Shown here in pieces: positions 1-64,000 of a DNA stretch of 64,000 nt. How positions within the stretch are numbered: the first letter of the stretch is position 1; the number at the start of each line of letters is the position of its first letter. The notes beneath the pieces were generated by a model that had not been told where the DNA came from, did not search any database, and was given only the letters and a program-made list of their open reading frames with translations. The DNA comes from Escherichia coli. GTDB taxonomy: Bacteria; Pseudomonadota; Gammaproteobacteria; Enterobacterales; Enterobacteriaceae. The stretch lies in NCBI RefSeq assembly GCF_036507355.1, contig NZ_AP027877.1, one strand, 5' to 3'. The translations under genes and the position numbers were made by a program.

Positions 1-186
1 GCAATAATAGCTCCAGCAAGATTTTTACTGAGGTTTTTGCGATATTTAGCTTTTGTCGTTGGAAAATTCGCTATTTTTTTGACTTAAGTTAAACAACATA
101 CCTTATTGCTGGCAGGTTATTAAACTGTTGAGCGAGGGTAAAGGATAGTGTCAAATAGCCATCATACTTCAATGAGAGGCAATGAC

Positions 187-1227
187 ATGAGCGACAACAT
201 CCGTGTTGGGTTGATTGGGTATGGTTATGCGAGCAAAACCTTCCATGCGCCCCTGATTGCGGGCACGCCCGGGCTGGAACTGGCGGTAATCTCCAGCAGT
301 GATGAAACAAAAGTAAAAGCCGACTGGCCAACGGTTACGGTTGTCTCTGAGCCGAAGCATCTGTTTAACGATCCCAACATAGACCTGATTGTTATTCCTA
401 CACCCAACGATACCCATTTCCCGTTAGCCAAAGCAGCGCTTGAGGCGGGTAAACATGTGGTCGTTGATAAACCCTTTACCGTGACACTGTCACAAGCGCG
501 AGAGCTGGATGCGCTGGCAAAAAGCCTGGGGCGTGTGCTGTCTGTATTCCATAACCGTCGTTGGGATAGCGATTTCTTGACGCTAAAAGGTTTGCTCGCG
601 GAAGGCGTGCTGGGTGAAGTTGCTTACTTTGAGTCTCATTTTGACCGTTTCCGTCCGCAGGTGCGCGATCGTTGGCGTGAACAGGGCGGCCCAGGCAGCG
701 GTATCTGGTACGATTTAGCACCACATCTTCTTGATCAGGCCATTACGCTATTTGGTTTACCGGTCAGCATGACGGTAGATTTGGCACAGTTACGGCCCGG
801 AGCGCAGTCGACCGATTATTTCCACGCCATCTTGTCCTATCCGCAGCGGCGAGTCATTTTACACGGTACCATGCTGGCAGCCGCTGAGTCAGCACGGTAT
901 ATCGTGCATGGATCCCGAGGCAGTTATGTGAAATATGGCCTCGATCCACAGGAAGAACGTCTGAAAAATGGCGAGCGTCTGCCGCAGGAAGACTGGGGCT
1001 ACGATATGCGTGATGGCGTACTTACCCGCGTGGAAGGTGAGGAACGTGTCGAAGAAACGCTGTTGACGGTGCCTGGGAATTATCCGGCTTACTATGCGGC
1101 GATTCGTGATGCGTTAAATGGCGATGGTGAAAATCCAGTTCCGGCAAGCCAGGCAATCCAGGTAATGGAGTTGATTGAGCTGGGCATCGAATCCGCCAAA
1201 CATCGCGCGACTTTGTGCCTTGCGTGA
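187..1227 (+). CDS. ydgJ: Gfo/Idh/MocA-family NAD(P)-dependent oxidoreductase YdgJ
   Basis: ORF 148..1227; Rossmann motif GLIGYGYASK near the N-terminus; 346 aa if started at internal Met (MSDNIRVG); position next to add matches the known gene order. Confidence 0.85.
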   Translation: MSDNIRVGLIGYGYASKTFHAPLIAGTPGLELAVISSSDETKVKADWPTVTVVSEPKHLFNDPNIDLIVIPTPNDTHFPLAKAALEAGKHVVVDKPFTVTLSQARELDALAKSLGRVLSVFHNRRWDSDFLTLKGLLAEGVLGEVAYFESHFDRFRPQVRDRWREQGGPGSGIWYDLAPHLLDQAITLFGLPVSMTVDLAQLRPGAQSTDYFHAILSYPQRRVILHGTMLAAAESARYIVHGSRGSYVKYGLDPQEERLKNGERLPQEDWGYDMRDGVLTRVEGEERVEETLLTVPGNYPAYYAAIRDALNGDGENPVPASQAIQVMELIELGIESAKHRATLCLA

Positions 1228-1262
1228 AAAATGGATGGTGCAATTTGCACCATCCATTTTTG

Positions 1263-2264
1263 TTACTTCGCAGCGACTTTTTCTCGCAGTGCGCGTTTTT
1301 CCTCTGCGCTGAGGAAAGCCATTTCAAGACCATTAATCTGTGCCTGGCGGATTTGCTCGCGGGATAACCCAGCAGCTGGCGCGGCAACGGTATATTCGTG
1401 AATGATATCCACTCCCTGTACGCCGGGATCGTCAGTGTTAATGCTGGCACGAATGCCATGCTCAAGGAACGTTTTCAGCGGATGTGCAGCCAGCTCAGCC
1501 ACGGTGCTGGTCTGAATATTGGAGGTCAGACAGGATTCAATACCAATTTGTTGCTCGGTGAGAAAATCCATCAGCGCCCGATCTTCAATGGCTTTTACGC
1601 CATGTCCAATACGCTCCGCACCCAGTTCACGAATCGCCTGCCAGATGCTTTCCGGCCCGGCAGCTTCGCCTGCATGGACGGTAATATGCCAGCCCGCATC
1701 ACGCGCGCGGTTGAAGTGAGAAAGGAACAGACTTCCCGGGAAACCAAGTTCATCACCGGCTAAATCAAGTGCGGTAATCTGGTCACGGTGGGCTAAAAAG
1801 GCCTCCAGCTCTTGCTGACAGGCGGCTTCGCCGAAGGTCCGGCTCATAATGCCGATAAGCTTCGCCTGCACACCAAAGGTGCGGCAACCTTCACGTACGC
1901 CATCGATCACCGCTTCGACAACACCCGCTACAGGCAGCTGATGTGCCATTGCCATGTAGCCCGGTGAAAAACGCAGCTCGACATAGTGCAGGCCGTTACG
2001 GGCTGCATCTTCAATGTTTTCAAATGCCACGCGGCGGCAAGCATCAAGAGAGGCGAGAACTTTAACGCCCCAGTCAAGTTTGGTCAGAAAGCTCACCAGA
2101 TCGGGTTCGTTGGCAATGACCTGAACGTGGGGAATCAGTGTTTCCAGGGATTGTGCAGGAAGCGAGATATTATACTGGCGGCCAAGTTCAAGAATGGTCT
2201 GGGGACGAATGTTACCATCAAGGTGGCGATGGATATCAGTTAATGGCAGGGTGGTATCAATCAT
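1263..2264 (-). CDS. add: adenosine deaminase
   Basis: 333-aa ORF with the N-terminal metal-binding HxH motif (DIHRHLDG) and overall adenosine deaminase family similarity. Confidence 0.93.
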
Positions 2265-2367
2265 GGTCGCACTCTTTTTCTGGATATAAAAGTGCGCACC
2301 ATTATAAAAACAAAGCAGGGTAAAAATCCACGATTGCGCAACGATTTTTTACGTTGCGCAATTGGGG

Positions 2368-3540
2368 TTAGCGAACAGCGCGGATGGCGTTAATTAATCC
2401 AGCCACACCTTTTTCCAGTTTCGAACGTGGGCAGCCGGCATTGAGACGGACAAAACCACGACCTTCTTCACCGTAGGTATACCCCGGCATGATCGCGACC
2501 TTTTCTTGCTCGATAAGCGCTTTTTGCAACGCGTTGTCGTCAATATTCAATGGACGTAGATCAAGCCAGGCCAGATAAGTGGATTGCGGGATCTGCCAGT
2601 TGAGTTCAGGAAACGCGGCGTTCATTTTATCTGCGATATACGTCAGGTTATCTTTCAGATAGACGCGTAAGGCATCCAGCCACGGCGCGCCTTGCTGATA
2701 GGCGGCGATATGAGCAGTTAACGCCAGTACCGAAGGGGAAGAAAGCCCATCACGTCCTTTCAGTGCCGATAAATAGGCATCGCGACAACTGCTATTTTCT
2801 ATAATCCCGTAAGCACCGGTCAGGGCGGGAATATTGAAACTTTTCGATCCCGACGTCAGCAACGCCCAGTCTCCGCGAGCCACATTACTCCAGGGAATAT
2901 GCGGCTGTTCGCCCCAAACCATATCCATATGGATTTCATCGGAAATAACCCGCACACCATGACGCTCGCACAGGTCAGCCATGATCTCCAGTTCATCGCA
3001 CGTCCACACTTTCCCGGTAGGATTCTGTGGGCTACACAGGAGCATAATTTTACATTCTGGTTTCGCCAACACGGCTTCCAGCTTGCCCATATCGCAAAAC
3101 CAGCCGTCAGCCTGCTTCTCTAAAGCAACGGGCATTACTGTGCGATGATTACCTTCAATGGCCTTGTAAAATGCGTCATAGGCGGGTGTGTGGATCACCA
3201 CGCCTTCACCTGTTTCAGACCACTGACGAATCAGTTCTGAGACCATATAGATAACAGAAGGGCCATACACCACCGATTGAGGATCGATGGCGGTGTAATG
3301 CTGGGTGGAAAACCAGTGGGCAATAGCCGCGAGAAACTCATCGTTCTTCCAGCGGCTGTAGCCAAACACGCCGTGCATCAGGCGCTGATTCAGCGCCTCG
3401 ATAATGCAGGGGGCAGTGGCAAAATCCATGTCTGAAATCGTGAAAGGTAACAGGTCAGCAGTGCCGAAACGGTCAGCGACATAATCCCACTGCGTACACC
3501 ATGTGCCATGACGATCCACGACCTTTGAAAAATCGAACAT
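2368..3540 (-). CDS. malY: PLP-dependent cystathionine beta-lyase / maltose regulon modulator MalY
   Basis: 390-aa ORF recognised as MalY (aminotransferase class I/II fold); directly downstream of malX as in the malXY operon. Confidence 0.92.
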   Translation of the reverse strand: MFDFSKVVDRHGTWCTQWDYVADRFGTADLLPFTISDMDFATAPCIIEALNQRLMHGVFGYSRWKNDEFLAAIAHWFSTQHYTAIDPQSVVYGPSVIYMVSELIRQWSETGEGVVIHTPAYDAFYKAIEGNHRTVMPVALEKQADGWFCDMGKLEAVLAKPECKIMLLCSPQNPTGKVWTCDELEIMADLCERHGVRVISDEIHMDMVWGEQPHIPWSNVARGDWALLTSGSKSFNIPALTGAYGIIENSSCRDAYLSALKGRDGLSSPSVLALTAHIAAYQQGAPWLDALRVYLKDNLTYIADKMNAAFPELNWQIPQSTYLAWLDLRPLNIDDNALQKALIEQEKVAIMPGYTYGEEGRGFVRLNAGCPRSKLEKGVAGLINAIRAVR

Positions 3541-3549
3541 ATCTTATCC

Positions 3550-5285
<1,736 letters not shown>

Positions 5286-5297
5286 AGTCACATAATC

Positions 5298-6344
<1,047 letters not shown>

Positions 6345-6455
6345 TCCTCTCTTTATCTGCTATACCTGGTAGTGTCCTTTCCTCAAGGTTAATGATAAAA
6401 AATGTGGCACACAGGCGGTGCCTTTTATTTTTACTGAAGTTCACAGGAGGTTTAT

Positions 6456-7223
6456 GTGTTTAATTCTGACAACCTGAGACTCGACGGAAAATGCGCCATC
6501 ATCACAGGTGCGGGTGCAGGTATTGGTAAAGAAATCGCCATTACATTCGCGACAGCTGGCGCATCTGTGGTGGTCAGTGATATTAACGCCGACGCAGCTA
6601 ACCATGTTGTAGACGAAATTCAACAACTGGGTGGTCAGGCATTTGCCTGCCGTTGTGATATTACTTCCGAACAGGAACTCTCTGCACTGGCAGACTTTGC
6701 TATCAGTAAGCTGGGTAAAGTTGATATTCTGGTTAACAACGCCGGTGGCGGTGGACCTAAACCGTTTGATATGCCAATGGCGGATTTTCGCCGTGCTTAT
6801 GAACTGAATGTGTTTTCTTTTTTCCATCTGTCACAACTTGTTGCGCCAGAAATGGAAAAAAATGGCGGTGGCGTTATTCTGACCATCACTTCTATGGCGG
6901 CAGAAAATAAAAATATAAACATGACTTCCTATGCATCATCTAAAGCTGCGGCCAGTCATCTGGTCAGAAATATGGCGTTTGACCTGGGTGAAAAAAATAT
7001 TCGGGTAAATGGCATTGCGCCGGGGGCAATATTAACCGATGCCCTGAAATCCGTTATTACACCAGAAATTGAACAAAAAATGTTACAGCACACGCCGATC
7101 AGACGTCTGGGCCAACCGCAAGATATTGCTAACGCAGCTCTGTTCCTTTGCTCGCCTGCAGCCAGCTGGGTAAGCGGACAAATTCTCACCGTCTCCGGTG
7201 GTGGGGTACAGGAGCTCAATTAA
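6456..7223 (+). CDS. hdhA: 7-alpha-hydroxysteroid dehydrogenase (short-chain dehydrogenase/reductase family)
   Basis: 255-aa ORF with SDR glycine motif TGAGAGIG and catalytic YxxxK (YASSK). Confidence 0.9.
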   Translation: MFNSDNLRLDGKCAIITGAGAGIGKEIAITFATAGASVVVSDINADAANHVVDEIQQLGGQAFACRCDITSEQELSALADFAISKLGKVDILVNNAGGGGPKPFDMPMADFRRAYELNVFSFFHLSQLVAPEMEKNGGGVILTITSMAAENKNINMTSYASSKAAASHLVRNMAFDLGEKNIRVNGIAPGAILTDALKSVITPEIEQKMLQHTPIRRLGQPQDIANAALFLCSPAASWVSGQILTVSGGGVQELN

Positions 7224-7233
7224 TACACTAACG

Positions 7234-7266
7234 AACCGGTAAACAGCCGTATGTGTTGTTTACCGG
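7234..7266 (+). terminator. hairpin downstream of hdhA (candidate intrinsic terminator)
   Basis: Inverted repeat ccggtaaaca ... tgtttaccgg immediately after the hdhA stop. Confidence 0.5.
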
Positions 7267-7451
7267 GATAGCGTGTGCAATTCATCAACGTCTCTGCTAA
7301 ACAACTGGCAGCCAAATCACGGCTATTGGTTAACCAATAGCTGGATGAAAAGCATACGAATAGAGTGTGCCTTCGCACTATTCAACAGCAATGATAGGCG
7401 CTCACCTGACAACGCGGTAAACTAGTTATTCACGCTAACTATAATGGTTTA

Positions 7452-8042
7452 ATGATGGATAACATGCAGACTGAAGCACAACCGACACGGACCCGGATCC
7501 TCAATGCTGCCAGAGAGATTTTTTCAGAAAATGGATTTCACAGTGCCTCGATGAAAGCCATCTGTAAATCCTGCGCCATTAGTCCCGGGACGCTCTATCA
7601 CCATTTCATCTCCAAAGAAGCCTTGATTCAGGCGATTATCTTACAGGACCAGGAGAGGGCGCTGGCCCGTTTCCGGGAACCGATTGAAGGGATTCATTTT
7701 GTTGACTATATGGTCGAGTCTATTGTCTCTCTCACCCATGAAGCCTTTGGGCAACGGGCGCTGGTGGTCGAAATTATGGCGGAAGGGATGCGTAACCCAC
7801 AGGTCGCCGCCATGCTTAAAAATAAGCATATGACGATCACTGAATTTGTTGCTCAGCGGATGCGTGATGCCCAGCAAAAAGGCGAGATAAGCCCAGACAT
7901 CAACACGGCAATGACTTCACGTTTACTGCTGGATCTGACCTACGGTGTACTGGCCGATATCGAAGCGGAAGACCTGGCGCGTGAAGCGTCGTTTGCTCAG
8001 GGATTACGCGCGATGATTGGCGGTATCTTAACCGCATCCTGA
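7452..8042 (+). CDS. uidR: TetR-family repressor of the uid operon
   Basis: 196-aa ORF with N-terminal TetR HTH; located directly upstream of uidA. Confidence 0.9.
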   Translation: MMDNMQTEAQPTRTRILNAAREIFSENGFHSASMKAICKSCAISPGTLYHHFISKEALIQAIILQDQERALARFREPIEGIHFVDYMVESIVSLTHEAFGQRALVVEIMAEGMRNPQVAAMLKNKHMTITEFVAQRMRDAQQKGEISPDINTAMTSRLLLDLTYGVLADIEAEDLAREASFAQGLRAMIGGILTAS

Positions 8043-8430
8043 TCTTCTCATTTCGCGGGCTGGTGATAACTGTGCCCGCGTTTCATACTTTAATTTCCCT
8101 GTACAAAATACAATCTCCCCGGGATCGGAGAATTCCCCCCCCAAAATATTCACCGTAGCCATATGTCATGAGAGTTTATCGTTCTCAAGATGCTCGAACG
8201 AACGTTCGATTGCTTATTTTATGGCTTCTGTCAACGCTGTTTTAAAGATTAATGCGATCTATATCACGCTGTGGGTATTGCAGTTTTTGGTTTTTTGATC
8301 GCGGCGTCAGTTCTTTTTATTTCCATTTCTCTTCCATGGGTTTCTCACAGATAACTGTGTGCAACACAGAATTGGTTAACTAATCAGATTAAAGGTTGAC
8401 CAGTATTTTTATCTTAATGAGGAGTCCCTT

Positions 8431-11612
<3,182 letters not shown>

Positions 11613-11650
11613 TATTCAATAAAAATAATCAGAACATCAAAGGTGCAACT

Positions 11651-12915
11651 ATGAGAAAAATAGTGGCCATGGCCGTTATTTGCCTGACGGCTGCCTCTGG
11701 CCTTACCTCTGCTTACGCGGCGCAACTGGCTGACGATGAAGCGGGACTACGCATCAGACTGAAAAACGAATTGCGCAGGGCTGATAAGCCCAGTGCTGGC
11801 GCGGGAAGAGATATTTACGCATGGGTACAGGGAGGATTGCTCGATTTAACAGTGGTTATTATTCCAATATTATTGGCGTTGAAGGCGGAGCGTATTATGT
11901 TTATAAATTAGGTGCTCGTGCTGATATGAGTACCCGGTGGTATCTTGATGGTGGTAAAAGTTTTGGCTTTGCCCTGGGGGCAGTAAAAATAAAACCCAGT
12001 GAAAATAGCCTGCTTAAATTAGGTCGCTTCGGGACGGATTATAGTTATGGTAGCTTACCTTATCGTATTCCGTTAATGGCTGGCAGTTCGCAACGTACAT
12101 TGCCGACAGTTTCTGAAGGAGCATTAGGTTATTGGGCTTTAACGCCAAATATTGATCTGTGGGGAATGTGGCGTTCGCGAGTATTTTTATGGACTGATTC
12201 AACAACCGGTATTCGTGATGAAGGGGTGTATAACAGCCAGACGGGAAAATACGATAAACATCGCGCACGTTCTTTTTTAGCCGCCAGTTGGCATGATGAT
12301 ACCAGTCGCTATTCTCTGGGGGCATCGGTACAGAAAGATGTTTCCAATCAGATACAAAGTATTCTCGAGAAAAGCATACCGCTCGACCCGAATTATACGT
12401 TGAAAGGGGAGTTGCTCGGCTTTTACGCGCAGCTCGAAGGTTTAAGTCGTAATACCAGCCAGCCCAATGAAACGGCGTTGGTTAGTGGACAATTGACCTG
12501 GAATGCGCCGTGGGGAAGCGTATTTGGCAGTGGTGGTTATTTGCGCCATGCAATGAATGGTGCCGTGGTGGATACCGACATTGGCTATCCCTTTTCATTA
12601 AGTCTTGATCGTAACCGTGAAGGAATGCAGTCCTGGCAATTGGGCGTCAACTATCGTTTAACCCCGCAATTTACGCTGACATTTGCACCGATTGTGACTC
12701 GCGGCTATGAATCCAGTAAACGAGATGTGCGGATTGAAGGCGCGGGTATCTTAGGTGGTATGAACTATCGGGTCAGCGAAGGGCCGTTACAAGGGATGAA
12801 TTTCTTTCTTGCTGCCGATAAAGGGCGGGAAAAGCGCGATGGCAGTACGCTGGGCGATCGCCTGAATTACTGGGATGTGAAAATGAGTATTCAGTATGAC
12901 TTTATGCTGAAGTAA
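11651..12915 (+). pseudogene. uidC: outer-membrane glucuronide porin UidC, disrupted by a 1-nt deletion in a T-run near 11845
   Basis: Signal-peptide ORF 11651..11911 and ORF 11821..12915 are in different frames; total span is 1265 bp, one short of 1266 (421 aa plus stop). Frame switch localises to gat tta aca, where an intact gene would read gat ttt aac (..GGLLDFNSGYY..). Confidence 0.75.
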
Positions 12916-12922
12916 AAAATAA

Positions 12923-12950
12923 CGCCGGAGAGAAAAATCTCCGGCGTTTT
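12923..12950 (+). terminator. intrinsic terminator after uidC
   Basis: GC hairpin cgccggaga-gaaaaa-tctccggcg followed by TTTT. Confidence 0.7.
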
Positions 12951-12959
12951 GGCTGTGAA

Positions 12960-14468
12960 TTACTGCTGCGGAATAGCGGGTACGACCGGAACATTTAATG
13001 CCGGCATTGCAAACATACCAACGAAATCTTCCAGTGGCATTTTCTGCCCGTTTAACGTTATCTGACCGTTAGTATATTGCAGGCTGGTGGTGATGGTATT
13101 GTCCTGCAAGGTGGTCAGACGGAACATCTGCCCCATTGCTGATGCACCTTCAACTTGCTGTTTCGCCAGTTTTTTCGCTTGATCTTCCTGATAACCTTCC
13201 AGCTTCGCTACCTGAGTCATCAACTCAGTTGCCATATCCACCGGAATGGTCAGTTTCGCATCCAGAGATTTAACCGAACGATCTACTTCCTGCGCCAGCG
13301 TTTGCGGCGCTTCTTTAGTCGTTGCCGGATCTTTCAGGAACAGCGACAGATTCAGCGCACTTTCACCCTGACTGTTTTTCCAGCTTAGCGGCGCGATAGT
13401 AATCACCGGATCGCCTTTCAACATCAGCGGCAGGGCGCTAAAGAAGGCTTCCGTCACTTTCTCCTGATAAAGTTCGGGATTGTTGGCAATTTCTGGCTGT
13501 GCCAGCAGCGCCTGAGTTTGCGCGTTATATTGCTGGCTAAACTGATGCCAGGCTTCACCATCAATCTGGCCGACTTTTAAAGTCAGCTTGCCGCTGCCCA
13601 GATCCTGATTCTGTACCTTCAGGCTGTTTAGCGAGTAATCCAGTTGGCTATTGATCGTTTTACCGTCATTGACCAGATCCGATTTACCGCTGATCTCCAT
13701 GCCTTCCAGCAGTGCCAGTTCTTTGCCTTCCACTGAAATGGTCATTTTTTCCAGTGACAGTTTTTGGTTTCCTACGCGCTCACCAAAACTTGCCAGCGTG
13801 CTGGAACCGTCGGTTTTCAGATTATTAAAGGTCAACTGTACTTTCTGGTTGTATTCGTTAACTGCGTCTATCCGACCACTTTGCGCCTCCCCGGAAAGGG
13901 AGATAGCTTTGCCGTCTCTGTCCGCATTTAACTGGAACTCGCCGCCGCTAAAGGCGACTTTTTCATCCTTTTGCTCGTAATTCAGCGGATTGAGCGAAAT
14001 ATCGGAACTGGAATCACCGCTGTAACCAATGCGCGAGTTAATCTCAAAAGGCGTTTCACCTTTTGCCATATCAAACAGTGGGTTGCTTACTTCGTTATTG
14101 ACCAGCGTGGTTTGAATTGATGCCATCGATGGGATCAGGTTCAGTTTTTTAAGCTGGGCAAGGGGGAAGGGACCATGATCAACCGATTCGTTGAAGATGA
14201 CGCTCTGACCGCTTTTAATCCACGGATTTTCTTTCCCGGCAATGGGTTTCACCAACAGTTGCAACTGGCTGCTGAATACGCCGCGATGATAGTTTTGATA
14301 ACTCACTTCCAGGTTGGATTCAGGAGCTGTCAGTTTGAGTTGCGCGTTCGCCTGCGCGACCATCTCTTCGAGATGGGTTTCAATCTTCTTGCCTGTATAC
14401 CATGCGCCGCCTGTCCAGACTACGCCTAGCGCAACAATGACGCCTACCGCTACCAGCGATTTATTCAT
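12960..14468 (-). CDS. ydgA: DUF945-family periplasmic protein YdgA
   Basis: 502-aa ORF with N-terminal signal/anchor; recognised as YdgA. Confidence 0.85.
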   Translation of the reverse strand: MNKSLVAVGVIVALGVVWTGGAWYTGKKIETHLEEMVAQANAQLKLTAPESNLEVSYQNYHRGVFSSQLQLLVKPIAGKENPWIKSGQSVIFNESVDHGPFPLAQLKKLNLIPSMASIQTTLVNNEVSNPLFDMAKGETPFEINSRIGYSGDSSSDISLNPLNYEQKDEKVAFSGGEFQLNADRDGKAISLSGEAQSGRIDAVNEYNQKVQLTFNNLKTDGSSTLASFGERVGNQKLSLEKMTISVEGKELALLEGMEISGKSDLVNDGKTINSQLDYSLNSLKVQNQDLGSGKLTLKVGQIDGEAWHQFSQQYNAQTQALLAQPEIANNPELYQEKVTEAFFSALPLMLKGDPVITIAPLSWKNSQGESALNLSLFLKDPATTKEAPQTLAQEVDRSVKSLDAKLTIPVDMATELMTQVAKLEGYQEDQAKKLAKQQVEGASAMGQMFRLTTLQDNTITTSLQYTNGQITLNGQKMPLEDFVGMFAMPALNVPVVPAIPQQ

Positions 14469-14568
14469 AATGATTATCCATAAAATGAAATCAGGCGGAC
14501 TGGCCGCCTGAAGGTGTTATAAGCCTTTAATAAGCTTAGCAAGAGATGTTAATTTTTTCAGTAAGCTC

Positions 14569-15744
14569 TTACAGCTTGTTGTAAACACGCGCTAAACGGC
14601 CGTGGCCTTTAACAGTCACCGGTGATTCGTTGGCGGCAATAAACGCTGATTCACCCGGTTTAAGCTGTAACTGCTGAGAACCTTTACACAGCGTTGCATC
14701 GCCTTCGACACAGAACAAAATGGCGGCACTCTGCTGGCTAATGGTGGTTTCTTTATCACTAAGGTCATGCAGCGAGAAGGCAAAATCATCAACAGGAATC
14801 GGGAAGTCCAGTTCTGCACCTTGTTTCACCGGCTGGGTCAACAACTGGTTAGCCGGTTTGGCTTCGAACTTCACATTGGCAACCAGTTCCGGAATATCAA
14901 TGTATTTAGGCGTCAGACCCGCACGCAGCACGTTATCGGAGTTTGCCATCACTTCCAGCGCCACGCCTTGCAGGTAAGCGTGCGGTGTTTCAGCGAACAG
15001 GAACATCGCTTCGCCAGGATTCAATTTCACCACATTCAGCAACAGCGGAGAGAACAGGCCGCTGTCATCCGGGTAAAATTCAGAAATTAAACGAATCGTT
15101 TGCCACGGTTCACCCTGCTGACTGTCGAGCGCCGATTTTAAAATCGCCAGCGCGCGGGATTTTTCTTCACCCTGCATATTCAACAGGCTGGCGAACAGTT
15201 CGCTTAAACGTTCGGCATCAGGCTGTTGTAAAAAGTGAGCAATCGCCGGATGTGCACCTGCGACCGGCTGGAGTAGGGAGACAATCTCGGAAAATTCACG
15301 AAACGCGTTCATCGCAAGGAAAGGCGTCAGCGCAAAAACCAGCTCAGGCTTGTGGTTAGGATCTTTATAGTTACGCTCGGCGGCATCCATCGGGATACCT
15401 GCGGCATTTTCTTTGGCAAAACCGATTTCAGAATTGTGTTTGTTTGGATGAACCTGAATGGAGAGCGGCTGTGCTGCGCATAATACTTTGAACAGGAAAG
15501 GCAGTTCGCCAAAGCGTTTGGCAACGGCCTCTCCGAGCAGAGTCGATTTATCACTCTCAATCACATCACGCAGTGAAACGATATCTCCGGCGGCATTCTG
15601 CACTCGTGAACTGCTTTTCGGATGTGCGCCCATCCACAGCTCGGCCATCGGCTGGCTGGACGGATTTTCCATACCATAAAGTTCAGTCAACGCCGTTTTG
15701 CTGCCCCAGGCATAGTTTTGCACTGAGTTAATGAGTTTTTGCAT
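14569..15744 (-). CDS. manA: mannose-6-phosphate isomerase
   Basis: 391 aa from MQKLINSVQNYAWGS (type I PMI N-terminus); the ORF track extends upstream to an earlier Met. Confidence 0.92.
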   Translation of the reverse strand: MQKLINSVQNYAWGSKTALTELYGMENPSSQPMAELWMGAHPKSSSRVQNAAGDIVSLRDVIESDKSTLLGEAVAKRFGELPFLFKVLCAAQPLSIQVHPNKHNSEIGFAKENAAGIPMDAAERNYKDPNHKPELVFALTPFLAMNAFREFSEIVSLLQPVAGAHPAIAHFLQQPDAERLSELFASLLNMQGEEKSRALAILKSALDSQQGEPWQTIRLISEFYPDDSGLFSPLLLNVVKLNPGEAMFLFAETPHAYLQGVALEVMANSDNVLRAGLTPKYIDIPELVANVKFEAKPANQLLTQPVKQGAELDFPIPVDDFAFSLHDLSDKETTISQQSAAILFCVEGDATLCKGSQQLQLKPGESAFIAANESPVTVKGHGRLARVYNKL

Positions 15745-15942
15745 GATCAATCCCTGTTTTAATGTGGAAATTAATCCCGCTATTAAAGCAAGAATCCTAC
15801 GGGAAGTAACCTGGAGCCGCAAAAAGTCGTACTAGTCTCAGTTTTTGTTAAAAAAGTGTGTAGGATATTGTTACTCGCTTTTAACAGGGCAACGGAACAC
15901 CCGCCCAGAGCATAACCAAACCAGGCAGTAAGTGAGAGAACA

Positions 15943-17589
15943 ATGTCAAACAAACCCTTTCATTATCAGGCTCCTTTTCCACTCAAAAAAGATGATACTG
16001 AGTATTACCTGCTAACCAGCGAACACGTTAGCGTATCTGAATTTGAAGGGCAGGAGATTTTGAAAGTCGCACCCGAAGCGTTAACTCTGTTGGCGCGTCA
16101 GGCGTTTCATGATGCGTCGTTTATGCTGCGTCCGGCGCACCAACAACAGGTGGCCGACATTCTGCGTGACCCGGAGGCCAGCGAAAATGATAAATATGTG
16201 GCGCTGCAATTCCTGCGTAACTCCGACATCGCGGCGAAAGGCGTTCTGCCAACCTGTCAGGATACCGGCACCGCGATTATTGTTGGTAAAAAAGGGCAGC
16301 GTGTATGGACCGGTGGTGGTGATGAAGCGGCGCTGGCACGCGGTGTCTATAACACTTATATCGAAGATAATCTGCGCTACTCGCAAAACGCGCCGCTGGA
16401 TATGTATAAAGAGGTGAATACCGGCACCAATCTACCAGCGCAGATCGATCTTTATGCCGTTGATGGCGACGAGTACAAATTCCTCTGTATCGCCAAAGGT
16501 GGCGGTTCGGCAAACAAGACGTATCTCTATCAGGAAACCAAAGCGTTACTGACGCCGGGGAAACTGAAAAATTACCTGGTTGAGAAGATGCGCACGCTGG
16601 GTACGGCGGCCTGTCCTCCGTATCATATTGCGTTCGTTATTGGTGGAACTTCTGCAGAAACGAACCTTAAAACGGTGAAACTGGCTTCCGCGAAATACTA
16701 TGATGAACTGCCAACGGAAGGGAATGAGCACGGTCAGGCGTTCCGCGATGTGGAACTGGAAAAAGAATTGCTGATCGAAGCGCAAAATCTTGGTCTGGGT
16801 GCGCAGTTTGGCGGTAAATACTTCGCTCACGACATCCGCGTGATTCGCCTGCCACGTCACGGCGCATCCTGCCCGGTCGGTATGGGCGTCTCCTGCTCTG
16901 CTGACCGTAATATCAAAGCGAAGATCAACCGTCAGGGGATCTGGATCGAAAAACTGGAACATAATCCAGGCAAATATATCCCGGAAGAGCTGCGCAAAGC
17001 GGGAGAAGGCGAAGCGGTGCGCGTTGACCTTAACCGTCCGATGAAAGAGATCCTCGCACAGTTGTCGCAGTATCCCGTTTCTACACGCTTATCGCTTAAC
17101 GGCACGATTATCGTTGGTCGTGATATTGCTCACGCCAAACTGAAAGAGCGGATGGATAACGGTGAAGGGCTGCCGCAGTACATTAAAGATCATCCGATTT
17201 ACTACGCGGGTCCGGCCAAAACGCCGGAAGGTTATGCCTCCGGTTCTCTTGGCCCAACGACCGCCGGACGGATGGATTCTTATGTCGATCAACTGCAAGC
17301 GCAGGGCGGAAGTATGATCATGCTGGCGAAAGGCAACCGCAGCCAGCAGGTGACGGATGCCTGTAAAAAACACGGCGGCTTCTACCTTGGCAGTATCGGT
17401 GGTCCGGCCGCTGTATTGGCGCAGGGAAGTATTAAGAGCCTGGAATGTGTTGAATATCCGGAACTGGGAATGGAAGCCATCTGGAAAATTGAAGTGGAAG
17501 ATTTCCCGGCGTTTATCCTTGTGGATGATAAAGGAAATGACTTCTTCCAGCAGATACAACTCACACAATGCACCCGCTGTGTGAAATAA
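15943..17589 (+). CDS. fumA: class I (Fe-S) fumarate hydratase
   Basis: 548-aa ORF with class I fumarase sequence; cysteines consistent with a 4Fe-4S cluster. Confidence 0.93.
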
Positions 17590-17593
17590 ACAG

Positions 17594-17618
17594 AGCCGCC
17601 CTTCGTGGCGGTTTTTTT
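17594..17618 (+). terminator. intrinsic terminator after fumA
   Basis: Hairpin ccgcc-cttcgt-ggcgg followed by T7. Confidence 0.7.
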
Positions 17619-17731
17619 ACATGGCACGAAAGACCAAACATTTGTTATCAAATGGTAAATAATGAGTGAGCTAAAAGTTGCTTAACGAAAGCAAAACAGA
17701 AAGAAAAAATTAATCAGGTGAGGAGCAGGCC

Positions 17732-20094
<2,363 letters not shown>

Positions 20095-20136
20095 TTATAG
20101 CACAGTGGTGGTGACTTGACCACCGTGCGCGTAGTG

Positions 20137-21438
20137 TCAAGCAGAGGTAAATTGCGGGATGTTATGCCATAACGGCCAGCTAAACGAGAAGCGGGCACCA
20201 CCCAGTTCGCTGGTGTCACAATTAACCGTACCGCCCATTGCCAGTGCTATAGAGTGGACAATTGCCAGCCCCAGCCCGCAGCCGCCGGTTGAGCGATCCC
20301 GGCTGGGATCGAGGCGAACAAAAGGTTCAAAGATATGTTCGCGGTTTTCTGGGGCAATCCCTGGGCCATCATCCTCAACAATTAATGTCGCTCTATTCCC
20401 CGACAGTAGCAGGCTGGTTTCAACCGTTGAATGGCAGTAGCGCAGGGCGTTATTGAGCAAATTATCCAGCACGCGCTCCATTAAGCGCATATCCAACGCC
20501 GCATAATGGCCTTGCATGAGTGTTTTTATCCGTACCGTTTTATCGGGCGTTACTGCCTGAATATCTGCCAGATGCGTTGACAGCCACAACGGCAGGTCTG
20601 GTTCGCTAAGATGAAGCTCGTTTTGTGGGCGATCGAGTCGGGCATAAGTCAGCAGCTCTTCAATTAAAGCTTCAAGTTGACTGATATCACGATTCAACGC
20701 CTGGGATTCGGCGGCGCTCAGGTTATCGCTCATCTCCAGTCGATAACGCAGGCGCACTAACGGTGTTCGCAGTTCGTGAGCGATACCGTCAATAAGCTGT
20801 TTTTTGCTGGCAATCAAGGCGTTGATATTGTCCGCCATCTGGTTAAATGCGATACCAAGTCGTTCAAAGCTCGAACCCTCATCAAAGTGGATACGTTCAT
20901 TGAGATGCCCATCGCCAAATCGTTGCGCCGCTGCTTCCAGTTTTAACATATCCTGCCAGTGCGGACGCATCCAGATAAACACCGGAAAGGCGAGGGAAAT
21001 AGCAATAAAAGCGATCAGGGCGATATCCAGCAATCGCATCTGATGGAGGTAATAAAGATAAGGAACAGGACCAACTGCCAGCACGTAGTGGCTGCGCGGG
21101 ATACGTTGCAAAAACGTGTACTGATCGTCCAGGGCGACAATTTCGCCGCCACGCAGCCGGTGCATGGAAATATCATCAAGATGGTATTTACTCAGTGGCT
21201 CGACACGCAGATCGAAAGAGAGATTTAAATCCATCTCTTTCAGCGTCTTACCCCAGTCGTGTGGGGGGATCTCACGCAATTCGCTGCGCATCAGATACAG
21301 CGAACTGTTCATCAAATCATCCAGCGACTGTTTGCCCGCGCGTTCGGCGGTAAATTTGTACACCAGCCCAACCAGCAGAGACATCACAAGGAAGCAGACA
21401 AACAATAACAGGTAAAACTGGATAAACAGTTTTTTCAT
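20137..21438 (-). CDS. rstB: sensor histidine kinase RstB
   Basis: 433-aa ORF with N-terminal transmembrane segments, H-box (IAHELRTPL) and ATPase domain; follows rstA. Confidence 0.9.
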   Translation of the reverse strand: MKKLFIQFYLLLFVCFLVMSLLVGLVYKFTAERAGKQSLDDLMNSSLYLMRSELREIPPHDWGKTLKEMDLNLSFDLRVEPLSKYHLDDISMHRLRGGEIVALDDQYTFLQRIPRSHYVLAVGPVPYLYYLHQMRLLDIALIAFIAISLAFPVFIWMRPHWQDMLKLEAAAQRFGDGHLNERIHFDEGSSFERLGIAFNQMADNINALIASKKQLIDGIAHELRTPLVRLRYRLEMSDNLSAAESQALNRDISQLEALIEELLTYARLDRPQNELHLSEPDLPLWLSTHLADIQAVTPDKTVRIKTLMQGHYAALDMRLMERVLDNLLNNALRYCHSTVETSLLLSGNRATLIVEDDGPGIAPENREHIFEPFVRLDPSRDRSTGGCGLGLAIVHSIALAMGGTVNCDTSELGGARFSFSWPLWHNIPQFTSA

Positions 21439-21441
21439 CGC

Positions 21442-22161
21442 TTATTCCCATGCATGAGGCGCAAAAAGATAGCCTTTGTTACGCACCGTTTTAATGCGAT
21501 AAGGTTCTGCGGCGTTATCGAGCAGTTTTTTTCTTAACCGCGAAATAGCCACGTCCACGCTACGATCCAGTCCGTCATAACTGACGCCGCGTAAATTTTT
21601 CAGCAATGCATCGCGGTCCATGATTTGCCCGGCATGGGTAGCTAATTCCCACAATAATTCGAAATCAGCTGTCGAGAGCGAGATTTCAGTGTTAGCCAGG
21701 GTGACTACGCGGTTGATGGGATCGATGGTCAACGTGCCGAAATGCAGGGCTTTGTAGGGAGTCAGAGACGTTTCCTGAAGACCTTTGGTCAGTGTGGCTT
21801 GCTCATTCTGACGCAAATGCAAACGTAAACGCGCTAGCAAAACAGCAGGGGGCGTCGTTTTGAGAATATAGTCGCAGGCACCCATTTCCAGTGCCAGGAT
21901 GTGGTTCATATCGCTATCGAGAGAGGTTAGAAGAACAATCGGTCCAGACCACTTTGCGCGTAAATCACGACAAATGGTCATGCCGTCCTTGCCTGGTAGC
22001 ATGATGTCGAGTAACACCAAATCCGGATTTTCTCGCAAAATGGTTTCTTCGGCATGGTCGCCGCGCGGCTCTACGGTAACCTGCATATCATGTTTTGCCA
22101 GGTACGCGGCAATCAGTGAACCGACTTCCGCATCATCTTCCACAAATACGATAGTGTTCAT
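21442..22161 (-). CDS. rstA: OmpR-family response regulator RstA
   Basis: 239 aa from MNTIVFVEDD; receiver domain plus winged-helix output domain. Confidence 0.9.
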   Translation of the reverse strand: MNTIVFVEDDAEVGSLIAAYLAKHDMQVTVEPRGDHAEETILRENPDLVLLDIMLPGKDGMTICRDLRAKWSGPIVLLTSLDSDMNHILALEMGACDYILKTTPPAVLLARLRLHLRQNEQATLTKGLQETSLTPYKALHFGTLTIDPINRVVTLANTEISLSTADFELLWELATHAGQIMDRDALLKNLRGVSYDGLDRSVDVAISRLRKKLLDNAAEPYRIKTVRNKGYLFAPHAWE

Positions 22162-22289
22162 AACATTCACGGTAGATATAAAAACGTCACAATACACCGC
22201 GCTGTTTTTACTTACTATCAATCGTTTCTAAACAAGTTTTCATCAGGTATTCTACTGATGACTTGTTATGGAAGTGTTAAGGTAAAAAG

Positions 22290-22625
22290 ATGGGGCTGGT
22301 AATCAAAGCCGCGCTCGGTGCGCTGGTAGTGCTGTTGATTGGTGTTTTAGCAAAAACGAAAAATTATTATATCGCCGGGCTGATTCCACTTTTCCCGACC
22401 TTTGCGCTTATCGCGCATTATATTGTTGCCAGCGAACGCGGCATTGAAGCCTTACGCGCAACCATCATTTTTAGTATGTGGTCGATTATTCCCTATTTTG
22501 TTTACCTGGTGTCGCTGTGGTATTTCACCGGAATGATGCGCTTACCCGCTGCTTTTGTTGGTTCTGTTGCGTGTTGGGGGATAAGCGCATGGGTGTTGAT
22601 TATATGCTGGATAAAGCTGCATTAA
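22290..22625 (+). CDS. ydgC: GlpM-family inner membrane protein
   Basis: 111-aa hydrophobic ORF recognised as YdgC. Confidence 0.8.
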   Translation: MGLVIKAALGALVVLLIGVLAKTKNYYIAGLIPLFPTFALIAHYIVASERGIEALRATIIFSMWSIIPYFVYLVSLWYFTGMMRLPAAFVGSVACWGISAWVLIICWIKLH

Positions 22626-23344
22626 CGCAGATGACGACCGCCATCAAGTGGGAAACTGCGTCCGGTGACAAAGCAACTGGTAAGTAAGTAATCGACCAGG
22701 TCGATCACTTCTTTCTCGCCAGGCGCGGTTTTCATCAGTGATTTATTCAGCGCCTGTTGTCGATATTCGGCATCATCATGTTCATTAAACAGGATCAGCG
22801 ATGGCGCAATAGAATTCACTTTCACTTCCGGTGCCAGCTTGCGGGCAAACGAGCGGGTCATATTATCCAGTGCCGCTTTGCTTGCAGCATACGCAATATG
22901 TTTGTCGCTACCGCGCTCCACCACATAATCGGTAAAGTGAATGATATCGCTGGCGGCGTGTCCGTGCCCACGAAGTAATCTTTCCAGCGCATGGTTGAGC
23001 AGGTATGGGGTATTAACGTGGATCTGCATCATGCAAGCCAGTACGTCGGCCAGTGGCGCACCCGGTTTTTCCGCCATCCACGCACTGGCGTTATGCAAAA
23101 TAGCACGCAGACCATGGGTGCTTTTTAGTACTTCATCGGCAAACGCCATCACACCGTCGTTGGTCGAAAAATCAGCCTGAATACACTGCGCACCTGCATT
23201 AATCAGTCCATCAATGGCTGGATAGTGTGTCCGATAGCTGACAATCACCGGTTGCTTTTGATTAATGAAATGCCATGCGAGGGCGAGGCCGATGCGACGA
23301 CCTCCGCCAGTAATTAATATTGGCAAGGGCTGGGTTTTACCCAT
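22622..23344 (-). CDS. folM: dihydromonapterin reductase / alternative dihydrofolate reductase (SDR family)
   Basis: 240-aa ORF with N-terminal TGGGRRIG NAD(P)-binding motif. Confidence 0.88.
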   Translation of the reverse strand: MGKTQPLPILITGGGRRIGLALAWHFINQKQPVIVSYRTHYPAIDGLINAGAQCIQADFSTNDGVMAFADEVLKSTHGLRAILHNASAWMAEKPGAPLADVLACMMQIHVNTPYLLNHALERLLRGHGHAASDIIHFTDYVVERGSDKHIAYAASKAALDNMTRSFARKLAPEVKVNSIAPSLILFNEHDDAEYRQQALNKSLMKTAPGEKEVIDLVDYLLTSCFVTGRSFPLDGGRHLR

Positions 23345-23380
23345 CGTTATCTCCTTTGCTATCCAACGATGGGATGAACG

Positions 23381-24763
23381 TTATCCCACCAGCATCCAGG
23401 TCGCCGGAACTGAGGCAATTAACAGCATGCCAATCAGCACCATTTCCTGACGGTTCAGTACATTATCATGTGTATGAGTTTTGCGCGCATACAGGAAAAC
23501 CAGCAGCCCCGGTGCATACAGAACAACGGATAACAGCAAGTGCATTGGACCAGAGGCGTACAATAACCATAAGCCATAAATGCAGGCACCGACACCTACC
23601 GCTTTATGCAGTGGACGGGTTGCGATTTTCAGCAAGAACGCGCCGACCAGGAAATAGGGCACCAGAATCATTTCTGAGGCGATGGTCAGCAACGTGTTGT
23701 AATCGGAACCGGTCAGCCAGATGAGTACCAGACAAATTTGCACGCAGATGTTTGTCAACCACAGTGAGGCGGATGGCGCAGCTTGTGCGTTCTGGCGCGC
23801 AAAAATGCGTGGGAATGCTTTATGAGTGGCAGCCAGGAACGGAACTTCTGCCGCCATGATGGTCCAGCTTAAGTACGCGCCGCAAACGGAAACGATCAAA
23901 CCGGCAGCGATGATGATTTCGCCCCATGGTCCCATCATTTCCACCATCAGACCGGCCATTGACGGGTTACGAATTTCAGCCAGTTCAGGACGTGCCACCA
24001 CACCCAGCGAAAGCAGCGTTACCAGCAAGTAAACGCCCAGAGCGGAGAGAACCGCCAGCAGTGTCGCTTTGCCAACATCACGTTTATTACGCGCACGCGC
24101 AGAAACAACCACGGCACCTTCCACACCAATGAAAACCCACAGGGTGATCAGCATGGTGTTTTTCACCTGTTCCCAAACAGGTACGCCAAGTGCAAGTCCG
24201 GTGAAGTCGAGCTTGAAGGTATCCAGTTTGAACATCATCATCGCCAGCACAACAAACAGACCCAGCGGCAACAATTTTGCCAGTGTCGCCACCAGGTTAA
24301 TGCTGGCAGCGGTTTGCACCCCGCGCAGGATCAAAAAGTGAACAATCCACAATAAAGCCGATGCACCGACTATCGATTGCCAGGTATTACCATCGCCAAA
24401 CAGGCGCAATTCCGGCGTGTCCGTAAAAAAGCTTAACGCGGAAAAAACGATCACCAGATAGGAGACGTTGGCGATGACTGCGCACAGCCAGTATCCCCAT
24501 GCGGAACAAAAGCCGATTAGCTCGCCAAACCCTTCGCGGGCATAGGTAAAGATACCGCCGTCAAGTTCGGGACGAATGCGCGTGAGGATCAGCATGGCAA
24601 AGGCCAGCAATAAAATGCCAGCGCCAGTAATACCCCAGCCGATAAGCAGTGCTGCCGGGCTGGCAACTGCCGCCATATTTTGCGGCAGACTGAAAACACC
24701 CGCGCCCAGCATTGAGCTTAATACCAGCGCGGTGAGTGCGCTCAGTCCCAGTTTCTTTTCCAT
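23381..24763 (-). CDS. ydgI: APC-superfamily basic amino acid antiporter (ArcD-like)
   Basis: 460-aa polytopic membrane ORF recognised as YdgI. Confidence 0.85.
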   Translation of the reverse strand: MEKKLGLSALTALVLSSMLGAGVFSLPQNMAAVASPAALLIGWGITGAGILLLAFAMLILTRIRPELDGGIFTYAREGFGELIGFCSAWGYWLCAVIANVSYLVIVFSALSFFTDTPELRLFGDGNTWQSIVGASALLWIVHFLILRGVQTAASINLVATLAKLLPLGLFVVLAMMMFKLDTFKLDFTGLALGVPVWEQVKNTMLITLWVFIGVEGAVVVSARARNKRDVGKATLLAVLSALGVYLLVTLLSLGVVARPELAEIRNPSMAGLMVEMMGPWGEIIIAAGLIVSVCGAYLSWTIMAAEVPFLAATHKAFPRIFARQNAQAAPSASLWLTNICVQICLVLIWLTGSDYNTLLTIASEMILVPYFLVGAFLLKIATRPLHKAVGVGACIYGLWLLYASGPMHLLLSVVLYAPGLLVFLYARKTHTHDNVLNRQEMVLIGMLLIASVPATWMLVG

Positions 24764-24908
24764 CGATATCCAGTGATTAAAACGTGATAAGAAGAATAAA
24801 TATTAGGGCAAAACGCATAAAAATGGAGTTTGCCACTGAAGCGCGGGATTTTACGAAGAGATGTGTCTGCATGCAATGGTCGCAGGGAAATTTGTGACTA
24901 AAAATGCG

Positions 24909-24930
24909 AAAGGCGGCATCAAGCCGCCTT
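24909..24930 (-). terminator. intrinsic terminator downstream of ydgH
   Basis: Hairpin aaggcggc-atca-gccgcctt immediately 3' of ydgH on the minus strand. Confidence 0.6.
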
Positions 24931-24948
24931 ATAGGAGTAACTGAATAG

Positions 24949-25893
24949 TTATTTATACAGATCTGCGCTGACGGTCAGGTTATTACCACGTTCCTGCCAC
25001 TGGCGGGTGATGTGGTAATACTTAGCACCTTTCTTCGCGGCACGTTTCGCAACCTGATAGGAGACTTCGGTCATGTTGCCGTAGTTGCCAGAGAATTTGA
25101 TGCTGTCGAACGGGACCATCATCGCTGCGGTCGCTTTGTTCAGTTCTTCGACTTTAGTGCCATCCGGGAGCGTGACGGTGTAACGCCCGCCTTTTGATGA
25201 CTGGGTTTCAAAGAAGCGACCGACTTCAGAACTTGGTGATGCGGTAGTCGCAACACCCGGGATCTCAACTTTCTTCGCGGCTTCGCCACCGGCAGCCAGA
25301 GCTGCACGTCCTGCTTCGGAATCTGCCGGGATCACATCCGGGCTCTGGACGATACGTTTCTTAGCATCTTTTTTATAGATGAATGCAGTAATACGCTGGT
25401 TGCCGCCCTGGTTGGCATCGATTTGACGAACGATGTAGAAAGAGTAGGCACCTTTCGCTTTTGCCGCTTTGGTGATGGCATCATTGACTTCTGGCTGGCT
25501 ACGATAGAAGCCCTGGACGGTGACCGTGTCAAACGGTTCAATCAGAACAGCCTGATCTTTCGGCAGTTCGACAACACCGTTAATTACGCGATTACTTGTT
25601 TCTTCTGCTTTTTCAGCATCGGCTTTATAGAGGTCAGCGACCACACGCCAGTTACCGCTGTTACCAAAATCAGAAGTGTCGACAACATAAAAAGAGGCGG
25701 CACCTTCTTTATCTGCGCGACGAGAAACGGCTTTCACCGCTTCGCCAATAGCATTAAAACGACCGGTAACCACTACACGGTCAAAAGGTTTAACCGCTGC
25801 CGCTTGCTCCGGTGTCAGTTCTGTTGCTGCGTTAACGGAGAATGCCGTAGCAGAAAGCAGTGCCGACGCCAGGAGGGTGTTCTTAAGCTTCAT
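24949..25893 (-). CDS. ydgH: DUF1471 periplasmic protein YdgH
   Basis: 314-aa ORF with signal peptide and internally repeated domains. Confidence 0.85.
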   Translation of the reverse strand: MKLKNTLLASALLSATAFSVNAATELTPEQAAAVKPFDRVVVTGRFNAIGEAVKAVSRRADKEGAASFYVVDTSDFGNSGNWRVVADLYKADAEKAEETSNRVINGVVELPKDQAVLIEPFDTVTVQGFYRSQPEVNDAITKAAKAKGAYSFYIVRQIDANQGGNQRITAFIYKKDAKKRIVQSPDVIPADSEAGRAALAAGGEAAKKVEIPGVATTASPSSEVGRFFETQSSKGGRYTVTLPDGTKVEELNKATAAMMVPFDSIKFSGNYGNMTEVSYQVAKRAAKKGAKYYHITRQWQERGNNLTVSADLYK

Positions 25894-26353
25894 AAAAATA
25901 ATCCTTCGCCTTGCGCAAACCAGGTACTGGTATTGTTATTAACGAGAAACGTGGCTGATTATTGCATTTAAACGGTGTAACTGTCTGCGTCATTTTTCAT
26001 ATCACATTCCTTAAGCCATTTTTAATCCTGCTCAAATGACCGTCTATGCTTAAAAAACAGCCGTATCAGCATCATTACTACTGAAGCAACTGAATTGTAT
26101 AAGTTAATTTAATGTTAAGTAGTGATTCGTGCCGGGGCGATGTCTCGTTTTACCCGACCGTCGAAGACAATTATCAGTCTTTATCCGGCGTTCTAAGGTG
26201 TTTATCCCACTATCACGGCTGAATCGTTAATATTTTGCGAGTTCACGCCGAAATACTGATTTTTGGCGCTAGATCACAGGCATAATTTTCAGTACGTTAT
26301 AGGGCGTTTGTTACTAATTTATTTTAACGGAGTAACATTTAGCTCGTACATGA

Positions 26354-27949
<1,596 letters not shown>

Positions 27950-27956
27950 GGGGTAA

Positions 27957-29348
<1,392 letters not shown>

Positions 29349-29352
29349 CCCT

Positions 29353-29374
29353 GACGGCCTCTGCGGAGGCCGTC
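29353..29374. terminator. bidirectional hairpin between pntB and tqsA
   Basis: gacggcctc-tgcg-gaggccgtc with T-rich flank; lies between convergent genes. Confidence 0.65.
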
Positions 29375-30407
29375 ACTCTTTATTGAGATCGCTTAACAGA
29401 ACGGCGATGCTTTGACCTCCCGCTGTTTGTTCAAGCGCAATTTTGACAATAATTGTCAACGGCACGGAAAGCAGCATACCCACCGGTCCTAACAACCATC
29501 CCCAAAAAATCAACGACAAAAATACCACCAATGTCGAAAGCCCCAGCCCACGTCCCATGATGCGCGGCTCCAGAATATTGCCGAAGACCAGATTAATCAG
29601 CAGATATCCCGCCAGCACCAGCAACGCTTCGTAGAAGCCATTAAACACCAGTACCTGAGCGATAGGGGGGATTGCCGCGAGAACTGAACCAATATTAGGG
29701 ATGTAATTAAGCGCAAAGGCCAGCAATCCCCAGACAAAAGCGAAGCGAACATCGAGTGCGGCGAGCATCGCCCAGGCGACCAGGCCGGTGATGATGCTGA
29801 TGGCTGTTTTCAGCACCAGATAATGAGACACACTGTCAATCGCACGCTGAATCGCCGCCATCCCTTCAACCGGACGCGCCATCATTTGCTGAAATTTTCC
29901 GGGCAATTGTGGCACTTCGAGCAGCATAAACAGCACCGTCAGCAGCAATAAAAATATTGATGACATGGCATTAGATAACTGCGTCAATAAGTTGGTGAGC
30001 AACGTCATCGCCGCGTTCGGATCAATGTAATGCGCCAGTTGGTCAACTGAGACGTCAATCCCTACGCGTTGCAACAACGGCTCAAGAGCTTGCAGCGGCG
30101 TCATAATAGAGTTGCGATATTGCGGTAACGTCCGCGTCAACTCGTTGAGCGCGGAACCCAGATAAGCTAACAGCAACACCATAGCCATCACGATGATGGT
30201 CATCAAAATTGACACCGCCAGTACACGCGGCACTCGCCAGCGGACCATGTGTTGCACCAGCGGGTTAAGAATAACAGCAATAAATAATGCGAGAATAAAC
30301 GGCACGATGATCTCGGCGGCAAAACGGATACCGCAGAGAATAATGACCAGCATTCCCAACATAATGACGATTTTTAGGCCATTGAGCGTGATGATCGGCT
30401 TTGCCAT
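29373..30407 (-). CDS. tqsA: AI-2 exporter family membrane protein TqsA (YdgG)
   Basis: 344-aa polytopic membrane ORF recognised as TqsA. Confidence 0.88.
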
Positions 30408-30818
30408 GCTTGTCCCCGTTTTTTCTTCCTTTGCTAATAATAATGTCTTTTTCGCTCCGTCATCATAACGAAAATCAAACCGCTCAGGTAAAGAAGTGAA
30501 AATATTTTGAGTTAATTCTTAAGCTATGATACAAATCAGGCGTGTTCAACTACCGAGGACAATTATCATCCGCGATGACGAGAAGCAACACTGCGGATAA
30601 TTGTAATATTATGGACAATTTGTTCAGGACGTTATTTTCTACATTTACCCATCTTCGTACCTCATCCACTATCTTGCTCGTAGGTGAGCAGCACTGGCGC
30701 AACGCGCTTTAGTCCTTTCTTCTGCCAAAGCTTGCGCTAAGCGCGGGGCTTGACCACTTTACTTTGGTTTCGCTGAATTAAGCGAAAATTAAAATAATTC
30801 TCTTGCAGGAGAAGGACA

Positions 30819-31184
30819 ATGTATATTTATTGGATTTTATTAGGTCTGGCTATTGCTACAGAAATTACCGGTACGCTGTCCATGAAATGGGCGAGCGTCA
30901 GTGAGGGAAATGGCGGCTTTATTTTAATGCTGGTGATGATTTCTCTGTCGTATATATTTCTCTCTTTCGCCGTTAAAAAAATCGCCTTAGGCGTAGCTTA
31001 TGCGCTGTGGGAAGGTATCGGTATTTTATTTATTACCTTGTTTAGCGTTTTGTTATTCGACGAAAGTTTATCGCTGATGAAAATTGCCGGGTTAACCACC
31101 CTGGTGGCCGGGATTGTGTTGATCAAATCAGGTACCCGTAAAGCGCATAAACCTGAACTGGAGGTGAACCATGGCGCAGTTTGA
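30819..31184 (+). CDS. mdtJ: SMR-family spermidine exporter subunit MdtJ
   Basis: 121-aa four-helix SMR protein; overlaps mdtI. Confidence 0.9.
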
Positions 31185-31500
31185 ATGGGTTCACGCCGCC
31201 TGGCTGGCATTGGCAATCGTGCTGGAAATCGTTGCTAACGTCTTTTTGAAATTTTCTGACGGCTTTCGTCGCAAAATATTTGGCTTGCTCTCCCTGGCGG
31301 CGGTGCTGGCTGCCTTTAGTGCGCTTTCTCAGGCCGTTAAAGGGATCGACTTGTCTGTCGCTTATGCATTGTGGGGCGGGTTTGGTATTGCCGCCACGTT
31401 AGCCGCAGGTTGGATCTTGTTTGGTCAACGGTTAAATCGTAAAGGCTGGATTGGCCTGGTCTTGCTGTTGGCTGGAATGATCATGGTGAAACTTGCCTGA
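31171..31500 (+). CDS. mdtI: SMR-family spermidine exporter subunit MdtI
   Basis: 109-aa SMR protein paired with mdtJ. Confidence 0.9.
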
Positions 31501-31505
31501 TGAAC

Positions 31506-31535
31506 ACGCTGCCCGCACAGTCGGGCAGCGTTTGA
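31506..31535. terminator. bidirectional hairpin between mdtI and ydgD
   Basis: acgctgcccg-cacagt-cgggcagcgt followed by a T-run. Confidence 0.65.
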
Positions 31536-31538
31536 ACA

Positions 31539-32360
31539 TTATTTTTGCGACAGTTGATCCAGCTTGTCGCGAAAACCGGTAACAGAAATGGCCCGGTTAT
31601 CGGCGCGCCAGCGATCTTTCGCGGCAGGAGCCGAACTTTGCACCCCAATTAATTGCCAGCCGTCATTGGTATGCAACATCAGAGGCGAACCGCTGTCACC
31701 CGGCAAGGTATCGCACTGATGTGACATCACCGACGTTTGCGCCCAGCCAGTCACTTCACAGTTTTGATGACTGTATAACGTATCGAGATGATCTTCAGGG
31801 TATCCCGCCTGAGTCACTTTACGACCAGCCGATTTTAATGCGGCAGTAAGCGCGGCTTTATCTCCCTCAAATAACGGCAACGGTGTAATGCCAGAAGGGG
31901 GATTACGTAGCACAATCAAACCGAAGTCCCACGGCGCAGCTGCGGGAGGAACAATCCAACCATCCCCATCTGCTTTTAACCGCTTTCCCAGTGTCGGATC
32001 AACGCGGCCTTCTATGTCGTGGATCTCATAGCGCCAAAGACCTTTATTTGACACAAAACGCAGCGCCACCGCTTTATCGGCTTTACCCTTTGGTGGCGTC
32101 AATAAACAGTGCCCTGCCGTTAATGCCAGATTGGGGGCAATCAGCGTCGCCGTACATAAATTGCCGCTGGCCGTTTCCAGTTGCCCAACCGCATCCCACG
32201 GTGATTGGGTCGTGTCATTCACTGGCACACGATCATCATGACCAAAAAACAGGGTGCTGACCTCATCGTTTGCCGATTTGGCAACGTCTGGTTTATCTGC
32301 AAACACAAAAGCAGACGTCAAACTAATTGCACCCAACACTACAGCAATGGTTGTACGCAT
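31539..32360 (-). CDS. ydgD: secreted trypsin-like serine protease family protein YdgD
   Basis: 273-aa ORF with signal peptide, catalytic His context TAGHC and Ser context GDSGSPL. Confidence 0.85.
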
Positions 32361-32635
32361 ATCACACTCTGGTGGGTAATTATGATTATTAAAAGCAAAC
32401 CCTCATAAATACTATAGACGGGACGGGATGAAAGTGGGAGTAAAATCAGATAACTACAGTCAGGAAAGATAAAAACGGGCGGCAATCAGTGCGCATAAAA
32501 TAAGGATGATCAGAATGAACTCAAAGCGATAACGGCCCACCATACTACCCTCCGCTAAAGGCGGTGCTAAACGTTACCCGCTTAGCACCGTAATTTTCAG
32601 GCGCGAGGGGGCGCGCCAGCATTACTGTTGAAAAC

Positions 32636-32944
32636 TTACGCTGCGGGTTGTGCAGCAGGTTTTGCCGGTTGCTGATGGCTGTGTTTCTTGGCGTGTTTCT
32701 TCGCTGCCTGCGCTTTTTGTTCAGGGGCTTTCTGTTCAGCTTTCGCATTTTTATGATGCTTTTTAGCCGCCTGCGCTTTCTGGGCAGGTGCTGCTTTATG
32801 CTGTTTTTTATGATGTGTAGTTTTCGCCGGCGCTGCTTTGGTGGTCGTCGCAGTCGGAGCAGGTGTGGTCGCAGTCTCTGCAGCAAAGGCGGCAGAAGAC
32901 AGACCCATAGCAGCGGCAACAACCAGAGCTAATACTTTTTTCAT
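32636..32944 (-). CDS. asr: acid shock protein Asr
   Basis: 102 aa from [11 protein letters not shown]; signal peptide then Lys/His/Ala/Gln-rich repeats. Confidence 0.9.
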
Positions 32945-33214
32945 TGTCATACCCTCAATTTGTTTTTTCATTTAACCCCACTGCGGGGCCGTTGAAATAA
33001 CTATATCCCTGGGAATGGCAGACTTCCGTGAGTGGTTGGTTTCAGCGTGTAACGATATGTACAAACGCTGAATAAATTACAGCGTTGATAATAACGTATT
33101 GTGACTTAAGGGAAATTTAGCTACCAATAATAGTAGTCTTGATCGGGTTAACTATTTTACTACTTACAAAGCGGTAGAATAACTGCGCATCAGTAATAAA
33201 TGACACACAGCAAA

Positions 33215-33319
33215 ATGAATCCGTTTATTTGGGTACTTATAATCCTGATGACGCTAGACGCGCTGCGGGAATTGGCTGGCGCTTCGTCTATTTTAGGATG
33301 GCTATTAACGTTGGTTTGA
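33215..33319 (+). CDS. small hydrophobic ORF (34 aa, MNPFIWVLIILMTLDALRELAGASSILGWLLTLV); possibly YdgU-like
   Basis: Short ORF with a clear transmembrane stretch in the asr-ynfM intergenic region; identity is tentative. Confidence 0.35.
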   Translation: MNPFIWVLIILMTLDALRELAGASSILGWLLTLV

Positions 33320-33328
33320 GCAGGCAAT

Positions 33329-33362
33329 AAGTCCGGACGGGTATTTACCGCAATCCGGACTT
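33329..33362. terminator. hairpin at the ynfM 3' end
   Basis: aagtccgga ... tccggactt inverted repeat followed by ATTTTT. Confidence 0.55.
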
Positions 33363-33367
33363 ATTTT

Positions 33368-34621
33368 TCAGGCGTGCAGACGACGATGCAAACGCGTCCC
33401 GACCAGCAGAGCAATGACCAGCATCAGAGCAATAAATGCGCCGACGCCGTTCCAGCCATAGTTATGCCAGAAAACACCACCCAGCGTCCCGGCAATACTC
33501 GACCCCAGATAGTAACTGAACAGATACAGCGAGGAGGCCTGGCCTTTAGCGCGTTTTGCGCGGGGGCCGATCCAGCTGCTGGCAACTGAGTGGGCTGCGA
33601 AGAATCCTGCTGAGAAGAGTAACATTCCGGCAAAGATCAGCCACAGCGAGCTGAATAAGGTCATCAGTAAACCAAACAGCATAACCCCCGTCGAAAACAA
33701 CATCACTGGACCACGCCCATAGCGGGTGGTCATGGTTCCGGCTTTGGGTGAGCTCCATGTACCGGTCAAATAAGCCAGCGATAATAAGCCAACCACGGCC
33801 TGACTGACATGCCAGGGGGAGAGCATCAACCGATAGCCGATGTAATTAAACAGCGTGACGAACGACCCCATCAGCAAAAAGCCTTCTGCGAACAATAACG
33901 GTAATCCCCGGTCACGCCAGTGCAGACGAAAGTTGATAAACAACGACTTAGGTCGCAGCGAAGTCGGGCGAAAATGGCGTGATTCCGGGAGGATTTTCCA
34001 GAACATCAACGCCGAGGCTAGCGCGAAACAACCGATTGCCGCCAGCGCAATTCGCCAGTTGAAAAAGTCCGTGAAGACACCGCTAATTAAGCGTCCGCTC
34101 ATGCCGCCAATTGAGTTGCCGCTGATATACAACCCCATCGAAAAGGCCACGAAACTGGGGTGGATTTCCTCGCTAAGATAAGTCATGCCAACAGCTGCCA
34201 CGCCACTTAACGAAAGCCCAATCAAGGCGCGCATAATCAAAATGCCGTGCCAGCTGGTCATCATTGTCGAAAGTAACGTACAAATGGAGGCCAACAGTAG
34301 CGCCGTGACCATCACTGGTTTGCGACCAATGGCATCGGATAGCGGACCAGTAAACAGCAAACCGATAGCCAACATCGCCGTGGAAATGGACAGTGAAATA
34401 CTACTGTTCGCGGGCGTTAAGCCAAACTCCTGCGAAAGCACCGGAAGGATAGGCTGCACACAATAGAGAAGTGCAAATGTTGCCAGTCCGGCAGAGAACA
34501 GCGCCAGGGTGACGCGCATAAATTGCGGCGTACCGCGTTTAATAAATTGATTTGGCTGAGAAATGCTTTGCTTGTCAGTGTCGCTTGCCGGAGCGCCATC
34601 AACAGTTGTAGTACGGCTCAC
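33368..34621 (-). CDS. ynfM: MFS transporter YnfM
   Basis: 417-aa, 12-TM MFS-type ORF. Confidence 0.88.
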   Translation of the reverse strand: MSRTTTVDGAPASDTDKQSISQPNQFIKRGTPQFMRVTLALFSAGLATFALLYCVQPILPVLSQEFGLTPANSSISLSISTAMLAIGLLFTGPLSDAIGRKPVMVTALLLASICTLLSTMMTSWHGILIMRALIGLSLSGVAAVGMTYLSEEIHPSFVAFSMGLYISGNSIGGMSGRLISGVFTDFFNWRIALAAIGCFALASALMFWKILPESRHFRPTSLRPKSLFINFRLHWRDRGLPLLFAEGFLLMGSFVTLFNYIGYRLMLSPWHVSQAVVGLLSLAYLTGTWSSPKAGTMTTRYGRGPVMLFSTGVMLFGLLMTLFSSLWLIFAGMLLFSAGFFAAHSVASSWIGPRAKRAKGQASSLYLFSYYLGSSIAGTLGGVFWHNYGWNGVGAFIALMLVIALLVGTRLHRRLHA

Positions 34622-34727
34622 TTGAAATCCTTGCTAAATATGCCTGTGGATCAGGCTTATACATAGGTTAGGAAAATCGAATTGTTCTGTCTAATATATT
34701 AATAATCTCAAATAAGATGTTTTAAAT

Positions 34728-35621
34728 ATGAATATTGAACTTCGTCATCTGCGCTACTTTGTTGCGGTTGCGGAAGAACTGCATTTCGGGCGCGCCGCTG
34801 CCCGCCTGAATATTTCGCAACCGCCGCTAAGTCAGCAGATTCAGGCGCTGGAGCAACAAATTGGTGCCCGACTGCTGGCACGAACCAATCGCAGTGTATT
34901 GCTGACGGCAGCAGGAAAACAGTTTCTTGCAGATAGTCGGCAAATCCTGTCTATGGTGGATGACGCTGCCGCTCGCGCTGAAAGACTGCATCAGGGTGAA
35001 GCGGGGGAGTTGCGCATTGGTTTTACTTCGTCGGCTCCTTTTATTCGGGCGGTGTCCGATACGTTATCGCTGTTTCGCCGAGATTATCCCGATGTCCATT
35101 TACAAACCCGCGAAATGAACACTCGCGAGCAAATCGCTCCGCTCATTGAAGGAACGCTGGATATGGGATTGCTGCGTAACACAGCGTTACCGGAGACGCT
35201 TGAACACGTAGTCATCGTCCATGAACCGCTTATGGCGATGATCCCGCACGATCATCCCCTGGCAAATAACCCGAATGTAACGCTGGCTGAACTGGCGAAA
35301 GAACCCTTTGTCTTTTTTGATCCGCACGTCGGGACAGGGCTGTATGACGATATTCTCGGGCTGATGCGACGTTACCATTTGACGCCCGTCATCACTCAGG
35401 AGGTGGGCGAGGCAATGACCATCATCGGTCTGGTTTCCGCCGGTCTGGGTGTTTCAATTTTGCCTGCGTCATTTAAACGTGTTCAGCTCAACGAAATGCG
35501 CTGGGTGCCGATTGCTGAAGAGGATGCGGTTTCTGAAATGTGGTTGGTCTGGCCGAAACATCATGAACAAAGTCCGGCTGCGCGTAACTTTCGTATTCAT
35601 CTGCTGAATGCTCTCAGGTGA
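34728..35621 (+). CDS. ynfL: LysR-family transcriptional regulator YnfL
   Basis: 297-aa ORF with N-terminal LysR HTH (LRYFVAVAEELHFGRAA); divergent from ynfM. Confidence 0.88.
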   Translation: MNIELRHLRYFVAVAEELHFGRAAARLNISQPPLSQQIQALEQQIGARLLARTNRSVLLTAAGKQFLADSRQILSMVDDAAARAERLHQGEAGELRIGFTSSAPFIRAVSDTLSLFRRDYPDVHLQTREMNTREQIAPLIEGTLDMGLLRNTALPETLEHVVIVHEPLMAMIPHDHPLANNPNVTLAELAKEPFVFFDPHVGTGLYDDILGLMRRYHLTPVITQEVGEAMTIIGLVSAGLGVSILPASFKRVQLNEMRWVPIAEEDAVSEMWLVWPKHHEQSPAARNFRIHLLNALR

Positions 35622-35755
35622 GGGAAATTTCAGCGAAAAAGCCCGAAAAATGTGCTGTTAATCACATGCCTAAGTAAAAATTTGACGACACGTATTGAAG
35701 TGCTTCACCATAGCCTACAGATTATTTCGGAGCGCGAAAATATAGGGAGTATGCG

Positions 35756-36976
35756 GTGGTTGCTGAAAACCAGCCTGGGCACATTGATCAAATAAAGCAG
35801 ACCAACGCGGGCGCGGTTTATCGCCTGATTGATCAGCTTGGTCCAGTCTCGCGTATCGATCTTTCCCGTCTGGCGCAGCTGGCTCCTGCCAGTATCACTA
35901 AAATTGTCCGTGAGATGCTCGAAGCACACCTGGTGCAAGAGCTGGAAATCAAAGAAGCGGGGAACCGTGGCCGTCCGGCGGTGGGGCTGGTGGTTGAAAC
36001 TGAAGCCTGGCACTATCTTTCTCTGCGCATTAGTCGCGGGGAGATTTTCCTTGCTCTGCGCGATCTGAGCAGCAAACTGGTGGTGGAAGAGTCGCAGGAA
36101 CTGGCGTTAAAAGATGACTCGCCATTGCTGGATCGTATCATTTCCCATATCGATCAGTTTTTTATTCGCCACCAGAAAAAACTTGAGCGTCTAACTTCGA
36201 TTGCCATAACCCTGCCGGGAATTATTGATACGGAAAATGGCATTGTACATCGCATGCCGTTCTACGAGGATGTAAAAGAGATGCCGCTCGGCGAGGCTCT
36301 GGAGCAGCATACCGGCGTTCCGGTTTATATTCAGCATGATATCAGCGCATGGACGATGGCAGAGGCCTTGTTTGGTGCCTCACGCGGGGCGCGCGATGTG
36401 ATTCAGGTGGTTATCGATCACAACGTGGGGGCGGGCGTCATTACCGATGGTCATCTGCTACACGCAGGCAGCAGTAGCCTCGTGGAAATAGGTCACACAC
36501 AGGTAGACCCATATGGTAAACGCTGTTATTGCGGGAACCACGGCTGCCTCGAAACCATCGCCAGTGTGGACAGTATTCTTGAGCTGGCACAGCTGCGTCT
36601 CAATCAATCCATGAGCTCGATGTTACATGGGCAACCGTTAACCGTGGACTCATTGTGTCAGGCGGCATTGCGCGGCGATCTGCTGGCAAAAGACATCATT
36701 ACCGGGGTGGGCGCGCATGTAGGGCGCATTCTTGCCATCATGGTGAATTTATTTAACCCACAAAAAATACTGATTGGCTCACCGTTAAGTAAAGCGGCAG
36801 ATATCCTCTTCCCGGTCATCTCAGATAGCATCCGTCAGCAGGCCCTTCCTGCGTATAGTCAGCACATTAGCGTTGAGAGTACTCAGTTTTCTAACCAGGG
36901 CACGATGGCAGGGGCTGCGCTGGTAAAAGACGCGATGTATAACGGTTCTTTGTTGATTCGTCTGTTGCAGGGTTAA
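35756..36976 (+). CDS. mlc: ROK-family global regulator Mlc (DgsA)
   Basis: 406-aa ORF with ROK zinc motif CYCGNHGCLE; recognised as Mlc. Confidence 0.92.
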   Translation: MVAENQPGHIDQIKQTNAGAVYRLIDQLGPVSRIDLSRLAQLAPASITKIVREMLEAHLVQELEIKEAGNRGRPAVGLVVETEAWHYLSLRISRGEIFLALRDLSSKLVVEESQELALKDDSPLLDRIISHIDQFFIRHQKKLERLTSIAITLPGIIDTENGIVHRMPFYEDVKEMPLGEALEQHTGVPVYIQHDISAWTMAEALFGASRGARDVIQVVIDHNVGAGVITDGHLLHAGSSSLVEIGHTQVDPYGKRCYCGNHGCLETIASVDSILELAQLRLNQSMSSMLHGQPLTVDSLCQAALRGDLLAKDIITGVGAHVGRILAIMVNLFNPQKILIGSPLSKAADILFPVISDSIRQQALPAYSQHISVESTQFSNQGTMAGAALVKDAMYNGSLLIRLLQG

Positions 36977-37100
36977 CATTTTTTAACTGTTCTACCAAAA
37001 TTTGCGCTATCTCAATTTGGGCCAGGAAAGCATAACTTAGACTTTCAAGGTTAATTATTTTCCTGGTTTATATTTGTGAAGCATAACGGTGGAGTTAGTG

Positions 37101-37796
37101 ATGCTGAAGCGTTTCTTTATTACCGGTACAGACACTTCTGTAGGGAAAACGGTGGTTTCCCGCGCATTGCTACAAGCGTTAGCCTCCCAGGGAAAAACGG
37201 TTGCGGGATATAAACCCGTAGCGAAGGGGAGCAAAGAGACACCCGAAGGGCTGCGTAATAAAGATGCCCTGGTGTTGCAGAGTGTTTCAACCATCGAACT
37301 GCCTTATGAAGCAGTTAATCCTATCGCGTTAAGCGAAGAAGAAAGTAGCGTGGCGCACAGTTGCCCAATCAATTACACCCTCATTTCAAACGGCCTGGCA
37401 AACCTGACCGAAAAAGTCGATCATGTCGTGGTAGAAGGGACTGGCGGCTGGCGCAGTCTGATGAATGATTTGCGTCCACTCTCTGAATGGGTGGTGCAGG
37501 AACAACTGCCGGTGTTGATGGTTGTCGGTATTCAGGAAGGTTGCATTAACCATGCACTGCTAACAGCTCAGGCGATTGCCAACGACGGGCTGCCGCTCAT
37601 TGGCTGGGTGGCTAACCGAATCAACCCAGGACTGGCGCATTATGCGGAAATCATTGATGTGCTCGGTAAAAAACTTCCGGCACCGCTCATTGGTGAACTG
37701 CCTTATCTGCCGCGCGCCGAACAGCGTGAACTGGGGCAATACATCCGCTTAGCTATGCTGCGCAGTGTGCTGGCGGTAGATAGAGTCACGGTGTAA
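37101..37796 (+). CDS. ynfK: dethiobiotin synthetase paralogue (BioD2)
   Basis: 231 aa from [17 protein letters not shown] (P-loop). Confidence 0.88.
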
Positions 37797-39005
37797 CGTC
37801 CGCGAGATTACCGACGCAATTACGCAGGCAATCAATAAACCGGGGAGTAGCTGATACTCCCCGGTCATTTCACATATCATCAACGTCGACATAATCGGCG
37901 CGTGCGTGGTTGCCGCCAACAGTGTCGCCATCCCGGTCAATCCGAGTAAAAGCGTAATTTCTTCGCCATCAGGGAACCATAATCCCAGGCTACGACCATA
38001 CAACATGCCAATGGCAAGACCGATAAATAGCGTCGGTGTAAAGACACCACCGGGTGCGCCGGAACCGCTACTCGCCAGCACGGCACACAGTTTACAAAGG
38101 AAGATCCCGGCAATGATCATTAACAGTGGCGGGGCGGTTAAAAAGGATTGTACGGTGCTATAGCCGTTGCCCCACACTGCAGGTGTGAACAGGGAAAGCA
38201 GACCCACGATCAACCCGCCTAGTGCCAGTTGCCAGGGCGGCGCAAGTTTGAGACTCACAAATCCACGATGACAGGCGTTCATTAACGTTAACAACAGTGG
38301 TCCGCACAGACCTGCCAGCACACCTGTACTGATAATCAGCGCATAGTCACGAGCCTGAACCGTCACTGAGAGTTGTACGCTGTAGAGTAACGCGTCGCTA
38401 TGATTAATCAGATTGCTAACCAGCAATGCCACGACGGCGGAAATAATCACCGGGCCGAGAGAGGCCAACATCATAGTGCCAAACAGCACTTCGGCTATAA
38501 ATAAACTGCCAGCAAGCGGGGCGCGATAGGCCGCAGCCATTCCCGCTGCGGCCCCACAGGCGATCCATAATTTCCACTCCTGGCGTGGTGTAAAACGTTG
38601 GGCAAAACAGGAGGCGGCAAGGGCAGCTAAAAGAATCATCGCACCTTCGCGACCAATTGCACTGCCGCTGGTTACTACCAGCAGAGAGGCAAGCGATTTA
38701 ACCAGGCTTGCTGCGTAATCAAACTGACCCTCGGTTTGCAACGCTTCCATATAATCGGTCGGCGCATGAGGGCGTTGCTGGGTAAATTTCTGCCAGCCCA
38801 TCAGCAACAAACCCGCCGCCAGTCCGCCGAGCGCCGGAGTTAGCAGCCGTCGCCAGGGGGAAAGGTTTGTCGCTGCATTGACCAGACTGCCGGAGTCATT
38901 ATTGAGGAACAACCACTCCAGTAGCAGCATCGCATGACGAAACCCGGCAACGGCAAAGGCCGCGAGAATACCGACGACTGTTGCGATAAGCAGACGGCGG
39001 AACAT
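37749..39005 (-). CDS. clcB: ClC-family voltage-gated chloride channel ClcB
   Basis: 418 aa from [12 protein letters not shown]; ClC selectivity motifs GSAIGREG and GxFxP. Confidence 0.9.
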
Positions 39006-39199
39006 AGTGCGCAGATCCGGATAGATGTGTAGATGATGCATGAGCAGAAATGGGCAATGAAACACGGGCGACTATTTTGCGGCAAAAGAGGCCAGCCGCA
39101 AAAGCAGTGCGTGCTTTAAGAGATAAAAAAACGTGACACTGTAACGTATTATTGCCGAATTGCGCGTAATCGTCACCATCCGGCAATATTACGGTAATC

Positions 39200-39814
39200 C
39201 TATCGAAACAGCGATTTAACCGCGACAGGAATTAACAGTTGTGATTGCCATTGCGCCAGCGTTAAGCGAGCCAGTTCACCCAGTGCACGGTAGAAAGGGT
39301 GTTCTGCTTTTTCGATAAAAACGTCAAGAAAACGTGTTGACCACGGAAAAAGGTGCCATGCCAGCAATTCTTCGCATTCTGTCTGGCGACCATTCTCCGC
39401 CAACCACGCAGCCATCAACAGCAGTGAACCAAAATGATCTTCCGGTTCGTTTTGCTTCATTTCAAACTGAATGCCTTTCTCGCGCATCCACTGACGAAGT
39501 GCCAATGTTGAATCGCCAAACAGCACAGATTCGCGATCCAGCCAGACCGACCCCCACGGCGGAGACGGCAGTGCCCACGGGCCGACAAACAAACGCTGCC
39601 AGGCCTGGGCGTGAGTCTCTTCACACTGTGTCTGAAAAGCCGTCACCAGCGGCGCTAATGACGCTTCTGGTAGAGGCCACTGAGTTTCCCAGCCGTCACT
39701 GGTGAGTACCGCAACCAGAGGTGCGGCTTCAGCACTCTCTGGAGCGTAATAAAACAGCGCGCCCAACACGCGCGCCGCGACAGAAAAATTATCTTGCTGT
39801 GAAAAATGGGTCAT
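39200..39814 (-). CDS. dmsD: Tat proofreading chaperone DmsD
   Basis: 204 aa from MTHFSQQDNFS; TorD/DmsD family; downstream of ynfH. Confidence 0.9.
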   Translation of the reverse strand: MTHFSQQDNFSVAARVLGALFYYAPESAEAAPLVAVLTSDGWETQWPLPEASLAPLVTAFQTQCEETHAQAWQRLFVGPWALPSPPWGSVWLDRESVLFGDSTLALRQWMREKGIQFEMKQNEPEDHFGSLLLMAAWLAENGRQTECEELLAWHLFPWSTRFLDVFIEKAEHPFYRALGELARLTLAQWQSQLLIPVAVKSLFR

Positions 39815-39856
39815 TCCTAACATCCTGAAATGTGCGGGTTGCCCCGCACCAATTTG

Positions 39857-40711
39857 TTAACCTGCAATAGCCATTCCTACCGTCATGTGCAGGCCATAAA
39901 AGAGCACACGCCCGATCATCTCACCGCCAAGAATGAGGATTAACCCCAGAATAAGTCCGGCAACGTGAGGTTCACGGCGACGTATGAGCGGACAAAGCCA
40001 GCATCCTAGACCTGCGCATAACAATACCACACGCCAGACCTGTAAGGAGGCGTAATCTGGTACCAGTGCGCTGGCTTGTTGCACGGATGAGTGAATAGAC
40101 GACAGAGACAAACCTTGCAGCACAATCACCTCGGCACAAGCGATCAGCGCCAGAACGCTAATGATGGCAAATGGTGTGGTATTAAATGTAACGCGGGCTG
40201 CCCGCAGAATTGCGGCAGCAAGTATTGGACCACTCAACAATACCGTCAGGAAGAAAGCCAGCGTAGTGTAACCGTTATGCCAGGTTGGCACAGTGTCGAT
40301 TTGATACACGCAGGTCATCATCCAGACGAAAATGACGCCGAGCGCCATGCTGACAAGTAACCAGAGTTTCCCCAACGCTTGCGGCATTTTACCGATGACC
40401 GCCACCAGCCACCATAGTCCGCCAACGGCAAAAAATATGGAACCGGCAGCAATCTCGTTACTCAGACCAGAAGCTCCGATTCGATTCAGCGAGTTAAACG
40501 CCCGCAGTGGCGATCCCAGGTGCATGACAGAGGCAATAAACCCGATGCCCATCAACAGCCAGAGGAAAAACATGCCACGAACAATGTGCTGACGGTCTGC
40601 GTCATTTTTGGCGGCGAACCAGCCAATTCCGCTAACAATCAGCGCGCCTACTACGCATTGACCCAATACGGTAAAGATAACCAGTGGCCATTCATGCCAT
40701 CCATTTCCCAT
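39857..40711 (-). CDS. ynfH: DmsC-like membrane anchor subunit of the putative selenate/DMSO-type reductase
   Basis: 284 aa from MGNGWHEW; the ORF track over-extends upstream into ynfG. Confidence 0.88.
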   Translation of the reverse strand: MGNGWHEWPLVIFTVLGQCVVGALIVSGIGWFAAKNDADRQHIVRGMFFLWLLMGIGFIASVMHLGSPLRAFNSLNRIGASGLSNEIAAGSIFFAVGGLWWLVAVIGKMPQALGKLWLLVSMALGVIFVWMMTCVYQIDTVPTWHNGYTTLAFFLTVLLSGPILAAAILRAARVTFNTTPFAIISVLALIACAEVIVLQGLSLSSIHSSVQQASALVPDYASLQVWRVVLLCAGLGCWLCPLIRRREPHVAGLILGLILILGGEMIGRVLFYGLHMTVGMAIAG

Positions 40712-40712
40712 T

Positions 40713-41330
40713 TTACACTTCCTCCGGATTAGCCAGATAACCAGTGGTATCGCCGGTCGGGCGGCTGTTGGCGTTAGGTTTGATAACGATATTGGGTTTT
40801 GTGAAATGCGCGCGCGGCAGTGGCGCGACGGCAGCAAGAGTGCCGTGCTTCTGGCGCAGCTCTTCAATTGGACCGAACTCAAGTGCACGCAGCGGGCAGG
40901 ATTCGACACATATGGGTTGTTTCCCCTCGGCGACGCGCGAATAACAACCATCGCACTTCGTCATGTGCCCTTTTTCAGCATTGTACTGTGGTGCGCCGTA
41001 CGGACAAGCCATGTGGCAGTAGCGGCAGCCGATACAAACATCTTCATCAACCACCACAAAGCCATCTTCACGCTTATGCATTGCGCCGCTGGGGCAGACT
41101 TTTGTACATGCGGGGTCATCGCAATGGTTACAGGAGATGGAGAGATAATAAGAGAACACGTTCTGGTGCCAGACGCCATTATCTTCCTGCCAGTCGCCGC
41201 CAGCATATTCATAAATACGGCGGAAACTGACTTCCGGGCCAAGATCTTTAAAATCTTTGCACGCCAGTTCGCAGGTTTTACAGCCAGTACAGCGGCTGGA
41301 ATCGATAAAAAATCCATATTGTGTGGTCAT
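40713..41330 (-). CDS. ynfG: DmsB-like 4Fe-4S ferredoxin subunit
   Basis: 205-aa ORF with four CxxCxxCxxxCP ferredoxin motifs. Confidence 0.92.
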   Translation of the reverse strand: MTTQYGFFIDSSRCTGCKTCELACKDFKDLGPEVSFRRIYEYAGGDWQEDNGVWHQNVFSYYLSISCNHCDDPACTKVCPSGAMHKREDGFVVVDEDVCIGCRYCHMACPYGAPQYNAEKGHMTKCDGCYSRVAEGKQPICVESCPLRALEFGPIEELRQKHGTLAAVAPLPRAHFTKPNIVIKPNANSRPTGDTTGYLANPEEV

Positions 41331-41340
41331 GGGCTACTCC

Positions 41341-43767
41341 TTAAACCTTTTCGATCTGGACAAGATTGCTGTGCGACGGGTTTCCCTTTGCCAGCGGTGA
41401 AGGGCGGTGAGAGGTCAGAATATTGATACTGCCGCCGTGATCGACCCGGTCACCAAACATATCCGCTTTAAGCCACGCACCTTGCCCGATGGCGGTAACG
41501 CCAGGCAGAATACGCGGAGTCACTTTTGCGGCAATCAGCATTTCTCCATTATTGTTAAATACCCGCACGGTATCGCCATGACGGATACCGCGTGCCTGAG
41601 CATCAATGGGGTTGATCCACACCTCTTGTGGGCAGGCCTGCTGTAACACATCAATATTGCCGTAGCTGGAGTGGGTACGCGCTTTGTAGTGGAAGCCCGT
41701 TAACTGCAGTGGATAGGTTTTCCGCAGGGGATCGTCCCAGCCATCAAAACCTGGCGTATAAGCTGGAAGGGGATGAATAACTTCATCTTTTTTCAATTCC
41801 CAGGTATCTGCAATCTTCGCCAGTCGTTCAGAATAAATTTCGATTTTCCCCGAAGGTGTTTTCAACGGGTTTGCCTGTGGATCTTCACGGAATGCGCGGA
41901 AAGCGACGTAGTGTTCTTCCGGGCATTTTTTCTTAAAGATCCCGGTCGTTTTCATCTCCTCGTAGTCGGGCATCTCAGGGTTACGTTCCTTCGTTTTCGC
42001 ATGGAGATATTTGATCCATTCATGCTGACTGCGACCTTCAGTAAAGGTTTGATAAACGTCCGGTCCTAAGCGTTTGGCGACTTCACTCAGCATCCAGTAG
42101 ATGGGTTTGCGTTCAAATTTTGCTGAGGTTGCGGGTTGGGCGAGGATCACATAGCCCATATTCCCTGCAGATTCATGAGAGATAAGGTCTTCTTGCTCTG
42201 TTGGCATCAGGTCGGGCAACAGGATATCGCAATACTTAGCCGAGGCAGTCATGAAGTGGTCAATGCCAACAATCATCTCGCACTTGCTGTCATCCTGAAG
42301 CACCTCATGGGTGTGATTGATGTCGCCATGTTGATTGATCAATGTGTTACTGGCGTAGCACCATAAAAACTTGATGGGGACATCCAGTTTTTCTTTTCCA
42401 CGAACACCATCACGGGTCGCGGTCATTTCCGTACCATGGTCGATGGCATCTGTCCATGTAAAGACGGAAATCTGCGTTTTAACAGGATTCTCGAGCATCG
42501 GGAACCATTCTACCCCCAGATCCCAGCTACCTTCGCGTACGCCTGAGTTGCCGCCGTTTATGCCGACGTTACCGGTGAGAACGGAAAGCATGGCAATAGC
42601 GCGGGATGTTTGTTCGCCGTTGGAGTGTCGTTGTGGCCCCCAACCCTGACAAATATAAGCAGGTTTTGCTGAACCGATCTCTCGTGCCAACTGGATAATT
42701 TTTTCTGCCGGGATGCTGGTGATTTTTGCTGCCCATTCCGGCGTTTTAGCTATGCCGTCAGGCCCTTCGCCCAGAATATAGGCTTTATAATGCGCGTTAC
42801 GTGGTGCGTTGGCGGGCAGCGTTTTTTCATCGTAACCAACACAATATTTGTCGAGAAATGGTTGATCGACCATGTTTTCAGTAATCAGTACCCAGGCAAT
42901 CGCACAGGCCAGTGCGCCATCGGTGCCAGGGCGAATGGGCAGCCATTCATCTTCACGCCCGGCAGCTGTGTCGTTATAACGTGGATCGATGACGATCATG
43001 CGTGCGTTTGAACGTTCGCGGGCTTGCTCGACGTAGTAAGTGACACCACCGCCGCTCATCCGCGTTTCTGCCGGGTTATTTCCGAACATAACGACCAGTT
43101 TCGTATTGGCGATATCATCCGGGCTGTTGCCATCATTGGCACCGAACATATAACTCATTGCGGCACTGATCTGTGCGGTACTGTAGCTGCCATAGCGACT
43201 GAGAAAACCACCGCAAGAGTTCATCAGACGGTACGGGACGTTTGAGTTGGTGATGTTTCCGCCATCTACGCCTGTTCCATAGAGGACATGTACAGCCTCA
43301 TTGCCGTAATCTTTCAGGATCCGCCGAAGATTATCACTGATGGTATCCAGGGCTTCGTCCCAACTTATCCGTTCAAATTTACCTTCACCGCGCTTGCCGA
43401 CGCGCTTCATGGGATATTTCAACCTATCAGGATGATTCATCCGTCGGCGGATAGAGCGCCCGCGTAAACACGCGCGGACCTGATGATTACCGTAGACGTC
43501 GTCACCTGTCGTATCAGACTCCACCCAGTACACGGTGTCATCTTTCACATGCAAACGTAACAGACAGCGGCTCCCGCAGTTAACGGTGCAGGAACTCCAC
43601 ACCGCTTTCTCTTCTACCGGAGCCTCTGCCGCTCGGACCATTTGGGAAAACGGCAAAGTGAAAGCACTGCTTGCCAGCGCGAGACTGCCAAGTGCGGAGG
43701 TTTTCATCAGACTTCTACGGCTGATTTCAGCCTTCATGAGCGCCTCTGTGGTATGGATTTTCATCAT
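41341..43767 (-). CDS. ynfF: DmsA-like molybdopterin oxidoreductase catalytic subunit, Tat-exported (paralogue 2)
   Basis: About 807-aa ORF with twin-arginine motif SRRSLMK and molybdopterin-oxidoreductase domains. Confidence 0.92.
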   Translation of the reverse strand: MMKIHTTEALMKAEISRRSLMKTSALGSLALASSAFTLPFSQMVRAAEAPVEEKAVWSSCTVNCGSRCLLRLHVKDDTVYWVESDTTGDDVYGNHQVRACLRGRSIRRRMNHPDRLKYPMKRVGKRGEGKFERISWDEALDTISDNLRRILKDYGNEAVHVLYGTGVDGGNITNSNVPYRLMNSCGGFLSRYGSYSTAQISAAMSYMFGANDGNSPDDIANTKLVVMFGNNPAETRMSGGGVTYYVEQARERSNARMIVIDPRYNDTAAGREDEWLPIRPGTDGALACAIAWVLITENMVDQPFLDKYCVGYDEKTLPANAPRNAHYKAYILGEGPDGIAKTPEWAAKITSIPAEKIIQLAREIGSAKPAYICQGWGPQRHSNGEQTSRAIAMLSVLTGNVGINGGNSGVREGSWDLGVEWFPMLENPVKTQISVFTWTDAIDHGTEMTATRDGVRGKEKLDVPIKFLWCYASNTLINQHGDINHTHEVLQDDSKCEMIVGIDHFMTASAKYCDILLPDLMPTEQEDLISHESAGNMGYVILAQPATSAKFERKPIYWMLSEVAKRLGPDVYQTFTEGRSQHEWIKYLHAKTKERNPEMPDYEEMKTTGIFKKKCPEEHYVAFRAFREDPQANPLKTPSGKIEIYSERLAKIADTWELKKDEVIHPLPAYTPGFDGWDDPLRKTYPLQLTGFHYKARTHSSYGNIDVLQQACPQEVWINPIDAQARGIRHGDTVRVFNNNGEMLIAAKVTPRILPGVTAIGQGAWLKADMFGDRVDHGGSINILTSHRPSPLAKGNPSHSNLVQIEKV

Positions 43768-43824
43768 TACTCACTTATTGCTTTTCAAACAAAATGTCAT
43801 GCCAGAATTTATGGTTGTAGTGGG

Positions 43825-46251
43825 TTATATTTTTTCGATCTCGACCAGATTCGTATGCTGCGGGTTTCCCTTCGCCAGTGGTGAAGGGCGCAGAGTGGTT
43901 AGCGTATTCACACAGCCTCCATGGTCGATTTTATCGCCAGACATATTGGCCTCGTGCCAGGCTCCCTGGCCCATAGCGCTAACTCCAGGGAGAATACGTG
44001 GTGTCACTTTGGCTGGTAGCCGAACTTCGCCACGATGGTTATACACCCGCACCATATCGCCGTTGGCAATCCCACGTTTCTGTGCGTCTATAGGGTTGAT
44101 CCACACCTCCTGACGGCAGGCAGCCTTCAGGACATCAATGTTGCCGTAGGTCGAGTGAGTACGGGATTTGTAATGGAAACCAAACAGTTGCAGTGGAAAG
44201 GTACTACGTTCAGGGGAGTCCCAGCCTTCAAAGGTTGAGGCATAAACTGGCAGTGGGCTTATCACTTCATCTTTTTCCAGTTCCCAGGTACGGGCAATTT
44301 CCGCCAGCTTGCTGGAATAAATTTCAATCTTACCGGAAGGTGTTTTAAGTGGATTTGCCTCGGGGTCGTCACGAAATGCTTTGTAGGCGACAAAATGACC
44401 ATTGGGATCTTTACGCTTATAGATACCCATTTTTTTCAGTTCGTCGTAAGACGGTAACGCCGGATCTTTGGCAAGCATTTTGGCGTACAGATGTTGTAAC
44501 CATTGTTCCTGCGTGCGACCTTCAGTGAACTTTTGATAGACGTCAGGTCCAAGACGTTTCGCGACCTCACTCAGGATCCAGTAAATCGGTTTACGTTCGA
44601 ATTTTTCGCTGGTGACTGGCTGGAGGAAAATGAGATATCCCATGTTACCGGCGTAGTCGTTAGGAATAATATCTTCCTGCTCAACGGTCATCAGGTCTGG
44701 CAGCAGAATGTCGGCATATTTTGCCGATGAGGTCATAAAGTTTTCGATGACCACAATCATTTCGCATTTCGATTCGTCCTGCAGAATTTCATGCGTTTTG
44801 TTGATGTCAGAATGCTGATTAACGAGGGTATTTCCCGCGTAATTCCAGATGAACTTAATGGGCACATCCAGTTTATCTTTGCCCCGGACACCGTCGCGGA
44901 TTGCCGTCATTTGTGGGCCATGATCGATAGCATCTGTCCAGCTGAAGCAGGAAATTGACGTTTTGACCGGATTATCCAGCACCGGCAGGCGCTCTATGGT
45001 AATGGTATAGGTCGATTCACGCGCGCCACTATTTCCGCCGCTGATGCCGACATTGCCCGTCAGAATAGGCAACATAGCAATAGCGCGTGCGGTCAGCTCG
45101 CCGTTTGCCTGGCGTTGTGGCCCCCAGCCCTGGCAGATATAAGCGGGTTTTGCTGTGCCAATTTCACGCGCCAGTTTGATGATACGGTCCACCGGGATAC
45201 CGGTAATTTGCGAAGCCCACTGCGGCGTTTTCGCTGTTTTATCGTCACCTTCACCAAGAATATAGGCTTTATAGTGACCATTTTTGGGTGCATCTGCGGG
45301 TAAGGTTTTTTCGTCATAGCCGACGCAGTATTTATCGAGAAAAGGTTGATCAACGAGATTTTCGTTAATCAATACCCAGGCAATACCCGCAACCAGCGCG
45401 GCATCGGTGCCCGGGCGAATAGGAAGCCATTCGTCTTCACGACCGGCAGCCGTATCGGTATATCGCGGATCGATAACAATCATTTTTGCGTTCGATTTTT
45501 CGCGGGCTTTTTCAAGAAGATAAGTGATGCCACCGCCGCTCATGCGGGTTTCTGCCGGGTTGTTACCAAACATCACGACCAGCTTGCTGTTTTCAATATC
45601 CGTGGTGCTGTTGCCATCATTACTGCCGTAGGTGTAGGGCATGGCACAGGAAATTTGCGCAGTGCTGTAGGAGCCATACTGATTGAGTGAACCGCCGTAG
45701 CAGTTCATCAGGCGTTTGACCGCCGAGGCTGATGGCGAAGAGCGGGTCATATTGCCGCCAACAATCCCCGAAGAGTACTGAATATATACAGCCTCATTGC
45801 CATATTGTTCGACGGTTTTTTTCAGGCTACTGGCGATAGTATCCAGGGCTTCATCCCAGCTAATCCGTTCGAATTTGCCTTCACCGCGTTTACCCACGCG
45901 TTTCATTGGGTAATTCAAGCGATCGGGATGATTAATACGCCGGCGGATGGAGCGACCGCGCAAACAGGCGCGTACTTGATGATTGCCATACTCATCGCTG
46001 CCGGTGTTGTCAGTTTCCACCCAGGCCACTTCATTATCTTTAACATGTAGACGAAGTGCACAGCGGCTACCACAGTTGACGGAACAGGCACCCCAGACCA
46101 CTTTTTCGCTGGCCTGTTGTACTGCTGCCGCTGCACTGCGCAGGGTGAACGGCAAAGAAAAACCGCCTGCAGCCAGCGCCAGAGAACCTATCGCGGTAGA
46201 TTTAACGAGTGTTCTGCGGCTGATGCCCACCATTCGTTCATTTTTGGACAT
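43825..46251 (-). CDS. ynfE: DmsA-like molybdopterin oxidoreductase catalytic subunit, Tat-exported (paralogue 1)
   Basis: 808-aa ORF with twin-arginine motif SRRTLVK; tandem paralogue of ynfF. Confidence 0.92.
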   Translation of the reverse strand: MSKNERMVGISRRTLVKSTAIGSLALAAGGFSLPFTLRSAAAAVQQASEKVVWGACSVNCGSRCALRLHVKDNEVAWVETDNTGSDEYGNHQVRACLRGRSIRRRINHPDRLNYPMKRVGKRGEGKFERISWDEALDTIASSLKKTVEQYGNEAVYIQYSSGIVGGNMTRSSPSASAVKRLMNCYGGSLNQYGSYSTAQISCAMPYTYGSNDGNSTTDIENSKLVVMFGNNPAETRMSGGGITYLLEKAREKSNAKMIVIDPRYTDTAAGREDEWLPIRPGTDAALVAGIAWVLINENLVDQPFLDKYCVGYDEKTLPADAPKNGHYKAYILGEGDDKTAKTPQWASQITGIPVDRIIKLAREIGTAKPAYICQGWGPQRQANGELTARAIAMLPILTGNVGISGGNSGARESTYTITIERLPVLDNPVKTSISCFSWTDAIDHGPQMTAIRDGVRGKDKLDVPIKFIWNYAGNTLVNQHSDINKTHEILQDESKCEMIVVIENFMTSSAKYADILLPDLMTVEQEDIIPNDYAGNMGYLIFLQPVTSEKFERKPIYWILSEVAKRLGPDVYQKFTEGRTQEQWLQHLYAKMLAKDPALPSYDELKKMGIYKRKDPNGHFVAYKAFRDDPEANPLKTPSGKIEIYSSKLAEIARTWELEKDEVISPLPVYASTFEGWDSPERSTFPLQLFGFHYKSRTHSTYGNIDVLKAACRQEVWINPIDAQKRGIANGDMVRVYNHRGEVRLPAKVTPRILPGVSAMGQGAWHEANMSGDKIDHGGCVNTLTTLRPSPLAKGNPQHTNLVEIEKI

Positions 46252-46449
46252 AACTCACTCCCTGTTCTTTATCGTTATATAAAAGTTTATATATTGAATA
46301 TTTAGCGCGCTAACAATAGAGGGAGTCTACCCATTTTGGGTTAATAATTATTAATCCATATCAATAGAAGGGTATGAGTAATAAGGTGGGATTATGTTGT
46401 ATGTCCAAATCGCCGGATGTGTCGTATCCGGCGTGTAGTCGATAATGTA

Positions 46450-46755
46450 TTACTGCGGTTCGGCAGGCGCGCCATCCTGGGTAGACTGCGCGGGAGCAGA
46501 GACGTTACCGCTGGTGGTGCGGGTGTAGAGAATTTTATGCGTATCATTAGCGCAATGCCCGACGACCTGGGAATCAGGCTGATCAACCTGGTCATTGGGT
46601 ACAATACTTAACGTGAAGCTGCTTTCGGGTACGCCATTATTGATAATGCGCTGTGATATATCGCTTTGTATGCGCTCACAGGATCCCGGCGCGGCGAGTA
46701 CCGCGGGTGAGGCGAGGGCGAGCAGAAGCGCGGCACAGCAGGTTGAGAGTTTCAT
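46450..46755 (-). CDS. ynfD: DUF1161 small secreted protein YnfD
   Basis: 101 aa from MKLSTCCAALLLALASPAVLAA (signal peptide). Confidence 0.8.
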   Translation of the reverse strand: MKLSTCCAALLLALASPAVLAAPGSCERIQSDISQRIINNGVPESSFTLSIVPNDQVDQPDSQVVGHCANDTHKILYTRTTSGNVSAPAQSTQDGAPAEPQ

Positions 46756-46862
46756 CATAAGCTCCTTACGCGAAGATAACTTCTTTAAGCATAGCATTTA
46801 ACGTGTAAAGTACTGTATTTGCTACTATGATTGAGAATCATCTCTACTCTCTGGTGACTGAT

Positions 46863-47573
46863 GTGAAATACAAATTACTGCCATGCTTACTCGCGATATT
46901 ACTCACAGGATGTGACCGCACAGAGGTAACACTTTCATTTACTCCTGAGATGGCCAGTTTCTCTAATGAATTCGATTTTGATCCGCTGCGTGGTCCGGTA
47001 AAAGATTTCACTCAGACATTAATGGATGAGCAAGGTGAAGTGACGAAACGTGTTTCGGGGACTTTGTCGGAAGAAGGCTGTTTTGATTCACTCGAATTAC
47101 TGGATCTGGAAAATAATACCGTGGTCGCTCTGGTACTGGACGCCAATTATTACCGTGATGCCGAGACGCTGGAGAAGAGAGTACGTTTACAGGGAAAATG
47201 CCAGCTAGCGGAATTACCTTCCGCCGGGGTGAGTTGGGAAACCGATGATAATGGCTTCGTGATTAAAGCCAGCAGCAAACAAATGCAGATGGAATATCGC
47301 TATGATGATCAGGGTTATCCACTGGGTAAAACCACGAAAAGTAACGACAAAACATTATCTGTCAGCGCCACGCCATCAACGGACCCGATCAAAAAATTAG
47401 ATTACACAGCGGTTACTTTACTGAATAATCAACGAGTTGGTAATGTAAAACAGAGCTGTGAATATGACAGTCACGCCAATCCGGTGGACTGTCAGCTGAT
47501 CATTGTTGATGAAGGAGTAAAACCCGCCGTCGAACGGGTTTACACCATCAAAAATACGATCGATTATTATTAA
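46863..47573 (+). CDS. ynfC: UPF0257 lipoprotein YnfC (GTG start)
   Basis: 236 aa beginning (M)KYKLLPCLLAILLTGC with lipobox LTGC; start codon inferred as GTG at 46863. Confidence 0.8.
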   Translation: MKYKLLPCLLAILLTGCDRTEVTLSFTPEMASFSNEFDFDPLRGPVKDFTQTLMDEQGEVTKRVSGTLSEEGCFDSLELLDLENNTVVALVLDANYYRDAETLEKRVRLQGKCQLAELPSAGVSWETDDNGFVIKASSKQMQMEYRYDDQGYPLGKTTKSNDKTLSVSATPSTDPIKKLDYTAVTLLNNQRVGNVKQSCEYDSHANPVDCQLIIVDEGVKPAVERVYTIKNTIDYY

Positions 47574-47575
47574 TG

Positions 47576-48136
47576 CTATTGTGCGGTCGGCTTCAGGAGA
47601 GTCTGACCCGGTGTTTTGTGCTCTGCCAGATACTGATGCTGGAATATACACATGCGAATGGCATTACGATATTGACCATTAATAAAGAACTCGTGCATCA
47701 ATTCACCTTCAACCGAAAAGCCAAGCTTGCGGTAAATGTGAATCGCTTTTTCATTCTCTTTATCAACGATCAGATACAGCTTATAGAGATTGAGAACGGT
47801 GAAGCCATAGTCCATTGCTAATTTGGCGGCACGGGTTGCCAGACCTTTCCCCTGATACTCCGGGGAGATAATTATCTGAAATTCTGCGCGGCGATGAACA
47901 TGGTTAATTTCCACCAGCTCCACCAGACCGGCTTTTTCGCCGTCACATTCCACCACAAAGCGCCGTTCGCTCTGATCGTGAATATGCTTATCATACAGAT
48001 CAGAGAGTTCAACAAAGGCTTCGTAGGGTTCCTCAAACCAGTAACGCATCACACTGGCGTTATTGTCGAGTTGATGTACATAGCGTAAATCTTCACGCTC
48101 CAGCGGGCGTAGCTTAACACTGTGGGCGCTTGGCAT
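47576..48136 (-). CDS. speG: spermidine N1-acetyltransferase (GNAT family), apparently intact
   Basis: 186-aa uninterrupted ORF recognised as SpeG. Confidence 0.92.
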
Positions 48137-48170
48137 AACGTGTCCTTACATTCCTTAAATCAATAACAGG

Positions 48171-48512
48171 TTAGGGGGTAATAACGCGGCCAGTTCGACG
48201 GTCCAGGCAGCGCAAAGTATTGGGCTCCCAGTAGGCATTGATGTTGGCGCTTTGCTCACATTTATCGCGGTTATCAAAAGCGGCGTCGGCTTTATCCCAC
48301 TCTTTTTCAGTGCGTTTATTCACTTTCTGACGCAGATTGCGCGTGTCATTCCATTGCTCTTTTTCCATAGCGGCGTGCTGGCGGCTTTGTGCACTGTCGC
48401 CAGACTCAATCACCAGTTTGTTAGTTTCGGCATGAACAGTTGTGCTCAATGCCAGTGCGCAAGGCAGCAGAAAAGCGAGCAGGCCGATTCGTTTGCTGAG
48501 AGTGATTTTCAT
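48171..48512 (-). CDS. ynfB: UPF0482 secreted protein YnfB
   Basis: 113-aa ORF with signal peptide. Confidence 0.85.
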
Positions 48513-48646
48513 AATTCATTCCCTGTATGAATGATTAAAGGTGATTCTACACCATCCACTGCGAACGCAAAACGTACCAGGAGGGTGTTTATATTGATGA
48601 TATTATGTGGCCCTATAACTATACATGATGTCAATAAGTGACAAAG

Positions 48647-48973
48647 ATGATTAAAACAACGTTACTATTTTTTGCTACTGCGCTGTGTGAAATTATTGGA
48701 TGCTTTCTGCCCTGGTTGTGGTTAAAACGAAACGCCAGTATCTGGCTGTTGCTTCCGGCGGGGATTTCACTGGCGCTGTTTGTCTGGTTGTTAACGTTGC
48801 ATCCTGCGGCGAGTGGGCGTGTTTAGGCGGCTTATGGTGGCGTTTATGTCTGCACGGCGTTGATGTGGCTGCGCGTTGTGGATGGCGTGAAACTGACTCT
48901 TTATGACTGGACGGGTGCGTTGATTGCACTTTGCGGCATGTTGATCATTGTTGCGGGCTGGGGGCGCACGTAG
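48647..48973 (+). pseudogene. ynfA: UPF0060 membrane protein YnfA interrupted by an in-frame amber codon at 48824..48826
   Basis: ORF stops after ...HPAASGRV at TAG (gtt TAG gcg); the same frame then reads [48 protein letters not shown] to a TAG at 48971..48973, giving the expected 108 aa if the internal TAG were a sense codon. Confidence 0.8.
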
Positions 48974-49178
48974 GAACATAAATCCATTTTATCAATAAGA
49001 TACGAGGAAGTGTCAGCTGACAAAAGGTATTCTATTTCATCTTTTGTCAACCATTCACAGCGCAAATATACGCCTTTTTTTGTGATCACTCCGGCTTTTT
49101 TCGATCTTCATACTTGTATGGTAGTAGCTCAGTTGCGTAGATTTCATGCATCACGACAAGCGATGCAAGGAATCGAAT

Positions 49179-50393
49179 ATGAAGATCGTAAAGGCTGAAG
49201 TTTTTGTTACCTGTCCGGGGCGTAATTTCGTCACATTAAAAATCACCACTGAGGACGGTATTACGGGCCTTGGGGATGCCACCCTCAATGGACGTGAGCT
49301 TTCCGTGGCCTCTTATTTGCAGGATCACCTTTGTCCGCAGCTTATTGGTCGCGATGCGCACCGTATCGAAGATATCTGGCAGTTTTTCTATAAAGGTGCT
49401 TACTGGCGTCGCGGTCCGGTTACGATGTCGGCCATTTCAGCGGTTGATATGGCGCTGTGGGATATTAAAGCCAAAGCTGCCAACATGCCGCTTTACCAGT
49501 TACTCGGCGGCGCGTCTCGTGAAGGGGTGATGGTTTATTGCCATACCACCGGTCACAGTATTGATGAAGCTCTGGATGATTATGCCCGTCATCAGGAGCT
49601 GGGATTCAAAGCCATCCGCGTGCAGTGCGGAATCCCTGGTATGAAAACCACCTACGGCATGTCGAAAGGTAAAGGTCTGGCTTATGAACCCGCAACCAAA
49701 GGACAGTGGCCGGAAGAGCAGCTGTGGTCGACGGAGAAATACCTCGATTTCATGCCGAAATTGTTTGACGCGGTACGTAACAAGTTTGGTTTTAATGAAC
49801 ATTTGCTGCATGACATGCACCATCGCTTAACGCCTATTGAAGCGGCGCGCTTTGGTAAAAGCATTGAAGATTATCGCATGTTCTGGATGGAAGACCCGAC
49901 GCCTGCGGAAAACCAGGAATGCTTCCGTCTCATTCGCCAACATACCGTCACACCCATCGCAGTGGGTGAAGTCTTCAACAGCATCTGGGACTGCAAACAA
50001 CTGATTGAAGAGCAACTCATCGATTATATCCGCACCACGCTGACCCATGCAGGCGGAATTACCGGTATGCGCCGGATTGCCGATTTTGCTTCGCTGTATC
50101 AGGTACGTACTGGCTCGCACGGTCCTTCCGATTTGTCACCAGTCTGCATGGCTGCGGCGCTGCACTTTGATCTGTGGGTCCCCAATTTCGGTGTCCAGGA
50201 ATACATGGGTTATTCCGAACAAATGCTCGAAGTCTTCCCGCACAACTGGACTTTCGATAACGGCTATATGCATCCGGGAGACAAACCGGGTCTTGGTATC
50301 GAATTCGATGAAAAGCTGGCGGCGAAATATCCCTATGAACCTGCTTATCTACCAGTCGCACGTCTGGAAGATGGCACGCTGTGGAACTGGTAA
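49179..50393 (+). CDS. rspA: starvation-sensing protein RspA (enolase-superfamily mannonate dehydratase-like)
   Basis: 404 aa from [10 protein letters not shown]; enolase-superfamily fold. Confidence 0.92.
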
Positions 50394-50404
50394 GGAGTAA
50401 GATA

Positions 50405-51424
50405 ATGAAAAGCATATTAATTGAAAAACCGAATCAACTGGCGATTGTCGAACGTGAAATACCCACCCCGTCAGCGGGTGAAGTACGAGTAAAAGTGAAA
50501 CTTGCCGGAATTTGTGGTTCAGATAGCCATATTTATCGTGGGCATAATCCTTTTGCGAAATATCCGCGCGTCATTGGACATGAATTCTTTGGCGTCATTG
50601 ATGCGGTGGGTGAAGGTGTGGAAAGCGCCAGAGTCGGTGAACGTGTTGCTGTCGATCCGGTGGTCAGCTGTGGTCATTGCTATCCGTGCTCTATAGGTAA
50701 GCCGAACGTTTGTACGACACTCGCTGTATTAGGTGTGCACGTTGACGGTGGTTTCAGTGAATATGCTGTGGTTCCGGCAAAAAATGCGTGGAAAATTCCT
50801 GAAGCAGTGGCCGATCAATATGCGGTAATGATCGAACCTTTTACCATTGCGGCTAACGTAACCGGTCATGGTCAACCGACTGAAAATGATACCGTTCTGG
50901 TTTACGGTGCCGGTCCAATCGGCCTGACGATCGTTCAGGTATTAAAAGGCGTCTATAACGTTAAAAATGTGATTGTTGCCGATCGCATTGATGAACGACT
51001 GGAAAAAGCGAAAGAGAGCGGGGCTGACTGGGTGATTAATAACAGCCAGACACCGCTTGGCGAGATTTTCGCTGAAAAAGGCATCAAGCCGACATTAATT
51101 ATTGATGCGGCTTGTCATCCTTCTATCCTGAAAGAGGCCGTAACGCTGGCTTCTCCAGCGGCACGTATTGTATTGATGGGGTTCTCCAGTGAACCGTCTG
51201 AAGTGATTCAGCAAGGGATTACCGGAAAAGAACTCTCTATTTTCTCTTCACGCTTAAATGCAAATAAATTTCCGGTCGTTATCGACTGGTTAAGTAAAGG
51301 GTTAATTAAACCAGAAAAATTAATTAGCCATACGTTTGATGTCCAGCATGTTGCTGATGCCATTAGTTTATTTGAACAGGATCAAAAACATTGCTGCAAA
51401 GTCTTACTCACTTTTTCTGAATAA
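50405..51424 (+). CDS. rspB: zinc-dependent alcohol-dehydrogenase-family protein RspB
   Basis: 339 aa from MKSILIEKPN; zinc-binding GHEFFG and Rossmann GAGPIG motifs. Confidence 0.92.
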   Translation: MKSILIEKPNQLAIVEREIPTPSAGEVRVKVKLAGICGSDSHIYRGHNPFAKYPRVIGHEFFGVIDAVGEGVESARVGERVAVDPVVSCGHCYPCSIGKPNVCTTLAVLGVHVDGGFSEYAVVPAKNAWKIPEAVADQYAVMIEPFTIAANVTGHGQPTENDTVLVYGAGPIGLTIVQVLKGVYNVKNVIVADRIDERLEKAKESGADWVINNSQTPLGEIFAEKGIKPTLIIDAACHPSILKEAVTLASPAARIVLMGFSSEPSEVIQQGITGKELSIFSSRLNANKFPVVIDWLSKGLIKPEKLISHTFDVQHVADAISLFEQDQKHCCKVLLTFSE

Positions 51425-51470
51425 TACTGAGGTGTACTGGCAATAGCGGACACTACCATTTGTTCTTTTT

Positions 51471-52289
51471 TTAAGCAGCCATCTGATGATATTTTTCCCT
51501 GAAGGCTGCCGGGGAGATATTCCCCAGACGAGAGTGACGACGCTGACGATTGTAGAAAATCTCAATGTATTCCCGTATTACTGAGATGGCTTCATCCCGG
51601 TTATTAAAACGATAGTGGCTCAGGCTCTCATTTTTCAGCGTTCCCCAGAAGCTTTCCATCGGAGCGTTGTCGTAACAGTTACCTTTACGCGACATTGATG
51701 TTTTCAGACCAAACTGCTCCTGTATGACCCGGTAATCGTATGCGCAGTACTGTGAACCTCGATCAGAGTGGTGGATTAGCCCGGCAGGTGGGCGCTGTCT
51801 CCTGAGCGCCATAAACAGGGCTTTACCTGTCAGCTCTTTTGTCATGCGCTCTCCCATGGCGTAGCCGACAATTTCGCACGTATAAACATCTTTGATGCCA
51901 GCGAGGTACAACCATCCCTCCTGTGTGGCAACATACGTCAGGTCCGCCACCCAGACCTGATTTGGTGCTGTAGGAGCGAACGTCTGGTTCAGCAGATTTG
52001 GCGCAACTGGCAGATTGTGGTTCGAGTTCGTAGTCGCTCTGAACTTGCGTTTCTGCTTACAGCGTAGCCTTAGCTCCTTACGAAGACGTGCCAGTCGGTC
52101 ACGACCAACGATGATGCCATTCTCTGCCAGCTCCGTCTGGAGCCGCCGGGTTCCATATGTTTCGCGAGTGCGGATATGTGCCACCTTAATCTCCAGTTTT
52201 AGCCGCTCATCACTTTGTTTTCTGTCTGAGGGTTCATGCTGTACCCAGTTGTAATAACCGCTCCTGGATACACCAAATACCTGACACAT
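51471..52289 (-). CDS. IS600 transposase OrfB (DDE integrase domain)
   Basis: 272-aa ORF recognised as IS600 OrfB; DDE-type catalytic core. Confidence 0.88.
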   Translation of the reverse strand: MCQVFGVSRSGYYNWVQHEPSDRKQSDERLKLEIKVAHIRTRETYGTRRLQTELAENGIIVGRDRLARLRKELRLRCKQKRKFRATTNSNHNLPVAPNLLNQTFAPTAPNQVWVADLTYVATQEGWLYLAGIKDVYTCEIVGYAMGERMTKELTGKALFMALRRQRPPAGLIHHSDRGSQYCAYDYRVIQEQFGLKTSMSRKGNCYDNAPMESFWGTLKNESLSHYRFNNRDEAISVIREYIEIFYNRQRRHSRLGNISPAAFREKYHQMAA

Positions 52290-52324
52290 CGCTTCAATGG
52301 GAAATTGTTGTCGCCATTGTTCGA

Positions 52325-52627
52325 TTAACGCGTATTTTTCAGCGACTCCTGTGCAAAATACGCTGTTGCTTTTTTTAATATATCTCGCTCAAGGCGAGCT
52401 TCATTTAACGCCTTACGCAGTTGCAGAATTTCAGATTCCAGTTCAGCCACCGTGCGGGAACCAGGAGTACCGAGCCCTTTTCTGGCGGCGGTAACCCATT
52501 GTCCTAAAGTGCCTTCAGGAAGAGATAATCGGGAAGCGCCTTCACTGATCGAAAGTTGATTTTCAAGAACCGTTCTGACAGCTTCGGCTTTGAACTCTTT
52601 AGAGTAACGTTGGGTTTTTCTGCTCAT
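52325..52627 (-). CDS. IS600 transposase OrfA (HTH)
   Basis: 100-aa ORF MSRKTQRYSKEFKAEAVRTV... recognised as IS600 OrfA; ends at the slippery heptamer. Confidence 0.88.
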   Translation of the reverse strand: MSRKTQRYSKEFKAEAVRTVLENQLSISEGASRLSLPEGTLGQWVTAARKGLGTPGSRTVAELESEILQLRKALNEARLERDILKKATAYFAQESLKNTR

Positions 52628-54386
52628 TATTAGCTCCTTCTGATGCCATTCTATTTCAGGAAGGAGTGTCCGTTAAACTCAGGCTACCTCATACCAATAA
52701 CGGCGAGTAAGTAGTACGCATCTTACCTCTTTTTTAGAGATAACCATTATGTCAATAGAAAAACACGAAAGAAGCACTAAGGATTTGGTGAAAGCAGCAG
52801 TATCGGGATGGCTGGGCACTGCGCTTGAATTTATGGATTTCAAGAGTCATGCGTGTTAACTATTTGATAAATATTAAATTAATTTTTCATTGCTTCGTTA
52901 TGGGGCATGGTTGGGGCAAACTCGCTTAACTGTGTATTTAACAAAGCTACCTGTGCATTATTGTTTTCAGACATCCATTTTCCGTATAGACCCTCCGCAT
53001 CTTGAGAGTGTTGGTGATAACGCCTGGATGGGAAAGAAATATGGACGGCTGAATAAAGATGCCTGGCGTGATGATTCGCGACAGAGATTTAAAGAAGCCT
53101 TTCGGGTGTTGAGGCCGCACGGCGTTCTGATTTTTTAATGGAATGAAACGCAAATACCGGTAAGCCAGATTCTGGCACTGACAGACAGAAAACCTGTTAT
53201 CTGTCAACGAACAGGGAAAAAACGATAAAACCCACTGGATTATTTTTATGAAAGAGGCATCCAGTGAGTAGATTCGTAAGGCTACAGATACGTATATCTG
53301 AATAATTAAATTCAGTTCTGTAAATAAAATTTAATCCTTAACCGGATGGATTTCTGCACCCTCAGAACATCAGGAGGCCGCCCGAAAGGGCGGTAGTGAA
53401 ATGCGAAAGTTCAAAATTATTATTGAAACGGGAATAGCTGGTGGAGATTTTGAGGATGTATTCGAAGTGGACGATGACGCAACACCTGAGGAAATTCATG
53501 ACGGAGCATAAGAAATTTTCTTTAACTACTGCAATTACTCATACCACGAAATAAAAGACGATGAGGAAGAACAAAGTGGCTGATTTTTGTTCAGCTAAAT
53601 ATAACATCAGTTTTGAAGAGCGGGATGAACTATTAATGGACTATGGTGAGTTACGCGGTGGAAGTGCTGCTGATGTCGAATCCTAGCGTGATGACTATGA
53701 AGCGGGAAAAACTCCGGTCGAAGCATATTGTGATGAGTGGGGCGATGAATGAGCGAGATTAATTATCAGGAAGGGCATGAAACGGCGGGGCAAGCAAAAC
53801 CAGTGGCATGGCGATATCGCTACGTGAAAAAAGGCGTTACGGACTTTCAGGGGAAGTAGTGGTCTGGTGACTGGAAATATGTACCGAAAAAAGAGGATTG
53901 TAACGACAGGCCGAACTATCAAATTCAGGCCTTATTCACTGCCTCACCAGTCCCAGTTACATCAGAAGAACTGGTTAAAGCTGTGCACTTTTATGAACAA
54001 CTAAAACGCGAAAATCCACCAACATCCGGCAACTAGATTAATGGATTAACTATGTCGGTTAAACGACCAGCCAACTGAAAAAGCGGAAACCTGATTACAG
54101 GTTGCCAGATAAGGCAATGAGCTACCTGGCGCGGAACGGACTGATAAGTATGGGGAATGTTTTACGATGAACCTTTAGACTAAAGAGTTTGTAACGCTAT
54201 GTAAGTGATTTTTTCTGGTTTAGATATTTATATGTCCGGCCAAATTGAGGTGTGTTTAAATGTAATTGCACATTGATTGTAGGAGGAATAATGAAAAACG
54301 CATTGCAGTTTTTGTTTGTTGCGTTCTGGTTGTTCGCATCATGTATGCCCATCATCTTCACAGCAAGGTGAATCGCCACGGATAAT

Positions 54387-55199
54387 CTAGACACTTCCGA
54401 GCCGTTGATAATACTGGTTTTCATATTCTGTCGGTGACATCTGATCGCTGGAACCATGCCGACGCTTACTGTTATAAAACATTTCGATGTAATCAAAAAT
54501 ATCGCTGCGGGCTTCTTCCCGCGTTCCGTAGATCTTTTTCTTTATCCGTTCGCGTTTCAACAACTGGAAAAAGCTTTCTGCAACCGCATTATCATGGCAG
54601 TTACCGCGACGGCTCATGCTGCCATCCAGGCCGTGTGATTTCAGGAACGACTGCCACTCATGGCTTGTGTACTGACTGCCCTGATCCGAATGAACCAGCA
54701 CCTGTTTTTGGGGATTACGGCGCCATACAGCCATCAGCAGTGCGTTCAGGACAATGTCCTTTGTCATCCGGGATTGCATGGACCAGCCGATAATTTTGCG
54801 TGAGAACAGATCAACAACCACGGCAAGATACAGCCAGCCTTCGTGGGTCCTGATGTAGGTTATGTCCGTTACCCAACGCTTATCCGGAGCATCCGGATTG
54901 AACTGTCGCTGGAGCCTGTTGGGCGACACGATACTGGCCTCGCCTTTACGTGCCCGCGGGCTCCGGTATCCGACCTGAGCCTTTATCCCGACACGTTTCA
55001 TCAGTCGCCAGACTCTGTTCACTCCGCACTGTTGCCCGCTGTCCCGCAGATCCAGATGGATTTTGCGATAACCATAGACGCATCCCGATTCCAGCCAGAA
55101 CTGTTTAATCTGCCCTGTCAGCCTCAGGTCTGCCTGATGGCGTTGTGAATGCGGCTGCTGAAGCCAGGCGTAAAAACCACTGGGATGAACATCCAGCAC
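54387..55199 (-). CDS. IS3-family transposase OrfB
   Basis: 270-aa ORF with DDE integrase core (…HSDQGSQYTS…, …GNCHDNAVAESFF…). Confidence 0.85.
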   Translation of the reverse strand: MLDVHPSGFYAWLQQPHSQRHQADLRLTGQIKQFWLESGCVYGYRKIHLDLRDSGQQCGVNRVWRLMKRVGIKAQVGYRSPRARKGEASIVSPNRLQRQFNPDAPDKRWVTDITYIRTHEGWLYLAVVVDLFSRKIIGWSMQSRMTKDIVLNALLMAVWRRNPQKQVLVHSDQGSQYTSHEWQSFLKSHGLDGSMSRRGNCHDNAVAESFFQLLKRERIKKKIYGTREEARSDIFDYIEMFYNSKRRHGSSDQMSPTEYENQYYQRLGSV

Positions 55200-55255
55200 C
55201 CGACAGAGCAGGCGAACAGGCCAGCAACAGGTGTTGTCACGGATAAAGGCGTACC

Positions 55256-55540
55256 TCAGTCGGACAGCTTTGCGAAGTACGCCGCGGCTTTTTTTAATAT
55301 GTCCCGTTCGTCGGTAACCCGCTTCAGCTCTTTCTGGAGACGGCGGATCTCGGCCTGAGCATCTGACTGTTCTTTATTAGCGGAAGAATCCGGACCGTAC
55401 TTCTTTATCCAGGCGTAAAGGCTGTGGGTGGTGATATCGAGACGTGTTGCAACGCTGGCAACAGAATAACCGCGATCAACAACCTGTTTGACTGCTTCAA
55501 TTTTAAACTCTTCGGGATAACGCTTACCGCTCATGGGCAC
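55256..55540 (-). CDS. IS3-family transposase OrfA
   Basis: 94-aa HTH ORF ending at the slippery heptamer. Confidence 0.85.
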   Translation of the reverse strand: MPMSGKRYPEEFKIEAVKQVVDRGYSVASVATRLDITTHSLYAWIKKYGPDSSANKEQSDAQAEIRRLQKELKRVTDERDILKKAAAYFAKLSD

Positions 55541-55760
55541 CTCTCTTTAAGCCATCTTAAATGACTCTGAGGTGTCTGTTAAACCCGTGGCGATTCATAA
55601 TTGATCATGGGTTGTCAGTTAAACTCGTGGCGATTTAAATAGACTAATTGGGAGTGCGTCCATTACTTATATCTTGTAATGTTAACTATCAGAAATTCTT
55701 GTAATGTTAACTATCAGAAATGATACAAAGATAATATGTCTTTAAAGAAAAGGCTGATGG

Positions 55761-55785
55761 CGAAAAGTGGCCCGATGAGGGCCAC
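55761..55785 (-). terminator. intrinsic terminator of flxA
   Basis: On the minus strand: hairpin GTGGCCC-TCATC-GGGCCAC followed by TTTTC. Confidence 0.7.
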
Positions 55786-55799
55786 AATACGGCTGTCAC

Positions 55800-56132
55800 T
55801 TAGACGTAAATATCAATGGTGCCAGCGGTATTTGTATCGTCTTTTTTCTCTTCTTTTTTATCAGGCTGAACTGTCGCGTCTTCATTCTTTTTCTCTGCCT
55901 GCTGCCTTAACAACTGCTCCAGTTGAGCCCAGAGGCTTTCAATTTGCTTCTGTACCAATGCAGCCATTTCTTTTTTCTGCTGTGTCGTCATCCCCTCTTC
56001 CGATGAGATTTTCCCAAGCTTTTCAGTCAGCACCTGAATTTGTCTTGTGATTTTGGCTATTTCTGATGTTCCTTCCGGGGCGGAGTTGTTTGAAATAACG
56101 GTTGAGGTATTTCCCTGAATTGTGACAGACAT
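55800..56132 (-). CDS. flxA: FliA-regulated prophage protein FlxA
   Basis: 110-aa ORF recognised as FlxA; preceded by a sigma28-type promoter and a GGAG ribosome-binding site. Confidence 0.8.
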   Translation of the reverse strand: MSVTIQGNTSTVISNNSAPEGTSEIAKITRQIQVLTEKLGKISSEEGMTTQQKKEMAALVQKQIESLWAQLEQLLRQQAEKKNEDATVQPDKKEEKKDDTNTAGTIDIYV

Positions 56133-56155
56133 AGATTTCTCCTTTTAAAAAAGCA

Positions 56156-56182
56156 CTATCGGCATGCACAAAAAAATCTTTA
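56156..56182 (-). promoter_or_regulatory. sigma28 (FliA) promoter of flxA
   Basis: Minus strand reads TAAAGATT-N11-GCCGATAG, matching consensus TAAAGTTT-N11-GCCGATAA, about 25 nt upstream of the flxA start. Confidence 0.75.
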
Positions 56183-56334
56183 ATCGTATTTCTTGTGTCA
56201 TTAATTGTTTGATGTTCAGATTGTTTTCCTCGCGGGCTGGCGCGCCTCAGAAAGTAAAGCTTGTTGACAGGGGTAAACGTTCGGCAATAATTTTCTGCCG
56301 CATGCGGGTGTTGCATAAAACGTGTTACGTTCCT

Positions 56335-56640
56335 TTATCGACAGGTCAGGTCACCGCTCACCCGCCGACGAGAAAGCAACACTGACATGCTAAAGCAAAA
56401 AATAGATGAATAAGTTGAGTTGTGCATATGTAGCCTGACCGTCACAAAGTATATGGTGTCTGTACCAGTAAGATGATGGCCGGACTCTTTAAAAACGAGC
56501 TGACCTGCACAATACAGGATGGACTTAGCAATGGCTGCTCCTGGCACAAAGCGGACAGTGATCACCGTTCTTACGACTACTTTCTGACTTCCTTCGTGAC
56601 TTGCCCTAAGCATGTTGTAGTGCGATACTTGTAATGACAT
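56335..56640 (-). CDS. ydfV: prophage protein of unknown function (YdfV-like)
   Basis: 101-aa ORF between flxA and relB; identity rests on size and position only. Confidence 0.4.
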   Translation of the reverse strand: MSLQVSHYNMLRASHEGSQKVVVRTVITVRFVPGAAIAKSILYCAGQLVFKESGHHLTGTDTIYFVTVRLHMHNSTYSSIFCFSMSVLLSRRRVSGDLTCR

Positions 56641-56653
56641 TTGTAATTACAAG
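56628..56653. promoter_or_regulatory. relBE operator (inverted TTGTAAT repeats)
   Basis: cttgtaatgacatttgtaattacaag about 12 bp upstream of the relB ATG. Confidence 0.7.
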
Positions 56654-56664
56654 AGGTGTAAGAC

Positions 56665-56904
56665 ATGGGTAGCATTAACCTGCGTATTGACGATGAACTT
56701 AAAGCGCGTTCTTACGCCGCGCTTGAAAAAATGGGTGTAACTCCTTCTGAAGCGCTTCGTCTCATGCTCGAGTATATCGCTGACAATGAACGCTTGCCGT
56801 TCAAACAGACACTCCTGAGTGATGAAGATGCTGAACTTGTGGAGATAGTGAAAGAACGGCTTCGTAATCCTAAGCCAGTACGTGTGACGCTGGATGAACT
56901 CTGA
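56665..56904 (+). CDS. relB: RelB antitoxin
   Basis: 79-aa ORF recognised as RelB; stop overlaps the relE start. Confidence 0.92.
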   Translation: MGSINLRIDDELKARSYAALEKMGVTPSEALRLMLEYIADNERLPFKQTLLSDEDAELVEIVKERLRNPKPVRVTLDEL

Positions 56905-57191
56905 TGGCGTATTTTCTGGATTTTGACGAGCGGGCACTAAAGGAATGGCGAAAGCTGGGCTCGACGGTACGTGAACAGTTGAAAAAGAAGCTGGTTGAAG
57001 TACTTGAGTCACCCCGGATTGAAGCAAACAAGCTCCGTGGTATGCCTGATTGTTACAAGATTAAGCTCCGGTCTTCAGGCTATCGCCTTGTATACCAGGT
57101 TATAGACGAGAAAGTTGTCGTTTTCGTGATTTCTGTTGGGAAAAGAGAACGCTCGGAAGTATATAGCGAGGCGGTCAAACGCATTCTCTGA
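56904..57191 (+). CDS. relE: RelE mRNA interferase toxin
   Basis: 95-aa ORF recognised as RelE. Confidence 0.92.
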   Translation: MAYFLDFDERALKEWRKLGSTVREQLKKKLVEVLESPRIEANKLRGMPDCYKIKLRSSGYRLVYQVIDEKVVVFVISVGKRERSEVYSEAVKRIL

Positions 57192-57250
57192 ACCAAAGCT
57201 TCGCACCGAAGGTGACACTTCTGCTTTGCGTTGACAGGAGAAGCAGGCTA

Positions 57251-57406
57251 TGAAGCAGCAAAAGGCGATGTTAATCGCCCTGATCGTCATCTGTTTAACC
57301 GTCATAGTGACGGCACTGGTAACGAGGAAAGACCTCTGCGAGGTACGAATCCGAACCGGCCAGACGGAGGTCGCTGTCTTCACAGCTTACGAACCTGAGG
57401 AGTAAG
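57251..57406 (+). CDS. hokD: Hok-family type I toxin (HokD/RelF)
   Basis: 51-aa ORF MKQQKAMLIALIVICLTVIVTALVTRKDLCEVRIRTGQTEVAVFTAYEPEE translated by hand from the sequence (below the ORF-track size cutoff). Confidence 0.85.
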
Positions 57407-57471
57407 AGACCCGGCGGGGGAGAAATCCCTCGCCACCTCTGATGTGGCAGGCATCCTCAACGCACCCGCAC

Positions 57472-57500
57472 TTAACCCGCTTCGGCGGGTTTTTGTTTTT
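57472..57500 (+). terminator. intrinsic terminator after hokD
   Basis: aacccgc-ttcg-gcgggtt followed by TTTTGTTTTT. Confidence 0.7.
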
Positions 57501-57621
57501 ATTTTCAACGCGTTTGAAGTTCTGGACGGTGCCGGAATAGAATCAAAAATACTTAAGTAGCGCGCAGGGATAAGAGGGATGGTCCCTTAAAGGGGAGAGC
57601 TAATTATCCGGAAGGATTCTG

Positions 57622-57873
57622 ATGATGAACATCGAAGAACTGCGTAAAATTTTTTGTGAAGATGGCCTCTATGCTGTGTGCGTTGAAAATGGAAATCTTG
57701 TTAGTCATTACCGCATTATGTGTTTGCGAAAGAATGGGGCTGCGTTAATTAATTTTGTGGATGCTCGGGTCACGGACGGATTTATCTTGCGCGAAGGTGA
57801 GTTTGTCACTTCATTACAGGCATTGAAAGAGATCGGAATAAAAGCTGGCTTTTCTGCTTTTTCAGGAGAATAA
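57622..57873 (+). CDS. rem: prophage protein Rem
   Basis: 83-aa ORF at the position of rem in Qin-type prophages. Confidence 0.6.
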   Translation: MMNIEELRKIFCEDGLYAVCVENGNLVSHYRIMCLRKNGAALINFVDARVTDGFILREGEFVTSLQALKEIGIKAGFSAFSGE

Positions 57874-58180
57874 ACTCATCTACAATCTTGCGCGGGGCTG
57901 AACTCCCGCTGAGTAACACCGTGCCACCGGAGAAAACCGATGGCACGCAACGCAAAATATTACAATTCTGATAATTCGCCCGTTCTTGCCTGCACGCACG
58001 GGCGGTATTCTCACGCATTCAAGTCTGAATGGTTCCAGCACCCTCCATGCACTGCAGAACAGGCCGAATGGCTGATTCATTCTTACCGCAGGCGCGGGTT
58101 CGAGGTTAAGAAAGCTCTCAGTCTCGACTATCGGCACTGGATAATCTCTGTCAGGCTGCCTTATTCCGAACGCCCACCAC

Positions 58181-59269
58181 GTGCGTCCCGCACTTTCCAG
58201 CAACGGATCTGGAGGTAACGTGCGGGTATTACTTAGACCTGTTCTGGTGCCTGAGCTTGGGCTGGTGGTCCTTAAGCCGGGCCGTGAATCCATACAGATA
58301 TTTCATAATCCTCGAGTGCTGGTGGAACCGGAACCAAAAAGCATGCGTAATCTGCCATCCGGAGTCGTTCCTGCCGTTCGCCAGCCGCTGGCGGAAGACA
58401 AAACATTGCTGCCGTTTTTTAGTAACGAACGGGTGATTCGTGCTGCTGGCGGCGTTGGCGCATTGTCCGACTGGCTATTACGTCATGTTACATCCTGCCA
58501 GTGGCCTAATGGCGATTACCATCACACTGAAACAGTCATTCACCGTTATGGTACCGGCGCAATGGTGTTGTGCTGGCACTGCGACAACCAACTGCGTGAC
58601 CAGACATCGGAATCACTGGAGCTGCTTGCTCAACAAAATCTGACAGCATGGGTGATTGACGTCATCCGTCACGCAATAAGCGGTACGCAGGAGCGGGAAT
58701 TATCTTTGGCTGAATTATCCTGGTGGGCGGTCTGCAATCAGGTGGTGGATGCACTACCTGAGGCTGTATCGCGTCGTTCGCTGGGATTACCAGCGGAAAA
58801 AATCTGCTCGGTGTACCGCGAAAGCGACATCGTACCGGGAGAGCAGACCGCCACCAGCATATTGAAACAACGCACAAAAAATCTTGCACCGTTGCCTTAC
58901 GCCCACCAGCAACAAAAATCACCACAGGAAAAGACGGTGGTAAGCATCACCGTTGATCCAGAGTCTCCGGAATCTTTCATGAAGCTGCCTAAACGTCGCC
59001 GCTGGGTTAAGGAGAAATACACACGTTGGGTTAAGACACAGCCGTGTGCTTGCTGCGGTATGCCAGCCGACGATCCGCATCATCTGATTGGTCACGGGCA
59101 GGGCGGAATGGGAACAAAAGCACATGATCTCTTTGTGTTGCCTTTGTGCAGAAAGCATCACAACGAGCTGCATACGGATACAGTGGCATTTGAAGATAAG
59201 TATGGCTCCCAACTGGAGCTGATATTTCGTTTTATCGATCGCGCGCTGGCAATTGGCGTACTGGCGTAA
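58181..59269 (+). CDS. ydfU: DUF968-family prophage protein YdfU
   Basis: 362-aa ORF upstream of and overlapping the Q antiterminator gene; true start may be internal. Confidence 0.65.
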   Translation: MRPALSSNGSGGNVRVLLRPVLVPELGLVVLKPGRESIQIFHNPRVLVEPEPKSMRNLPSGVVPAVRQPLAEDKTLLPFFSNERVIRAAGGVGALSDWLLRHVTSCQWPNGDYHHTETVIHRYGTGAMVLCWHCDNQLRDQTSESLELLAQQNLTAWVIDVIRHAISGTQERELSLAELSWWAVCNQVVDALPEAVSRRSLGLPAEKICSVYRESDIVPGEQTATSILKQRTKNLAPLPYAHQQQKSPQEKTVVSITVDPESPESFMKLPKRRRWVKEKYTRWVKTQPCACCGMPADDPHHLIGHGQGGMGTKAHDLFVLPLCRKHHNELHTDTVAFEDKYGSQLELIFRFIDRALAIGVLA

Positions 59270-59282
59270 GTGGAGAACGAGC

Positions 59283-60035
59283 ATGAACCTTGAAGCCTTA
59301 CCAAAATATTACTCCCCAAAATCTCCAAAATTGAGCGATGACGCTCCAGCGACAGGCACCGGTTGTTTAACAATTACGGATGTAATGGCAGCGCAGGGGA
59401 TGGTGCAGTCGAAAGCACCACTTGGGTTGGCCTTATTTCTGGCAAAAGTTGGTGTTCAGGACCCTCAGTTTGCGATTGAAGGCCTGCTAAATTACGCGAT
59501 GGCACTGGATAACCCGACATTGAACAAATTGAGTGAAGAAATCCGGTTACAGATTATTCCTTACCTCGTGAGTTTTGCCTTTGCTGATTACTCCAGGTCT
59601 GCGGCAAGTAAGGCTCGCTGTGAGCATTGTTCAGGTACGGGATTTTATAATGTATTGCGCGAAGTGGTGAAACACTACAGACGCGGGGAATCTGTAATCA
59701 AGGAAGAATGGGTGAAGGAACTATGTCAGCATTGCCATGGTAAGGGCGAAGCCAGCACAGCGTGCAGAGGGTGTAAGGGTAAAGGGATTGTTCTGGATGA
59801 AAAAAGAACCCGGTTTCATGGCGTACCGGTATATAAGATTTGTGGGCGTTGTAATGGAAACCGGTTTAGTCGTTTACCGACCACGCTGGCACGACATCAT
59901 GTCCAGAAGCTGGTACCAGACCTGACCGATTATCAGTGGTATAAGGGGTATGCGGACGTCATTGGTAAACTGGTAACAAAGTGCTGGCAGGAAGAAGCAT
60001 ACGCGGAAGCGCAATTGAGGAAGGTGACGAGATAA
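59283..60035 (+). CDS. quuQ: lambdoid late-gene antiterminator Q
   Basis: 250 aa from MNLEALPKYY; zinc-finger cysteines (CxxC...CxxC) typical of Q proteins. Confidence 0.8.
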   Translation: MNLEALPKYYSPKSPKLSDDAPATGTGCLTITDVMAAQGMVQSKAPLGLALFLAKVGVQDPQFAIEGLLNYAMALDNPTLNKLSEEIRLQIIPYLVSFAFADYSRSAASKARCEHCSGTGFYNVLREVVKHYRRGESVIKEEWVKELCQHCHGKGEASTACRGCKGKGIVLDEKRTRFHGVPVYKICGRCNGNRFSRLPTTLARHHVQKLVPDLTDYQWYKGYADVIGKLVTKCWQEEAYAEAQLRKVTR

Positions 60036-60141
60036 ATGATTTTTGCTGAAGATGGCGACATGATGTTTGCATTTTTCAAAAAATATGGATAAAATTTTTT
60101 CAACGATGGGCTTTGTATACCCGACGTTAAGAAAAAGTAGA

Positions 60142-60164
60142 AAACCCGCTGATGAGCGGGTTTT
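60142..60164. terminator. hairpin downstream of the Q gene (tR'-like or bidirectional)
   Basis: aaacccgct-gatg-agcgggttt flanked by an A-run and a T-run. Confidence 0.55.
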
Positions 60165-60456
60165 GTGCTTTAAATGGGGCAATGGTAATGTTGAATCTCA
60201 TCCCGGGACTCATGTCTGTTAACTTATTATTTAGCTGGTGACTTGGTTATTTGCCTGATGTTTAAAATGTTTTCTTCCAGTACAATGTCCCTAAACACAA
60301 TGAGTCTGCTTATTATATTATTAGCAGAGCTATTACGGCCAAAGTACAGCATAAGCTTTTAAAGCCAATCAACCAGTCATCAAGACAGACGGGGTTATTC
60401 ATAAAAACTCTCCATGTGTGATCCGATGGGGCCTGAAATTAAAGCTTTAATATAGC

Positions 60457-60669
60457 TCATGAAAGGTAAACATTGGCAGCTGAAGGGCCACGCAGACCAT
60501 TTATCCGGCAAAATTCCACGCGTAATCCGGTGGTAATTTCTTCTGCATCGCGGAGATTGAGCGGTGAAACATGAAGCTGGACATCGATACGACCATCGGA
60601 TGGGGTGATAAGACCCTTGCCGCTTTTGCCGTCAAAGGTTTTGACAATTCCTGTCATTTTACGGGACAA
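60457..60669 (-). CDS. cspF: cold-shock-domain protein CspF
   Basis: 70-aa CspA-family ORF. Confidence 0.88.
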
Positions 60670-60969
60670 AAAAATTCCTTAATACTGATAACTTGGCGCA
60701 CTATACACACGTTCCTGAAGAAAGCTATAGTTTTTTGATGGGGTTGAAGATGGCTGGATGTCTAAAATAAACATTGCTTCATATGTTCAACTATGCGTTA
60801 ATGATTGCGTCGGTTTGAAGAACAGACGATATACGAAGTAGTTTACTAAAGCAGTTCTCATTTCAGGTGTTATTCACTTATTCCTTCTTTGAGTCTCTCC
60901 AATTAAGTACGAAGTCGTTTCTGTTATGCAAACCATTTATGCCGAAAGGCTCAAGTTAAGGAATGTAGA

Positions 60970-61185
60970 ATGTCAAATAAAATGACTGGTTTAGTAAAAT
61001 GGTTTAACGCTGATAAAGGTTTCGGCTTTATTTCTCCTGTTGATGGTAGTAAAGATGTGTTTGTGCATTTTTCTGCGATTCAGAATGATAATTATCGAAC
61101 CTTATTTGAAGGTCAAAAGGTTACCTTCTCTATAGAGAGTGGTGCTAAAGGTCCTGCAGCAGCAAATGTCATCATTACTGATTAA
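60970..61185 (+). CDS. cspB: cold shock protein CspB
   Basis: 71-aa ORF with RNP1-like KGFGFI motif; long upstream leader. Confidence 0.92.
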
Positions 61186-61466
61186 AATTCATCGCTCGTC
61201 TGTATACGATAACGAAGAAGGCTGATGCCTGAGTAGAGATACGGACAGAGTAGTGAATATTGGATCTCTTTAATAAAAAGTAAGGAGGTCCAATACATGA
61301 AACAATGGCTAGCATATTTGGCAAAATCTTAATCAGGAAAAGTATGCTAACCATTGTGGTGAAGTGCAGGTTTGCTGCATGAATAGTTTTACAGCAGAAG
61401 CTAACTGCTGGCATGGCAAAACAAAGTGCGTAAGTGGATGACTCCCACAAAAAGCACCACAATCTC

Positions 61467-61490
61467 AAACCCGCTCAGGCGGGTTTTTTA
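61467..61490 (+). terminator. intrinsic terminator downstream of cspB
   Basis: aaacccgc-tcag-gcgggttt followed by a T-run. Confidence 0.6.
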
Positions 61491-61548
61491 TTATCTGCTT
61501 TAAATATATTATTAAAATATAAAAAATACTTGTTACTAATAAAATCAA

Positions 61549-61770
61549 TCAGGCTACAGCTTTAAGATTTGTCTGGAATACTTTGTTGCAATGAGGGCAG
61601 ATCAAAAGGGCACCTTTTTGTACTCTTGAAAAACTGTGTTCTGACTCTTGGGTGCAGTTTGGGCAGGAACATTTAACGAGATAATTACGGCGTGATTTTG
61701 AGTTTTTACGTTCTGACATAGGCTTTTCCTGTATAAATGGCCGTATACAGTACACTAAATATGAAAACAT
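61549..61770 (-). CDS. small zinc-ribbon-like prophage ORF
   Basis: 73-aa ORF with two CxxC pairs (CSCPNC ... CPHC); function unknown. Confidence 0.4.
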   Translation of the reverse strand: MFSYLVYCIRPFIQEKPMSERKNSKSRRNYLVKCSCPNCTQESEHSFSRVQKGALLICPHCNKVFQTNLKAVA

Positions 61771-61938
61771 TTCTCGTATTATTATTTTATATATGACTTT
61801 CTTTCAAAATAATTACCCACATTTTTAATGTGTATGTTTTTTTAGCGCCGTTGAGAACAACGTGTGCTGTCAAAACTACCCCGTAGACTCCGATCTTTTC
61901 AAACATATTGCACCATCCGTGTACATCGGGGTGAGGAT

Positions 61939-62154
61939 ATGAAATCAATGGATAAGTTAACAACAGGTGTTGCATATGGCACATCGGCGGGTAATGCTGG
62001 TTTCTGGGCATTGCAGTTACTCGATAAAGTAACTCCGTCACAGTGGGCTGCAATCGGTGTGCTGGGTAGCCTGGTTTTTGGCCTGCTGACGTATCTGACA
62101 AATCTTTATTTCAAGATTAAAGAAGACAGGCGTAAGGCTGCGAGAGGAGAGTAA
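61939..62154 (+). CDS. essQ: phage 21 S-type pinholin with dual-start motif
   Basis: 71 aa from [18 protein letters not shown]...; close to phage 21 S21 in sequence; two closely spaced Met codons (MKSMDK) typical of holin/antiholin. Confidence 0.85.
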
Positions 62155-62158
62155 TCCA

Positions 62159-62466
62159 ATGACTCAAGACTATGAACTGGTTGTGAAAGGAGTCCGTAAT
62201 TTTGAGAATAAAGTTACGGTAACTGTAGCCTTACAGGACAAAGAACGCTTTGACGGTGAAATTTTTGACCTGGATGTCGCCATGGACCGTGTTGAAGGAG
62301 CTGCGCTGGAGTTTTATGAGGCAGCAGCCAGAAGGAGCGTCCGGCAAGTCTTCCTGGAAGTAGCAGAAAAATTGTCAGAAAAAGTTGAGTCTTATCTGCA
62401 GCATCAGTACTCCTTTAAGATTGAAAATCCTGCCAATAAGCACGAGCGTCCTCATCATAAATATCT

Positions 62467-62470
<4 letters not shown>
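62159..62470 (+). CDS. ydfR: prophage protein YdfR
   Basis: 103-aa ORF between the holin and endolysin genes. Confidence 0.6.
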
Positions 62471-63494
<1,024 letters not shown>

Positions 63495-63856
63495 GGTAAT
63501 ATTAAATCGGAACATTTACATCGCGGAATGTAAAATTTAAATAAAAAGGACTCTTCCATGAGCCAAAATTCCTGAAATCTTAAGGGTAAGATAAAAGGTC
63601 TTAATCAGAATGACACGTTTTATTAATAAATAAAGCTATTCTTTCATTGCTGTGTTTTTCTTTACAAAAGTAATCCTTGCTATGGGTGGTTAATCATGCG
63701 TTAATGGTGTTCTGGTTTGTTACAAATTTATCTGAAGCAGTCATTGTTATAATTTTATTATTTGTACCTCTTGAGATTTCCTTGTTGGTTTTTCTCTCTG
63801 ATATTTTTTTTCGGACCATTCTGCCCAAGGGCTAATTTCTTCAAAAGGTAATAATT

Positions 63857-64000
63857 ATGTCTAACAAAATGACTGGTTTAGTGAAATGGTTTAACCCTGA
63901 AAAAGGTTTTGGTTTCATCACGCCGAAAGATGGCAGCAAAGATGTGTTTGTCCATTTCTCAGCAATTCAGAGCAACGATTTCAAAACATTAACTGAGAAT
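63857..64000 (+). CDS. cspI: cold shock protein CspI (5' part; truncated by the window end)
   Basis: [48 protein letters not shown]...; the window ends inside the gene. Confidence 0.85.

What the first reader, a model, noticed from the sequence alone, without database searches (positions are those of the whole stretch)
41341..46251. Tandem paralogous Tat-dependent molybdoenzyme genes ynfE and ynfF
Two 808-aa DmsA-like ORFs lie head-to-tail, each with its own twin-arginine signal, followed by a single set of ynfG, ynfH and dmsD. This is a known duplication; the divergence between the copies is visible and both copies are intact here.
Basis: established knowledge. Interest (0 to 1): 0.25.

Follow-up and report, generated by a model that had tools for sequence, protein, structure and literature searches.

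The report
Known ynfE–ynfF tandem selenate-reductase genes
This stretch holds the well-known E. coli ynfEFGH-dmsD operon, in which two old, diverged, intact copies of a molybdenum enzyme gene sit one behind the other and share one set of partner genes; it is ordinary and already described.

Summary
On the minus strand lie two uninterrupted DmsA-like ORFs. They are ynfE (43825-46251, 808 aa) and ynfF (41341-43767 from the first ATG, 808 aa; RefSeq and K-12 start at the second ATG, 43764, giving 807 aa). One ynfG, one ynfH and one dmsD follow.

- **Similarity:** the two proteins are 71% identical and 85% similar over 801 residues, and the genes are 70% identical in DNA.
- **Age:** third codon positions are only 47% identical and the longest shared run is 17 nt. 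The duplication is therefore old, with no recent gene conversion.
- **Conserved features:** each copy keeps a twin-arginine motif, the four-cysteine [4Fe-4S] motif, the serine aligned to the Mo-ligand Ser147 of Rhodobacter DMSO reductase, and all three Pfam molybdopterin-oxidoreductase domains.
- **Assignment:** NCBIfam models place each copy in its own orthologue group.
- **Distribution:** the region is 99.2% identical to annotated E. coli ynfEFGH-dmsD, and 5060 of 5426 complete E. coli genomes hold most of it.
- **Literature:** the operon is described as FNR-activated. It encodes a Tat-exported selenate/tellurate reductase that is paralogous to DmsABC.

Side observations: about 10% of complete E. 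coli genomes lack part of ynfF, and some strains carry single ynfE/ynfF hybrid genes. YnfF-type proteins share a shortened loop without an arginine, close to the active site.

Verdict: already known, low interest.

The parts
43825..46251 (-). ynfE, 808 aa: Tat-exported molybdopterin (Mo-bisPGD) catalytic subunit, selenate/tellurate reductase
   Evidence: Uninterrupted ORF. Pfam Molybdop_Fe4S4 + Molybdopterin + Molydop_binding. NCBIfam NF041885 selenate_YnfE scores 1796, above the 1675 cutoff. Annotated as ynfE in a 99.2%-identical E. coli record. Nine aa differences from K-12 YnfE.
41341..43764 (-). ynfF, 807 aa from the annotated ATG (808 aa if the adjacent upstream ATG at 43767 is used): paralogous catalytic subunit
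   Evidence: Uninterrupted ORF. Same three Pfam domains as ynfE. NCBIfam NF041884 selenate_YnfF scores 1775, above the 1650 cutoff. One aa difference from K-12 YnfF. 100% identical to cluster P0015, which has 17057 members.
43765..43824 (-). ynfE-ynfF spacer (60 nt) holding the ynfF ribosome-binding region AAGTGAGTAATGATG
   Evidence: Sequence read. One base differs from K-12. No promoter-like or terminator-like site was found in the spacer.
46201..46221 (-). YnfE twin-arginine motif SRRTLVK (aa 11-17)
43702..43722 (-). YnfF twin-arginine motif SRRSLMK (aa 15-21 in 807-aa numbering)
45964..46086 (-). YnfE four-cysteine motif C56-x3-C60-x3-C64-x31-C96 (the FS0 [4Fe-4S] site)
   Evidence: It lies inside the Pfam Molybdop_Fe4S4 match at aa 49-108.
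43468..43590 (-). YnfF four-cysteine motif C59-x3-C63-x3-C67-x31-C99
45664..45666 (-). YnfE Ser196 codon in GSYSTAQ, aligned to the Mo-ligand Ser147 of Rhodobacter sphaeroides DMSO reductase
   Evidence: phmmer alignment to 1eu1_A (residue counted by hand from the printed alignment). Motif located. The ligand role of Ser147 comes from my own knowledge of the DorA structure.
43180..43182 (-). YnfF Ser195 codon in the identical GSYSTAQ motif
40713..41330 (-). ynfG, 205 aa: four-cluster iron-sulfur electron-transfer subunit
   Evidence: TIGR02951 DMSO_dmsB scores 264, above the 214 cutoff. Pfam Fer4_11. 93.7% identical to K-12 DmsB. Starts 10 nt after the ynfF stop.
39857..40711 (-). ynfH, 284 aa: DmsC-type membrane anchor and quinol-oxidising subunit
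   Evidence: Pfam DmsC, E = 6e-128. 57% identical to K-12 DmsC. Annotation.
39200..39814 (-). dmsD, 204 aa: chaperone that binds Tat signal peptides
   Evidence: NF008632 DmsD equivalog scores 347, above the 162 cutoff. Pfam Nitrate_red_del.
46351..46364 (-). FNR-box-like site TTGATatggATTAA (1 mismatch to TTGAT-N4-ATCAA), centred 106.5 nt upstream of the ynfE ATG
   Evidence: one of only 6 one-mismatch matches in 64 kb. Identical to K-12 at this site. The operon is listed as directly FNR-activated with a site at -40.5 (PMC3688515). That this box is the functional site is an inference.
46324..46329 (-). Possible -10 hexamer TAGACT, placed as expected for a class II FNR promoter (inferred only)
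   Evidence: Sequence. Its position follows from an FNR centre at -40.5. The generic sigma-70 scan found no full promoter upstream of ynfE, as expected if the -35 element is replaced by the activator site.

Best explanation
The region is the E. coli ynfEFGH-dmsD operon, transcribed on the minus strand.

ynfE and ynfF are products of an ancient tandem duplication of a DmsA-type catalytic subunit gene. Both are kept intact by purifying selection.

The likely mechanism has these steps:
1. Under anaerobiosis FNR activates a single promoter upstream of ynfE.
2. Each pre-protein is held by DmsD through its twin-arginine signal peptide while the Mo-bis(pyranopterin guanine dinucleotide) cofactor and one [4Fe-4S] cluster are inserted.
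3. Each pairs with the single four-cluster protein YnfG and is exported folded by the Tat system.
4. The complex docks on the single membrane anchor YnfH, which oxidises menaquinol.
5. Electrons pass through YnfG to the Mo site, which reduces selenate (and tellurate).

The two catalytic subunits are therefore alternative heads for one shared electron-transfer module.

Shown here: gene identity, integrity, motifs, divergence and orthology. Taken from the literature: FNR control, DmsD dependence, Tat export, and selenate/tellurate reduction with YnfE as the main contributor. Inferred: that both heads use the same YnfGH module.
For: - **Integrity and coordinates:**
- **Similarity:** 71% aa identity, E = 0.
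- **Age of the duplication:** 69.9% nt identity, with codon positions 1/2/3 at 79/84/47% and a longest identical run of 17 nt. Synonymous sites are saturated, so the duplication is old and there is no recent conversion.
- **Purifying selection within the species:** ynfF differs from K-12 at 21 nt but only 1 aa, and ynfE at 52 nt but only 9 aa.
- **Domains and orthology models:**
- **Cofactor motifs and Tat motifs in both copies:**
- **Species context:** 99.2% identity to annotated ynfEFGH-dmsD, with 5060 of 5426 genomes holding at least 80% of the operon.
- **Tree:** a neighbour-joining tree places YnfE-type and YnfF-type proteins as separate sister clades with DmsA outside.
- **Literature:** selenate reductase, YnfE as the main contributor and DmsD binding of the YnfE/YnfF/DmsA signals (PMC5203670). 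An E. coli ΔynfEF mutant cannot reduce selenate, and menaquinone is the donor (PMC12724226). FNR-activated with a site at -40.5 (PMC3688515). ynfEF named as tellurate/selenate reductase genes, in the title of Fujita et al. 2021 as cited in PMC12096835.
Against: Nothing contradicts the identification.

The weak points concern function only:
- No direct enzyme assay of YnfE or YnfF is reported in the papers I read. [quoted passage not shown]
- YnfF contributes little to selenate reduction in Salmonella.
- A mid-ynfF segment is missing from about 12% of complete E. coli genomes, against about 2% for a mid-ynfE segment. 'Two equivalent isoenzymes' may therefore be too simple.
- No solved structure of YnfE, YnfF or E. 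coli DmsA was found by sequence search.
Confidence: 0.95

Rival explanations
1. YnfF is not a redundant isoenzyme. It is a functionally distinct enzyme (subfunctionalised, with another physiological substrate) that happens to share YnfGH and DmsD with YnfE.
For: - YnfF-type proteins form their own clade. It reaches beyond Enterobacteriaceae: Providencia, Actinobacillus rossii and Aeromonas proteins are 76-78% identical to E. coli YnfF, more than E. coli YnfE is (71%).
- The clade shares a signature next to the active site. The loop GGNITN/KS..PY/F-RLMNSCGG is 4-5 residues shorter and lacks the arginine kept in YnfE and DmsA (GGN[MI]TRSSP.A..V.RLMNCYGG).
- This is the least conserved stretch between the two copies, at 48% aa identity in codons 151-200. 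phmmer aligns it to the DorA segment that holds Tyr114 and Trp116.
- YnfF contributes little to selenate reduction in Salmonella.
- ynfF differed from the other reductase genes in expression: before HOCl treatment all of them except ynfF were expressed at low levels, and ynfF alone was not elevated in a ΔdmsA strain (PMC12096835).
Against: - NCBI names both proteins selenate/tellurate reductase subunits.
- E. coli genetics has so far used the ΔynfEF double mutant, so a YnfF-specific role is untested rather than shown.
- ynfF is disrupted in about 10% of complete E. coli genomes, which argues against an essential separate role.
- The roles of the loop residues come from my memory of DmsA and DorA mutagenesis, not from a test here.
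Confidence: 0.35
2. The two copies are a recent duplication, or are kept alike by ongoing gene conversion.
For: They are adjacent, of equal length, on the same strand and collinear over their whole length.
Against: - Third codon positions are 47% identical, and only 49% of conserved residues use the same codon. This is hardly more than for either copy against dmsA, which lies far away on the chromosome (41-42%).
- No 50-codon window exceeds 79% nt identity, and the longest identical run is 17 nt.
- Salmonella has the same pair at the same 71% identity.
- Orthologues of each copy exist in other genera.
Confidence: 0.02
3. One of the two copies in this window is a decaying or hybrid gene rather than a true ynfE or ynfF.
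For: Such variants do exist in the species:
- ynfF pseudogenes with two internal deletions.
- In-register E/F hybrids of 808 aa (P0023, P0038, P0048).
- Out-of-register fusions (P0012 and others).
Against: - Both window ORFs are full length with no internal stop.
- Each exceeds only its own NCBIfam cutoff.
- YnfF is 100% identical to the main 17057-member cluster.
- The two deleted segments of the pseudogene type are present in the window.
Confidence: 0.01

Closest known systems
E. coli K-12 ynfEFGH-dmsD operon (b1587-b1591; called ynfEFGHI by Lubitz & Weiner 2003)
   Same: Same genes in the same order and with the same lengths. YnfE, YnfF, YnfG, YnfH and DmsD differ by 9, 1, 1, 5 and 1 residues. 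The upstream FNR-like box is identical. The flanking genes are the same: ynfD, ynfC, speG, ynfB and ynfA on one side, clcB on the other.
   Different: Only allelic differences of 0.5-2.3% nt per gene. No complete E. coli genome in the collection exceeds 99.3% identity over ynfE-ynfF, so this exact strain is not in that collection.
E. coli DmsABC (dimethyl sulfoxide reductase)
   Same: Same three-subunit architecture. It has the same Tat signal type, the same four-cysteine motif and the same serine in the G(S/D)YS(S/T)AQI motif. DmsA is 67% identical to each of YnfE and YnfF. DmsB is 93.7% identical to YnfG and DmsC is 57% identical to YnfH. It uses the same chaperone, DmsD.
   Different: It has one catalytic gene rather than two, sits at a different chromosomal locus, and has no chaperone gene in its operon. 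The window proteins fall below the DmsA-specific NCBIfam cutoff (1343 and 1322 against 1600).
Salmonella enterica ynfEFGH-dmsD selenate reductase
   Same: The same tandem pair, with the same 71% identity between YnfE and YnfF. It is Tat- and DmsD-dependent (PMC5203670).
   Different: It is the orthologous operon of another genus. The likely Salmonella YnfF (P0055) is 79-80% identical to the window YnfF.
Enterobacter cloacae srnABCD selenate reductase
   Same: SrnA is 86% identical to E. coli YnfE. It functions in an E. coli ΔynfEF mutant, presumably with YnfG, YnfH and DmsD (PMC12724226).
   Different: As described in that paper, the operon has a single catalytic gene and no ynfF-type second copy.

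Membership tests
YnfE orthologue group (NCBIfam NF041885 selenate_YnfE) | Whole-protein score above the curated cutoff of 1675 bits | tested here: met
   The upstream ORF scores 1796.4. The downstream ORF scores 1483.3 and fails, as expected.
YnfF orthologue group (NCBIfam NF041884 selenate_YnfF) | Whole-protein score above the curated cutoff of 1650 bits | tested here: met
   The downstream ORF scores 1774.8. The upstream ORF scores 1476.3 and fails, as expected.
DmsA/YnfE subfamily of the DMSO reductase family (TIGR02166) | Score above 777.7 bits, with the three-domain architecture Fe4S4 + Molybdopterin + Molydop_binding | tested here: met
   Scores of 1395.7 and 1287.3. All three Pfam domains are present in both proteins.
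DmsA/YnfE subfamily of the DMSO reductase family | N-terminal twin-arginine (Tat) signal peptide | tested here: met
   SRRTLVK in YnfE and SRRSLMK in YnfF, each followed by a hydrophobic stretch. Export itself was not tested.
DmsA/YnfE subfamily of the DMSO reductase family | Four-cysteine motif for the FS0 [4Fe-4S] cluster | tested here: met
   C-x3-C-x3-C-x31-C in both copies, aligned with DmsA.
DmsA/YnfE subfamily of the DMSO reductase family | Serine ligand to molybdenum | tested here: met
   YnfE Ser196 and YnfF Ser195, both in GSYSTAQ. They align to Ser147 of 1eu1 and to the serine of GDYSSAQI in DmsA. Metal ligation itself cannot be tested here.
DmsABC-type three-subunit respiratory reductase operon | Adjacent four-cluster Fe-S subunit, DmsC-type anchor and DmsD chaperone genes on the same strand | tested here: met
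   ynfG (TIGR02951, 264 against a 214 cutoff), ynfH (Pfam DmsC, E = 6e-128) and dmsD (NF008632, 347 against a 162 cutoff). The gaps between genes are 10, 1 and 42 nt.
Selenate/tellurate reductase (functional class) | Catalyses selenate or tellurate reduction in vivo | not testable with these tools
   Rests on the genetics in PMC5203670, PMC12724226 and the Fujita et al. 2021 title cited in PMC12096835.
FNR regulon | FNR box near -41 of the promoter, with anaerobic induction | tested here: inconclusive
   A one-mismatch FNR box lies at 46351-46364. It fits the published -40.5 site, but no transcription start is known for this window.
DmsA proper (NCBIfam NF011566) | Score above 1600 bits | tested here: not met
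   Scores of 1343.2 and 1322.1. The two genes are paralogues of dmsA, not dmsA itself.

The most novel reading that the evidence does not exclude
The tandem pair is not simple redundancy. YnfF belongs to a separate, widely distributed clade that also includes Providencia, Actinobacillus and Aeromonas proteins. Its active-site-proximal loop is 4-5 residues shorter and lacks the arginine kept in YnfE and DmsA. YnfF may therefore reduce a different, still unidentified substrate while borrowing YnfGH and DmsD. The tandem layout also makes the locus unstable. In natural E. coli populations it yields ynfF loss, in-register E/F hybrid enzymes and out-of-register fusions.
Probability: 0.3. Interest if true: 0.35.

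Novelty: already known. Interest (0 to 1): 0.1.

Why it matters
As it stands, this finding only confirms a textbook-level annotation, so it matters little. The operon is relevant to anaerobic respiration, to selenium and tellurium cycling, and to Tat/DmsD chaperone biology.

The one open question it touches is why enterobacteria keep two catalytic heads for one electron-transfer module. The YnfF-specific loop signature, the frequent loss of ynfF and the natural E/F hybrids seen in passing give concrete handles on that question. None of them is particular to this window.

Tried and rejected
- **Gene conversion or recent duplication between ynfE and ynfF.** Rejected: third-position identity is 47%, no 50-codon window exceeds 79% nt identity, and the longest identical run is 17 nt.
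- **Gene conversion as the cause of the 93.7% identity between YnfG and DmsB.** Rejected: third positions are only 51% identical, so purifying selection explains it.
- **The nine YnfE differences from K-12 as imports from ynfF.** Not supported. At the one position I compared (354), the window residue does not match YnfF, and both alleles occur in other E. coli proteins.
- **Solved structures.** A sequence search found none for YnfE, YnfF or E. coli DmsA. The best matches are TorA and Rhodobacter DMSO reductase at E about 1e-75. I did not run structure prediction, because the tool returns no coordinates and loop-to-Mo distances could not have been measured.
- **Generic promoter and terminator scan.** It found no sigma-70 promoter upstream of ynfE or in the ynfE-ynfF spacer. 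This fits an activator-dependent promoter but is not informative by itself.
- **Primary papers.** Xu, Busby & Browning 2009 (PMC2681810), on the ynfE promoter, is not held in the library. I did not try to open Lubitz & Weiner 2003 or Guymer et al. 2009. Statements about all three are second-hand, from papers that cite them.
- **Large scans.** I did not scan genome contigs or metagenome contigs, because the cost was not justified for a known locus.
Full report
**Observation.** The ORF table shows two 808-aa ORFs on the minus strand at exactly the reported coordinates, 43825..46251 and 41341..43767. Both translate without internal stops. They are head-to-tail, 57 nt apart, or 60 nt from the annotated ynfF start. 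BLASTP between them gives 568/801 identities (71%), 85% positives and 9 gap positions, with E = 0. Downstream on the same strand lie a 205-aa gene (40713..41330), a 284-aa gene (39857..40711) and a 204-aa gene (39200..39814), separated by gaps of 10, 1 and 42 nt.

**Identity.** Megablast of window 39000-46600 against 5426 complete E. coli genomes finds the region in 5424. In 5060 of them one place covers at least 80% of it. The best identity is 99.2%, to O157:H7-type strains, and the features under the match are annotated ynfE, ynfF, ynfG, ynfH and dmsD. K-12 has the same layout, b1587-b1591.

Both large proteins have the Pfam domains Molybdop_Fe4S4, Molybdopterin and Molydop_binding. NCBIfam's discriminating models assign them unambiguously:
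- The upstream ORF scores 1796 on YnfE (cutoff 1675) and 1476 on YnfF (cutoff 1650).
- The downstream ORF scores 1775 on YnfF and 1483 on YnfE.
- Both fail the DmsA-specific model (1343 and 1322 against 1600).

YnfG matches TIGR02951, YnfH matches Pfam DmsC (E = 6e-128) and DmsD matches its equivalog model.

RefSeq and K-12 use the second of two adjacent ATGs (43764, 807 aa). That codon lies 5 nt from the GAG of AAGTGAGT, against 2 nt for the first ATG.

**Anatomy of the two copies.** Each has a twin-arginine motif: SRRTLVK in YnfE and SRRSLMK in YnfF. Each has the four-cysteine motif C-x3-C-x3-C-x31-C. Each has the motif GSYSTAQ. The second serine of that motif aligns to Ser147 of Rhodobacter sphaeroides DMSO reductase, 1eu1. 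That Ser147 is the Mo ligand comes from my own knowledge. [quoted passage not shown]

**Age of the duplication.** In a codon alignment the genes are 69.9% identical. Codon positions 1, 2 and 3 are 79%, 84% and 47% identical. Only 49% of conserved residues use the same codon. The longest identical run is 17 nt, and no 50-codon window exceeds 79% nt identity. The same measures for ynfE or ynfF against the distant dmsA are only slightly lower, with position 3 at 41-42%. Synonymous sites are thus saturated, the duplication is ancient, and there is no sign of recent gene conversion.

YnfE and YnfF are 71% identical to each other and 67% identical to DmsA. A neighbour-joining tree with orthologues from other genera gives separate YnfE and YnfF clades that are sister to each other, with DmsA outside. 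The tree is midpoint-rooted and has no outgroup, so the root is an assumption.

Both copies are under purifying selection within the species. Against K-12, ynfF has 21 nt changes but only 1 aa change, and ynfE has 52 nt changes but only 9 aa changes.

**Mechanism.** The literature describes ynfEFGH-dmsD as a Tat- and DmsD-dependent membrane-bound selenate reductase.
- YnfE is the main catalytic subunit and YnfF contributes little in Salmonella. DmsD binds the signal peptides of DmsA, YnfE and YnfF (PMC5203670; PMC4464133 and PMC10609526).
- An E. coli ΔynfEF mutant cannot reduce selenate, and menaquinone is the electron donor (PMC12724226).
- ynfEF are named as tellurate/selenate reductase genes in the title of Fujita et al. 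2021, as cited in PMC12096835.
- The operon is listed as directly FNR-activated with a site at -40.5 (PMC3688515; PMC10845959).

In the window, a one-mismatch FNR box, TTGATatggATTAA, lies at 46351-46364, 106.5 nt upstream of the ATG. It is one of six such matches in 64 kb and is identical to K-12. A TAGACT hexamer at 46324-46329 sits where a -10 element would be. This placement is an inference. No promoter-like or terminator-like site lies in the ynfE-ynfF spacer, which fits co-transcription.

The most likely working model is that two alternative catalytic heads share one YnfG-YnfH electron-transfer module and one chaperone.

**Comparison with the known.** This is the described operon itself, so it is not new. 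DmsABC is the closest paralogous system. Salmonella has the orthologous pair at the same 71% identity. Enterobacter cloacae srnABCD is described with a single YnfE-type catalytic gene.

**Seen in passing.**

1. *ynfF is often lost.* In JJ1887-type genomes ynfF is an annotated frameshifted pseudogene lacking window 41423-41696 and 42471-43050. The 580-nt ynfF segment is present in 4761 of 5426 genomes. A comparable 601-nt ynfE segment is present in 5308. ynfF is therefore the more dispensable copy.

2. *The pair sometimes collapses into one gene.* A protein search with YnfF found E. coli proteins that are single-crossover YnfE(N-terminal)/YnfF(C-terminal) hybrids of exactly 808 aa, with three different crossover points (P0023, P0038, P0048). 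It also found out-of-register in-frame fusions: P0012 of 946 aa on at least 95 contigs, P0003 of 1146 aa on 33 contigs, and P0001 of 1206 aa. Contigs carrying P0023 and P0012 show one gene between ynfD and ynfG, so the pair has collapsed there. By my reading of the sequences printed, the P0023 crossover lies in a shared 5-nt TGGGC and the P0012 junction has essentially no homology.

3. *YnfF-type proteins share a loop signature.* The loop is 4-5 residues shorter and has lost the arginine kept in YnfE and DmsA. It lies in the least conserved stretch between the paralogues, which aligns to the DorA Tyr114/Trp116 segment.

4. *YnfG is 93.7% identical to DmsB despite saturated synonymous sites*.

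5. *Mobile elements.* The right part of the window holds two IS3-family elements and a degraded Qin-like prophage.

**Verdict.** The finding is real, correctly interpreted and already known. The interest score is low. The only opening for something new is whether YnfF is a functionally distinct enzyme, and that question is not specific to this window.

Noticed in passing
window 41341-43764 (ynfF); deleted segments correspond to window 41423-41696 and 42471-43050; locus L005 2501-4070: In E. coli JJ1887 and similar genomes ynfF is a frameshifted pseudogene with two internal deletions (274 and 580 nt), while ynfE stays intact. The 580-nt ynfF segment is present in 4761 of 5426 complete E. coli genomes, against 5308 for a comparable ynfE segment. 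About 10% of genomes have therefore lost ynfF specifically.
   Followed up: partly
L006 4001-6427 (P0023); proteins P0038 and P0048; compare window 41341-46251: Some natural E. coli strains have the tandem pair collapsed into one 808-aa in-register hybrid, with a YnfE N-terminal part and a YnfF C-terminal part. There are three different crossover points, near aa 345, 466 and 522. In L006 the single hybrid gene lies between ynfD and ynfG. By my reading of the sequences printed, the P0023 crossover lies in a shared 5-nt TGGGC.
   Followed up: partly
L007 4001-6841 and L008 12-2852 (P0012, 946 aa); proteins P0003 (1146 aa) and P0001 (1206 aa): Out-of-register but in-frame ynfE-ynfF fusion genes produced by internal deletions. 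In P0012, ynfE nt 1-978 are joined to ynfF nt 565-2427 with essentially no homology at the junction. P0012 is on at least 95 contigs and P0003 on 33, so at least two of these alleles are carried by many isolates.
   Followed up: partly
window about 43224-43281 (YnfF aa 162-180) and about 45697-45777 (YnfE aa 159-185): YnfF-type proteins from E. coli, Salmonella, [Enterobacter] lignolyticus, Providencia, Actinobacillus rossii and Aeromonas share a loop, GGNIT(N/K)S..P(Y/F)RLMNSCGG. It is 4-5 residues shorter and lacks the arginine of the GGN(M/I)TRSSP.A..V.RLMNCYGG loop in YnfE-type proteins and of the corresponding GGTMTRSW… loop in DmsA. It lies about 20 residues before the Mo-ligand serine, in the least conserved stretch between the paralogues.
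   Followed up: partly
proteins P0033 (812 aa) and P0069 (818 aa, 64 contigs), Salmonella enterica: Salmonella also has mosaic proteins. P0033 looks like a YnfE/YnfF hybrid. P0069 looks like a three-part DmsA/YnfE/YnfF mosaic by 40-residue window identity. I did not check their genomic context, so assembly artefacts are not excluded.
   Followed up: no
window 40713-41330 (ynfG) against K-12 dmsB (L002 3415-4032): YnfG and DmsB are 93.7% identical in protein, far more than the A subunits (67%) or C subunits (57%). Yet third codon positions are only 51% identical. The similarity therefore reflects strong purifying selection on the Fe-S subunit, not gene conversion.
   Followed up: yes
window 39200-46251, gene by gene against K-12: Divergence from K-12 is uneven along the operon: ynfE 2.14%, ynfF 0.87%, ynfG 0.49%, ynfH 2.34% and dmsD 0.49% nt. 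This pattern suggests a mosaic of recombined segments within the species.
   Followed up: no
window 51428-52690 and 54369-55597: Two IS3-family insertion elements. Their transposase ORFs are 51474-52289 and 54390-55199 on the minus strand, with rve and HTH_21 domains. The second element has 38-nt terminal inverted repeats. The first is absent at this site in the closest complete genome.
   Followed up: partly
window about 52691-64000: A degraded Qin-like cryptic prophage next to rspAB. By comparison with L004 (flxA, relBE, hokD, ydfU, cspB/F, essD, rrrQ) it lacks the block of about 7.5 kb from the integrase to the methyltransferase. Gene names are transferred from L004 and were not checked gene by gene in the window.
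   Followed up: partly
whole window: No complete E. coli genome in the collection matches the three parts tested at more than 99.1-99.6% identity. Together with the IS elements, this suggests a strain or close relative (possibly Shigella) that is not in the collection. That is speculation.
   Followed up: no

Follow-up and report, generated by a model that had tools for sequence, protein, structure and literature searches.

The speG locus of a rare, mildly decaying Escherichia coli lineage is intact and probably of the ordinary, non-Shigella type

Introduction

The speG genes of Shigella, of EIEC and of E. coli K-12 are the closest described counterparts of the locus examined here. In Shigella, speG was defective in all strains examined (Barbagallo et al. 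2011, PMC3213128) and belongs to the functions that Hawkey et al. 2020 (PMC7373316) list as lost throughout Shigella, and the original prediction, which took the gene to be inactivated in Shigella lineages, agrees with both sources. The published lesions are of several types: in S. flexneri a GT deletion leads to a stop at codon 7, in S. dysenteriae 1 the gene carries an IS1N insertion and in S. dysenteriae 2 the substitution S56R, in S. boydii insertion of IS911/IS600 was followed by erosion, and in S. sonnei the whole locus has been lost (PMC3213128). Loss of speG in Shigella raises spermidine levels and enhances survival in macrophages (PMC3213128). In EIEC the gene is mostly retained, being kept in four of five strains of one panel and 11 of 16 of another (PMC4156367, PMC6692546). 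EIEC strains with changes at positions -28, +139, +282 and +811 of the operon transcribe speG at a level equal to or above that of K-12 and make N-acetylspermidine (Campilongo et al. 2014, PMC4156367); in EIEC HN280 an intact speG is silenced at the promoter by an IS2 element at -4 (PMC4156367).

Here we describe the speG locus in a 64-kb stretch of E. coli DNA (referred to below as the window), in which an intact gene lies in the same stretch as a copy of IS600 and several pseudogenes, and we consider what this combination says about the lineage from which the DNA comes.

Results

The speG gene and its product

The gene under study has the following position.

47576 to 48136, minus strand: speG, spermidine N1-acetyltransferase; intact in the list of open reading frames, with an ATG start and 186 codons

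The claim of a clean 186-aa reading frame was borne out, as a single ORF occupies 47576 to 48136 and its product is identical at 186 of 186 residues to PDB 6cy6, the E. coli spermidine N1-acetyltransferase, and also equals residues 25-210 of PDB 4r9m. From the identity to 6cy6 it follows that every catalytic and allosteric residue of the characterised E. coli enzyme is conserved. Direct reading of the reverse complement of 48112-48136 gave the wild-type 5' sequence of speG, ATGCCAAGCGCCCACAGTGTTAAGC. The NCBIfam equivalog model NF011709 aligned to residues 1-186 over model positions 1-186 with a score of 406.4 bits (cutoff 218 bits), and the Pfam GNAT domains Acetyltransf_3 and Acetyltransf_1 were detected in the protein at 78.8 and 71.3 bits, respectively.

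Comparison with K-12 b1584 revealed no amino-acid difference, no gap and one synonymous nucleotide difference, a T>C change at operon position +811 (window 47801). This pattern of one synonymous and no amino-acid change argues for maintenance of speG by purifying selection. The exact protein is UniProt ATDA_ECOLI (P0A951) and is encoded on at least 1000 contigs of the protein collection; the speG locus is carried by 5388 of the 5426 complete E. coli genomes. E. coli normally has an intact speG.

The ynfB-speG operon with its surroundings

The window corresponds to the ydgJ-to-Qin region of K-12 (about 1.640-1.704 Mb) in reversed orientation. The features that bear on the context and expression of speG are these.

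48171 to 48512, minus strand: ynfB (DUF1283), which opens the ynfB-speG operon; 113 aa, intact, with the substitution I14F
48513 to 48646, minus strand: promoter and 5' leader of ynfB-speG; transcription start mapped to window 48611
48647 to 48973, plus strand: ynfA pseudogene, divergent neighbour of ynfB; Y60*, TAC>TAG at 48824 to 48826
46863 to 47573, plus strand: ynfC, lipoprotein gene convergent with speG; intact and full-length, with one amino-acid difference from K-12
30819 to 31500, plus strand: mdtJ-mdtI, spermidine/multidrug exporter genes; intact, with one amino-acid difference in mdtJ, none in mdtI, and no gaps or stops

Positions 15320 to 51427 of the window align to K-12 without gaps at 98.9% identity, and there is therefore no IS, indel or deletion near speG, where the gene order is canonical (rspAB, ynfA, ynfB-speG, ynfC, ynfD, ynfEFGH-dmsD). 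The K-12 system (b1584; PDB 4r9m, 6cy6 and 3wr7) shares with the window the same SpeG protein, the operon partner ynfB, the neighbours ynfA, ynfC, ynfD and ynfEFGH, and the spacing; the differences are the synonymous change in speG, YnfB I14F, three promoter/leader SNPs and the nonsense codon in ynfA. The ynfA remnant of 59 aa covers the first 59 of the 107 positions of the Pfam family UPF0060. In ynfB, the I14F substitution results from A>T at gene nucleotide 40 and is accompanied by one synonymous change; the exact YnfB protein is YNFB_ECO24 and occurs on at least 1000 contigs.

Operon positions are counted as in Table S2 of PMC4156367, in which A>T at +139 corresponds to I14F, and this places the transcription start at K-12 1655709 and window 48611. 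On this scale the operon differs from K-12 at six positions: -28 T>A (48639), +3 G>C (48609) and +48 C>T (48564), which are the only three SNPs in the promoter and leader, followed by +139 A>T, +282 C>T and the +811 T>C change in speG. The 34-nt spacer between ynfB and speG is identical to that of K-12, and no IS or indel was present in the promoter/leader in the alignment to K-12. A scan for consensus promoters gave counts at chance level, with the K-12 site unchanged; an Rfam scan near speG gave no match. Judged from its sequence, the ynfB-speG operon is undamaged in its coding sequences, spacer and promoter region.

The three SNPs between ynfA and ynfB (-28, +3 and +48), of which -28 alone is documented in EIEC, nevertheless raise the question of whether the frame could be intact and the gene silenced through its promoter or leader, giving a Shigella-like phenotype, for which the IS2 at -4 before the intact speG of HN280 provides a precedent (PMC4156367). 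We consider such silencing very improbable, because the promoter carries no insertion or indel and the -28 T>A change occurs in EIEC with normal or raised speG transcription, because zero amino-acid changes against one synonymous change argue for continued purifying selection, and because several isolates of the lineage have kept this allele.

Comparison with Shigella and EIEC alleles

None of the published Shigella lesions was found in the window. The 19_20delGT deletion is absent from speG, where the wild-type sequence ATGCCAAGCGCCCACAGTGTTAAGCTACGC was found, which is the same as the wild-type probe of PMC6692546; S56R is absent, residue 56 of SpeG being Ser; and the gapless alignment to K-12 contains neither an IS in speG nor a deletion of the locus, the lesions of the S. 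dysenteriae 1, S. boydii and S. sonnei types. The Shigella null alleles have the locus and its flanking genes in common with the window, which also carries IS600 at another place, but there is no inactivating lesion here. By its speG locus, the window is excluded from all four classical Shigella groups. That the DNA is E. coli rather than classical Shigella, as had been proposed, is also in keeping with the database labels of five lineage-specific proteins: the exact matches of YnfE, YdgA, RspB, MalY and YnfH (BED22349, BED22322, BED22356, BED22311 and BED22346, respectively) are all labelled Escherichia coli. An exact-protein look-up found no protein on record for the truncated UidA or for a 347-aa variant of RspB.

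The EIEC alleles (PMC4156367) have in common with the window an intact speG, -28 T>A, YnfB I14F, +282 C>T and +811 T>C. They differ in that S141T (+896), +649, +715 and +919, found in all four sequenced EIEC alleles, are missing from the window, whose leader in turn carries two SNPs private to it (+3 G>C and +48 C>T). In general terms, speG is retained in EIEC while the genome decays, and the window fits this picture, with EIEC membership being putative. It might be supposed that the strain is an EIEC or comes from an otherwise host-restricted lineage in which Shigella-like reductive evolution has only begun, with IS elements and pseudogenes accumulating and speG not yet lost. The reported retention of speG by most EIEC speaks for such a stage and the dissimilarity of the speG haplotype from the four sequenced EIEC alleles against it; with the evidence from relatives, pseudogenes and IS elements given below, we regard it as unlikely.

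Direct markers that could bear on this alternative (pINV, ipaH, cadA, nadAB and ompT) lie outside the window, so that none is available in its favour. The mxi regions of pCP301 and of an EIEC plasmid were also compared with PLSDB, where all ten E. coli plasmids with mxi-spa had CP accessions and none a DDBJ accession, which is a weak argument against an invasion plasmid in this strain and hence against this alternative.

Relatives of the window strain

No close relative was present among 5426 complete RefSeq E. coli genomes, for which the best matches were 99.3% identical for 46300-49100, 99.4% for 15320-40000 and 99.1% for 1-15319. This lack of a complete relative better than 99.1-99.4% counts towards an early stage of reductive evolution. 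An alignment of about 49 kb that took in the window, K-12, TB06052, O157:H7 TR01 and 33F4 showed the window to be 99.1-99.2% identical to TB06052, TR01 and 33F4, which are mutually 99.2% identical. The notion of an unusually divergent lineage was ruled out by this comparison, as the distance of 0.8-0.9% to TB06052, 33F4 and TR01 equals their mutual distances; the lineage is unsampled among complete genomes and not exceptionally divergent, and this equality of distances weighs against early reductive evolution.

Closer relatives were found among draft assemblies. Across 8.4 kb that include speG, both SRR17480487 and GCA_021425525.1 show 100% identity to the window. A single base that lies outside speG separates GCA_905398585.1 from the window in 11.1 kb, and the contig of this relative breaks off 79 bp inside the IS600 copy that the window also has; SRR32181686 differs from the window at eight positions in 21.5 kb. 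In every draft relative covering the speG locus, the gene encodes 186 aa. The short-read contigs of the relatives are short, measuring 42-119 kb, and two of the contig ends examined coincide with IS elements (an IS1 for SRR17480487, the IS600 for GCA_905398585.1), a further point for a lineage in early decay.

Gene decay in the lineage

Besides ynfA, three genes in the window are disrupted.

8431 to 10242, plus strand: uidA pseudogene; W492*, TGG>TAG, base 9905
11651 to 12915, plus strand: uidC pseudogene; 1-bp deletion at gene nucleotide 198, lineage-wide, outside homopolymer runs
3550 to 5141, minus strand: malX pseudogene; 1-bp deletion at gene nucleotide 1067 (window ~4076), outside homopolymer runs

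These four disruptions were found among 61 K-12 genes compared, and amount to 4 of the 48 core genes from ydgJ to ynfA. Over the same ydgJ-to-ynfA span there were no disrupted genes in TB06052, O157 TR01 or 33F4, according to their PGAP annotation, or in K-12, and this excess counts for early reductive evolution. It has more substance as a Shigella-like sign than the IS600 copy described below, and because of it the lineage may be something other than a plain commensal.

The disruptions differ in their distribution among the relatives. The ynfA nonsense codon (Y60*) is common to SRR17480487, GCA_021425525.1 and GCA_905398585.1, and the same truncated uidC ORF of 364 aa is present in both SRR32181686 and SRR17480487. 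SRR32181686, the sole relative with a contig reaching malX, lacks the frameshift in this gene. W492* in uidA is specific to the window strain, with SRR32181686 and SRR17480487 both having G at 9905; uidA is intact in SRR32181686, and in SRR17480487 an IS1 end breaks into it at about window 8782. Two independent events within the lineage, W492* in the window strain and the IS1 of SRR17480487, have inactivated the gene, and this repeated loss also favours a stage of early decay. Taken together, the decay of accessory sugar-utilisation genes in this rare lineage is ongoing, partly parallel and mild.

Two peculiarities were noted in TR01 (NZ_CP033605.1), which is labelled O157:H7: its uidA is annotated as intact, and a prophage integrase fragment cuts its rspA short. 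In classical O157:H7, uidA is defective.

The presence of 1-bp frameshifts in uidC and malX led us to consider whether the intact speG ORF is itself an artefact of assembly or consensus that masks a frameshift such as 19_20delGT. No result supports this, and three independent short-read assemblies give the same 186-aa speG with no differences within the gene. An assembly artefact is thereby effectively ruled out as the source of the intact ORF, and the reproduction of the uidC frameshift in short-read assemblies shows that the assembly of the window is reliable.

IS elements and prophage

Two IS elements were found in the window.

51428 to 52691, minus strand: IS600, 1264 bp, full length; TAC target duplication at 51425-51427 and 52692-52694
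54369 to 55597, minus strand: second IS3-family element, 1229 bp, with 38-nt imperfect terminal inverted repeats, in a Qin-like prophage remnant

The IS600 copy begins 3 bp past the rspB stop codon, shares 99.9% identity with annotated E. coli copies of IS600 and encodes an orfA of 100 aa and an orfB of 272 aa, both matching the IS3 family, in agreement with the defining features of IS600 (about 1264 bp, two overlapping ORFs, terminal inverted repeats and a 3-bp target duplication); the ORFs of the second element (94 and 270 aa) match IS3-family transposase. The IS600 junction is also present in GCA_905398585.1. An insertion shared with the STEC strain UTAK-23 was considered and ruled out, as the UTAK-23 copy, some 108 bp farther along, is a separate insertion. 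The occurrence of separate IS600 copies about 108 bp apart at the junction of rspB and the prophage suggests a preferred target area.

In the original prediction IS600 was reckoned, together with the pseudogenes, as Shigella-like content at odds with an intact speG. Both the element and the four pseudogenes are real, but IS600 is present at 80% or more of its length in 1613 of the 5426 complete E. coli genomes, with some trace in 3486, and the window has one copy; because the element is common in E. coli, a single copy is not diagnostic of Shigella, and the tension with an intact speG was overstated. The IS count of two in 64 kb, both at or in the prophage, is below the density in Shigella, for which 5-9 IS per 100 kb are reported (PMC7373316), and above that typical of E. 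coli. Two IS3-family elements within 64 kb can be cited for an early stage of reductive evolution, and against it the 51-kb chromosomal core, in which no IS was found in the alignment to K-12.

The prophage region has further features of its own. Window 52989-55597 is absent from K-12, replaces the K-12 Qin segment from dicA to intQ, and resembles prophage genes of ATCC 8739 (methyltransferase, DUF7167). The Qin genes at 55593-62524 (flxA, relBE, hokD, rem, ydfU, ydfT, cspF, cspB, essQ and ydfR) are 99.4-100% identical to K-12, and the chromosomal core flanking them is about 98.7% identical, which suggests that the Qin prophage and the backbone have different histories. Two cspA thermoregulator leaders (RF01766) were detected in the prophage, one at 60809-61201 upstream of cspB and another at 63711-64000 that is cut by the end of the window.

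Discussion

We conclude that the window very likely contains the ordinary, functional chromosomal speG of a rare and mildly decaying E. coli lineage that is not Shigella, and that speG is intact because the genome is not that of a Shigella. According to this explanation, the lineage would have gained a few IS elements and lost ynfA, uidC, uidA and malX, without the loss of speG that is specific to Shigella. SpeG is a GNAT-fold enzyme that transfers the acetyl group from acetyl-CoA to spermidine, forming inert N-acetylspermidine and so neutralising excess polyamine, and in the window strain the promoter upstream of ynfB would drive the joint transcription of ynfB and speG. We infer from the undamaged operon that speG is probably expressed and active in the window strain, and this would give the strain a polyamine profile of the E. 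coli type and not of the Shigella type. An intact, functional speG in E. coli is in itself already known biology.

The original prediction had also allowed for an atypical lineage and had described its inference, drawn from a single locus, as weak. The latter was a fair description. Atypicality has modest support, in that 4 of 48 genes are disrupted against none in the three comparators and there is no close complete relative, but the lineage is not exceptionally divergent. A more far-reaching interpretation is that this is a rare E. coli lineage undergoing reductive evolution of the kind seen in Shigella and EIEC and still keeping speG. The signs that can be counted for it are the gain of IS600, IS1 and IS3-family elements, the lineage-wide loss of ynfA and uidC, and the repeated loss of uidA. 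We think this improbable.

In E. coli it is the loss of speG and not its retention that is the notable state, loss being seen only in Shigella and in a minority of EIEC. An intact speG is useful for the window as a negative marker against the classical Shigella groups. The gene decay observed in the lineage would matter only if the lineage were invasive or host-restricted. If it did prove to be undergoing reductive evolution, it would offer a natural intermediate for working out the order in which pathoadaptive losses occur.

Follow-up and report, generated by a model that had tools for sequence, protein, structure and literature searches.

In the stretch of Escherichia coli DNA analyzed here (64,000 nucleotides, hereafter the window), ynfA is best explained as an ordinary, recent, lineage-specific nonsense pseudogene, a reading to which, taken as a whole, we assign a probability of roughly 0.93. 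The proposed sequence of events is simple. A C→G transversion at position 48826 turned the invariant Tyr60 codon, TAC, into an amber codon, and would have done so in the ancestor shared by the members of a rare E. coli lineage that includes the source genome and at least the assemblies GCA_905398585.1 and GCA_047852605.1. Translation would then end after Val59, leaving a 59-residue fragment which, of the four predicted transmembrane helices, would hold roughly the first two. Lacking Tyr60 and the entire C-terminal half, such a fragment should be unable to form the four-helix EmrE-like YnfA transporter. The result is a pseudogene of a small, non-essential putative efflux transporter.

The amber codon in ynfA

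The window is E. coli chromosome and is reverse-collinear with the MG1655 interval between ~1.704 Mb and 1.653 Mb, with 98.4–99.0% identity and the gene order ydgJ ... uidRABC ... fumAC ... pntAB ... ynfM–ynfC, speG, ynfB, ynfA, rspAB. The ynfA pseudogene (48647–48973, plus strand; 108 codons and the native stop) occupies the orthologous site between ynfB (48171–48512, minus strand) and rspA (49179–50393, plus strand), in the same order as in MG1655 and E. coli strain S43. It aligns with K-12 ynfA at 99.1% identity without a gap and matches the UPF0060/YnfA family profile, Pfam PF02694. Its frame opens at the ATG at 48647, begins MIKTT, ends GWGRT* and terminates at 48971–48973 with a native stop that is also TAG. 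A scan for promoters and terminators around the gene gave a number of sites not above the expectation from shuffled sequence.

The earlier note on this DNA had read an amber codon in ynfA at 48824–48826, produced by a single substitution in a 108-residue UPF0060 protein whose frame runs on to the normal stop, and each of these points holds. The window has GTT TAG GCG at 48821–48829, and the TAG (48824–48826, plus strand) is codon 60 of the frame, in place of the ancestral Tyr codon TAC. The change is a derived G at 48826, where K-12 MG1655 and S43 have C, and it is the sole non-synonymous difference from either sequence; apart from it, ynfA shows one synonymous difference from S43 (codon 94, GCA vs GCG) and two from K-12 (gene positions 159 and 282). 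The note had also placed the truncation at residue 59, which stands insofar as 59 of the 108 residues are left and Val59 is the last of them, whereas the stop itself is codon 60.

The lesion thus divides the gene into two parts. As judged by translation and the PF02694 profile, the remaining open reading frame (codons 1–59; 48647–48823, plus strand) covers the N-terminal half, including the conserved Glu15. The untranslated C-terminal remnant (codons 61–108 and the native stop; 48827–48973, plus strand) is still in frame, and its 48 codons encode the K-12 residues unchanged, with synonymous changes alone. Those downstream codons are undamaged, and the lesion is recent. Because the frame is set by 107 codons with K-12-identical residues, chance is not an issue for this TAG.

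Family comparisons indicate how much of the protein has gone. When codon 60 is repaired, YnfA scores 164.3 bits against PF02694 over profile positions 1–106 of 107, whereas the truncated product scores 84.4 bits over positions 1–59 of 107. Both values exceed the gathering score of 24.9 bits, and ynfA is a member of the UPF0060/YnfA family by descent, with an incomplete product that falls short of a full-length member (~108 residues, the whole profile and four predicted transmembrane helices). PF02694 was the sole match in a Pfam scan at E ≤ 0.01, with no Multi_Drug_Res hit; the SMR-like (EmrE-like) assignment of YnfA comes from the literature (PMC9295541).

The check that the note had proposed, an orthologue alignment, shows that the natural protein goes past codon 60. 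All 13 aligned orthologues, drawn from the four genera Escherichia (coli, ruysiae, albertii and fergusonii), Citrobacter, Enterobacter and Atlantibacter, are 108 residues long and have Tyr at position 60; identity across these genera is 84–97%, and the C-terminal half is strongly conserved. A wider search of homologue databases returned thousands of YnfA matches, and the best 120 are mostly 108 residues long. Work on Shigella flexneri YnfA, which is predicted to have four transmembrane helices, has identified Glu15, Gly18 and Tyr60 as functionally important, with the Y60A variant impaired in ethidium and acriflavine efflux and resistance (PMC9295541). In the window, Glu15 and Gly18 are kept and Tyr60 is lost to the stop.

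Distribution of codon-60 stops and the question of adaptive loss

Sister assemblies were recovered by exact look-up of the RspB and YnfE variants of the window. The ynfA TAG is present in GCA_905398585.1 (contig CAJPYR010000009.1), which has 2 differences from the window in 17,682 bases, and in GCA_047852605.1 (contig ABXVUV010000008.1), which has 1 difference in 17,471 bases, corresponding to flank identities of 99.989–99.994% over 17.5–17.7 kb. The two assemblies come from separate submitters. Gene callers left the ynfB–rspA interval empty in both of them, and the ynfA of GCA_905398585.1 has one more non-synonymous change, T11S. The lineage-specific alleles of the window are common to just a handful of assemblies, and a literature search on the lineage's assembly accessions found nothing relevant. 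A premature in-frame stop stands where the outgroups have a sense codon and is repeated in independent assemblies; on these sequence comparisons, the TAG is a genuine mutation, derived relative to the outgroups and fixed in a small clonal lineage.

Two 61-base probes, alike except that one has TAG and the other TAA, were run against the complete RefSeq E. coli genomes. Each probe had exactly one mismatch in ~4,804 scorable genomes and neither found a full-length perfect match, so the base equivalent to 48826 must be C or T in all of these genomes, and codon 60 is a stop in none of them; a further ~580 complete genomes fall outside this score, as a SNP close by interrupts the megablast word. 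The complete RefSeq genome closest to the window region reaches at most 99.4% identity, which places the source genome outside the RefSeq complete set used. This distance and the presence of IS600 had raised the idea of a Shigella origin, which was dropped because exact protein matches (DDBJ BED22311 to BED22356, locus tags VEE46_) belong to a genome deposited as E. coli. An exact scan of the GTDB species representatives with a 42-base TAG-bearing sequence gave no matches.

A second nonsense allele exists at the same codon. Exact look-up of the 59-residue YnfA product found TAA at ynfA codon 60 in two contigs, one from a gut metagenome assembly (ERZ28664450 scaffold_669, 1122–1301) and the other from a public read set (SRR13077680_24915, 1097–1276). 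The TAA allele resembles that of the window in affecting the same nucleotide of the same codon and in leaving the same 59-residue product, and differs from it in having A rather than G and in its haplotype, which departs from the window at 34 of 3,852 bases (0.9%) and does not match it at gene position 159. The TAA allele is an independent nonsense event in a different E. coli lineage. The other eight of the ten contigs among the matches listed end inside codon 60; these are contig breaks and are uninformative on the allele.

A TAC→TAA change at codon 60 on a separate haplotype is what might be expected if ynfA inactivation were adaptive, that is, if loss of the transporter had been selected rather than arising by neutral decay. 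However, the look-up with the 59-residue product can return codon-60 stops alone, and 39 nucleotide sites in ynfA are able to mutate to a stop. Because the search was conditioned on codon 60 and so many other sites could yield a stop, neither a hotspot nor selection can be inferred, and the idea of a mutational hotspot at this codon is likewise unsupported. In addition, codon-60 stops number zero among the scorable complete genomes, and the conservation of YnfA over four genera argues for purifying selection in general. We regard adaptive loss as improbable. Slightly less probable still is the proposal that inactivation of ynfA recurs in particular E. coli lineages, as the TAG and TAA stops at Tyr60 hint, and that its loss is selected in some niche, or else that a natural suppressor keeps ynfA and uidA partly functional.

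Further lesions in the window and amber suppression

Across the part of the window that is collinear with K-12, all K-12 genes were compared for lesions. The earlier note had counted the ynfA stop as the second TAG lesion of the window, correctly: the other is in uidA (8431–10242, plus strand), where codon 492 has changed from TGG to TAG (W492*; 9904–9906) relative to K-12 and the other outgroups. This lesion predicts a β-glucuronidase-negative strain. The truncated UidA of 491 residues is not on record by exact look-up. In uidC (11651–12915, plus strand) a 1-base deletion at 11847 shifts the frame at codon 66, and in malX (3550–5141, minus strand) a 1-base deletion at 4076 shifts the frame at codon 356; neither deletion lies within a long homopolymer.

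These lesions can be dated relative to one another by means of two close relatives, L027 (SRR32181686) and L028 (SRR17480487), which are 99.96–99.98% identical to the window. Both relatives have the uidC deletion, which is found in neither K-12 nor the other outgroups, and both have an intact uidA, with TGG at codon 492. The malX gene is intact in L027, the sole relative contig that reaches it. On this comparison, uidA W492* and the frameshift in malX are confined to the window's strain; the frameshift in uidC and the ynfA stop are older. The uidA amber is younger than the ynfA amber, which the lineage shares.

Some further changes are private to the window's strain. MalX carries P25S, and Tus (tus, 19132–20061, minus strand) carries R145C at window position 19629, a variant that exact look-up finds in no other genome. 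Among the private SNPs in ~39 kb, five of seven are G:C→A:T transitions, and the protein is altered or damaged by most of the private changes that fall in coding sequence, a pattern that very recent mutations would be expected to show.

That both nonsense lesions of the window are TAG, and that the sequence 3′ of the ynfA stop is undamaged, could be taken to mean that the lineage has an amber suppressor tRNA or efficient UAG read-through, with both codons decoded as sense; if the suppressor inserted tyrosine, YnfA would be wild type again. Several observations speak against this idea. First, suppression would lead one to look for lesions that are TAG only and were acquired together, whereas the window holds two frameshifts, in uidC and malX, which are beyond rescue by any suppressor, and its ambers date from different times. 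Second, given ancestral TAC and TGG codons, the chance of both becoming TAG is ~1 in 4. Third, the native stop of ynfA is also TAG, and a suppressor would lengthen the normal protein too. Finally, ARAGORN, run on the window, found no tRNA gene there, and natural isolates seldom carry amber suppressors. We therefore consider suppression unlikely, and distinctly more so than adaptive loss. The two ambers seem to have arisen independently of each other in the course of mild gene decay and are not a sign of amber suppression.

Mobile elements add to this picture. An IS600 element of the IS3 family (51428–52690) lies directly downstream of rspB and before ynfP. The contig of GCA_905398585.1 stops ~79 bases into IS600, and because it reaches into the element, the insertion is common to the lineage. 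After ynfP comes a prophage remnant (52989–55597) that lacks the integrase/exonuclease/dicB section of the Qin-like prophage; left in it are a fragment resembling a methyltransferase and a second element of the IS3 family (54369–55597, with inverted ends at 54369–54406 and 55560–55597). The whole arrangement of rspB, IS600, ynfP, remnant and IS occurs in no complete RefSeq E. coli genome. The end of the window is Qin-like prophage DNA with 99.5% identity to K-12, much above the 98.4–99.0% of the backbone. Taken together, the ambers in ynfA and uidA, the two frameshifts (uidC and malX) and the inserted IS600 suggest that gene decay is somewhat elevated in this lineage.

Consequences of truncation and comparison with known systems

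From the truncation we infer that ynfA has lost its function. One could imagine instead that the 59-residue N-terminal fragment, or a C-terminal fragment made by restarting translation, still works as a half-size membrane protein. The N-terminal fragment does keep the conserved Glu15 and two hydrophobic segments, with cores centered at residues 9–19 and 37–49, and TTG and ATG codons stand in frame at positions 72 and 73. Nevertheless, the uniform 108-residue length of the 13 aligned orthologues, and of most of the best 120 matches, leaves little room for a working half, and Tyr60 is required for activity (PMC9295541). Moreover, codons 72–73 have no Shine–Dalgarno-like sequence upstream, and a restart there would give just about one helix. 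Exact look-up of a GTG-start 62-residue product of ynfA likewise finds none on record. A functional half-protein is very unlikely. Barely credible, finally, is the idea that the TAG reflects a mistake made in sequencing or assembling one genome, with ynfA in fact intact: absence of the allele from every scorable complete RefSeq E. coli genome is what such an error would produce, but the identical TAG occurs in two independent assemblies with flanks that are 99.99% identical, and the change is a substitution rather than a homopolymer indel.

Loss of YnfA by nonsense mutation, the reading we prefer, has several practical implications. For annotation, ynfA in this lineage is to be flagged as a pseudogene. 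In addition, the TAG could serve as a lineage marker SNP. The phenotype is expected to be mild: knocking out ynfA in S. flexneri raises sensitivity to cationic dyes, ethidium and acriflavine among them (PMC9295541), and by analogy the window's strain may be slightly more sensitive to the same dyes and to biocides.

Compared with K-12 ynfA (b1582) and S. flexneri YnfA, the window gene has the same ynfB–rspA locus, 99.1% nucleotide identity and the same residue at 107 of 108 codons, and it differs in having TAG rather than TAC at codon 60 and in the loss of the C-terminal half. More broadly, it resembles the nonsense pseudogenes by which single lineages of E. coli and Shigella are marked, where a one-base change puts a premature stop into a conserved, non-essential gene that is otherwise intact, and becomes clonally fixed. 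As in general E. coli and Shigella gene decay, the lesion is accompanied by others, here the uidC and malX frameshifts, the uidA amber and IS600. Set against such lineage-specific nonsense pseudogenes, the ynfA case shows nothing unusual.

What the first reader, a model, noticed from the sequence alone, without database searches (positions are those of the whole stretch)
51425..52685. IS600 inserted 3 bp downstream of rspB with intact TAC target-site duplication
A complete IS600 (terminal inverted repeats, orfA/orfB, A7 frameshift site) sits where K-12 has the Qin prophage integrase end, by my recollection. The intact duplication indicates a simple insertion. It marks the chromosome/prophage boundary and is a potential recombination substrate.
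Basis: partly seen in the sequence, partly recalled or inferred. Interest (0 to 1): 0.45.

Follow-up and report, generated by a model that had tools for sequence, protein, structure and literature searches.

The report
Ordinary IS600 insertion just after rspB
A complete copy of the well-known jumping gene IS600 sits in the short spacer just after the rspB gene of an E. coli chromosome, with the usual three-base duplication (TAC); it is an ordinary insertion that breaks no intact gene.

Summary
The finding is real and ordinary. Window 51428-52691 (1264 bp, genes on the minus strand) is a complete IS600. It matches copies that RefSeq names "IS3-like element IS600" at 99.9% over its full length. 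It has imperfect terminal inverted repeats (TG...CA ends), orfA and orfB, an A7 slippery site with a downstream hairpin, and a DD(35)E transposase.

The element starts 3 bp after the rspB stop codon and is flanked by TAC (51425-51427 and 52692-52694). About 4,844 E. coli genomes, including K-12, have the uninterrupted site with a single TAC. This shows a simple insertion.

Two corrections apply. Second, the IS is not where K-12 has the Qin integrase end. It lies in the rspB-ynfP spacer, 150 bp outside the prophage boundary (window 52842), and the last 110 bp of intQ survive to its right.

None of 5,426 complete E. coli genomes shares this exact insertion, but one draft assembly does. The window holds no second IS600 copy. 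Novelty: already known. Interest: low.

The parts
51425..51427 (.). Left copy of the 3-bp target-site duplication, TAC, directly after the rspB stop codon (51422-51424)
   Evidence: Sequence. There is a single TAC in the empty site of L003 and of K-12.
51428..52691 (-). Complete IS600, 1264 bp. The transposase genes read on the minus strand and so converge on rspB.
   Evidence: 99.9% identity over the full length to RefSeq-named IS600 copies. One base differs from the S. sonnei 53G plasmid copy.
51428..51454 (.). Terminal inverted repeat at the orfB-distal end of the element (IRR in the element's own orientation)
   Evidence: Inverted-repeat pair I1, 27 nt, 70% complementary. Alignment of the two ends gives 19/27 matches and both start TGAGGT.
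52665..52691 (.). Terminal inverted repeat at the orfA-proximal end (IRL in the element's own orientation)
52648..52676 (-). Promoter-like site (TTAACG, 17-nt spacer, TAGAAT) in and just inside IRL, upstream of orfA. It is a consensus match only.
   Evidence: 9 of 12 matches, and no more sites than expected in shuffles. Its placement fits the weak IRL promoter typical of IS3-family elements (from general knowledge; inference).
52325..52627 (-). orfA, 100 aa, helix-turn-helix DNA-binding protein
   Evidence: Pfam HTH_Tnp_1, E = 1.5e-20. ORF list.
52370..52376 (-). Slippery heptamer A AAA AAA (followed by G at 52369), the site of the programmed -1 frameshift that fuses OrfA to OrfB
   Evidence: Frame check. 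A -1 shift at this site gives a 385-aa product that covers positions 1-369 of the 369-position IS3 transposase model. RefSeq annotates the same gene in other copies as 'programmed frameshift', 1157 nt joined.
52330..52363 (-). Hairpin 6 nt downstream of the slippery site, the probable frameshift stimulator
   Evidence: Inverted repeat I9, 12-nt arms, 92% complementary. It appears in the minimum-free-energy fold at -14 kcal/mol, but z = -1.16 against shuffles, so the fold is not exceptional on its own.
51471..52289 (-). orfB, 272 aa counted from its first ATG (the reading frame continues upstream to the slippery site): the DDE catalytic domain
   Evidence: Pfam rve (E = 3.1e-26), rve_3, rve_2 and HTH_21. 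D229, D289 and E325 of the fusion protein are spaced 59 and 35 residues apart.
51798..51798 (-). The only base that differs from the common IS600 sequence (T here, G elsewhere), giving S277R in OrfAB, 12 residues before the second catalytic Asp
   Evidence: An OrfB with this exact sequence is on 14 public contigs with at least 4 other flanking sequences.
52692..52694 (.). Right copy of the target-site duplication, TAC
   Evidence: Sequence. Maps to the same K-12 bases as the left copy.
50405..51424 (+). Context: rspB (Zn-dependent oxidoreductase), intact
   Evidence: ORF, RefSeq naming of the homologous locus, and the exact protein named as E. coli.
52749..52859 (+). Context: ynfP, the 5' fragment of ydfJ left when the Qin-type prophage integrated. 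The prophage edge is at 52842.
   Evidence: K-12 annotation and coordinate mapping.

Best explanation
This is one complete, apparently functional copy of the insertion sequence IS600 (IS3 family). It transposed into the 57-bp spacer between rspB and the ydfJ 5' fragment (ynfP) of an E. coli chromosome. Shown here: the element's identity, its boundaries, its intact coding capacity, the 3-bp duplication and the empty site. Inferred from what is established for the IS3 family (IS911, IS3, IS2): OrfA is made by normal translation. The OrfAB transposase is made by a -1 ribosomal frameshift on A AAA AAA, helped by the downstream hairpin. OrfAB excises the element as a circle through a figure-of-eight intermediate, and the circle integrates at staggered cuts 3 bp apart. 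Repair of those cuts produces the TAC duplication. The insertion breaks no intact gene, because ydfJ was already split by the Qin-type prophage 150 bp further on, so it is probably near-neutral. At most it uncouples ynfP from any rspAB read-through transcription. It is a lineage marker, present in the source genome and in one draft assembly and absent from 5,426 complete E. coli genomes.
For: IS600 identity at 99.9% over 1264 bp, with RefSeq naming. Four comparison copies have the same 1264-bp length and each carries its own 3-bp duplication: GTA, TTT, CAG, AAC. Inverted repeats. HTH_Tnp_1 and rve domains. The fused 385-aa product scores 415.9 bits against NF033516 (cutoff 160) over the whole model. 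DD(35)E spacing is intact. The empty site with a single TAC occurs in about 4,844 genomes and in K-12. Both flanks are collinear with K-12. The same junction is present in draft contig L006, which ends 79 bp into the IS. The R277 OrfB allele occurs at several other sites.
Against: Nothing contradicts it. Three caveats apply. No ISfinder reference was available, so the name rests on RefSeq annotation and on identity to Shigella sonnei and E. coli copies. Frameshifting, transposase activity and the effect of S277R were not measured. The hairpin's folding energy is not exceptional against shuffles (z = -1.16).
Confidence: 0.96

Rival explanations
1. The copy is a dead relic: the S277R change near the catalytic centre, or another defect, has inactivated the transposase, so the element can no longer move.
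For: One non-synonymous difference from the common IS600 sequence lies 12 residues before the second catalytic Asp. The exact fused 385-aa protein is not on record.
Against: Both reading frames, the slippery site, both ends and the DDE triad are intact. An OrfB with exactly this sequence is on 14 contigs next to at least four other flanking sequences, which implies that elements carrying R277 have inserted at several sites. The missing fused protein is expected where gene callers do not join frameshifted genes.
Confidence: 0.1
2. The IS is a rearrangement joint. Recombination between two IS600 copies, or an IS600-mediated deletion, joined rspB to the prophage end, and this event removed the Qin integrase region.
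For: K-12 1646926-1652598 (most of intQ and the dic region) is missing from the window and is replaced by other DNA.
Against: Both flanks of the IS are collinear with K-12 and share the same three K-12 bases as a direct duplication. The break in K-12 homology is at 52988/52989, 297 bp to the right of the IS. ETEC strains have the same rspB-ynfP-Qin end-methyltransferase arrangement without IS600 (H81-H83).
Confidence: 0.02
3. The element is another member of the IS3 family (for example IS629/IS1203, IS911 or IS3) that was mistaken for IS600.
For: IS3-family elements share their architecture.
Against: 99.9% nucleotide identity over the full length to loci that RefSeq specifically names IS600, including Shigella sonnei 53G. 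The other IS3-family element in the window (54369-55597) shows no nucleotide similarity to it at E <= 1e-3.
Confidence: 0.01

Closest known systems
IS600 of Shigella sonnei and E. coli (IS3 family; from my own knowledge, first described by Matsutani and colleagues in 1987 as a 1264-bp element that makes 3-bp duplications)
   Same: Length 1264 bp. 1263 of 1264 bases are identical to the S. sonnei 53G plasmid copy. Same ends, same orfA/orfB, same A7 frameshift site and same 3-bp duplication size.
   Different: One base (51798), giving S277R. The insertion site after rspB was not seen in any of 5,426 complete E. coli genomes.
IS911, IS3 and IS2, the experimentally studied IS3-family elements that serve as the mechanistic model
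   Same: Two overlapping frames, a -1 frameshift on an A-rich heptamer with a downstream structure, a DDE transposase, TG...CA ends and short duplications. Copy-out-paste-in transposition through a circle is assumed by homology. PMC3219604 summarises the figure-of-eight and minicircle pathway for the family.
   Different: These are different elements at the nucleotide level. No experiment on IS600 itself was consulted or performed here.
The rspB-ynfP-intQ junction of the Qin cryptic prophage in E. coli K-12 MG1655
   Same: Same gene order, and 98.7-99.7% identity on both sides of the IS. The prophage is integrated in ydfJ at the same point.
   Different: K-12 has no IS600 there. K-12 keeps intQ, IS2E and the dicA/B/C-dicF region, which in the window are replaced by about 1.4 kb of other prophage DNA plus a second IS3-family element.
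IS600 copies near rspB in the E. coli strains UTAK-23, 7_26_9A and 95_0274 (veal and bovine sources)
   Same: The same element in the same orientation, within about 1.4 kb of rspB.
   Different: They lie at different positions (in the ydfJ' fragment 109 bp further right, and inside the integrase gene) and have different duplications (GTA, TTT), so they are independent events.

Membership tests
IS600 (the specific element) | Near-identity in nucleotide sequence over the full length to reference IS600 | tested here: met
   99.9% over 1264/1264 bp to RefSeq-named IS600 loci in E. coli and S. sonnei. ISfinder itself was not available.
IS600 (the specific element) | Length of 1264 bp between the terminal repeats | tested here: met
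   51428-52691 is 1264 bp, and four independent copies have the same length. The published length is recalled from memory.
IS600 (the specific element) | 3-bp direct target duplication | tested here: met
   TAC on both sides, with a single TAC in empty sites. Four other copies carry GTA, TTT, CAG and AAC.
IS3 family | Imperfect terminal inverted repeats ending 5'-TG...CA-3' | tested here: met
   27-nt arms with 19/27 matches, TGAGGT...ACCTCA
IS3 family | Two consecutive, partly overlapping reading frames (orfA in frame 0, orfB in frame -1) with a slippery heptamer in the overlap | tested here: met
   orfA 52627-52325, with the orfB frame open from the A7 site to 51471. A AAA AAA is in the correct register.
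IS3 family | The OrfAB fusion matches the curated IS3 transposase model above its cutoff | tested here: met
   NF033516: 415.9 bits against a cutoff of 160, covering model positions 1-369 of 369
IS3 family | DDE catalytic triad in an RNase H-like (rve) domain with about 35 residues between the second D and E | tested here: met
   Pfam rve, E = 3.1e-26. D229, D289 and E325, with spacings of 59 and 35.
IS3 family | Programmed -1 ribosomal frameshifting actually occurs and yields an active transposase | not testable with these tools
   Sequence features only. RefSeq labels the homologous gene 'programmed frameshift'. The hairpin is predicted but not exceptional.
IS3 family | Transposition through a circular intermediate (copy-out-paste-in) | not testable with these tools
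   Inferred from family members studied experimentally (PMC3219604 abstract, listed).

The most novel reading that the evidence does not exclude
The rspB-proximal edge of Qin-type prophages might be a preferred landing zone for IS600: there are four independent insertions within about 1.4 kb in different lineages. The copy here, which converges on rspB, might also alter rspAB 3'-end processing or expression of the small ynfP gene. The evidence does not favour a hotspot. With 9,584 IS600 places in the genome collection, about 2.7 insertions are expected by chance in any 1.4-kb stretch of a 5-Mb genome, and 3 were seen (my arithmetic).
Probability: 0.05. Interest if true: 0.15.

Novelty: already known. 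Interest (0 to 1): 0.06.

Why it matters
It matters little beyond bookkeeping. IS600 is a long-known element that is common in Shigella and in many E. coli: 3,486 of 5,426 complete genomes have a match to it. This copy is a textbook simple insertion in a spacer next to an already broken gene. Its practical value is as a strain or lineage marker, since the exact junction is absent from 5,426 complete genomes and present in one draft assembly. It is also a likely contig break point in short-read assemblies: L006 ends inside it. The corrected coordinates, and the correction about K-12, prevent the insertion from being annotated as part of the prophage or of its integrase.

Tried and rejected
(1) Searched for the same insertion in other genomes with a query spanning both junctions. 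Three candidates covered at least 80% of the query, but all proved to be IS600 at other positions.
(2) Considered that the window might be Shigella, because IS600 and a second IS3-family element are present. I rejected this. The exact RspB protein is recorded only under E. coli. Window 1-51427 is collinear with K-12, apart from one small indel near 12921-12949, and has no IS.
(3) Considered that IS600 caused the loss of the K-12 intQ-dic region. I rejected this because the homology break lies 297 bp from the IS and the same arrangement exists without IS600.
(4) My first guess was that the second IS at about 54.4-55.6 kb is IS911, judged from its transposase sequence. This was not verified: its ends (TGAATCGCCACGG) are not the IS911 ends I recall, and RefSeq calls its relatives only 'IS3 family transposase'. 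I leave it unnamed.
(5) An Rfam scan of 51000-56000 for a catalogued frameshift element or small RNA gave only one chance-level match, E = 0.81.
(6) A literature search for IS600 together with rspB found 0 papers. PMC9397093 did not state the size or duplication length of IS600.
(7) The exact fused OrfAB protein is not on record, so I used the OrfB part instead.
(8) The promoter and terminator scan gave nothing above shuffle expectation.

Full report
**1. The observation**

Reading 51200-52900 shows that the rspB reading frame (50405-51424) ends with TAA at 51422-51424. TAC follows at 51425-51427, and then comes TGAGGTGTACTGGC.... The repeat finder reports one long inverted pair, 51428-51454 against 52665-52691 (27 nt, 70% complementary). 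The element therefore spans 51428-52691, which is 1264 bp, and is followed by TAC at 52692-52694.

Those three bases are GCT, so its right-hand coordinates are 9 bp short. A TAC inside the terminal repeat (52685-52687) may explain the slip. Everything else in its description holds.

**2. Identity**

The 1264 bp match copies that RefSeq annotates as "IS3-like element IS600 family transposase" at 99.9% over their full length. These copies are on E. coli chromosomes and on E. coli and Shigella sonnei plasmids.

I compared four copies base by base: two E. coli chromosomal copies near rspB, one from strain EJN001, and one from the S. sonnei 53G plasmid. All four are exactly 1264 bp and differ from the window copy at one or two positions. 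Each is flanked by its own 3-bp direct repeat: GTA, TTT, AAC and CAG. That confirms independently both the boundaries and the 3-bp duplication size.

No ISfinder copy was available. The name therefore rests on RefSeq naming and on identity to Shigella sonnei copies. My recollection that IS600 was described as a 1264-bp element with 3-bp duplications agrees with this.

**3. Anatomy**

All of these features lie on the minus strand.

- **orfA** (52627-52325, 100 aa) carries the HTH_Tnp_1 domain (E = 1.5e-20).
- **orfB** (open to 51471) carries HTH_21 and the rve, rve_2 and rve_3 integrase-core domains.
- **Slippery site.** The A7 run at 52376-52370 sits in the register TT[A AAA AAA]G relative to orfA. 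A -1 shift there yields a 385-aa protein. That protein covers positions 1-369 of the 369-position curated IS3 transposase model, at 415.9 bits against a cutoff of 160. Its length agrees with the 1157-nt joined gene that RefSeq marks "programmed frameshift" in other copies.
- **Catalytic triad.** The residues are D229, D289 and E325, spaced 59 and 35 residues apart.
- **Hairpin.** A 12-bp-arm hairpin (52363-52330) starts 6 nt after the slippery run. It is in the right place to stimulate frameshifting, but its energy is not unusual against shuffles (z = -1.16).
- **Promoter-like site.** One lies in the orfA-proximal end (52676-52648). It is no more than a consensus match.
- Rfam has no match in the region.

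**4. Simple insertion**

A query built from the flanks, with the IS and one TAC removed, is found uninterrupted in about 4,844 of 5,426 complete E. coli genomes. The empty site reads CTGAATAA-TAC-CAATAACGG, with one TAC.

Against K-12 MG1655, window 44320-51427 aligns to 1660000-1652893 and window 52691-52988 aligns to 1652896-1652599. Both TAC copies therefore correspond to the same K-12 bases, 1652893-1652895. A 3-bp flank match alone has about a 1-in-64 chance of arising at random. The empty-site comparison is what makes the case decisive.

**5.

In K-12 the Qin feature ends at 1652745 and intQ at 1652708. ynfP, the 5' fragment of ydfJ left by prophage integration, lies at 1652728-1652838, and rspB begins at 1652896.

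Mapped to the window, the prophage edge is at 52842, ynfP is at 52749-52859, and the last 110 bp of intQ are at 52879-52988. The IS therefore lies in the 57-bp rspB-ynfP spacer, 150 bp outside the prophage, and not at the integrase end.

K-12 homology stops at 52988 and resumes at 55587 (K-12 1646925, the flxA side, 99.5%). The intervening DNA is other lambdoid prophage sequence plus a second IS3-family element. ETEC strains carry the same rspB-ynfP-Qin end-methyltransferase arrangement without IS600. IS600 therefore did not cause that difference.

The other 51 kb of the window is collinear with K-12 at 98.4-98.9% and has no IS. The exact RspB protein is recorded only under E. coli, on a 4.64-Mb chromosome. 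The host is thus an ordinary E. coli and not an IS-laden Shigella.

**6. Distribution**

No complete E. coli genome in the collection has this exact insertion. Three have IS600 nearby but at other positions: 109 bp further right in the ydfJ' fragment, and twice inside the integrase gene. With 9,584 IS600 places in the collection, about 2.7 insertions are expected by chance in a given 1.4-kb stretch of a 5-Mb genome. Three observed insertions do not indicate a hotspot; this estimate is my own arithmetic.

One draft assembly, GCA_905398585.1, has a contig that runs through rspB-TAA-TAC and ends 79 bp into IS600. This is the same junction, and it illustrates how the element breaks short-read assemblies.

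**7. State of the copy**

The single base difference (51798, T instead of G) gives S277R, 12 residues before the second catalytic Asp. An OrfB of exactly this sequence is found on 14 public contigs next to at least four other flanking sequences. The R277 allele has therefore spread to several sites and is unlikely to be a dead one-off. This is an inference, because activity was not measured.

**8. Mechanism**

- **Shown:** an intact element, its ends, its coding capacity, the duplication and the empty site.
- **Inferred from the studied IS3-family elements** (IS911, IS3, IS2; PMC3219604 summarises the figure-of-eight and minicircle pathway). OrfA comes from normal translation. OrfAB comes from -1 frameshifting on A AAA AAA. 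The element is excised as a circle. The circle integrates at cuts staggered by 3 bp, and repair of those cuts gives the TAC repeat.
- **Consequence.** No intact gene is broken, because ydfJ was already split by the prophage. The IS genes converge on rspB, so rspAB read-through would be antisense to the transposase genes, and ynfP is cut off from any rspAB read-through transcription. The insertion is probably near-neutral.

**9. Verdict**

This is a known element behaving in the known way, so the finding is already known and of low interest.

Noticed in passing
window 52989-54368: Prophage DNA absent from K-12 Qin. Other E. coli annotate it as class I SAM-dependent methyltransferase, DUF977 and DUF7167. 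Here it replaces K-12 1646926-1652598 (dicA/B/C, dicF, ydfE, IS2E and most of intQ). The resident Qin-type prophage therefore lacks an intact integrase and the dic region.
   Followed up: partly
window 54369-55597: A second IS3-family element, 1229 bp by its inverted repeats (TGAATCGCCACGG...), with genes on the minus strand. It is 98.6% identical to 'IS3 family transposase' copies on Klebsiella and Enterobacter plasmids. Its flanks are AGG and TAA, so it has no target duplication, and it sits exactly where K-12 homology resumes, so it may be a rearrangement joint. I could not confirm my first guess that it is IS911.
   Followed up: partly
window 55614-55637: 16 bp to the right of the second IS lies a sequence (GTCAGTTAAACTCGTGGCGATTTA) that matches that IS's own terminal 24 nt at 21 of 24 positions, in the same orientation. 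K-12 has it too, without the IS. This suggests insertion next to an end-like sequence, as reported for some IS3-family elements (the comparison with the family is from memory).
   Followed up: no
L001 3409-4672; L002 3730-4993; L009 about 1834-3097: Three E. coli strains (one from veal, two bovine) carry independent IS600 insertions within about 1.4 kb of rspB: one in the ydfJ' fragment and two in the prophage integrase. All are in the same orientation as the window copy.
   Followed up: yes
L006 5021-5102: A contig of draft assembly GCA_905398585.1 ends 79 bp into IS600 at the identical rspB-TAA-TAC junction. The same insertion therefore exists in a second assembly, and it broke that assembly.
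   Followed up: yes
L010 2599-3862; L011 and L014 1-1261: Among the contigs carrying the R277 OrfB allele, one full copy (L010) has flanks CAA and ACA, with no perfect 3-bp duplication. Two copies measure 1261 bp and have a 99-aa OrfA, which points to a 3-bp deletion variant.
   Followed up: no
window about 12921-12949: This is the only break in collinearity with K-12 left of the IS. About 125 bp of the K-12 ydgA-uidC spacer (1691399-1691552) are missing or rearranged. The spot may be a repetitive extragenic element, but I did not examine it.
   Followed up: no

What the first reader, a model, noticed from the sequence alone, without database searches (positions are those of the whole stretch)
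52686..54368. 1.7-kb stretch of fragmented ORFs between the two IS elements: a decayed prophage early region
No intact ORF over 100 aa is present; there are only short reading frames interrupted by stops. Examples are MRKFKIIIETGIAGGDFEDVFEVDDDATPEEIHDGA at about 53401, a frame MSEINYQEGHETAGQAKPVAWRYRYVKKGVTDFQGK-TAG-WSGDWKYVPKKEDC... (TAG at 53857..53859), and a frame ...MDYGELRGGSAADVES-TAG-RDDYEAGK... . No integrase or repressor gene is recognisable, and ORF 52890..53138 ends with a weak SAM-methyltransferase-like motif (EAFRVLRPHGVLIF). This looks like the eroded immunity/int side of the prophage.
Basis: partly seen in the sequence, partly recalled or inferred. Interest (0 to 1): 0.4.

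Follow-up and report, generated by a model that had tools for sequence, protein, structure and literature searches.

The report
Decayed left end of Qin prophage
The 1.7-kb stretch between two insertion sequences is an ordinary, already-annotated remnant of the E. coli cryptic prophage Qin, made of gene fragments and three small phage genes that each carry a premature stop codon.

Summary
Window 52686-54368 lies between IS600 (51428-52691) and a 1,229-bp IS3-family element (54369-55597).

The region is the left end of a Qin-type lambdoid prophage. It holds the first ~28 codons of the host gene ydfJ and about 160 bp of attL plus the integrase 3' end. A deletion junction at 52984-52988 has removed about 8.6 kb (int, xis, exo, dicB, ydfABC, dicA, dicC and the replication genes). 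To its right lie the 3' fragment of a phage DNA methyltransferase pseudogene, three small accessory genes each with an in-frame stop, and the start of a 59-aa membrane ORF cut by the second IS.

Intact versions of all three small genes (60, 58 and 119 aa) exist in other coliphages. The stops are not specific to this genome: the same allele (≥99% identity) is in about 500 complete E. coli records, and RefSeq already flags two of these genes as pseudogenes.

The "decayed prophage" reading holds. The "immunity/int side" reading mostly does not, because most of the DNA comes from downstream of the replication genes.

One curiosity: all three stops fall at codon 37. This is probably coincidence.

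The parts
51428..52691 (-). IS600 (IS3 family, 1,264 bp). It forms the left boundary of the finding and is inserted 3 bp after the rspB stop codon. The 3-bp target duplication TAC lies at 51425-51427 and 52692-52694.
   Evidence: 99.9% over its full length to elements annotated 'IS3-like element IS600 family transposase'. Ends and duplication were read. orfA 52325-52627 and orfB 51471-52289 are.
52692..52825 (+). Host DNA: the rspB-ydfJ intergenic region and the 5' end of ydfJ (start codon at 52749, MSIEKHERSTKDLV...). ydfJ is the gene into which Qin integrates.
   Evidence: Contiguous at 99.7% with the K-12 MG1655 rspB-to-intQ region. PMC6379469 states that Qin integrates at the 5' end of ydfJ and removes 28 N-terminal codons.
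52826..52988 (-). Left end of the prophage: attL-proximal DNA plus the last ~36 codons of the integrase gene (stop end at 52879, remnant 52879-52988 on the minus strand).
   Evidence: 99.4% to PhiR42_1 positions 1013-1174, where int is 1065-2360 (-). In K-12 the intQ pseudogene ends at the equivalent position.
52984..52988 (.). Deletion junction with 4-5 bp of microhomology (GTAT[A]). It joins the int 3' end to the middle of the methyltransferase gene. About 8.57 kb is missing relative to PhiR42_1 (positions 1175-9744).
   Evidence: blastn map and junction sequences. None of 5,426 E. coli complete genomes spans this junction.
52986..53271 (+). 3' fragment of a phage DNA (SAM-dependent) methyltransferase pseudogene. 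The DPPH motif is at the junction. An in-frame TAA sits at 53136-53138 (AAA in intact relatives) and a 1-nt insertion lies further on.
   Evidence: The read-through translation matches phrog_954 'DNA methyltransferase' continuously (E = 4e-73). It also matches ~160-aa intact enzymes of Klebsiella and Stx2c phages across the stop.
53373..53400 (+). Translation-initiation region of g1: AGGAGG, then the hairpin CCGCCC-GAAA-GGGCGG (53379-53394), then 6 nt (TAGTGA) before the ATG.
   Evidence: The hairpin is predicted in both the MFE and the centroid structure. The exact hairpin sequence is present in 80 of 89 related sequences examined (88 loci plus the window).
53401..53583 (+). g1: DUF7167-family small gene (60 aa when intact). 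It is a pseudogene here, with codon 37 AAA changed to TAA (53509-53511).
   Evidence: Pfam DUF7167 E = 8e-15 and phrog_1997. Intact in phages 640R1, 689R5 and ArgO145. RefSeq annotates the identical ATCC 8739 copy as 'DUF7167 family protein, internal stop'.
53576..53752 (+). g2: 58-aa small phage gene (phrog_519). It is a pseudogene here, with codon 37 TGG changed to TAG (53684-53686) and the start codon changed from ATG to GTG.
   Evidence: Alignment to intact copies in 640R1, 689R5, Rac and ArgO145. W37 is invariant in the 11 intact sequences aligned.
53749..54036 (+). g3: 119 aa when intact (phrog_660). It is a pseudogene here, with codon 37 CAG changed to TAG (53857-53859) and a 3' end that diverges from, and is shorter than, the intact gene.
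   Evidence: Intact 119-aa copies are in 689R5 and 606R7. RefSeq flags the ATCC 8739 copy as 'frameshifted; internal stop'. Length variation of the upstream poly-A run in TAG alleles is shown.
54292..54368 (+). First 26 codons of a 59-aa hydrophobic ORF (MKNALQFLFVAFWLF..., preceded by GGAGGAATA). It is cut by the IS3-family element. Function unknown.
   Evidence: The full ORF is in ATCC 8739. The only homologues are E. coli and Shigella hypothetical proteins. No family match was found.
54369..55597 (-). IS3-family insertion sequence (1,229 bp, ends TGAATCGCCACGG...). It forms the right boundary. It has no target duplication, and 2,008 bp of Qin DNA (ISNCY remnant plus ydfW) is missing beside it.
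   Evidence: 99.9% to plasmid copies annotated 'IS3 family transposase'. Ends were read. The flanks map to ATCC 8739 locus positions 7387 and 9396.

Best explanation
The interval is non-functional residue of the left part of a Qin-type lambdoid prophage integrated in ydfJ, next to rspB.

Shown steps:
1. An ancestral full-length Qin-type phage already carried a run of dead accessory genes downstream of its replication genes. These are a DNA methyltransferase (nonsense mutation plus frameshift) and three small genes g1-g3 (one nonsense mutation each).
2. In this genome a single illegitimate-recombination deletion at a 4-5 bp microhomology removed about 8.6 kb, from the 3' end of int to the middle of the methyltransferase gene. 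All immunity, recombination and replication genes went with it.
3. IS600 inserted by simple transposition (3-bp duplication) just outside the prophage.
4. An IS3-family element sits on the right with about 2 kb of adjacent Qin DNA missing.

Inferred:
- The order of steps 2-4 is not established.
- The segment has no remaining coding function. At most, g1-g3 would give 36-aa fragments.
For: - Colinearity at 99.9% of 52984-54369 with Qin of ATCC 8739 and ETEC1720 and with the 48.7-kb record PhiR42_1. Window 52826-52988 matches the int end of PhiR42_1, and the right flank resumes in flxA-ydfV-relBE-hokD.
- Contiguity of 52691-52988 with K-12 rspB-intQ, and the published Qin integration site in ydfJ (PMC6379469).
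- Intact homologues of g1, g2 and g3 with sense codons at the stop positions. pN/pS among intact alleles is 0.14, so these are real genes elsewhere.
- The methyltransferase reads through its stop onto intact ~160-aa relatives.
- RefSeq pseudogene flags on the identical copies.
- Further decay within the same haplotype in IMG/VR loci: 1-nt deletions, poly-A length changes and TAG changed to TAA.
- No Rfam match, no tRNA, and promoter-like sites below the shuffled expectation.
Against: - pN/pS of the Qin allele against intact alleles is only modestly raised (0.21 against 0.14), so the inactivations are fairly recent on the scale of allele divergence.
- The three stops share one codon index, which a purely random process gives only about 1 time in 1,000 to 10,000 (and the reasoning in the report).
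- The same allele sits in PhiR42_1, which is deposited as a complete phage genome. So it does not by itself mark a dead prophage.
Confidence: 0.93

Rival explanations
1. One reading: the stretch is the eroded immunity/integrase side of the prophage, with its early genes (ydfA/B/C-like, repressor, int) degraded in place by point mutations.
For: A 110-bp int 3' remnant and the attL side are present at 52826-52988. The stretch is at the int-proximal end of the prophage as it now stands.
Against: Nothing in the interval aligns to dicA, dicC, ydfA/B/C, dicB or exo. Those genes lie in the 8.6 kb that is cleanly missing between PhiR42_1 positions 1174 and 9745. The interrupted frames belong to genes located after the replication genes.
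Confidence: 0.04
2. The in-frame stops are not lesions. They would be decoded (suppressor tRNA, stop-codon reassignment or programmed read-through), so that g1-g3 are expressed genes.
For: Three successive genes each carry exactly one in-frame TAA or TAG. An automatic gene caller translated TAG as Gln on short contigs carrying this allele: proteins P0079 and P0085 read Gln where their contigs carry TAG. The allele is carried by a 48.7-kb phage record with a full gene set.
Against: No tRNA gene is in the window or in PhiR42_1. Both TAA and TAG are involved. The same haplotype goes on to collect frameshifts and a TAG-to-TAA change. The neighbouring methyltransferase has a stop plus a frameshift. 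The g2 start codon is degraded. E. coli uses TAA and TAG as stops (established knowledge).
Confidence: 0.02
3. The three stops at codon 37 reflect a directed or selected process, for example selection for 36-aa products or templated patch conversion between the genes, rather than independent random hits.
For: The naive chance of one shared index is 7e-5. Stops at g2 codon 37 occur on at least three flank haplotypes. A 14-mer (ATGACGGAGCATAA) containing the g1 stop recurs at the same offset in g2 of another lineage.
Against: - The three substitutions are different (A>T, G>A, C>T) and their contexts are unrelated.
- The g1 and g2 families are not homologous (hhalign probability 0.1%).
- K37 and W37 are conserved, not hypervariable, in intact alleles.
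- Reading the intact g2 sequence, it has no Gln or CGA codon, so its only transition-to-stop targets are its three Trp codons. Only a stop at W37 would yield a callable ORF, which explains the recurrence and raises the chance estimate to about 1e-3.
- The g3 TAG is older than the other two and is shared with phages that have intact g1 and g2.
- g1 is inactivated at other positions in other lineages.
Confidence: 0.03

Closest known systems
Qin (Kim) cryptic lambdoid prophage of E. coli, integrated in ydfJ next to rspB
   Same: Same chromosomal site (rspB, then the ydfJ 5' end, then the int end). The right-hand genes match at 99.8% (flxA, ydfV, relBE, hokD, rem, ydfU, ydfT, rrrQ, rzpQ). 52984-54369 is 99.9% identical to the fuller Qin of ATCC 8739 and ETEC1720.
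   Different: This copy lacks int, xis, exo, dicB, dicF, ydfABC, dicA, dicC and the replication genes through one 8.6-kb deletion that is not seen in 5,426 complete E. coli genomes. It also carries two IS elements at its left part. K-12 Qin has a different deletion, and the K-12 stretch examined did not include this methyltransferase/g1-g3 segment.
Escherichia phage PhiR42_1 (PV340562.1; host ECOR13), a 48.7-kb full-length Qin-type genome
   Same: It carries the identical pseudogene cassette (methyltransferase with TAA, and g1, g2, g3 with stops at codon 37) at 99.9% identity, and the same int end.
   Different: It retains the complete early, replication, lysis and structural gene sets, whereas the window keeps only fragments on the left.
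Intact three-gene cassette (DUF7167 60 aa, 58 aa, 119 aa) of lambdoid and Rac-like coliphages such as vB_EcoS-689R5, vB_EcoS-640R1, ArgO145 and Rac
   Same: Same gene order, the same overlapping start/stop arrangement, the same upstream hairpin, and 88-93% nucleotide identity.
   Different: Those copies have sense codons (AAA, TGG, CAG) at codon 37 of each gene. Exceptions: 640R1 shares the g3 TAG together with a +2 poly-A frameshift, and 606R7 has the g2 TAG.

Membership tests
Qin cryptic prophage (E. coli/Shigella, ydfJ site) | Integration at the 5' end of ydfJ, adjacent to rspB | tested here: met
   52691-52988 is contiguous at 99.7% with K-12 rspB-intQ. The ydfJ start is at 52749. The integration site is described in PMC6379469.
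Qin cryptic prophage (E. coli/Shigella, ydfJ site) | Qin gene set to the right (flxA, ydfV, relBE, hokD, rem, ydfU, ydfT, lysis genes) | tested here: met
   55598-64000 matches 1,198 E. coli genomes over at least 80% of its length. The best hits are 99.8% identical and carry these annotations.
Qin cryptic prophage (E. coli/Shigella, ydfJ site) | Immunity/division-inhibition region dicA-dicC-dicF-dicB | tested here: not met
   This region is absent from the window between 52988 and 52984/9. It falls in the 8.6-kb deletion relative to PhiR42_1 and ATCC 8739. This marks a deletion derivative and does not exclude Qin membership.
DUF7167 (Pfam PF23768) for g1 | Full-length match to the 60-position profile above the gathering score | tested here: met
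   The intact homologue scores 55.1 bits (cut-off 24.4) over profile positions 1-60. The window copy is 91% identical at the DNA level to the intact 689R5 copy and has TAA at codon 37.
Phage DNA methyltransferase (phrog_954; class I SAM-dependent) | Continuous alignment including the DPPH/DPPY catalytic motif and an intact reading frame | tested here: not met
   The motif and the alignment are present (E = 4e-73). The window keeps only the 3' part. That part carries an in-frame TAA and a 1-nt insertion relative to intact ~160-aa relatives.
Stop-codon-recoded phage (TAG/TAA reassigned or suppressed) | A suppressor tRNA, or consistent in-frame use of a stop codon in conserved essential genes | tested here: not met
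   No tRNA is in the window or in the 48.7-kb PhiR42_1 record. The stops are confined to this decaying accessory cassette, which also collects frameshifts.

The most novel reading that the evidence does not exclude
The premature stops at exactly codon 37 of three adjacent, unrelated small phage genes are not a coincidence. On this reading, together with the recurrence of stops at g2 codon 37 on several haplotypes and a shared 14-mer around the stop in g1 and in another lineage's g2, they mark a directed process. Candidates are templated short-patch editing, or selection for defined 36-aa products or for switching these accessory genes off and on.
Probability: 0.03. Interest if true: 0.45.

Novelty: already known. 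Interest (0 to 1): 0.08.

Why it matters
It matters little. It is a routine example of how cryptic prophages shrink, through inherited pseudogenes, one microhomology deletion, and IS insertion with adjacent loss. Two practical points follow.
- The 118-aa 'class I SAM-dependent methyltransferase' that RefSeq annotates as intact in Qin (WP_001310834.1) is a truncated pseudogene.
- Gene callers that test alternative genetic codes can be misled into a TAG=Gln translation by this amber-bearing cassette on short contigs.

Tried and rejected
- Rfam scan of 52600-54500 at E ≤ 1 found nothing.
- The promoter scan found 1 site against 3.8 expected. The terminator scan found 3 against 1.6 expected. Neither is informative.
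- tRNA scans of the window and of PhiR42_1 found none, so there is no suppressor tRNA.
- I searched IMG/VR for haplotypes with only one or two of the three stops, using patterns specific to the g1-TAA and g2-TAG alleles. Every locus that covers all three genes carries all three stops.
- An apparent sense allele, 'Gln37', of g2 on the Qin background (P0079, P0085) is a translation artefact. The contigs carry TAG.
- Paralogy of g1 and g2, which could have explained equal stop positions through gene conversion, is rejected (hhalign probability 0.1%).
- Hypervariability at codon 37 is rejected for g1 and g2. Codon 37 of g3 is polymorphic (CAG, CCG, CTG, TGG, TAG).
- The origin of the foreign segment that follows g2 in locus L125 had no exact match in IMG/VR. 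In E. coli genomes it is the edge of a PP2C phosphatase plus Ser/Thr kinase module.
- Pfam and NCBIfam gave nothing for g2, g3 or the 59-aa ORF. PHROGs placed g2 and g3 only in unknown-function families and gave nothing for the 59-aa ORF.
- I did not identify the source organism. IS600 suggests Shigella or an IS-rich E. coli. The GTDB genome collection holds only one genome per species, so I did not spend that scan.

Full report
**1. The observation**

The interval 52686-54368 is exactly the DNA between two insertion sequences.
- On the left is IS600, at 51428-52691. It is 99.9% identical over its full length to elements annotated IS600. It has the expected TG...CA ends and a 3-bp target duplication TAC, and it sits 3 bp after the rspB stop codon.
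- On the right is a 1,229-bp IS3-family element, at 54369-55597.

Inside the interval the longest ORFs are 86 aa and 82 aa. The absence of a 100-aa ORF is not significant in itself. What is significant is that the broken frames align codon for codon with intact genes of other phages.

**2. What the DNA is**

I mapped the region with blastn against fuller relatives: Qin of E. coli ATCC 8739 and ETEC1720, and the 48.7-kb record Escherichia phage PhiR42_1.
- 52692-52825 is host DNA. It holds the rspB-ydfJ spacer and the first codons of ydfJ, whose ATG is at 52749.
- This stretch and the next 163 bp are contiguous at 99.7% with K-12 MG1655, where they run from rspB into the intQ pseudogene.
- Qin is published as integrating at the 5' end of ydfJ and cutting off 28 N-terminal codons (PMC6379469).
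- 52826-52988 matches PhiR42_1 positions 1013-1174. This is the attL side plus the last ~36 codons of int, on the minus strand.
- At 52984-52988 the match jumps to PhiR42_1 position 9745, in the middle of a methyltransferase gene. The two partners share GTAT(A).
- The jump is therefore a single microhomology deletion of about 8.57 kb. It removed int, xis, exo, ydfD, dicB, ydfC/B/A, dicA, dicC, the ydaT-like and O-like genes, DUF977 and the 5' part of the methyltransferase gene.
- None of 5,426 complete E. coli genomes spans this junction.
- From 52984 to 54369 the window is 99.9% identical to the Qin copies.
- Beyond the second IS the sequence resumes about 2.0 kb further along Qin. An ISNCY remnant and ydfW are missing, and there is no target duplication.
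- It then continues at 99.8% through flxA, ydfV, relBE, hokD, rem, ydfU, ydfT and the lysis genes.

**3. The gene remnants**

*Methyltransferase.*
- ORF 52890..53138 is a chimera created by the deletion. Its last 50 codons are the 3' part of a phage DNA methyltransferase.
- With the stop read through, the Qin gene matches phrog_954 continuously (E = 4e-73). It also matches intact ~160-aa enzymes of Klebsiella and Stx2c phages.
- The TAA at 53136-53138 corresponds to AAA in those relatives, and a 1-nt insertion follows.
- So the 118-aa protein that RefSeq calls intact in Qin (WP_001310834.1) is itself truncated.

*Three small overlapping genes.*
- g1 (53401-53583) belongs to DUF7167 (55 bits against a cut-off of 24.4) and is 60 aa when intact.
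- g2 (53576-53752) matches phrog_519 and is 58 aa when intact.
- g3 (53749-54036) matches phrog_660 and is 119 aa when intact.
- Intact copies occur in vB_EcoS-689R5, vB_EcoS-640R1, ArgO145 and Rac.
- Relative to those copies the window has AAA changed to TAA in g1. In g2, TGG is changed to TAG and the start codon from ATG to GTG. In g3, CAG is changed to TAG, and the 3' end is diverged and shortened.
- Among intact alleles pN/pS is 0.14, so these are real genes elsewhere. Between the Qin allele and intact alleles it is 0.21.
- RefSeq already flags the identical ATCC 8739 and ETEC1720 copies as pseudogenes: 'internal stop' for g1, and 'frameshifted; internal stop' for the hypothetical-protein pseudogene that covers g3.

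*Small membrane ORF.* At 54292 begins a 59-aa hydrophobic ORF with a strong ribosome-binding site. The IS cuts it after codon 26. It has only hypothetical homologues in E. coli and Shigella.

**4. Age and distribution of the lesions**

- The triple-stop haplotype is not local. 503 E. coli records carry the cassette at ≥99% identity, and 27 IMG/VR loci matched the g1-TAA pattern.
- In IMG/VR, every locus that covers all three genes carries all three stops.
- Some loci have decayed further, with 1-nt deletions, poly-A run changes and a TAG-to-TAA change.
- The g3 TAG is older. It is shared with 640R1-type phages that have intact g1 and g2. In those phages the upstream A-run has grown from 6 to 7 or 8 bases.
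- Only three lesions are specific to this genome: the 8.6-kb deletion, the IS600 insertion, and the IS3-family element with its adjacent loss.

**5.

'Decayed prophage' is right, and so is the methyltransferase hint. 'Eroded immunity/int side' is mostly wrong. Only about 160 bp comes from the int end. The immunity region is deleted outright rather than eroded. The interrupted genes come from the accessory segment downstream of the replication genes and are unrelated to ydfA/B/C.

**6. The codon-37 curiosity**

All three stops fall at codon 37 of their genes. A one-step nonsense model gives 7e-5 for one shared index. I looked for a cause and found none.
- The substitutions differ (A>T, G>A, C>T).
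- The g1 and g2 families are not homologous.
- K37 and W37 are conserved, not hypervariable, in intact alleles.
- There is no suppressor tRNA in the window or in PhiR42_1.
- Apparent Gln37 alleles are an artefact of a gene caller that used a TAG=Gln code.

Stops at g2 codon 37 do recur on other haplotypes: 606R7, and a lineage in which a PP2C phosphatase/kinase module follows g2. There is an ordinary explanation. Reading the intact g2 sequence, it has no Gln or CGA codons, so its only transition-to-stop targets are three Trp codons. A stop at W37 is also the only one of these that leaves a callable ORF.

One oddity remains. A 14-mer (ATGACGGAGCATAA) around the g1 stop recurs at the same offset in the g2 of that other lineage. 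I regard the whole pattern as probable coincidence. I give about 3% to a directed process.

**7. Conclusion**

This is an ordinary, already-annotated kind of feature: a deletion-and-IS-riddled remnant of the Qin cryptic prophage that carries inherited pseudogenes. It has low interest and no novelty.

Noticed in passing
window 53509-53511, 53684-53686, 53857-53859: The premature stops of the three adjacent small genes g1, g2 and g3 all fall at codon 37. The naive chance is 7e-5, or about 1e-3 after allowing for which codons can mutate to stops. The same haplotype is in about 500 E. coli records. No cause was found, so this is probably coincidence.
   Followed up: yes
L125 241-254 versus window 53498-53511: A 14-mer (ATGACGGAGCATAA) that includes the g1 stop of the Qin allele recurs in g2 of another lineage. 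It lies at the same offset from the start codon and again ends in TAA at codon 37. In that lineage g2 is followed by a PP2C phosphatase plus Ser/Thr kinase module.
   Followed up: partly
L001 5800-6270 (ATCC 8739 Qin); window 53136-53138: The 118-aa 'class I SAM-dependent methyltransferase' annotated as intact in Qin (WP_001310834.1) ends at a TAA that is AAA in ~160-aa intact relatives, and it has a 1-nt insertion downstream. It is a truncated pseudogene.
   Followed up: yes
window 53373-53403: A conserved GC hairpin with a GAAA loop (CCGCCC-GAAA-GGGCGG) sits between the AGGAGG Shine-Dalgarno sequence and the g1 ATG. They are 22 nt apart in the linear sequence. This looks like a split ribosome-binding site brought together by folding. 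The exact hairpin is present in 80 of 89 related sequences examined (88 loci plus the window).
   Followed up: partly
L122-L124 (Logan contigs) and proteins P0079, P0085: A public gene call translated the in-frame TAG of g2 and g3 as Gln on short contigs carrying this cassette. This is apparently an automatic choice of a TAG-reassigned genetic code that was misled by two amber pseudogenes.
   Followed up: yes
window 53820-53833; L004 and IMG/VR loci: The poly-A run in g3 (GTGAAAAAAGG) varies among alleles that carry the TAG: 6, 7 or 8 A's, or loss of the following G. This is typical slippage in a gene that is already dead. The 640R1 annotation calls the resulting frameshifted 85-aa ORF a gene.
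   Followed up: yes
window 54369-55597 and flanks: The IS3-family element has no target-site duplication, and its flanks are 2,008 bp apart in ATCC 8739 Qin (an ISNCY remnant and ydfW are missing). This indicates an IS-associated adjacent deletion, or recombination between two IS copies.
   Followed up: partly
window 53300-53325: An AT-rich inverted repeat (CTGAAT-AATTAA-ATTCAG) lies at the point where homology to other lambdoid phages begins (53298). It may be a mosaic module boundary or a protein-binding site.
   Followed up: no

What the first reader, a model, noticed from the sequence alone, without database searches (positions are those of the whole stretch)
54369..55642. Second IS3-family element lacks a target-site duplication and is followed by an extra IR-like fragment
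The element ends at 55602 (…gtggcgattca) and is followed 10 bp later by a second, diverged copy of the terminal repeat (gggttgtcagttaaactcgtggcgattta, 55613..55642). The flanks (agg / taa) do not match. This suggests IS-mediated deletion or recombination between two copies, which would explain the missing dic/immunity genes between this point and flxA.
Basis: inference. Interest (0 to 1): 0.45.

Follow-up and report, generated by a model that had tools for sequence, protein, structure and literature searches.

The report
ISEhe3 copy marking a prophage deletion
An intact mobile element (ISEhe3) sits where about 2 kb of a defective Qin prophage has been lost, next to a much older leftover end of a related element; this is an ordinary kind of IS-linked genome erosion.

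Summary
An intact 1,229-bp IS3-family element (ISEhe3) lies at 54369..55597. It has no target-site duplication (flanks AGG / TAA). Eleven bases after its right tip comes a real 29-bp copy of its right inverted repeat (55609..55637, 24/29 identical).

In IS-free Qin prophages such as E. coli ATCC 8739, the two flanks are 2,009 bp apart, so the IS marks a true deletion. The lost DNA is not the dic/immunity region. It is the hok leader/sok RNA plus the left end and transposase (intK/ydfW) of an IS1202-family transposon. The dic genes were removed by a separate, IS-free deletion at ~52986.

The IR-like fragment is not a scar of this event. It is identical in about 1,190 IS-free E. coli genomes, K-12 included, and also occurs on Enterobacter plasmids.

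The route to the deletion is unresolved: recombination between two ISEhe3 copies, a transposase-driven intramolecular event, or a break repaired through the 5-bp ATTCA microhomology at the right junction. No parental or identical junction was found in any collection searched. This is an ordinary case.

In passing: the flxA–ydfV–relBE block is cargo of an ISEsa1 transposon that repeatedly inserts at hok start codons.

The parts
54369..55597 (-). Intact ISEhe3 (IS3 family), 1,229 bp, with TG…CA ends and its genes on the minus strand
   Evidence: Ends were read. Ten other copies have the same 1,229-bp length and ends. It differs by 1 nt from the commonest E. coli variant. The exact OrfA sequence is named 'ISEhe3 transposase A' in UniRef.
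54369..54397 (+). Left inverted repeat (IRL): TGAATCGCCACGGATAATCTAGACACTTC
55569..55597 (-). Right inverted repeat (IRR): TGAATCGCCACGGGTTTAACAGACACCTC, 22/29 identical to IRL
55256..55534 (-). orfA (92 aa, HTH_Tnp_1 domain)
   Evidence: ORF list. Pfam PF01527 at 72 bits.
55288..55294 (-). A-AAA-AAG slippery motif for the -1 frameshift that fuses orfA and orfB
   Evidence: RefSeq annotates 'programmed frameshift' in near-identical copies.
54387..55199 (-). orfB (rve DDE catalytic domain)
   Evidence: NCBIfam NF033516 IS3 family transposase at 337.8 bits against a cut-off of 160. Pfam rve at 115 bits.
54366..54368 (.). Left flank AGG, the left deletion endpoint (equivalent to ATCC 8739 locus L003 position 5850)
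55598..55600 (.). Right flank TAA, the right deletion endpoint (equivalent to L003 position 7860). The native bases just left of it, …GCAATTCA, share ATTCA with the IS tip.
55598..55637 (-). Ancient solo relic of an ISEhe3-like right inverted repeat (core 55609..55637). Its tip is mutated from TG to TA.
   Evidence: 24/29 ungapped and 78% over 41-43 bp. It is 100% identical in IS-free ATCC 8739 and present in 1,191 E. coli genomes, in K-12 derivatives and on an Enterobacter plasmid. Pantoea, Tatumella and Enterobacter IS variants share its diagnostic CGAG.
54292..54371 (+). Small membrane-like ORF cut down to 26 codons, with its stop supplied by the IS's first TGA. The native form has 59 codons.
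   Evidence: No family match.
55800..56132 (-). flxA, untouched by the event. The IS lies downstream of its 3' end.
57228..57251 (+). Surviving right tip (…GCGTTGACA, ending at 57236) of the IS1202-family ISEsa1 transposon, followed by the right copy of its 15-bp target duplication GGAGAAGCAGGCTAT, which runs into the hokD start codon. The left tip and left duplication are missing from the window, which shows that the window's state is derived.
52982..52990 (.). Joint of the separate, IS-free deletion that removed the integrase through dicB, dicA and dicC up to the methyltransferase N-terminus (GTAT microhomology)

Best explanation
The element is a recently arrived, intact ISEhe3 (IS3 family) whose two flanks come from two different places in the Qin prophage. 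It marks an IS-anchored deletion of 2,009 bp.

Shown:
- The ancestral arrangement is the one still present in E. coli ATCC 8739 and about 670 other genomes. Its order is: small ORF, hok leader/sok RNA, then the ISEsa1 transposon (left end, transposase = intK+ydfW, old IR relic, flxA, ydfV, relBE, right end), then hokD.
- In the window, everything from inside the small ORF to 12 bp before the old relic is replaced exactly by the IS.
- Both breakpoints lie precisely at the IS termini.

Inferred:
- ISEhe3 first inserted normally, with a 3-bp duplication, at one or both of these sites.
- The DNA on one side was then lost in an event that used the IS end.
- I commit to RecA-dependent recombination between two directly repeated ISEhe3 copies about 2 kb apart as the single most likely route (about 0.4).
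- Second is a transposase-driven intramolecular attack from an IS end or a tandem IR-IR junction (about 0.3).
- Third is a break at the IS tip repaired through the 5-bp ATTCA microhomology (about 0.25).

The neighbouring IR-like fragment is not part of this event. It is an old, inactive relic (tip TA instead of TG) of a related IS, carried as part of the transposon's cargo.
For: - Flank mapping: window 52984-54369 matches L003 4465-5851, and window 55587-59726 matches L003 7849-12001, at 99.6-99.9% identity.
- The native interval holds an Rfam sok match at 104 bits and a 437-aa ISNCY/IS1202-family transposase ORF.
- No E. coli genome joins the two flanks directly: 0 of 5,426 reach 80% coverage.
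- The window keeps the right tip and right target duplication of the ISEsa1 transposon but not the left ones, so its state must be derived by deletion.
- This IS normally makes 3-bp duplications (5 of 8 copies), and none can be found here.
- The IS differs by only 1 nt from the commonest variant, so it is a recent copy.
- The relic is 100% identical in IS-free genomes and is on plasmids.
- Loss of duplications through recombination between resident IS copies is the standard explanation in the IS literature (bioRxiv 10.1101/2022.12.17.520857).
- Deletions that start at the edge of an IR of a reactive junction are documented for copy-out-paste-in elements (PMC9333248).
Against: - No intermediate was found. 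There is no genome with ISEhe3 at only one of the two sites, and none with two copies flanking the 2-kb segment. No synthetic parental junction reached its 50% mark in 5,426 genomes.
- The same junctions are absent from E. coli complete genomes, plasmids, GTDB species representatives and JGI metagenomes.
- The source genome could not be retrieved, so other copies that might carry reciprocal flanks were not examined.
- The 5-bp identity (ATTCA) between the IS tip and the deleted native sequence, roughly a 1 in 1,000 chance, is not predicted by homologous recombination.
- The window shows another microhomology deletion at 52986.
Confidence: 0.85

Rival explanations
1. Two copies of this IS recombined, the extra IR-like fragment is what remains of the second copy, and the same event removed the dic/immunity genes.
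For: The IS lacks a duplication and marks a real deletion. The fragment is homologous to the right repeat.
Against: - The fragment is present, 100% identical, in about 1,190 genomes that have no IS there, and on plasmids.
- It is 17-22% diverged from the IS end, while the IS itself is 1 nt from the common variant.
- The dic genes map upstream of the left flank and are lost through an IS-free joint at 52986.
Confidence: 0.03
2. Microhomology-mediated deletion. A single ISEhe3 inserted at the left site (duplication AGG). Later the 2,012 bp between the IS's terminal ATTCA and the native ATTCA (L003 7855-7859) were lost, either by slippage or by repair of a transposase nick at the IS tip.
For: - There are 5 identical bases (8 of 11) at the right junction.
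- The same prophage carries another microhomology deletion (GTAT) with no IS.
- IS3-family transposases nick exactly at the terminal CA (PMC2909936; PMC7780238).
Against: - Five matching bases is only about a 1 in 1,000 coincidence.
- The two other ISEhe3-associated deletions at this locus (L001, L002) show 0-1 bp of homology.
- A spontaneous deletion ending exactly at an IS tip is improbable a priori unless the transposase initiates it.
Confidence: 0.25
3. Attraction by the IR relic. The old relic, which keeps the subterminal transposase-binding part of the repeat, attracts ISEhe3. This makes the DNA downstream of flxA a recurrent insertion and rearrangement site, and the window's copy is one such event.
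For: - Three ISEhe3 copies lie with their right ends within 153 bp of each other (native positions 7860, 7908, 8013).
- All three have the same orientation as the relic, and they are three different sequence variants (1, 17 and 25 nt apart), hence independent.
- Integration next to an IR is documented for IS30 and IS911 (PMC9333248; PMC7986276).
- The IS911 transposase binds the subterminal part of the repeat rather than the tip (PMC7780238).
Against: - Canonical IR-targeting joins the incoming IRL to the outside tip of the target IR, with a spacer of a few bp. Here the IS lies on the inner side of the relic, and it is its IRR that is adjacent.
- No tandem IRR-IRR arrangement of this IS was found in metagenomes or viral contigs, or in plasmids carrying the relic.
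- The region is dispensable DNA hit by several other IS types (IS150, IS200C), so tolerance rather than targeting may explain the clustering.
Confidence: 0.25
4. Simple insertion whose 3-bp duplication has decayed by point mutation, or whose ends were mis-assigned.
For: None beyond the general possibility.
Against: - The flanks are 2,009 bp apart in every IS-free relative.
- No duplication appears under any end shift.
- The flanks are 99.6-100% identical to native sequence.
Confidence: 0.01

Closest known systems
ISEhe3 (IS3 family; first named from Erwinia herbicola / Pantoea agglomerans)
   Same: It has 1,229 bp, TG…CA ends, orfA/orfB with an A6G frameshift motif, and 3-bp duplications in other copies. 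The exact OrfA sequence carries the UniRef name 'ISEhe3 transposase A'. Close variants occur in Pantoea, Tatumella and Enterobacter.
   Different: This copy has no duplication.
IS-anchored deletions that leave an IS without its target duplication (recombination between two copies, or adjacent deletion)
   Same: The IS is intact, both breakpoints lie exactly at its termini, the flanks are non-contiguous in relatives, and there is no duplication. Three of eight randomly fetched ISEhe3 copies also lack duplications.
   Different: The parental state was not found. The right junction carries a 5-bp identity that recombination between copies does not predict.
IR-targeted insertion by copy-out-paste-in elements (IS911, IS30)
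   Same: An IR-like sequence of the same IS lineage lies 11 nt from the IS end, and independent insertions recur in one orientation.
   Different: The defining IRL-IRR junction with the target IR is absent. The IS is on the inner side of the relic.
Solo IS-end relics in cryptic prophages and plasmids
   Same: The relic is about 40 bp, is diverged, has lost its terminal dinucleotide, and is fixed in the host element.
   Different: None that matter. The only unusual point is that a living relative has landed right beside it.

Membership tests
IS3 family (ISEhe3) | DDE (rve) transposase scoring above the family's curated cut-off | tested here: met
   OrfB scores 337.8 bits on NF033516 against a cut-off of 160. 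Pfam rve scores 115 bits.
IS3 family (ISEhe3) | Two overlapping ORFs joined by a -1 frameshift at an A6G-type motif | tested here: met
   orfA is at 55256..55534 and orfB at 54387..55199. The AAAAAAG motif is at 55288..55294. The frameshift itself was not tested experimentally.
IS3 family (ISEhe3) | Imperfect terminal inverted repeats ending 5'-TG…CA-3' | tested here: met
   IRL and IRR are 22/29 identical with TG/CA tips.
IS3 family (ISEhe3) | 3-bp target-site duplication | tested here: not met
   The flanks are AGG and TAA, with no repeat under end shifts. Five of eight other copies do have one. The failure therefore concerns this copy's history, not the family assignment.
IS3 family (ISEhe3) | Identity to the ISfinder ISEhe3 reference | not testable with these tools
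   Only indirect evidence is available: the UniRef name of the exact OrfA, and 92-95% identical ends in Pantoea, Tatumella and Enterobacter.
IS-anchored deletion | The flanks of the IS are separated by extra DNA in IS-free relatives, and no empty joint exists | tested here: met
   There are 2,009 bp between the flanks in ATCC 8739. None of 5,426 genomes has the joined flanks.
IS-anchored deletion | The state is derived, not ancestral | tested here: met
   The window retains only the right tip and right 15-bp duplication of the ISEsa1 transposon.
Recombination between two IS copies | Relatives carry a copy at each site, each with its own duplication | tested here: not met
   No synthetic parental junction reached the 50% coverage a true junction would give, in 5,426 genomes. 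Absence in this collection does not exclude it in the unsampled source lineage.
IR-targeted insertion (IS911 / IS30 type) | A new IRL-IRR junction between the incoming IS and the outer tip of the target IR, with a spacer of a few bp | tested here: not met
   The IS's IRR, not its IRL, is adjacent to the relic and lies on the relic's inner side, 40 bp from its tip. The criterion is taken from PMC9333248.

The most novel reading that the evidence does not exclude
The old IR relic carried downstream of flxA acts in nature as a decoy end that recruits the ISEhe3 transposase. Under this reading, independent ISEhe3 variants repeatedly land, in one orientation, within about 150 bp of it and then trigger deletions of the adjacent hok-leader and transposase segment. 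That would be natural IR-targeting by a relic, with a geometry different from the laboratory IS911/IS30 cases.
Probability: 0.2. Interest if true: 0.4.

Novelty: new member of a known kind. Interest (0 to 1): 0.18.

Why it matters
For the finding itself, little. It documents one more IS-anchored deletion in a decaying prophage, and it corrects the idea that this IS removed the dic/immunity genes. It also shows how a fossil IS end can be mistaken for a by-product of a recent event.

The context it exposed matters more. The flxA–ydfV–relBE block of Qin is the cargo of an IS1202-family (ISEsa1) transposon that inserts at hok start codons. This explains how the relB-relE-hokD operon of E. coli K-12 arose, and it suggests a target specificity for this IS subgroup that is not noted in the one IS1202-family survey I read. 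The window's deletion removed that transposon's left end and transposase, leaving its cargo immobile.

Tried and rejected
- Exact right-junction 31-mer against GTDB species representatives: 0 hits. The source organism is therefore unidentified.
- Right and left junctions against 5,426 E. coli complete genomes: none reach 80% coverage.
- Synthetic parental junctions (relic-side TAA + IRL; IRR + AGG + native): none. The apparent extensions into flanks were chance similarity on inspection.
- Synthetic empty joint: none.
- Tandem IRR…IRR pattern in JGI metagenomes gave 33 hits, all unrelated sequences. Viral contigs gave 0.
- Plasmid search for the IS-relic junction: none. One Klebsiella hit was a chance extension.
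- The look-up of encoding contigs with the exact OrfB returned only a 1.2-kb read-assembly contig. With FlxA it returned only native arrangements.
- A second IR-like stretch in native Qin (L003 7831-7859, 19/29 to IRL) was considered as a target. It was rejected as significant on its own, because shuffles also reach 19/29. Only its terminal ATTCA at the junction is noteworthy.
- No terminal inverted repeats were found around the 2,009-bp segment that would make it a discrete mobile unit.
- The key IS911 targeting papers (PMC126149, PMC2546779) are not held. Their content is cited only through papers that describe them.
- An Rfam scan of the window region found nothing at E <= 0.01.
Full report
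**1. What is in the sequence**

The element begins at 54369 with TGAATCGCCACGG and ends at 55597 with CCGTGGCGATTCA, which makes it 1,229 bp.

The minus strand carries a 92-codon orfA (55256..55534). It also carries an orfB with HTH_21 and rve domains (54387..55199), and an AAAAAAG slippery motif at 55288..55294. OrfB scores 337.8 bits on NCBIfam's IS3-family model, whose cut-off is 160. The exact OrfA sequence is on record under the UniRef name 'ISEhe3 transposase A'. Variants with 92-95% identical ends occur in Pantoea, Tatumella and Enterobacter.

The copy differs by a single base from a variant that is identical in five unrelated E. coli genomes. It is therefore intact and recent.

**2. 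The missing duplication is real**

- The flanks are AGG and TAA.
- No direct repeat of 3-10 bp appears when either end is moved by up to 4 bp, or when the tip of the extra fragment is taken as the end.
- Of eight other E. coli copies fetched at random, five carry perfect 3-bp duplications and three do not.

So this IS normally duplicates 3 bp, and losing the duplication is common for it.

**3. The extra fragment is real but old**

On the minus strand, 55609..55637 reads TAAATCGCCACGAGTTTAACTGACAACCC. That is 24/29 identical to the right inverted repeat. A gapped alignment extends the similarity to about 41-43 bp at 78%. Shuffled sequence never exceeded 19/29.

The 203 bp that follow the IS, fragment included, are 100% identical to E. 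coli ATCC 8739, which has no IS there. The stretch is found in 1,191 of 5,426 E. coli genomes, including K-12 derivatives.

It also occurs, with one base changed, on an Enterobacter roggenkampii IncF plasmid. The same native stretch matches plasmids of Salmonella and Edwardsiella.

Its tip is TA rather than the TG that IS3-family ends require. It shares the CGAG variant seen in Pantoea and Tatumella relatives of ISEhe3. It is a fossil right end of a related IS, not a by-product of the present copy.

**4. What the IS replaced**

Aligned with the Qin prophage of ATCC 8739 (locus L003), window 52984-54369 equals L003 4465-5851. Window 55587-59726 equals L003 7849-12001. The IS therefore stands in for L003 5851..7859, which is 2,009 bp. 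No E. coli genome joins the two flanks directly, so the 2,009 bp are not an insertion peculiar to some strains.

The lost interval holds four things:
- the end of a 59-codon membrane-like ORF;
- a hok-type leader that matches Rfam's sok family at 104 bits;
- the left terminal repeat of an IS1202-family (ISNCY, 'ISEsa1') element;
- that element's 437-codon transposase ORF, annotated in pieces as intK/ydfW.

The window still has the right tip of that element (…GCGTTGACA, ending at 57236) and the right copy of its 15-bp duplication. It has neither the left tip nor the left copy. This independently shows that the window's arrangement is derived by deletion.

**5. What the IS did not remove**

The dic/immunity genes (ydfD, dicB, ydfC/B/A, dicA, dicC) lie upstream of the IS's left flank in native Qin. 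They have no match anywhere in the window.

Their absence traces to a different joint at ~52986. There the last 110 bp of the prophage integrase gene are fused to the interior of a methyltransferase gene, across the shared letters GTAT, with no IS present.

The other IS3-family element nearby, IS600 at 51428..52691, is a plain insertion with a TAC duplication.

**6. How the deletion arose**

*Shown:* both breakpoints coincide with the IS termini.

*Not shown:* the route. I searched for the two possible single-insertion parents, for the window's own junctions, and for the empty joint. None was found in 5,426 E. coli genomes, plasmids, GTDB representatives or metagenomes.

Three routes remain.

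(a) *Recombination between two direct ISEhe3 copies about 2 kb apart.* This is the textbook reason for an IS without duplications (stated for another family in bioRxiv 10.1101/2022.12.17.520857). I rate it about 0.4.

(b) *A transposase-driven intramolecular event.* For copy-out-paste-in elements, deletions that start at the edge of an IR of a reactive IR-IR junction are documented (PMC9333248). I rate it about 0.3.

(c) *A break or slippage resolved through microhomology.* The native sequence just left of the right breakpoint reads GTTGCAATTCA, against the IS tip GTGGCGATTCA. The last five bases are identical, a coincidence of about 1 in 1,000. The same prophage carries the GTAT microhomology deletion described above. 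I rate it about 0.25.

**7. A possible hot spot**

Two E. coli genomes also carry ISEhe3 just downstream of flxA: S1-CAM-01-C (L001) and OW1E2 (L002).
- Both copies are in the same orientation as the window's copy.
- Both lack duplications.
- Their right junctions are 48 and 153 bp further right than the window's.
- Their IS copies differ from the window's by 25 and 17 bases spread along the whole element, so the three are independent insertions.
- In L001 the IS replaces 2,615 bp of native DNA spanning the interval the window has lost (L003 5398-8012).

Clustering beside a relic of the IS's own end recalls IR-targeted insertion of IS911 and IS30. However, the defining geometry is not met. In canonical targeting the incoming left end abuts the outer tip of the target repeat; here the IS lies on the inner side of the relic.

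The region is also dispensable and is hit by other IS types, IS150 and IS200C. I therefore treat attraction by the relic as a minority reading (0.2-0.25).

**8. Side observation**

In an uninterrupted lambdoid prophage, the hok leader runs straight into the hok start codon (L021). In Qin, a 3.3-kb unit is inserted between the AT and the G of that codon.

The unit runs, in order: left end TGTTAACACC…, ISEsa1 transposase, the IR relic, flxA, ydfV, relB, relE, right end …GCGTTGACA. It is flanked by the 15-bp repeat GGAGAAGCAGGCTAT.

Other copies point to site-specific insertion:
- The same unit, 97.4% identical, sits on an Enterobacter IncF plasmid. It is at the same point of a different hok gene and has its own duplication, GGAGAAGAAGGCCAT.
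- A Phytobacter plasmid has the same transposase core at the same point of a third hok leader, but with nickel-resistance genes as cargo.
- 459 plasmids match at least 80% of a query spanning the hok leader and the IS left end.
- The 15-17-bp duplication, the TGT ends and the passenger genes fit the ISTde1 subgroup of the IS1202 family. The one survey of the family I read reports no xrs (XerCD-site) targeting for that subgroup and mentions no other target preference.

That relBE integrated into the hokD locus has been noted before (PMC6379469). I did not find the transposon structure or the start-codon specificity described, but my literature check was limited.

**9. Verdict**

It is wrong on two counts: what was deleted, and the origin of the fragment. 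This is a new instance of a well-known kind of event, of low general interest.

Noticed in passing
window 55598..57251 (cargo and right end); full element in L003 6213..9510; plasmid copy in L067/L069: The flxA–ydfV–relB–relE block, together with the IR relic, is the cargo of a 3.3-kb IS1202-family (ISEsa1) transposon. It has TGT…ACA ends (19/26 inverted repeat) and a 15-bp target duplication, and it is inserted between the AT and the G of the hokD start codon. A 97.4% identical copy on an Enterobacter IncF plasmid splits a different hok gene at the same point with its own duplication. A Phytobacter plasmid has the same core at the same point of a third hok leader, with nickel-resistance cargo. 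This suggests site-specific targeting of hok start regions and explains the origin of the relB-relE-hokD operon.
   Followed up: partly
window ~52982..52990: A separate, IS-free deletion joins the last 110 bp of the Qin integrase gene to the interior of a SAM-methyltransferase gene across a GTAT microhomology. It removes the integrase, exonuclease, ydfD, dicB, ydfC/B/A, dicA, dicC, ydaT and replication genes.
   Followed up: yes
window 51428..52691: IS600 (1,264 bp) is flanked by a perfect 3-bp duplication TAC. It is a simple insertion between rspB and the prophage end. Three bovine or veal E. coli strains matched this whole 9-kb stretch, IS600 included; whether their IS600 sits at the same position was not checked.
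   Followed up: partly
window 55672..55721: A 25-bp unit, tcttgtaatgttaactatcagaaat, is present as two tandem copies here. The 45 E. coli records that match this stretch at 99% or more include ATCC 8739; the remaining ~1,150 match at only 80-90%, and the two sequences aligned directly (OW1E2 and an Enterobacter plasmid) carry a single copy.
   Followed up: no
L001 (E. coli S1-CAM-01-C) 6317..7545 and L002 (E. coli OW1E2) 6002..7230: Two further, independent ISEhe3 variants lie just downstream of flxA, in the same orientation and without duplications. In L001 the IS replaces 2,615 bp of native DNA (L003 5398-8012). In L002 the left flank is the distant ykgL region, which indicates a large rearrangement through IS copies.
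   Followed up: partly
L004 (E. coli 300709) 6691..8060; hit H211 (E. coli strain 405): Other IS types (IS150, IS200C) are inserted in the same hok-leader / ISEsa1 region of Qin in other strains. The spot accumulates insertion sequences.
   Followed up: no
L061 and L062, about 6567..8206: Some Qin-like prophages carry KwaA/KwaB (Kiwa anti-phage defence) genes directly beside the ISEsa1 transposase and flxA region.
   Followed up: no
window 54292..54371; native L003 5772..5951: An unannotated 59-codon ORF encodes a hydrophobic small protein (MKNALQFLFVAFWLF…). It lies just upstream of the hok leader and has no Pfam or NCBIfam match. The IS cuts it down to 26 codons.
   Followed up: partly
L030 91..151 (metagenome contig Ga0265780_10009580): Two tandem copies of an IS3-like right end (…GAGTGTC…GTCGTGGCGATTCA), about 50 bp apart, sit at the edge of an environmental contig. 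This may be another 'IS end plus extra end' arrangement in an unrelated IS.
   Followed up: no

What the first reader, a model, noticed from the sequence alone, without database searches (positions are those of the whole stretch)
55673..55721. Perfect tandem duplication of a 25-bp unit downstream of flxA
The unit TCTTGTAATGTTAACTATCAGAAAT occurs twice head-to-tail. It contains CTTGTAATG, the same half-site as the relBE operator at 56628. It lies between the IS remnant and the flxA terminator and could be a duplicated operator or recombination site, or a replication-slippage product.
Basis: seen in the sequence. Interest (0 to 1): 0.35.

Follow-up and report, generated by a model that had tools for sequence, protein, structure and literature searches.

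The report
Rare 25-bp duplication beside flxA
A 25-base stretch of non-coding DNA in an old, defective prophage is present twice in a row in this strain and once in about 97% of related E. coli; it looks like an ordinary, probably harmless copying error rather than a control or recombination site.

Summary
It lies in a non-coding spacer of a Qin-type defective prophage, between an old IS-end remnant and the flxA terminator hairpin.

It is a rare allele. Of 1190 complete E. coli genomes that carry the unit, 29 (2.4%) have two copies. K-12, the only full-length phage record (PhiR42_1), all 52 IMG/VR contigs and both reference-genome contigs have one. None has three. Flanks are otherwise near-identical, and no SNP tracks the allele. 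The unit is not a dispersed repeat.

The link to the relBE operator does not hold:
- The shared 9-mer is at chance level.
- relO needs four hexads in two abutting 12-bp half-sites. The unit has one hexad, and the two copies put these 25 bp apart.
- The repeat lies between convergent genes, not over a promoter.

No Rfam family, ORF, stable fold or recombination-site-like inverted repeat is present. A transposon-footprint origin does not fit either.

Best reading: a neutral tandem duplication from a replication or illegitimate-recombination error in one Qin sub-lineage, passively inherited. Low interest.

The parts
55672..55696 (.). Copy 1 of the 25-bp unit TCTTGTAATGTTAACTATCAGAAAT. This is the extra copy relative to K-12, although which copy is 'new' cannot be assigned.
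55697..55721 (.). Copy 2 of the 25-bp unit, 100% identical to copy 1. Neither end of the array shares a base with the adjoining flank (A before versus T at the unit's end; G after versus T at the unit's start), so there is 0 bp of microhomology.
55595..55637 (-). Context: an old IS3-family left-end remnant, 78% similar to the end of the intact IS. It is present in K-12 and ATCC 8739 as well. The repeat starts 35 bp to its right.
54369..55597 (-). Context: a complete 1229-bp IS3-family element (orfA 55256-55540, orfB 54387-55199; inverted repeats TGAATCGCCACGG). It has no target-site duplication. It replaces about 2 kb (the ISNCY transposase fragment plus ydfW) that is present in ATCC 8739.
55760..55785 (-). 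Context: the flxA terminator-like hairpin GUGGCCC-UCAUC-GGGCCAC followed by UUUUCGCC. The repeat lies beyond it, outside the flxA transcription unit.
   Evidence: z = -2.8; not called by the consensus scan, because the T-run has only 4 T
55800..56132 (-). Context: flxA (110 aa).
55707..55735 (+). Weak sigma-70-like match TTAACT-17-GATAAT (9 of 12). Its first hexamer lies in copy 2, and it points antisense into flxA. It is probably not significant.
   Evidence: 3 sites found against 2.4 expected
56629..56652 (+). Comparison object: relO, the true RelB operator, made of two abutting 12-bp half-sites TTGTAATGACAT and TTGTAATTACAA.
   Evidence: PMC2812701

Best explanation
The feature is a passively inherited tandem duplication (an insertion allele) in a non-coding spacer of a Qin-type defective prophage.

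Shown by the tool results:
- The two copies are perfect and adjacent.
- The same site is single-copy in K-12, in the one full-length Qin-like phage record, and in about 97.6% of E. coli genomes that have the locus.
- The flanks are otherwise essentially identical between the two alleles.
- The unit occurs nowhere else in those genomes.
- It overlaps no gene and no known RNA family, and has no stable fold and no RelB-operator architecture.

Inferred:
- One copy is the ancestral state.
- A single replication template-switch or illegitimate-recombination event duplicated 25 bp in one Qin sub-lineage.
- The allele then spread by descent, and possibly by recombination or transfer of the very conserved prophage, while that sub-lineage picked up different deletions and IS insertions.
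- It has no function. It sits beyond the flxA terminator, between convergently oriented genes.
For: - The array is perfect, with 2.0 copies.
- K-12 has one copy and ATCC 8739 two, in an otherwise identical 500-bp alignment.
- The 50-bp two-copy query hits 29 of 5426 complete genomes, one place each.
- The unit is present in 1190 genomes, with a median of one place per genome, and 1176 genomes carry the wider 221-bp locus at 80% coverage or more. Two copies is therefore 2.4% of carriers.
- Phage PhiR42_1 (48.7 kb) has one copy.
- All 52 IMG/VR contigs and both species-representative genome contigs have one copy.
- No SNP in 1.7 kb to the left or 4.5 kb to the right tracks the allele.
- Three independent ATCC 8739 assemblies, one of them a laboratory-evolved derivative, all keep two copies, so the allele is stably inherited.
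- There is no Rfam match, no fold beyond shuffles (z about -0.5), and only spurious ORFs.
- The flxA terminator hairpin lies between the gene and the repeat.
Against: - There is no microhomology at the duplication ends. Textbook strand slippage usually shows some, so the exact mutational mechanism is not established.
- The two-copy allele sits on at least seven structurally different Qin variants.
- It also sits in a chromosomal backbone that is at most 99.5% identical to any complete E. coli genome. A single origin therefore requires an old event plus horizontal movement of the prophage; otherwise the duplication recurred. Local haplotypes are too uniform to decide.
- The unit shares 9 nt with relO about 930 bp away (about 5-10% by chance), which cannot by itself exclude weak RelB contact.
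Confidence: 0.83

Rival explanations
1. Polarity reversed: two copies is the older state of this Qin lineage, and the common one-copy form arose, perhaps repeatedly, by deletion between the 25-bp direct repeats. It would still be non-functional.
For: Deletion between perfect tandem repeats is mechanistically easier than duplication without microhomology (established knowledge). The two-copy allele is found in several structurally distinct and some relatively complete Qin variants, such as ATCC 8739.
Against: One copy is found in 97.6% of carriers, in the full-length phage PhiR42_1, and in 54 of 54 further contigs. The two copies are 100% identical, as expected for a young duplication. The two-copy allele persists unchanged across independent ATCC 8739 assemblies, so it is not hyper-unstable.
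Confidence: 0.07
2. Transposon footprint: an element that makes long target-site duplications inserted here and was later lost exactly at its ends, leaving both copies of a 25-bp target duplication side by side. Candidates are relatives of the IS1202/ISNCY-type element whose transposase fragment lies about 0.6-1.6 kb upstream in other strains.
For: The junctions lack microhomology, as expected for staggered cuts that are then filled in. A fragment annotated as 'IS1202-like ISEsa1' or 'ISNCY' transposase lies just upstream in ATCC 8739 and other loci. The IS1202 family is known for unusually long target duplications (bioRxiv 10.1101/2022.12.17.520857).
Against: [quoted passage not shown] Circular ISKpn21 copies suggest copy-out-paste-in for at least that subgroup, which would leave no footprint, though the family's mechanism is little known. 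E. coli lacks the end-joining that would reseal a donor site (established knowledge). None of 1193 records has the unit split by an insertion. No third copy of the unit flanks the ISNCY fragment.
Confidence: 0.04
3. Duplicated protein-binding site: each unit carries a RelB hexad (TTGTAA), so two copies create a weak auxiliary or decoy RelB2-RelE site, or a site for some other regulator, near the relBE locus.
For: CTTGTAATG occurs three times in the window, twice in the repeat and once in relO, against 0.55 expected. The repeat is only about 930 bp from relO.
Against: - Two of the three hits are the duplication itself. Two independent hits against 0.55 expected gives P of about 0.1.
- The best local alignment of the spacer with the relBE promoter region is only ATA(T)CTTGTAATG. 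It is matched or beaten by 5.5% of other window segments and 8% of shuffles.
- relO needs four hexads in two abutting 12-bp half-sites, and inserting 2 or 10 nt between the half-sites causes 45-50-fold derepression (PMC2812701).
- The unit reads TTGTAATGTTAA, so its second hexad is broken at the critical bases, and the two copies are 25 bp apart.
- The 12-bp pattern occurs only at 56629 and 56641, while single hexads occur 107 times in the window.
- There is no promoter to regulate. The site lies between convergent genes, beyond a terminator.
- 97.6% of strains do without the second copy.
Confidence: 0.03
4. Promoter modifier: the extra AT-rich copy sits at about -36 to -60 of a weak sigma-70-like promoter (TTAACT-17-GATAAT, 55707-55735). 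That promoter reads antisense into flxA, so copy number would tune antisense transcription.
For: A promoter-like match with its -35 element inside copy 2. The unit is 72% A+T.
Against: The match is 9 of 12, and the region yields no more promoter-like sites than shuffles do (3 against 2.4 +/- 1.6). No RNA family or conserved structure lies downstream. The only ORF downstream is an unlikely 104-aa frame antisense to flxA. There are no expression data.
Confidence: 0.03

Closest known systems
Small tandem-duplication / indel polymorphism in intergenic bacterial DNA (a VNTR-like two-allele locus)
   Same: The copies are perfect and head to tail. Copy number differs (1 versus 2) between otherwise identical homologous loci. 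The region is non-coding and the allele is inherited within lineages.
   Different: Only two allele states were seen and none had three or more copies, so it does not behave as a fast-mutating VNTR. The junction lacks the microhomology typical of slippage-generated duplications.
relO, the RelB2-RelE operator of the E. coli relBE promoter (PMC2812701)
   Same: They share the 9-mer CTTGTAATG, which includes one hexad of the [A/T]TGT[A/C]A type, and both lie in the same prophage about 930 bp apart.
   Different: relO has four hexads in two abutting 12-bp half-sites over the -10 to +20 region of a strong promoter. The unit has one hexad and no inverted partner, the copies are 25 bp apart, and there is no promoter context. 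The similarity is at chance level.
Long target-site duplications of IS1202-family insertion sequences
   Same: Both are direct repeats a few tens of bp long without microhomology. A fragment of such a transposase lies nearby in related strains.
   Different: No element lies between the copies in any genome. 25 bp is outside the reported classes of 5-6, 15-17 and 27-28 bp. For the one member studied (ISKpn21), circular copies point to copy-out-paste-in, which leaves no empty-site footprint.

Membership tests
relO-type RelB/RelB2-RelE operator | Four hexads [A/T]TGT[A/C]A arranged as two directly abutting 12-bp (pseudo)palindromic half-sites | tested here: not met
   A regular-expression search for hexad plus inverted hexad finds only 56629 and 56641, which is relO itself. 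The unit reads TTGTAATGTTAA, with one hexad and a broken partner, and the copies are 25 bp apart. The definition comes from PMC2812701.
relO-type RelB/RelB2-RelE operator | Overlaps the promoter (-10 to about +20) of the operon it represses | tested here: not met
   The repeat lies between convergent transcription units, about 40 bp beyond the flxA terminator hairpin. The only nearby promoter-like site is a 9-of-12 match, in a region with no more such sites than shuffles give (3 against 2.4).
relO-type RelB/RelB2-RelE operator | Sequence similarity to relO beyond chance | tested here: not met
   The local alignment score of 20 is reached by 5.5% of other window segments and 8% of shuffles. The 9-mer count is 3 against 0.55 expected, but two of the three hits are the duplication itself.
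relO-type RelB/RelB2-RelE operator | Bound by RelB2 or RelB2-RelE | not testable with these tools
   Needs a gel-shift, footprinting or ChIP experiment.
Simple tandem duplication / copy-number polymorphism | Adjacent head-to-tail copies of one unit | tested here: met
   Period 25, 2.0 copies, 100% identity.
Simple tandem duplication / copy-number polymorphism | Copy number varies among homologous loci whose flanks are otherwise the same | tested here: met
   29 genomes have two copies and about 1160 have one. The alignment with K-12 and ATCC 8739 differs only by the 25-nt gap. 54 of 54 additional contigs have one copy.
Simple tandem duplication / copy-number polymorphism | Microhomology at the duplication end points, the signature of slipped-strand mispairing | tested here: not met
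   The base before the array (A) differs from the last base of the unit (T), and the base after it (G) differs from the first base of the unit (T), giving 0 bp of microhomology. This leaves the mutational mechanism open, but not the classification as a duplication.
Transposon target-site-duplication footprint (IS1202 family) | Repeat length equals the element's target-site duplication length | tested here: not met
   The family's classes are 5-6, 15-17 and 27-28 (29) bp. The unit is 25 bp.
Transposon target-site-duplication footprint (IS1202 family) | Related genomes carry the element between the two copies (an occupied site) | tested here: not met
   In all 1193 records with the unit, one place covers at least 80% of the 60-nt query, so no record has the unit split by an insertion.
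Site-specific recombination site (att or dif-like) | Inverted recombinase-binding arms around a short central spacer, with further copies (partner sites) elsewhere | tested here: not met
   No inverted repeat lies within or around the unit other than the 6-bp GTTAAC. The unit occurs about once per genome, and only at this locus.

The most novel reading that the evidence does not exclude
The second copy is not neutral. By doubling an AT-rich, RelB-hexad-bearing segment just upstream of a weak promoter-like site that points antisense into flxA, it could give the roughly 2% of strains that carry it a different level of antisense transcription of the FliA-dependent gene flxA, or a weak RelB decoy site near relBE.
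Probability: 0.03. Interest if true: 0.3.

Novelty: already known. Interest (0 to 1): 0.06.

Why it matters
It matters very little biologically. The finding is an ordinary small insertion allele in junk-like spacer DNA of a decaying prophage. Its practical uses are as a lineage marker for a sub-lineage of the Qin prophage (ATCC 8739, porcine O139:H1/ETEC strains, the strain of this window). It is also a caution that a 9-nt match to a known operator does not make an operator.

Tried and rejected
1. RelB operator. Rejected on architecture, position and statistics.

2. IS1202-type target-duplication footprint. Rejected because the length does not match, no site is occupied, and no third copy flanks the ISNCY fragment.

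3. Known RNA. An Rfam E-value search of 54000-58000 finds nothing at the locus. DNA folds of either strand are no better than shuffles.

4. Dispersed repeat or recombination-site family. The unit is found about once per genome, only here, with no inverted arms.

5. Linked SNPs to decide between a single and a recurrent origin. The flanks are too uniform: about 4 SNPs in 1.7 kb to the left and about 10 in 4.5 kb to the right, none co-segregating. The first left-flank alignment was unusable because of structural differences between loci.

6. Tracing one deletion junction (LD39-1 type) across both alleles. Only three genomes share it, and all have two copies, so it is uninformative.

7. Outgroup species for polarity. 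The species-representative scan found the locus in only two records: one labelled E. coli, and one on a contig of a MAG labelled Collinsella that is probably mis-binned. Both have one copy, so there is no true outgroup.

8. Literature search for the sequence: no hits.

9. Identifying the source genome. No complete RefSeq E. coli genome has this IS configuration. The backbone is at most 99.5% identical to any of them.

Full report
**Observation.** The window reads ...CCATTACTTATA [TCTTGTAATGTTAACTATCAGAAAT][TCTTGTAATGTTAACTATCAGAAAT] GATACAAAGATAATATG....
- Tandem Repeats Finder gives period 25, 2.0 copies, 100% matches and no indels at 55672-55721.
- A pattern search allowing three mismatches finds only these two copies in 64 kb, against 0.00 expected.
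- The base before the array (A) and the base after it (G) do not extend the repeat. It is therefore exactly two copies, with no microhomology at the ends.

**Context.** The region is a Qin-type defective prophage. Reading rightwards it contains:
- flxA, 55800-56132 (minus strand)
- ydfV, 56335-56640 (minus strand)
- relB, 56665-56904
- relE, 56904-57191
- then hokD, rem, ydfU and ydfT

On the flxA strand, a hairpin GUGGCCC-UCAUC-GGGCCAC followed by UUUUCGCC lies at 55760-55785 (z = -2.8 against shuffles). The repeat is about 40 bp beyond it, outside the flxA transcript.

To the left is a complete 1229-bp IS3-family element at 54369-55597. It has both inverted repeats (TGAATCGCCACGG) and intact orfA and orfB, and matches many copies elsewhere at 99.8-99.9%. 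It has no target-site duplication. It replaces about 2 kb, holding an ISNCY/IS1202-like transposase fragment and ydfW, that ATCC 8739 keeps. It abuts an older IS-end remnant at 55595-55637 that is 78% similar and is also present in K-12 and ATCC 8739. The repeat begins 35 bp to the right of that remnant.

**Comparison with other genomes.** Aligned with K-12 and ATCC 8739, the window is identical from 55593 onward, except that K-12 lacks exactly one 25-nt unit.

| Data set | Result |
|---|---|
| 5426 complete E. coli genomes, 50-bp two-copy query (cannot seed on a single copy) | 29 genomes hit, one place each |
| Same collection, sensitive search with the array plus 5 nt either side | unit present in 1190 genomes; median one place per genome, maximum three |
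| Same collection, wider 221-bp locus | 1176 genomes at 80% coverage or more |
| Phage collection | one record, full-length phage PhiR42_1 (48.7 kb) from ECOR13: one copy |
| IMG/VR viral contigs | 52 of 52 have one copy |
| Species-representative genome contigs | 2 of 2 have one copy |

- The 29 two-copy genomes include three ATCC 8739 assemblies, about 20 porcine ETEC/O139:H1 strains and a handful of others.
- Two copies is therefore 2.4% of carriers. No genome shows three copies.
It shows the duplication is a rare variant, not a constant feature of Qin-like prophages.

**Origin.**
- In 1.7 kb to the left and 4.5 kb to the right there are only a few SNPs among 15 loci, and none separates two-copy from one-copy loci.
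- The two-copy allele sits on the consensus haplotype and on several derivatives with one to three private SNPs.
- It occurs on at least seven structurally different Qin variants, which carry different internal deletions and IS insertions.
- The window's chromosomal backbone (pntAB to mlc) is at most 99.5% identical to any complete E. coli genome, whereas its Qin segment at 58000-64000 is 100% identical to K-12.
- The allele is therefore old enough to have diversified, and the prophage is far more uniform than the chromosomes that carry it.
- The data cannot tell whether the duplication arose once and moved with the prophage, or arose a few times.
- The three independent ATCC 8739 assemblies, one a laboratory-evolved derivative, all keep two copies, so the allele is stable on laboratory time scales.

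**Is it an operator?** CTTGTAATG does occur in relO at 56628, but the link fails on four counts.
- Statistics. Two of the three window hits are the duplication itself. The best local alignment of the one-copy spacer with the relBE promoter region is ATA(T)CTTGTAATG, and 5.5% of other window segments and 8% of shuffles match or beat it.
- Architecture. Published mutagenesis and footprinting define relO as four hexads [A/T]TGT[A/C]A in two abutting 12-bp half-sites, TTGTAATGACAT and TTGTAATTACAA. Mutations in either hexad derepress 12-36-fold. Inserting 2 or 10 nt between the half-sites derepresses 45-50-fold (PMC2812701).
- Content. The unit reads TTGTAATGTTAA. It has one hexad and a destroyed inverted partner, and the duplication places the two hexads 25 bp apart. 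In the window the full 12-bp pattern occurs only at relO, while single hexads occur 107 times.
- Position. There is nothing to operate on. The site lies between convergent genes and beyond a terminator. The only nearby promoter-like match, TTAACT-17-GATAAT at 55707-55735, is 9 of 12, in a region with no more such matches than shuffles give.

**Is it a recombination site or a transposon scar?**
- No inverted repeat beyond the 6-bp GTTAAC lies in or around the unit, and there are no partner copies elsewhere in genomes.
- The lack of microhomology, and an 'IS1202-like ISEsa1' transposase fragment upstream in other strains, suggested a target-duplication footprint.
- However, that family makes duplications of 5-6, 15-17 or 27-28 bp. 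Circular ISKpn21 copies also point to copy-out-paste-in, at least for that subgroup.
- No genome has an element between the copies, and no third copy flanks the fragment. I reject this reading.

**Other checks.** No Rfam family matches at the locus, even at E-value up to 1. Neither strand folds better than shuffles. The ORFs overlapping the array are short or antisense frames with no support. No paper in the library contains the sequence.

**Conclusion.**
- The duplication is real but ordinary. It is a rare two-copy allele of a 25-bp stretch of spacer DNA.
- It most likely came from a replication template-switch or illegitimate-recombination error, and is inherited passively in a sub-lineage of the Qin prophage (confidence about 0.83).
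- The mutational mechanism, the polarity (one copy ancestral) and the neutrality are inferences.
- The existence, the rarity, the identical flanks and the failure of the operator and footprint tests are shown.
- Remaining alternatives are reversed polarity (0.07), footprint (0.04), weak protein site (0.03) and antisense-promoter modifier (0.03).
- Interest is low.

Noticed in passing
window 54369-55637: A complete 1229-bp IS3-family element has no target-site duplication. It has replaced about 2 kb (the ISNCY transposase fragment plus ydfW, equal to L001 4004-6000). It ends exactly against an older remnant of a similar IS left end (78% similar, same orientation). This looks like IS targeting of a sequence resembling its own inverted repeat, or an IS-mediated adjacent deletion.
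   Followed up: partly
window 57199/57200 (between relE and hokD): The window lacks 13 bp (ATGACATCTCTGT) that are present in all 15 other loci compared. The deletion removes the ATG of a short upstream reading frame ahead of hokD, so hokD expression may be altered in this strain.
   Followed up: partly
window 25000-37000 versus 58000-64000: The chromosomal backbone (pntAB to mlc) is at most 99.5% identical to any of 5426 complete E. coli genomes, yet the Qin prophage segment is 100% identical to K-12. Qin is much more uniform than the chromosomes that carry it. The source is probably an IS-rich lineage (Shigella-like) that is absent from the collection.
   Followed up: partly
window 51471-52627: IS600-like orfA and orfB (IS3 family) lie just left of the junction with Qin sequence at 52984. 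This is another IS in the same 4-kb stretch.
   Followed up: no
window 57414-57495 (+): There is a weak, sub-threshold Rfam match to isrK (25.1 bits against a gathering score of 50, E = 0.016) just downstream of hokD.
   Followed up: no
L018 (JAIJJM010000167.1, 'Collinsella sp.' MAG), 3680-3920: A 5.5-kb contig binned as Collinsella carries a stretch of E. coli Qin prophage sequence (ydfW-flxA spacer, one copy of the unit); the 241 bp read is identical to the E. coli contig L017. It is almost certainly a mis-binned E. coli contig.
   Followed up: no
L001 4460-5752 and equivalent loci (absent from the window): In most non-K-12 strains a transposase fragment annotated ISNCY or 'IS1202-like ISEsa1' lies directly upstream of the 49-aa ydfW ORF. 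ydfW may be a leftover of that element rather than a gene in its own right.
   Followed up: no
window 55663-55681: In the ancestral one-copy sequence there is a 6-bp inverted repeat CATTAC-N9-GTAATG that straddles the left edge of the unit. Its fold is weak (-2.6 kcal/mol, z = -0.55), so it is probably not significant.
   Followed up: partly
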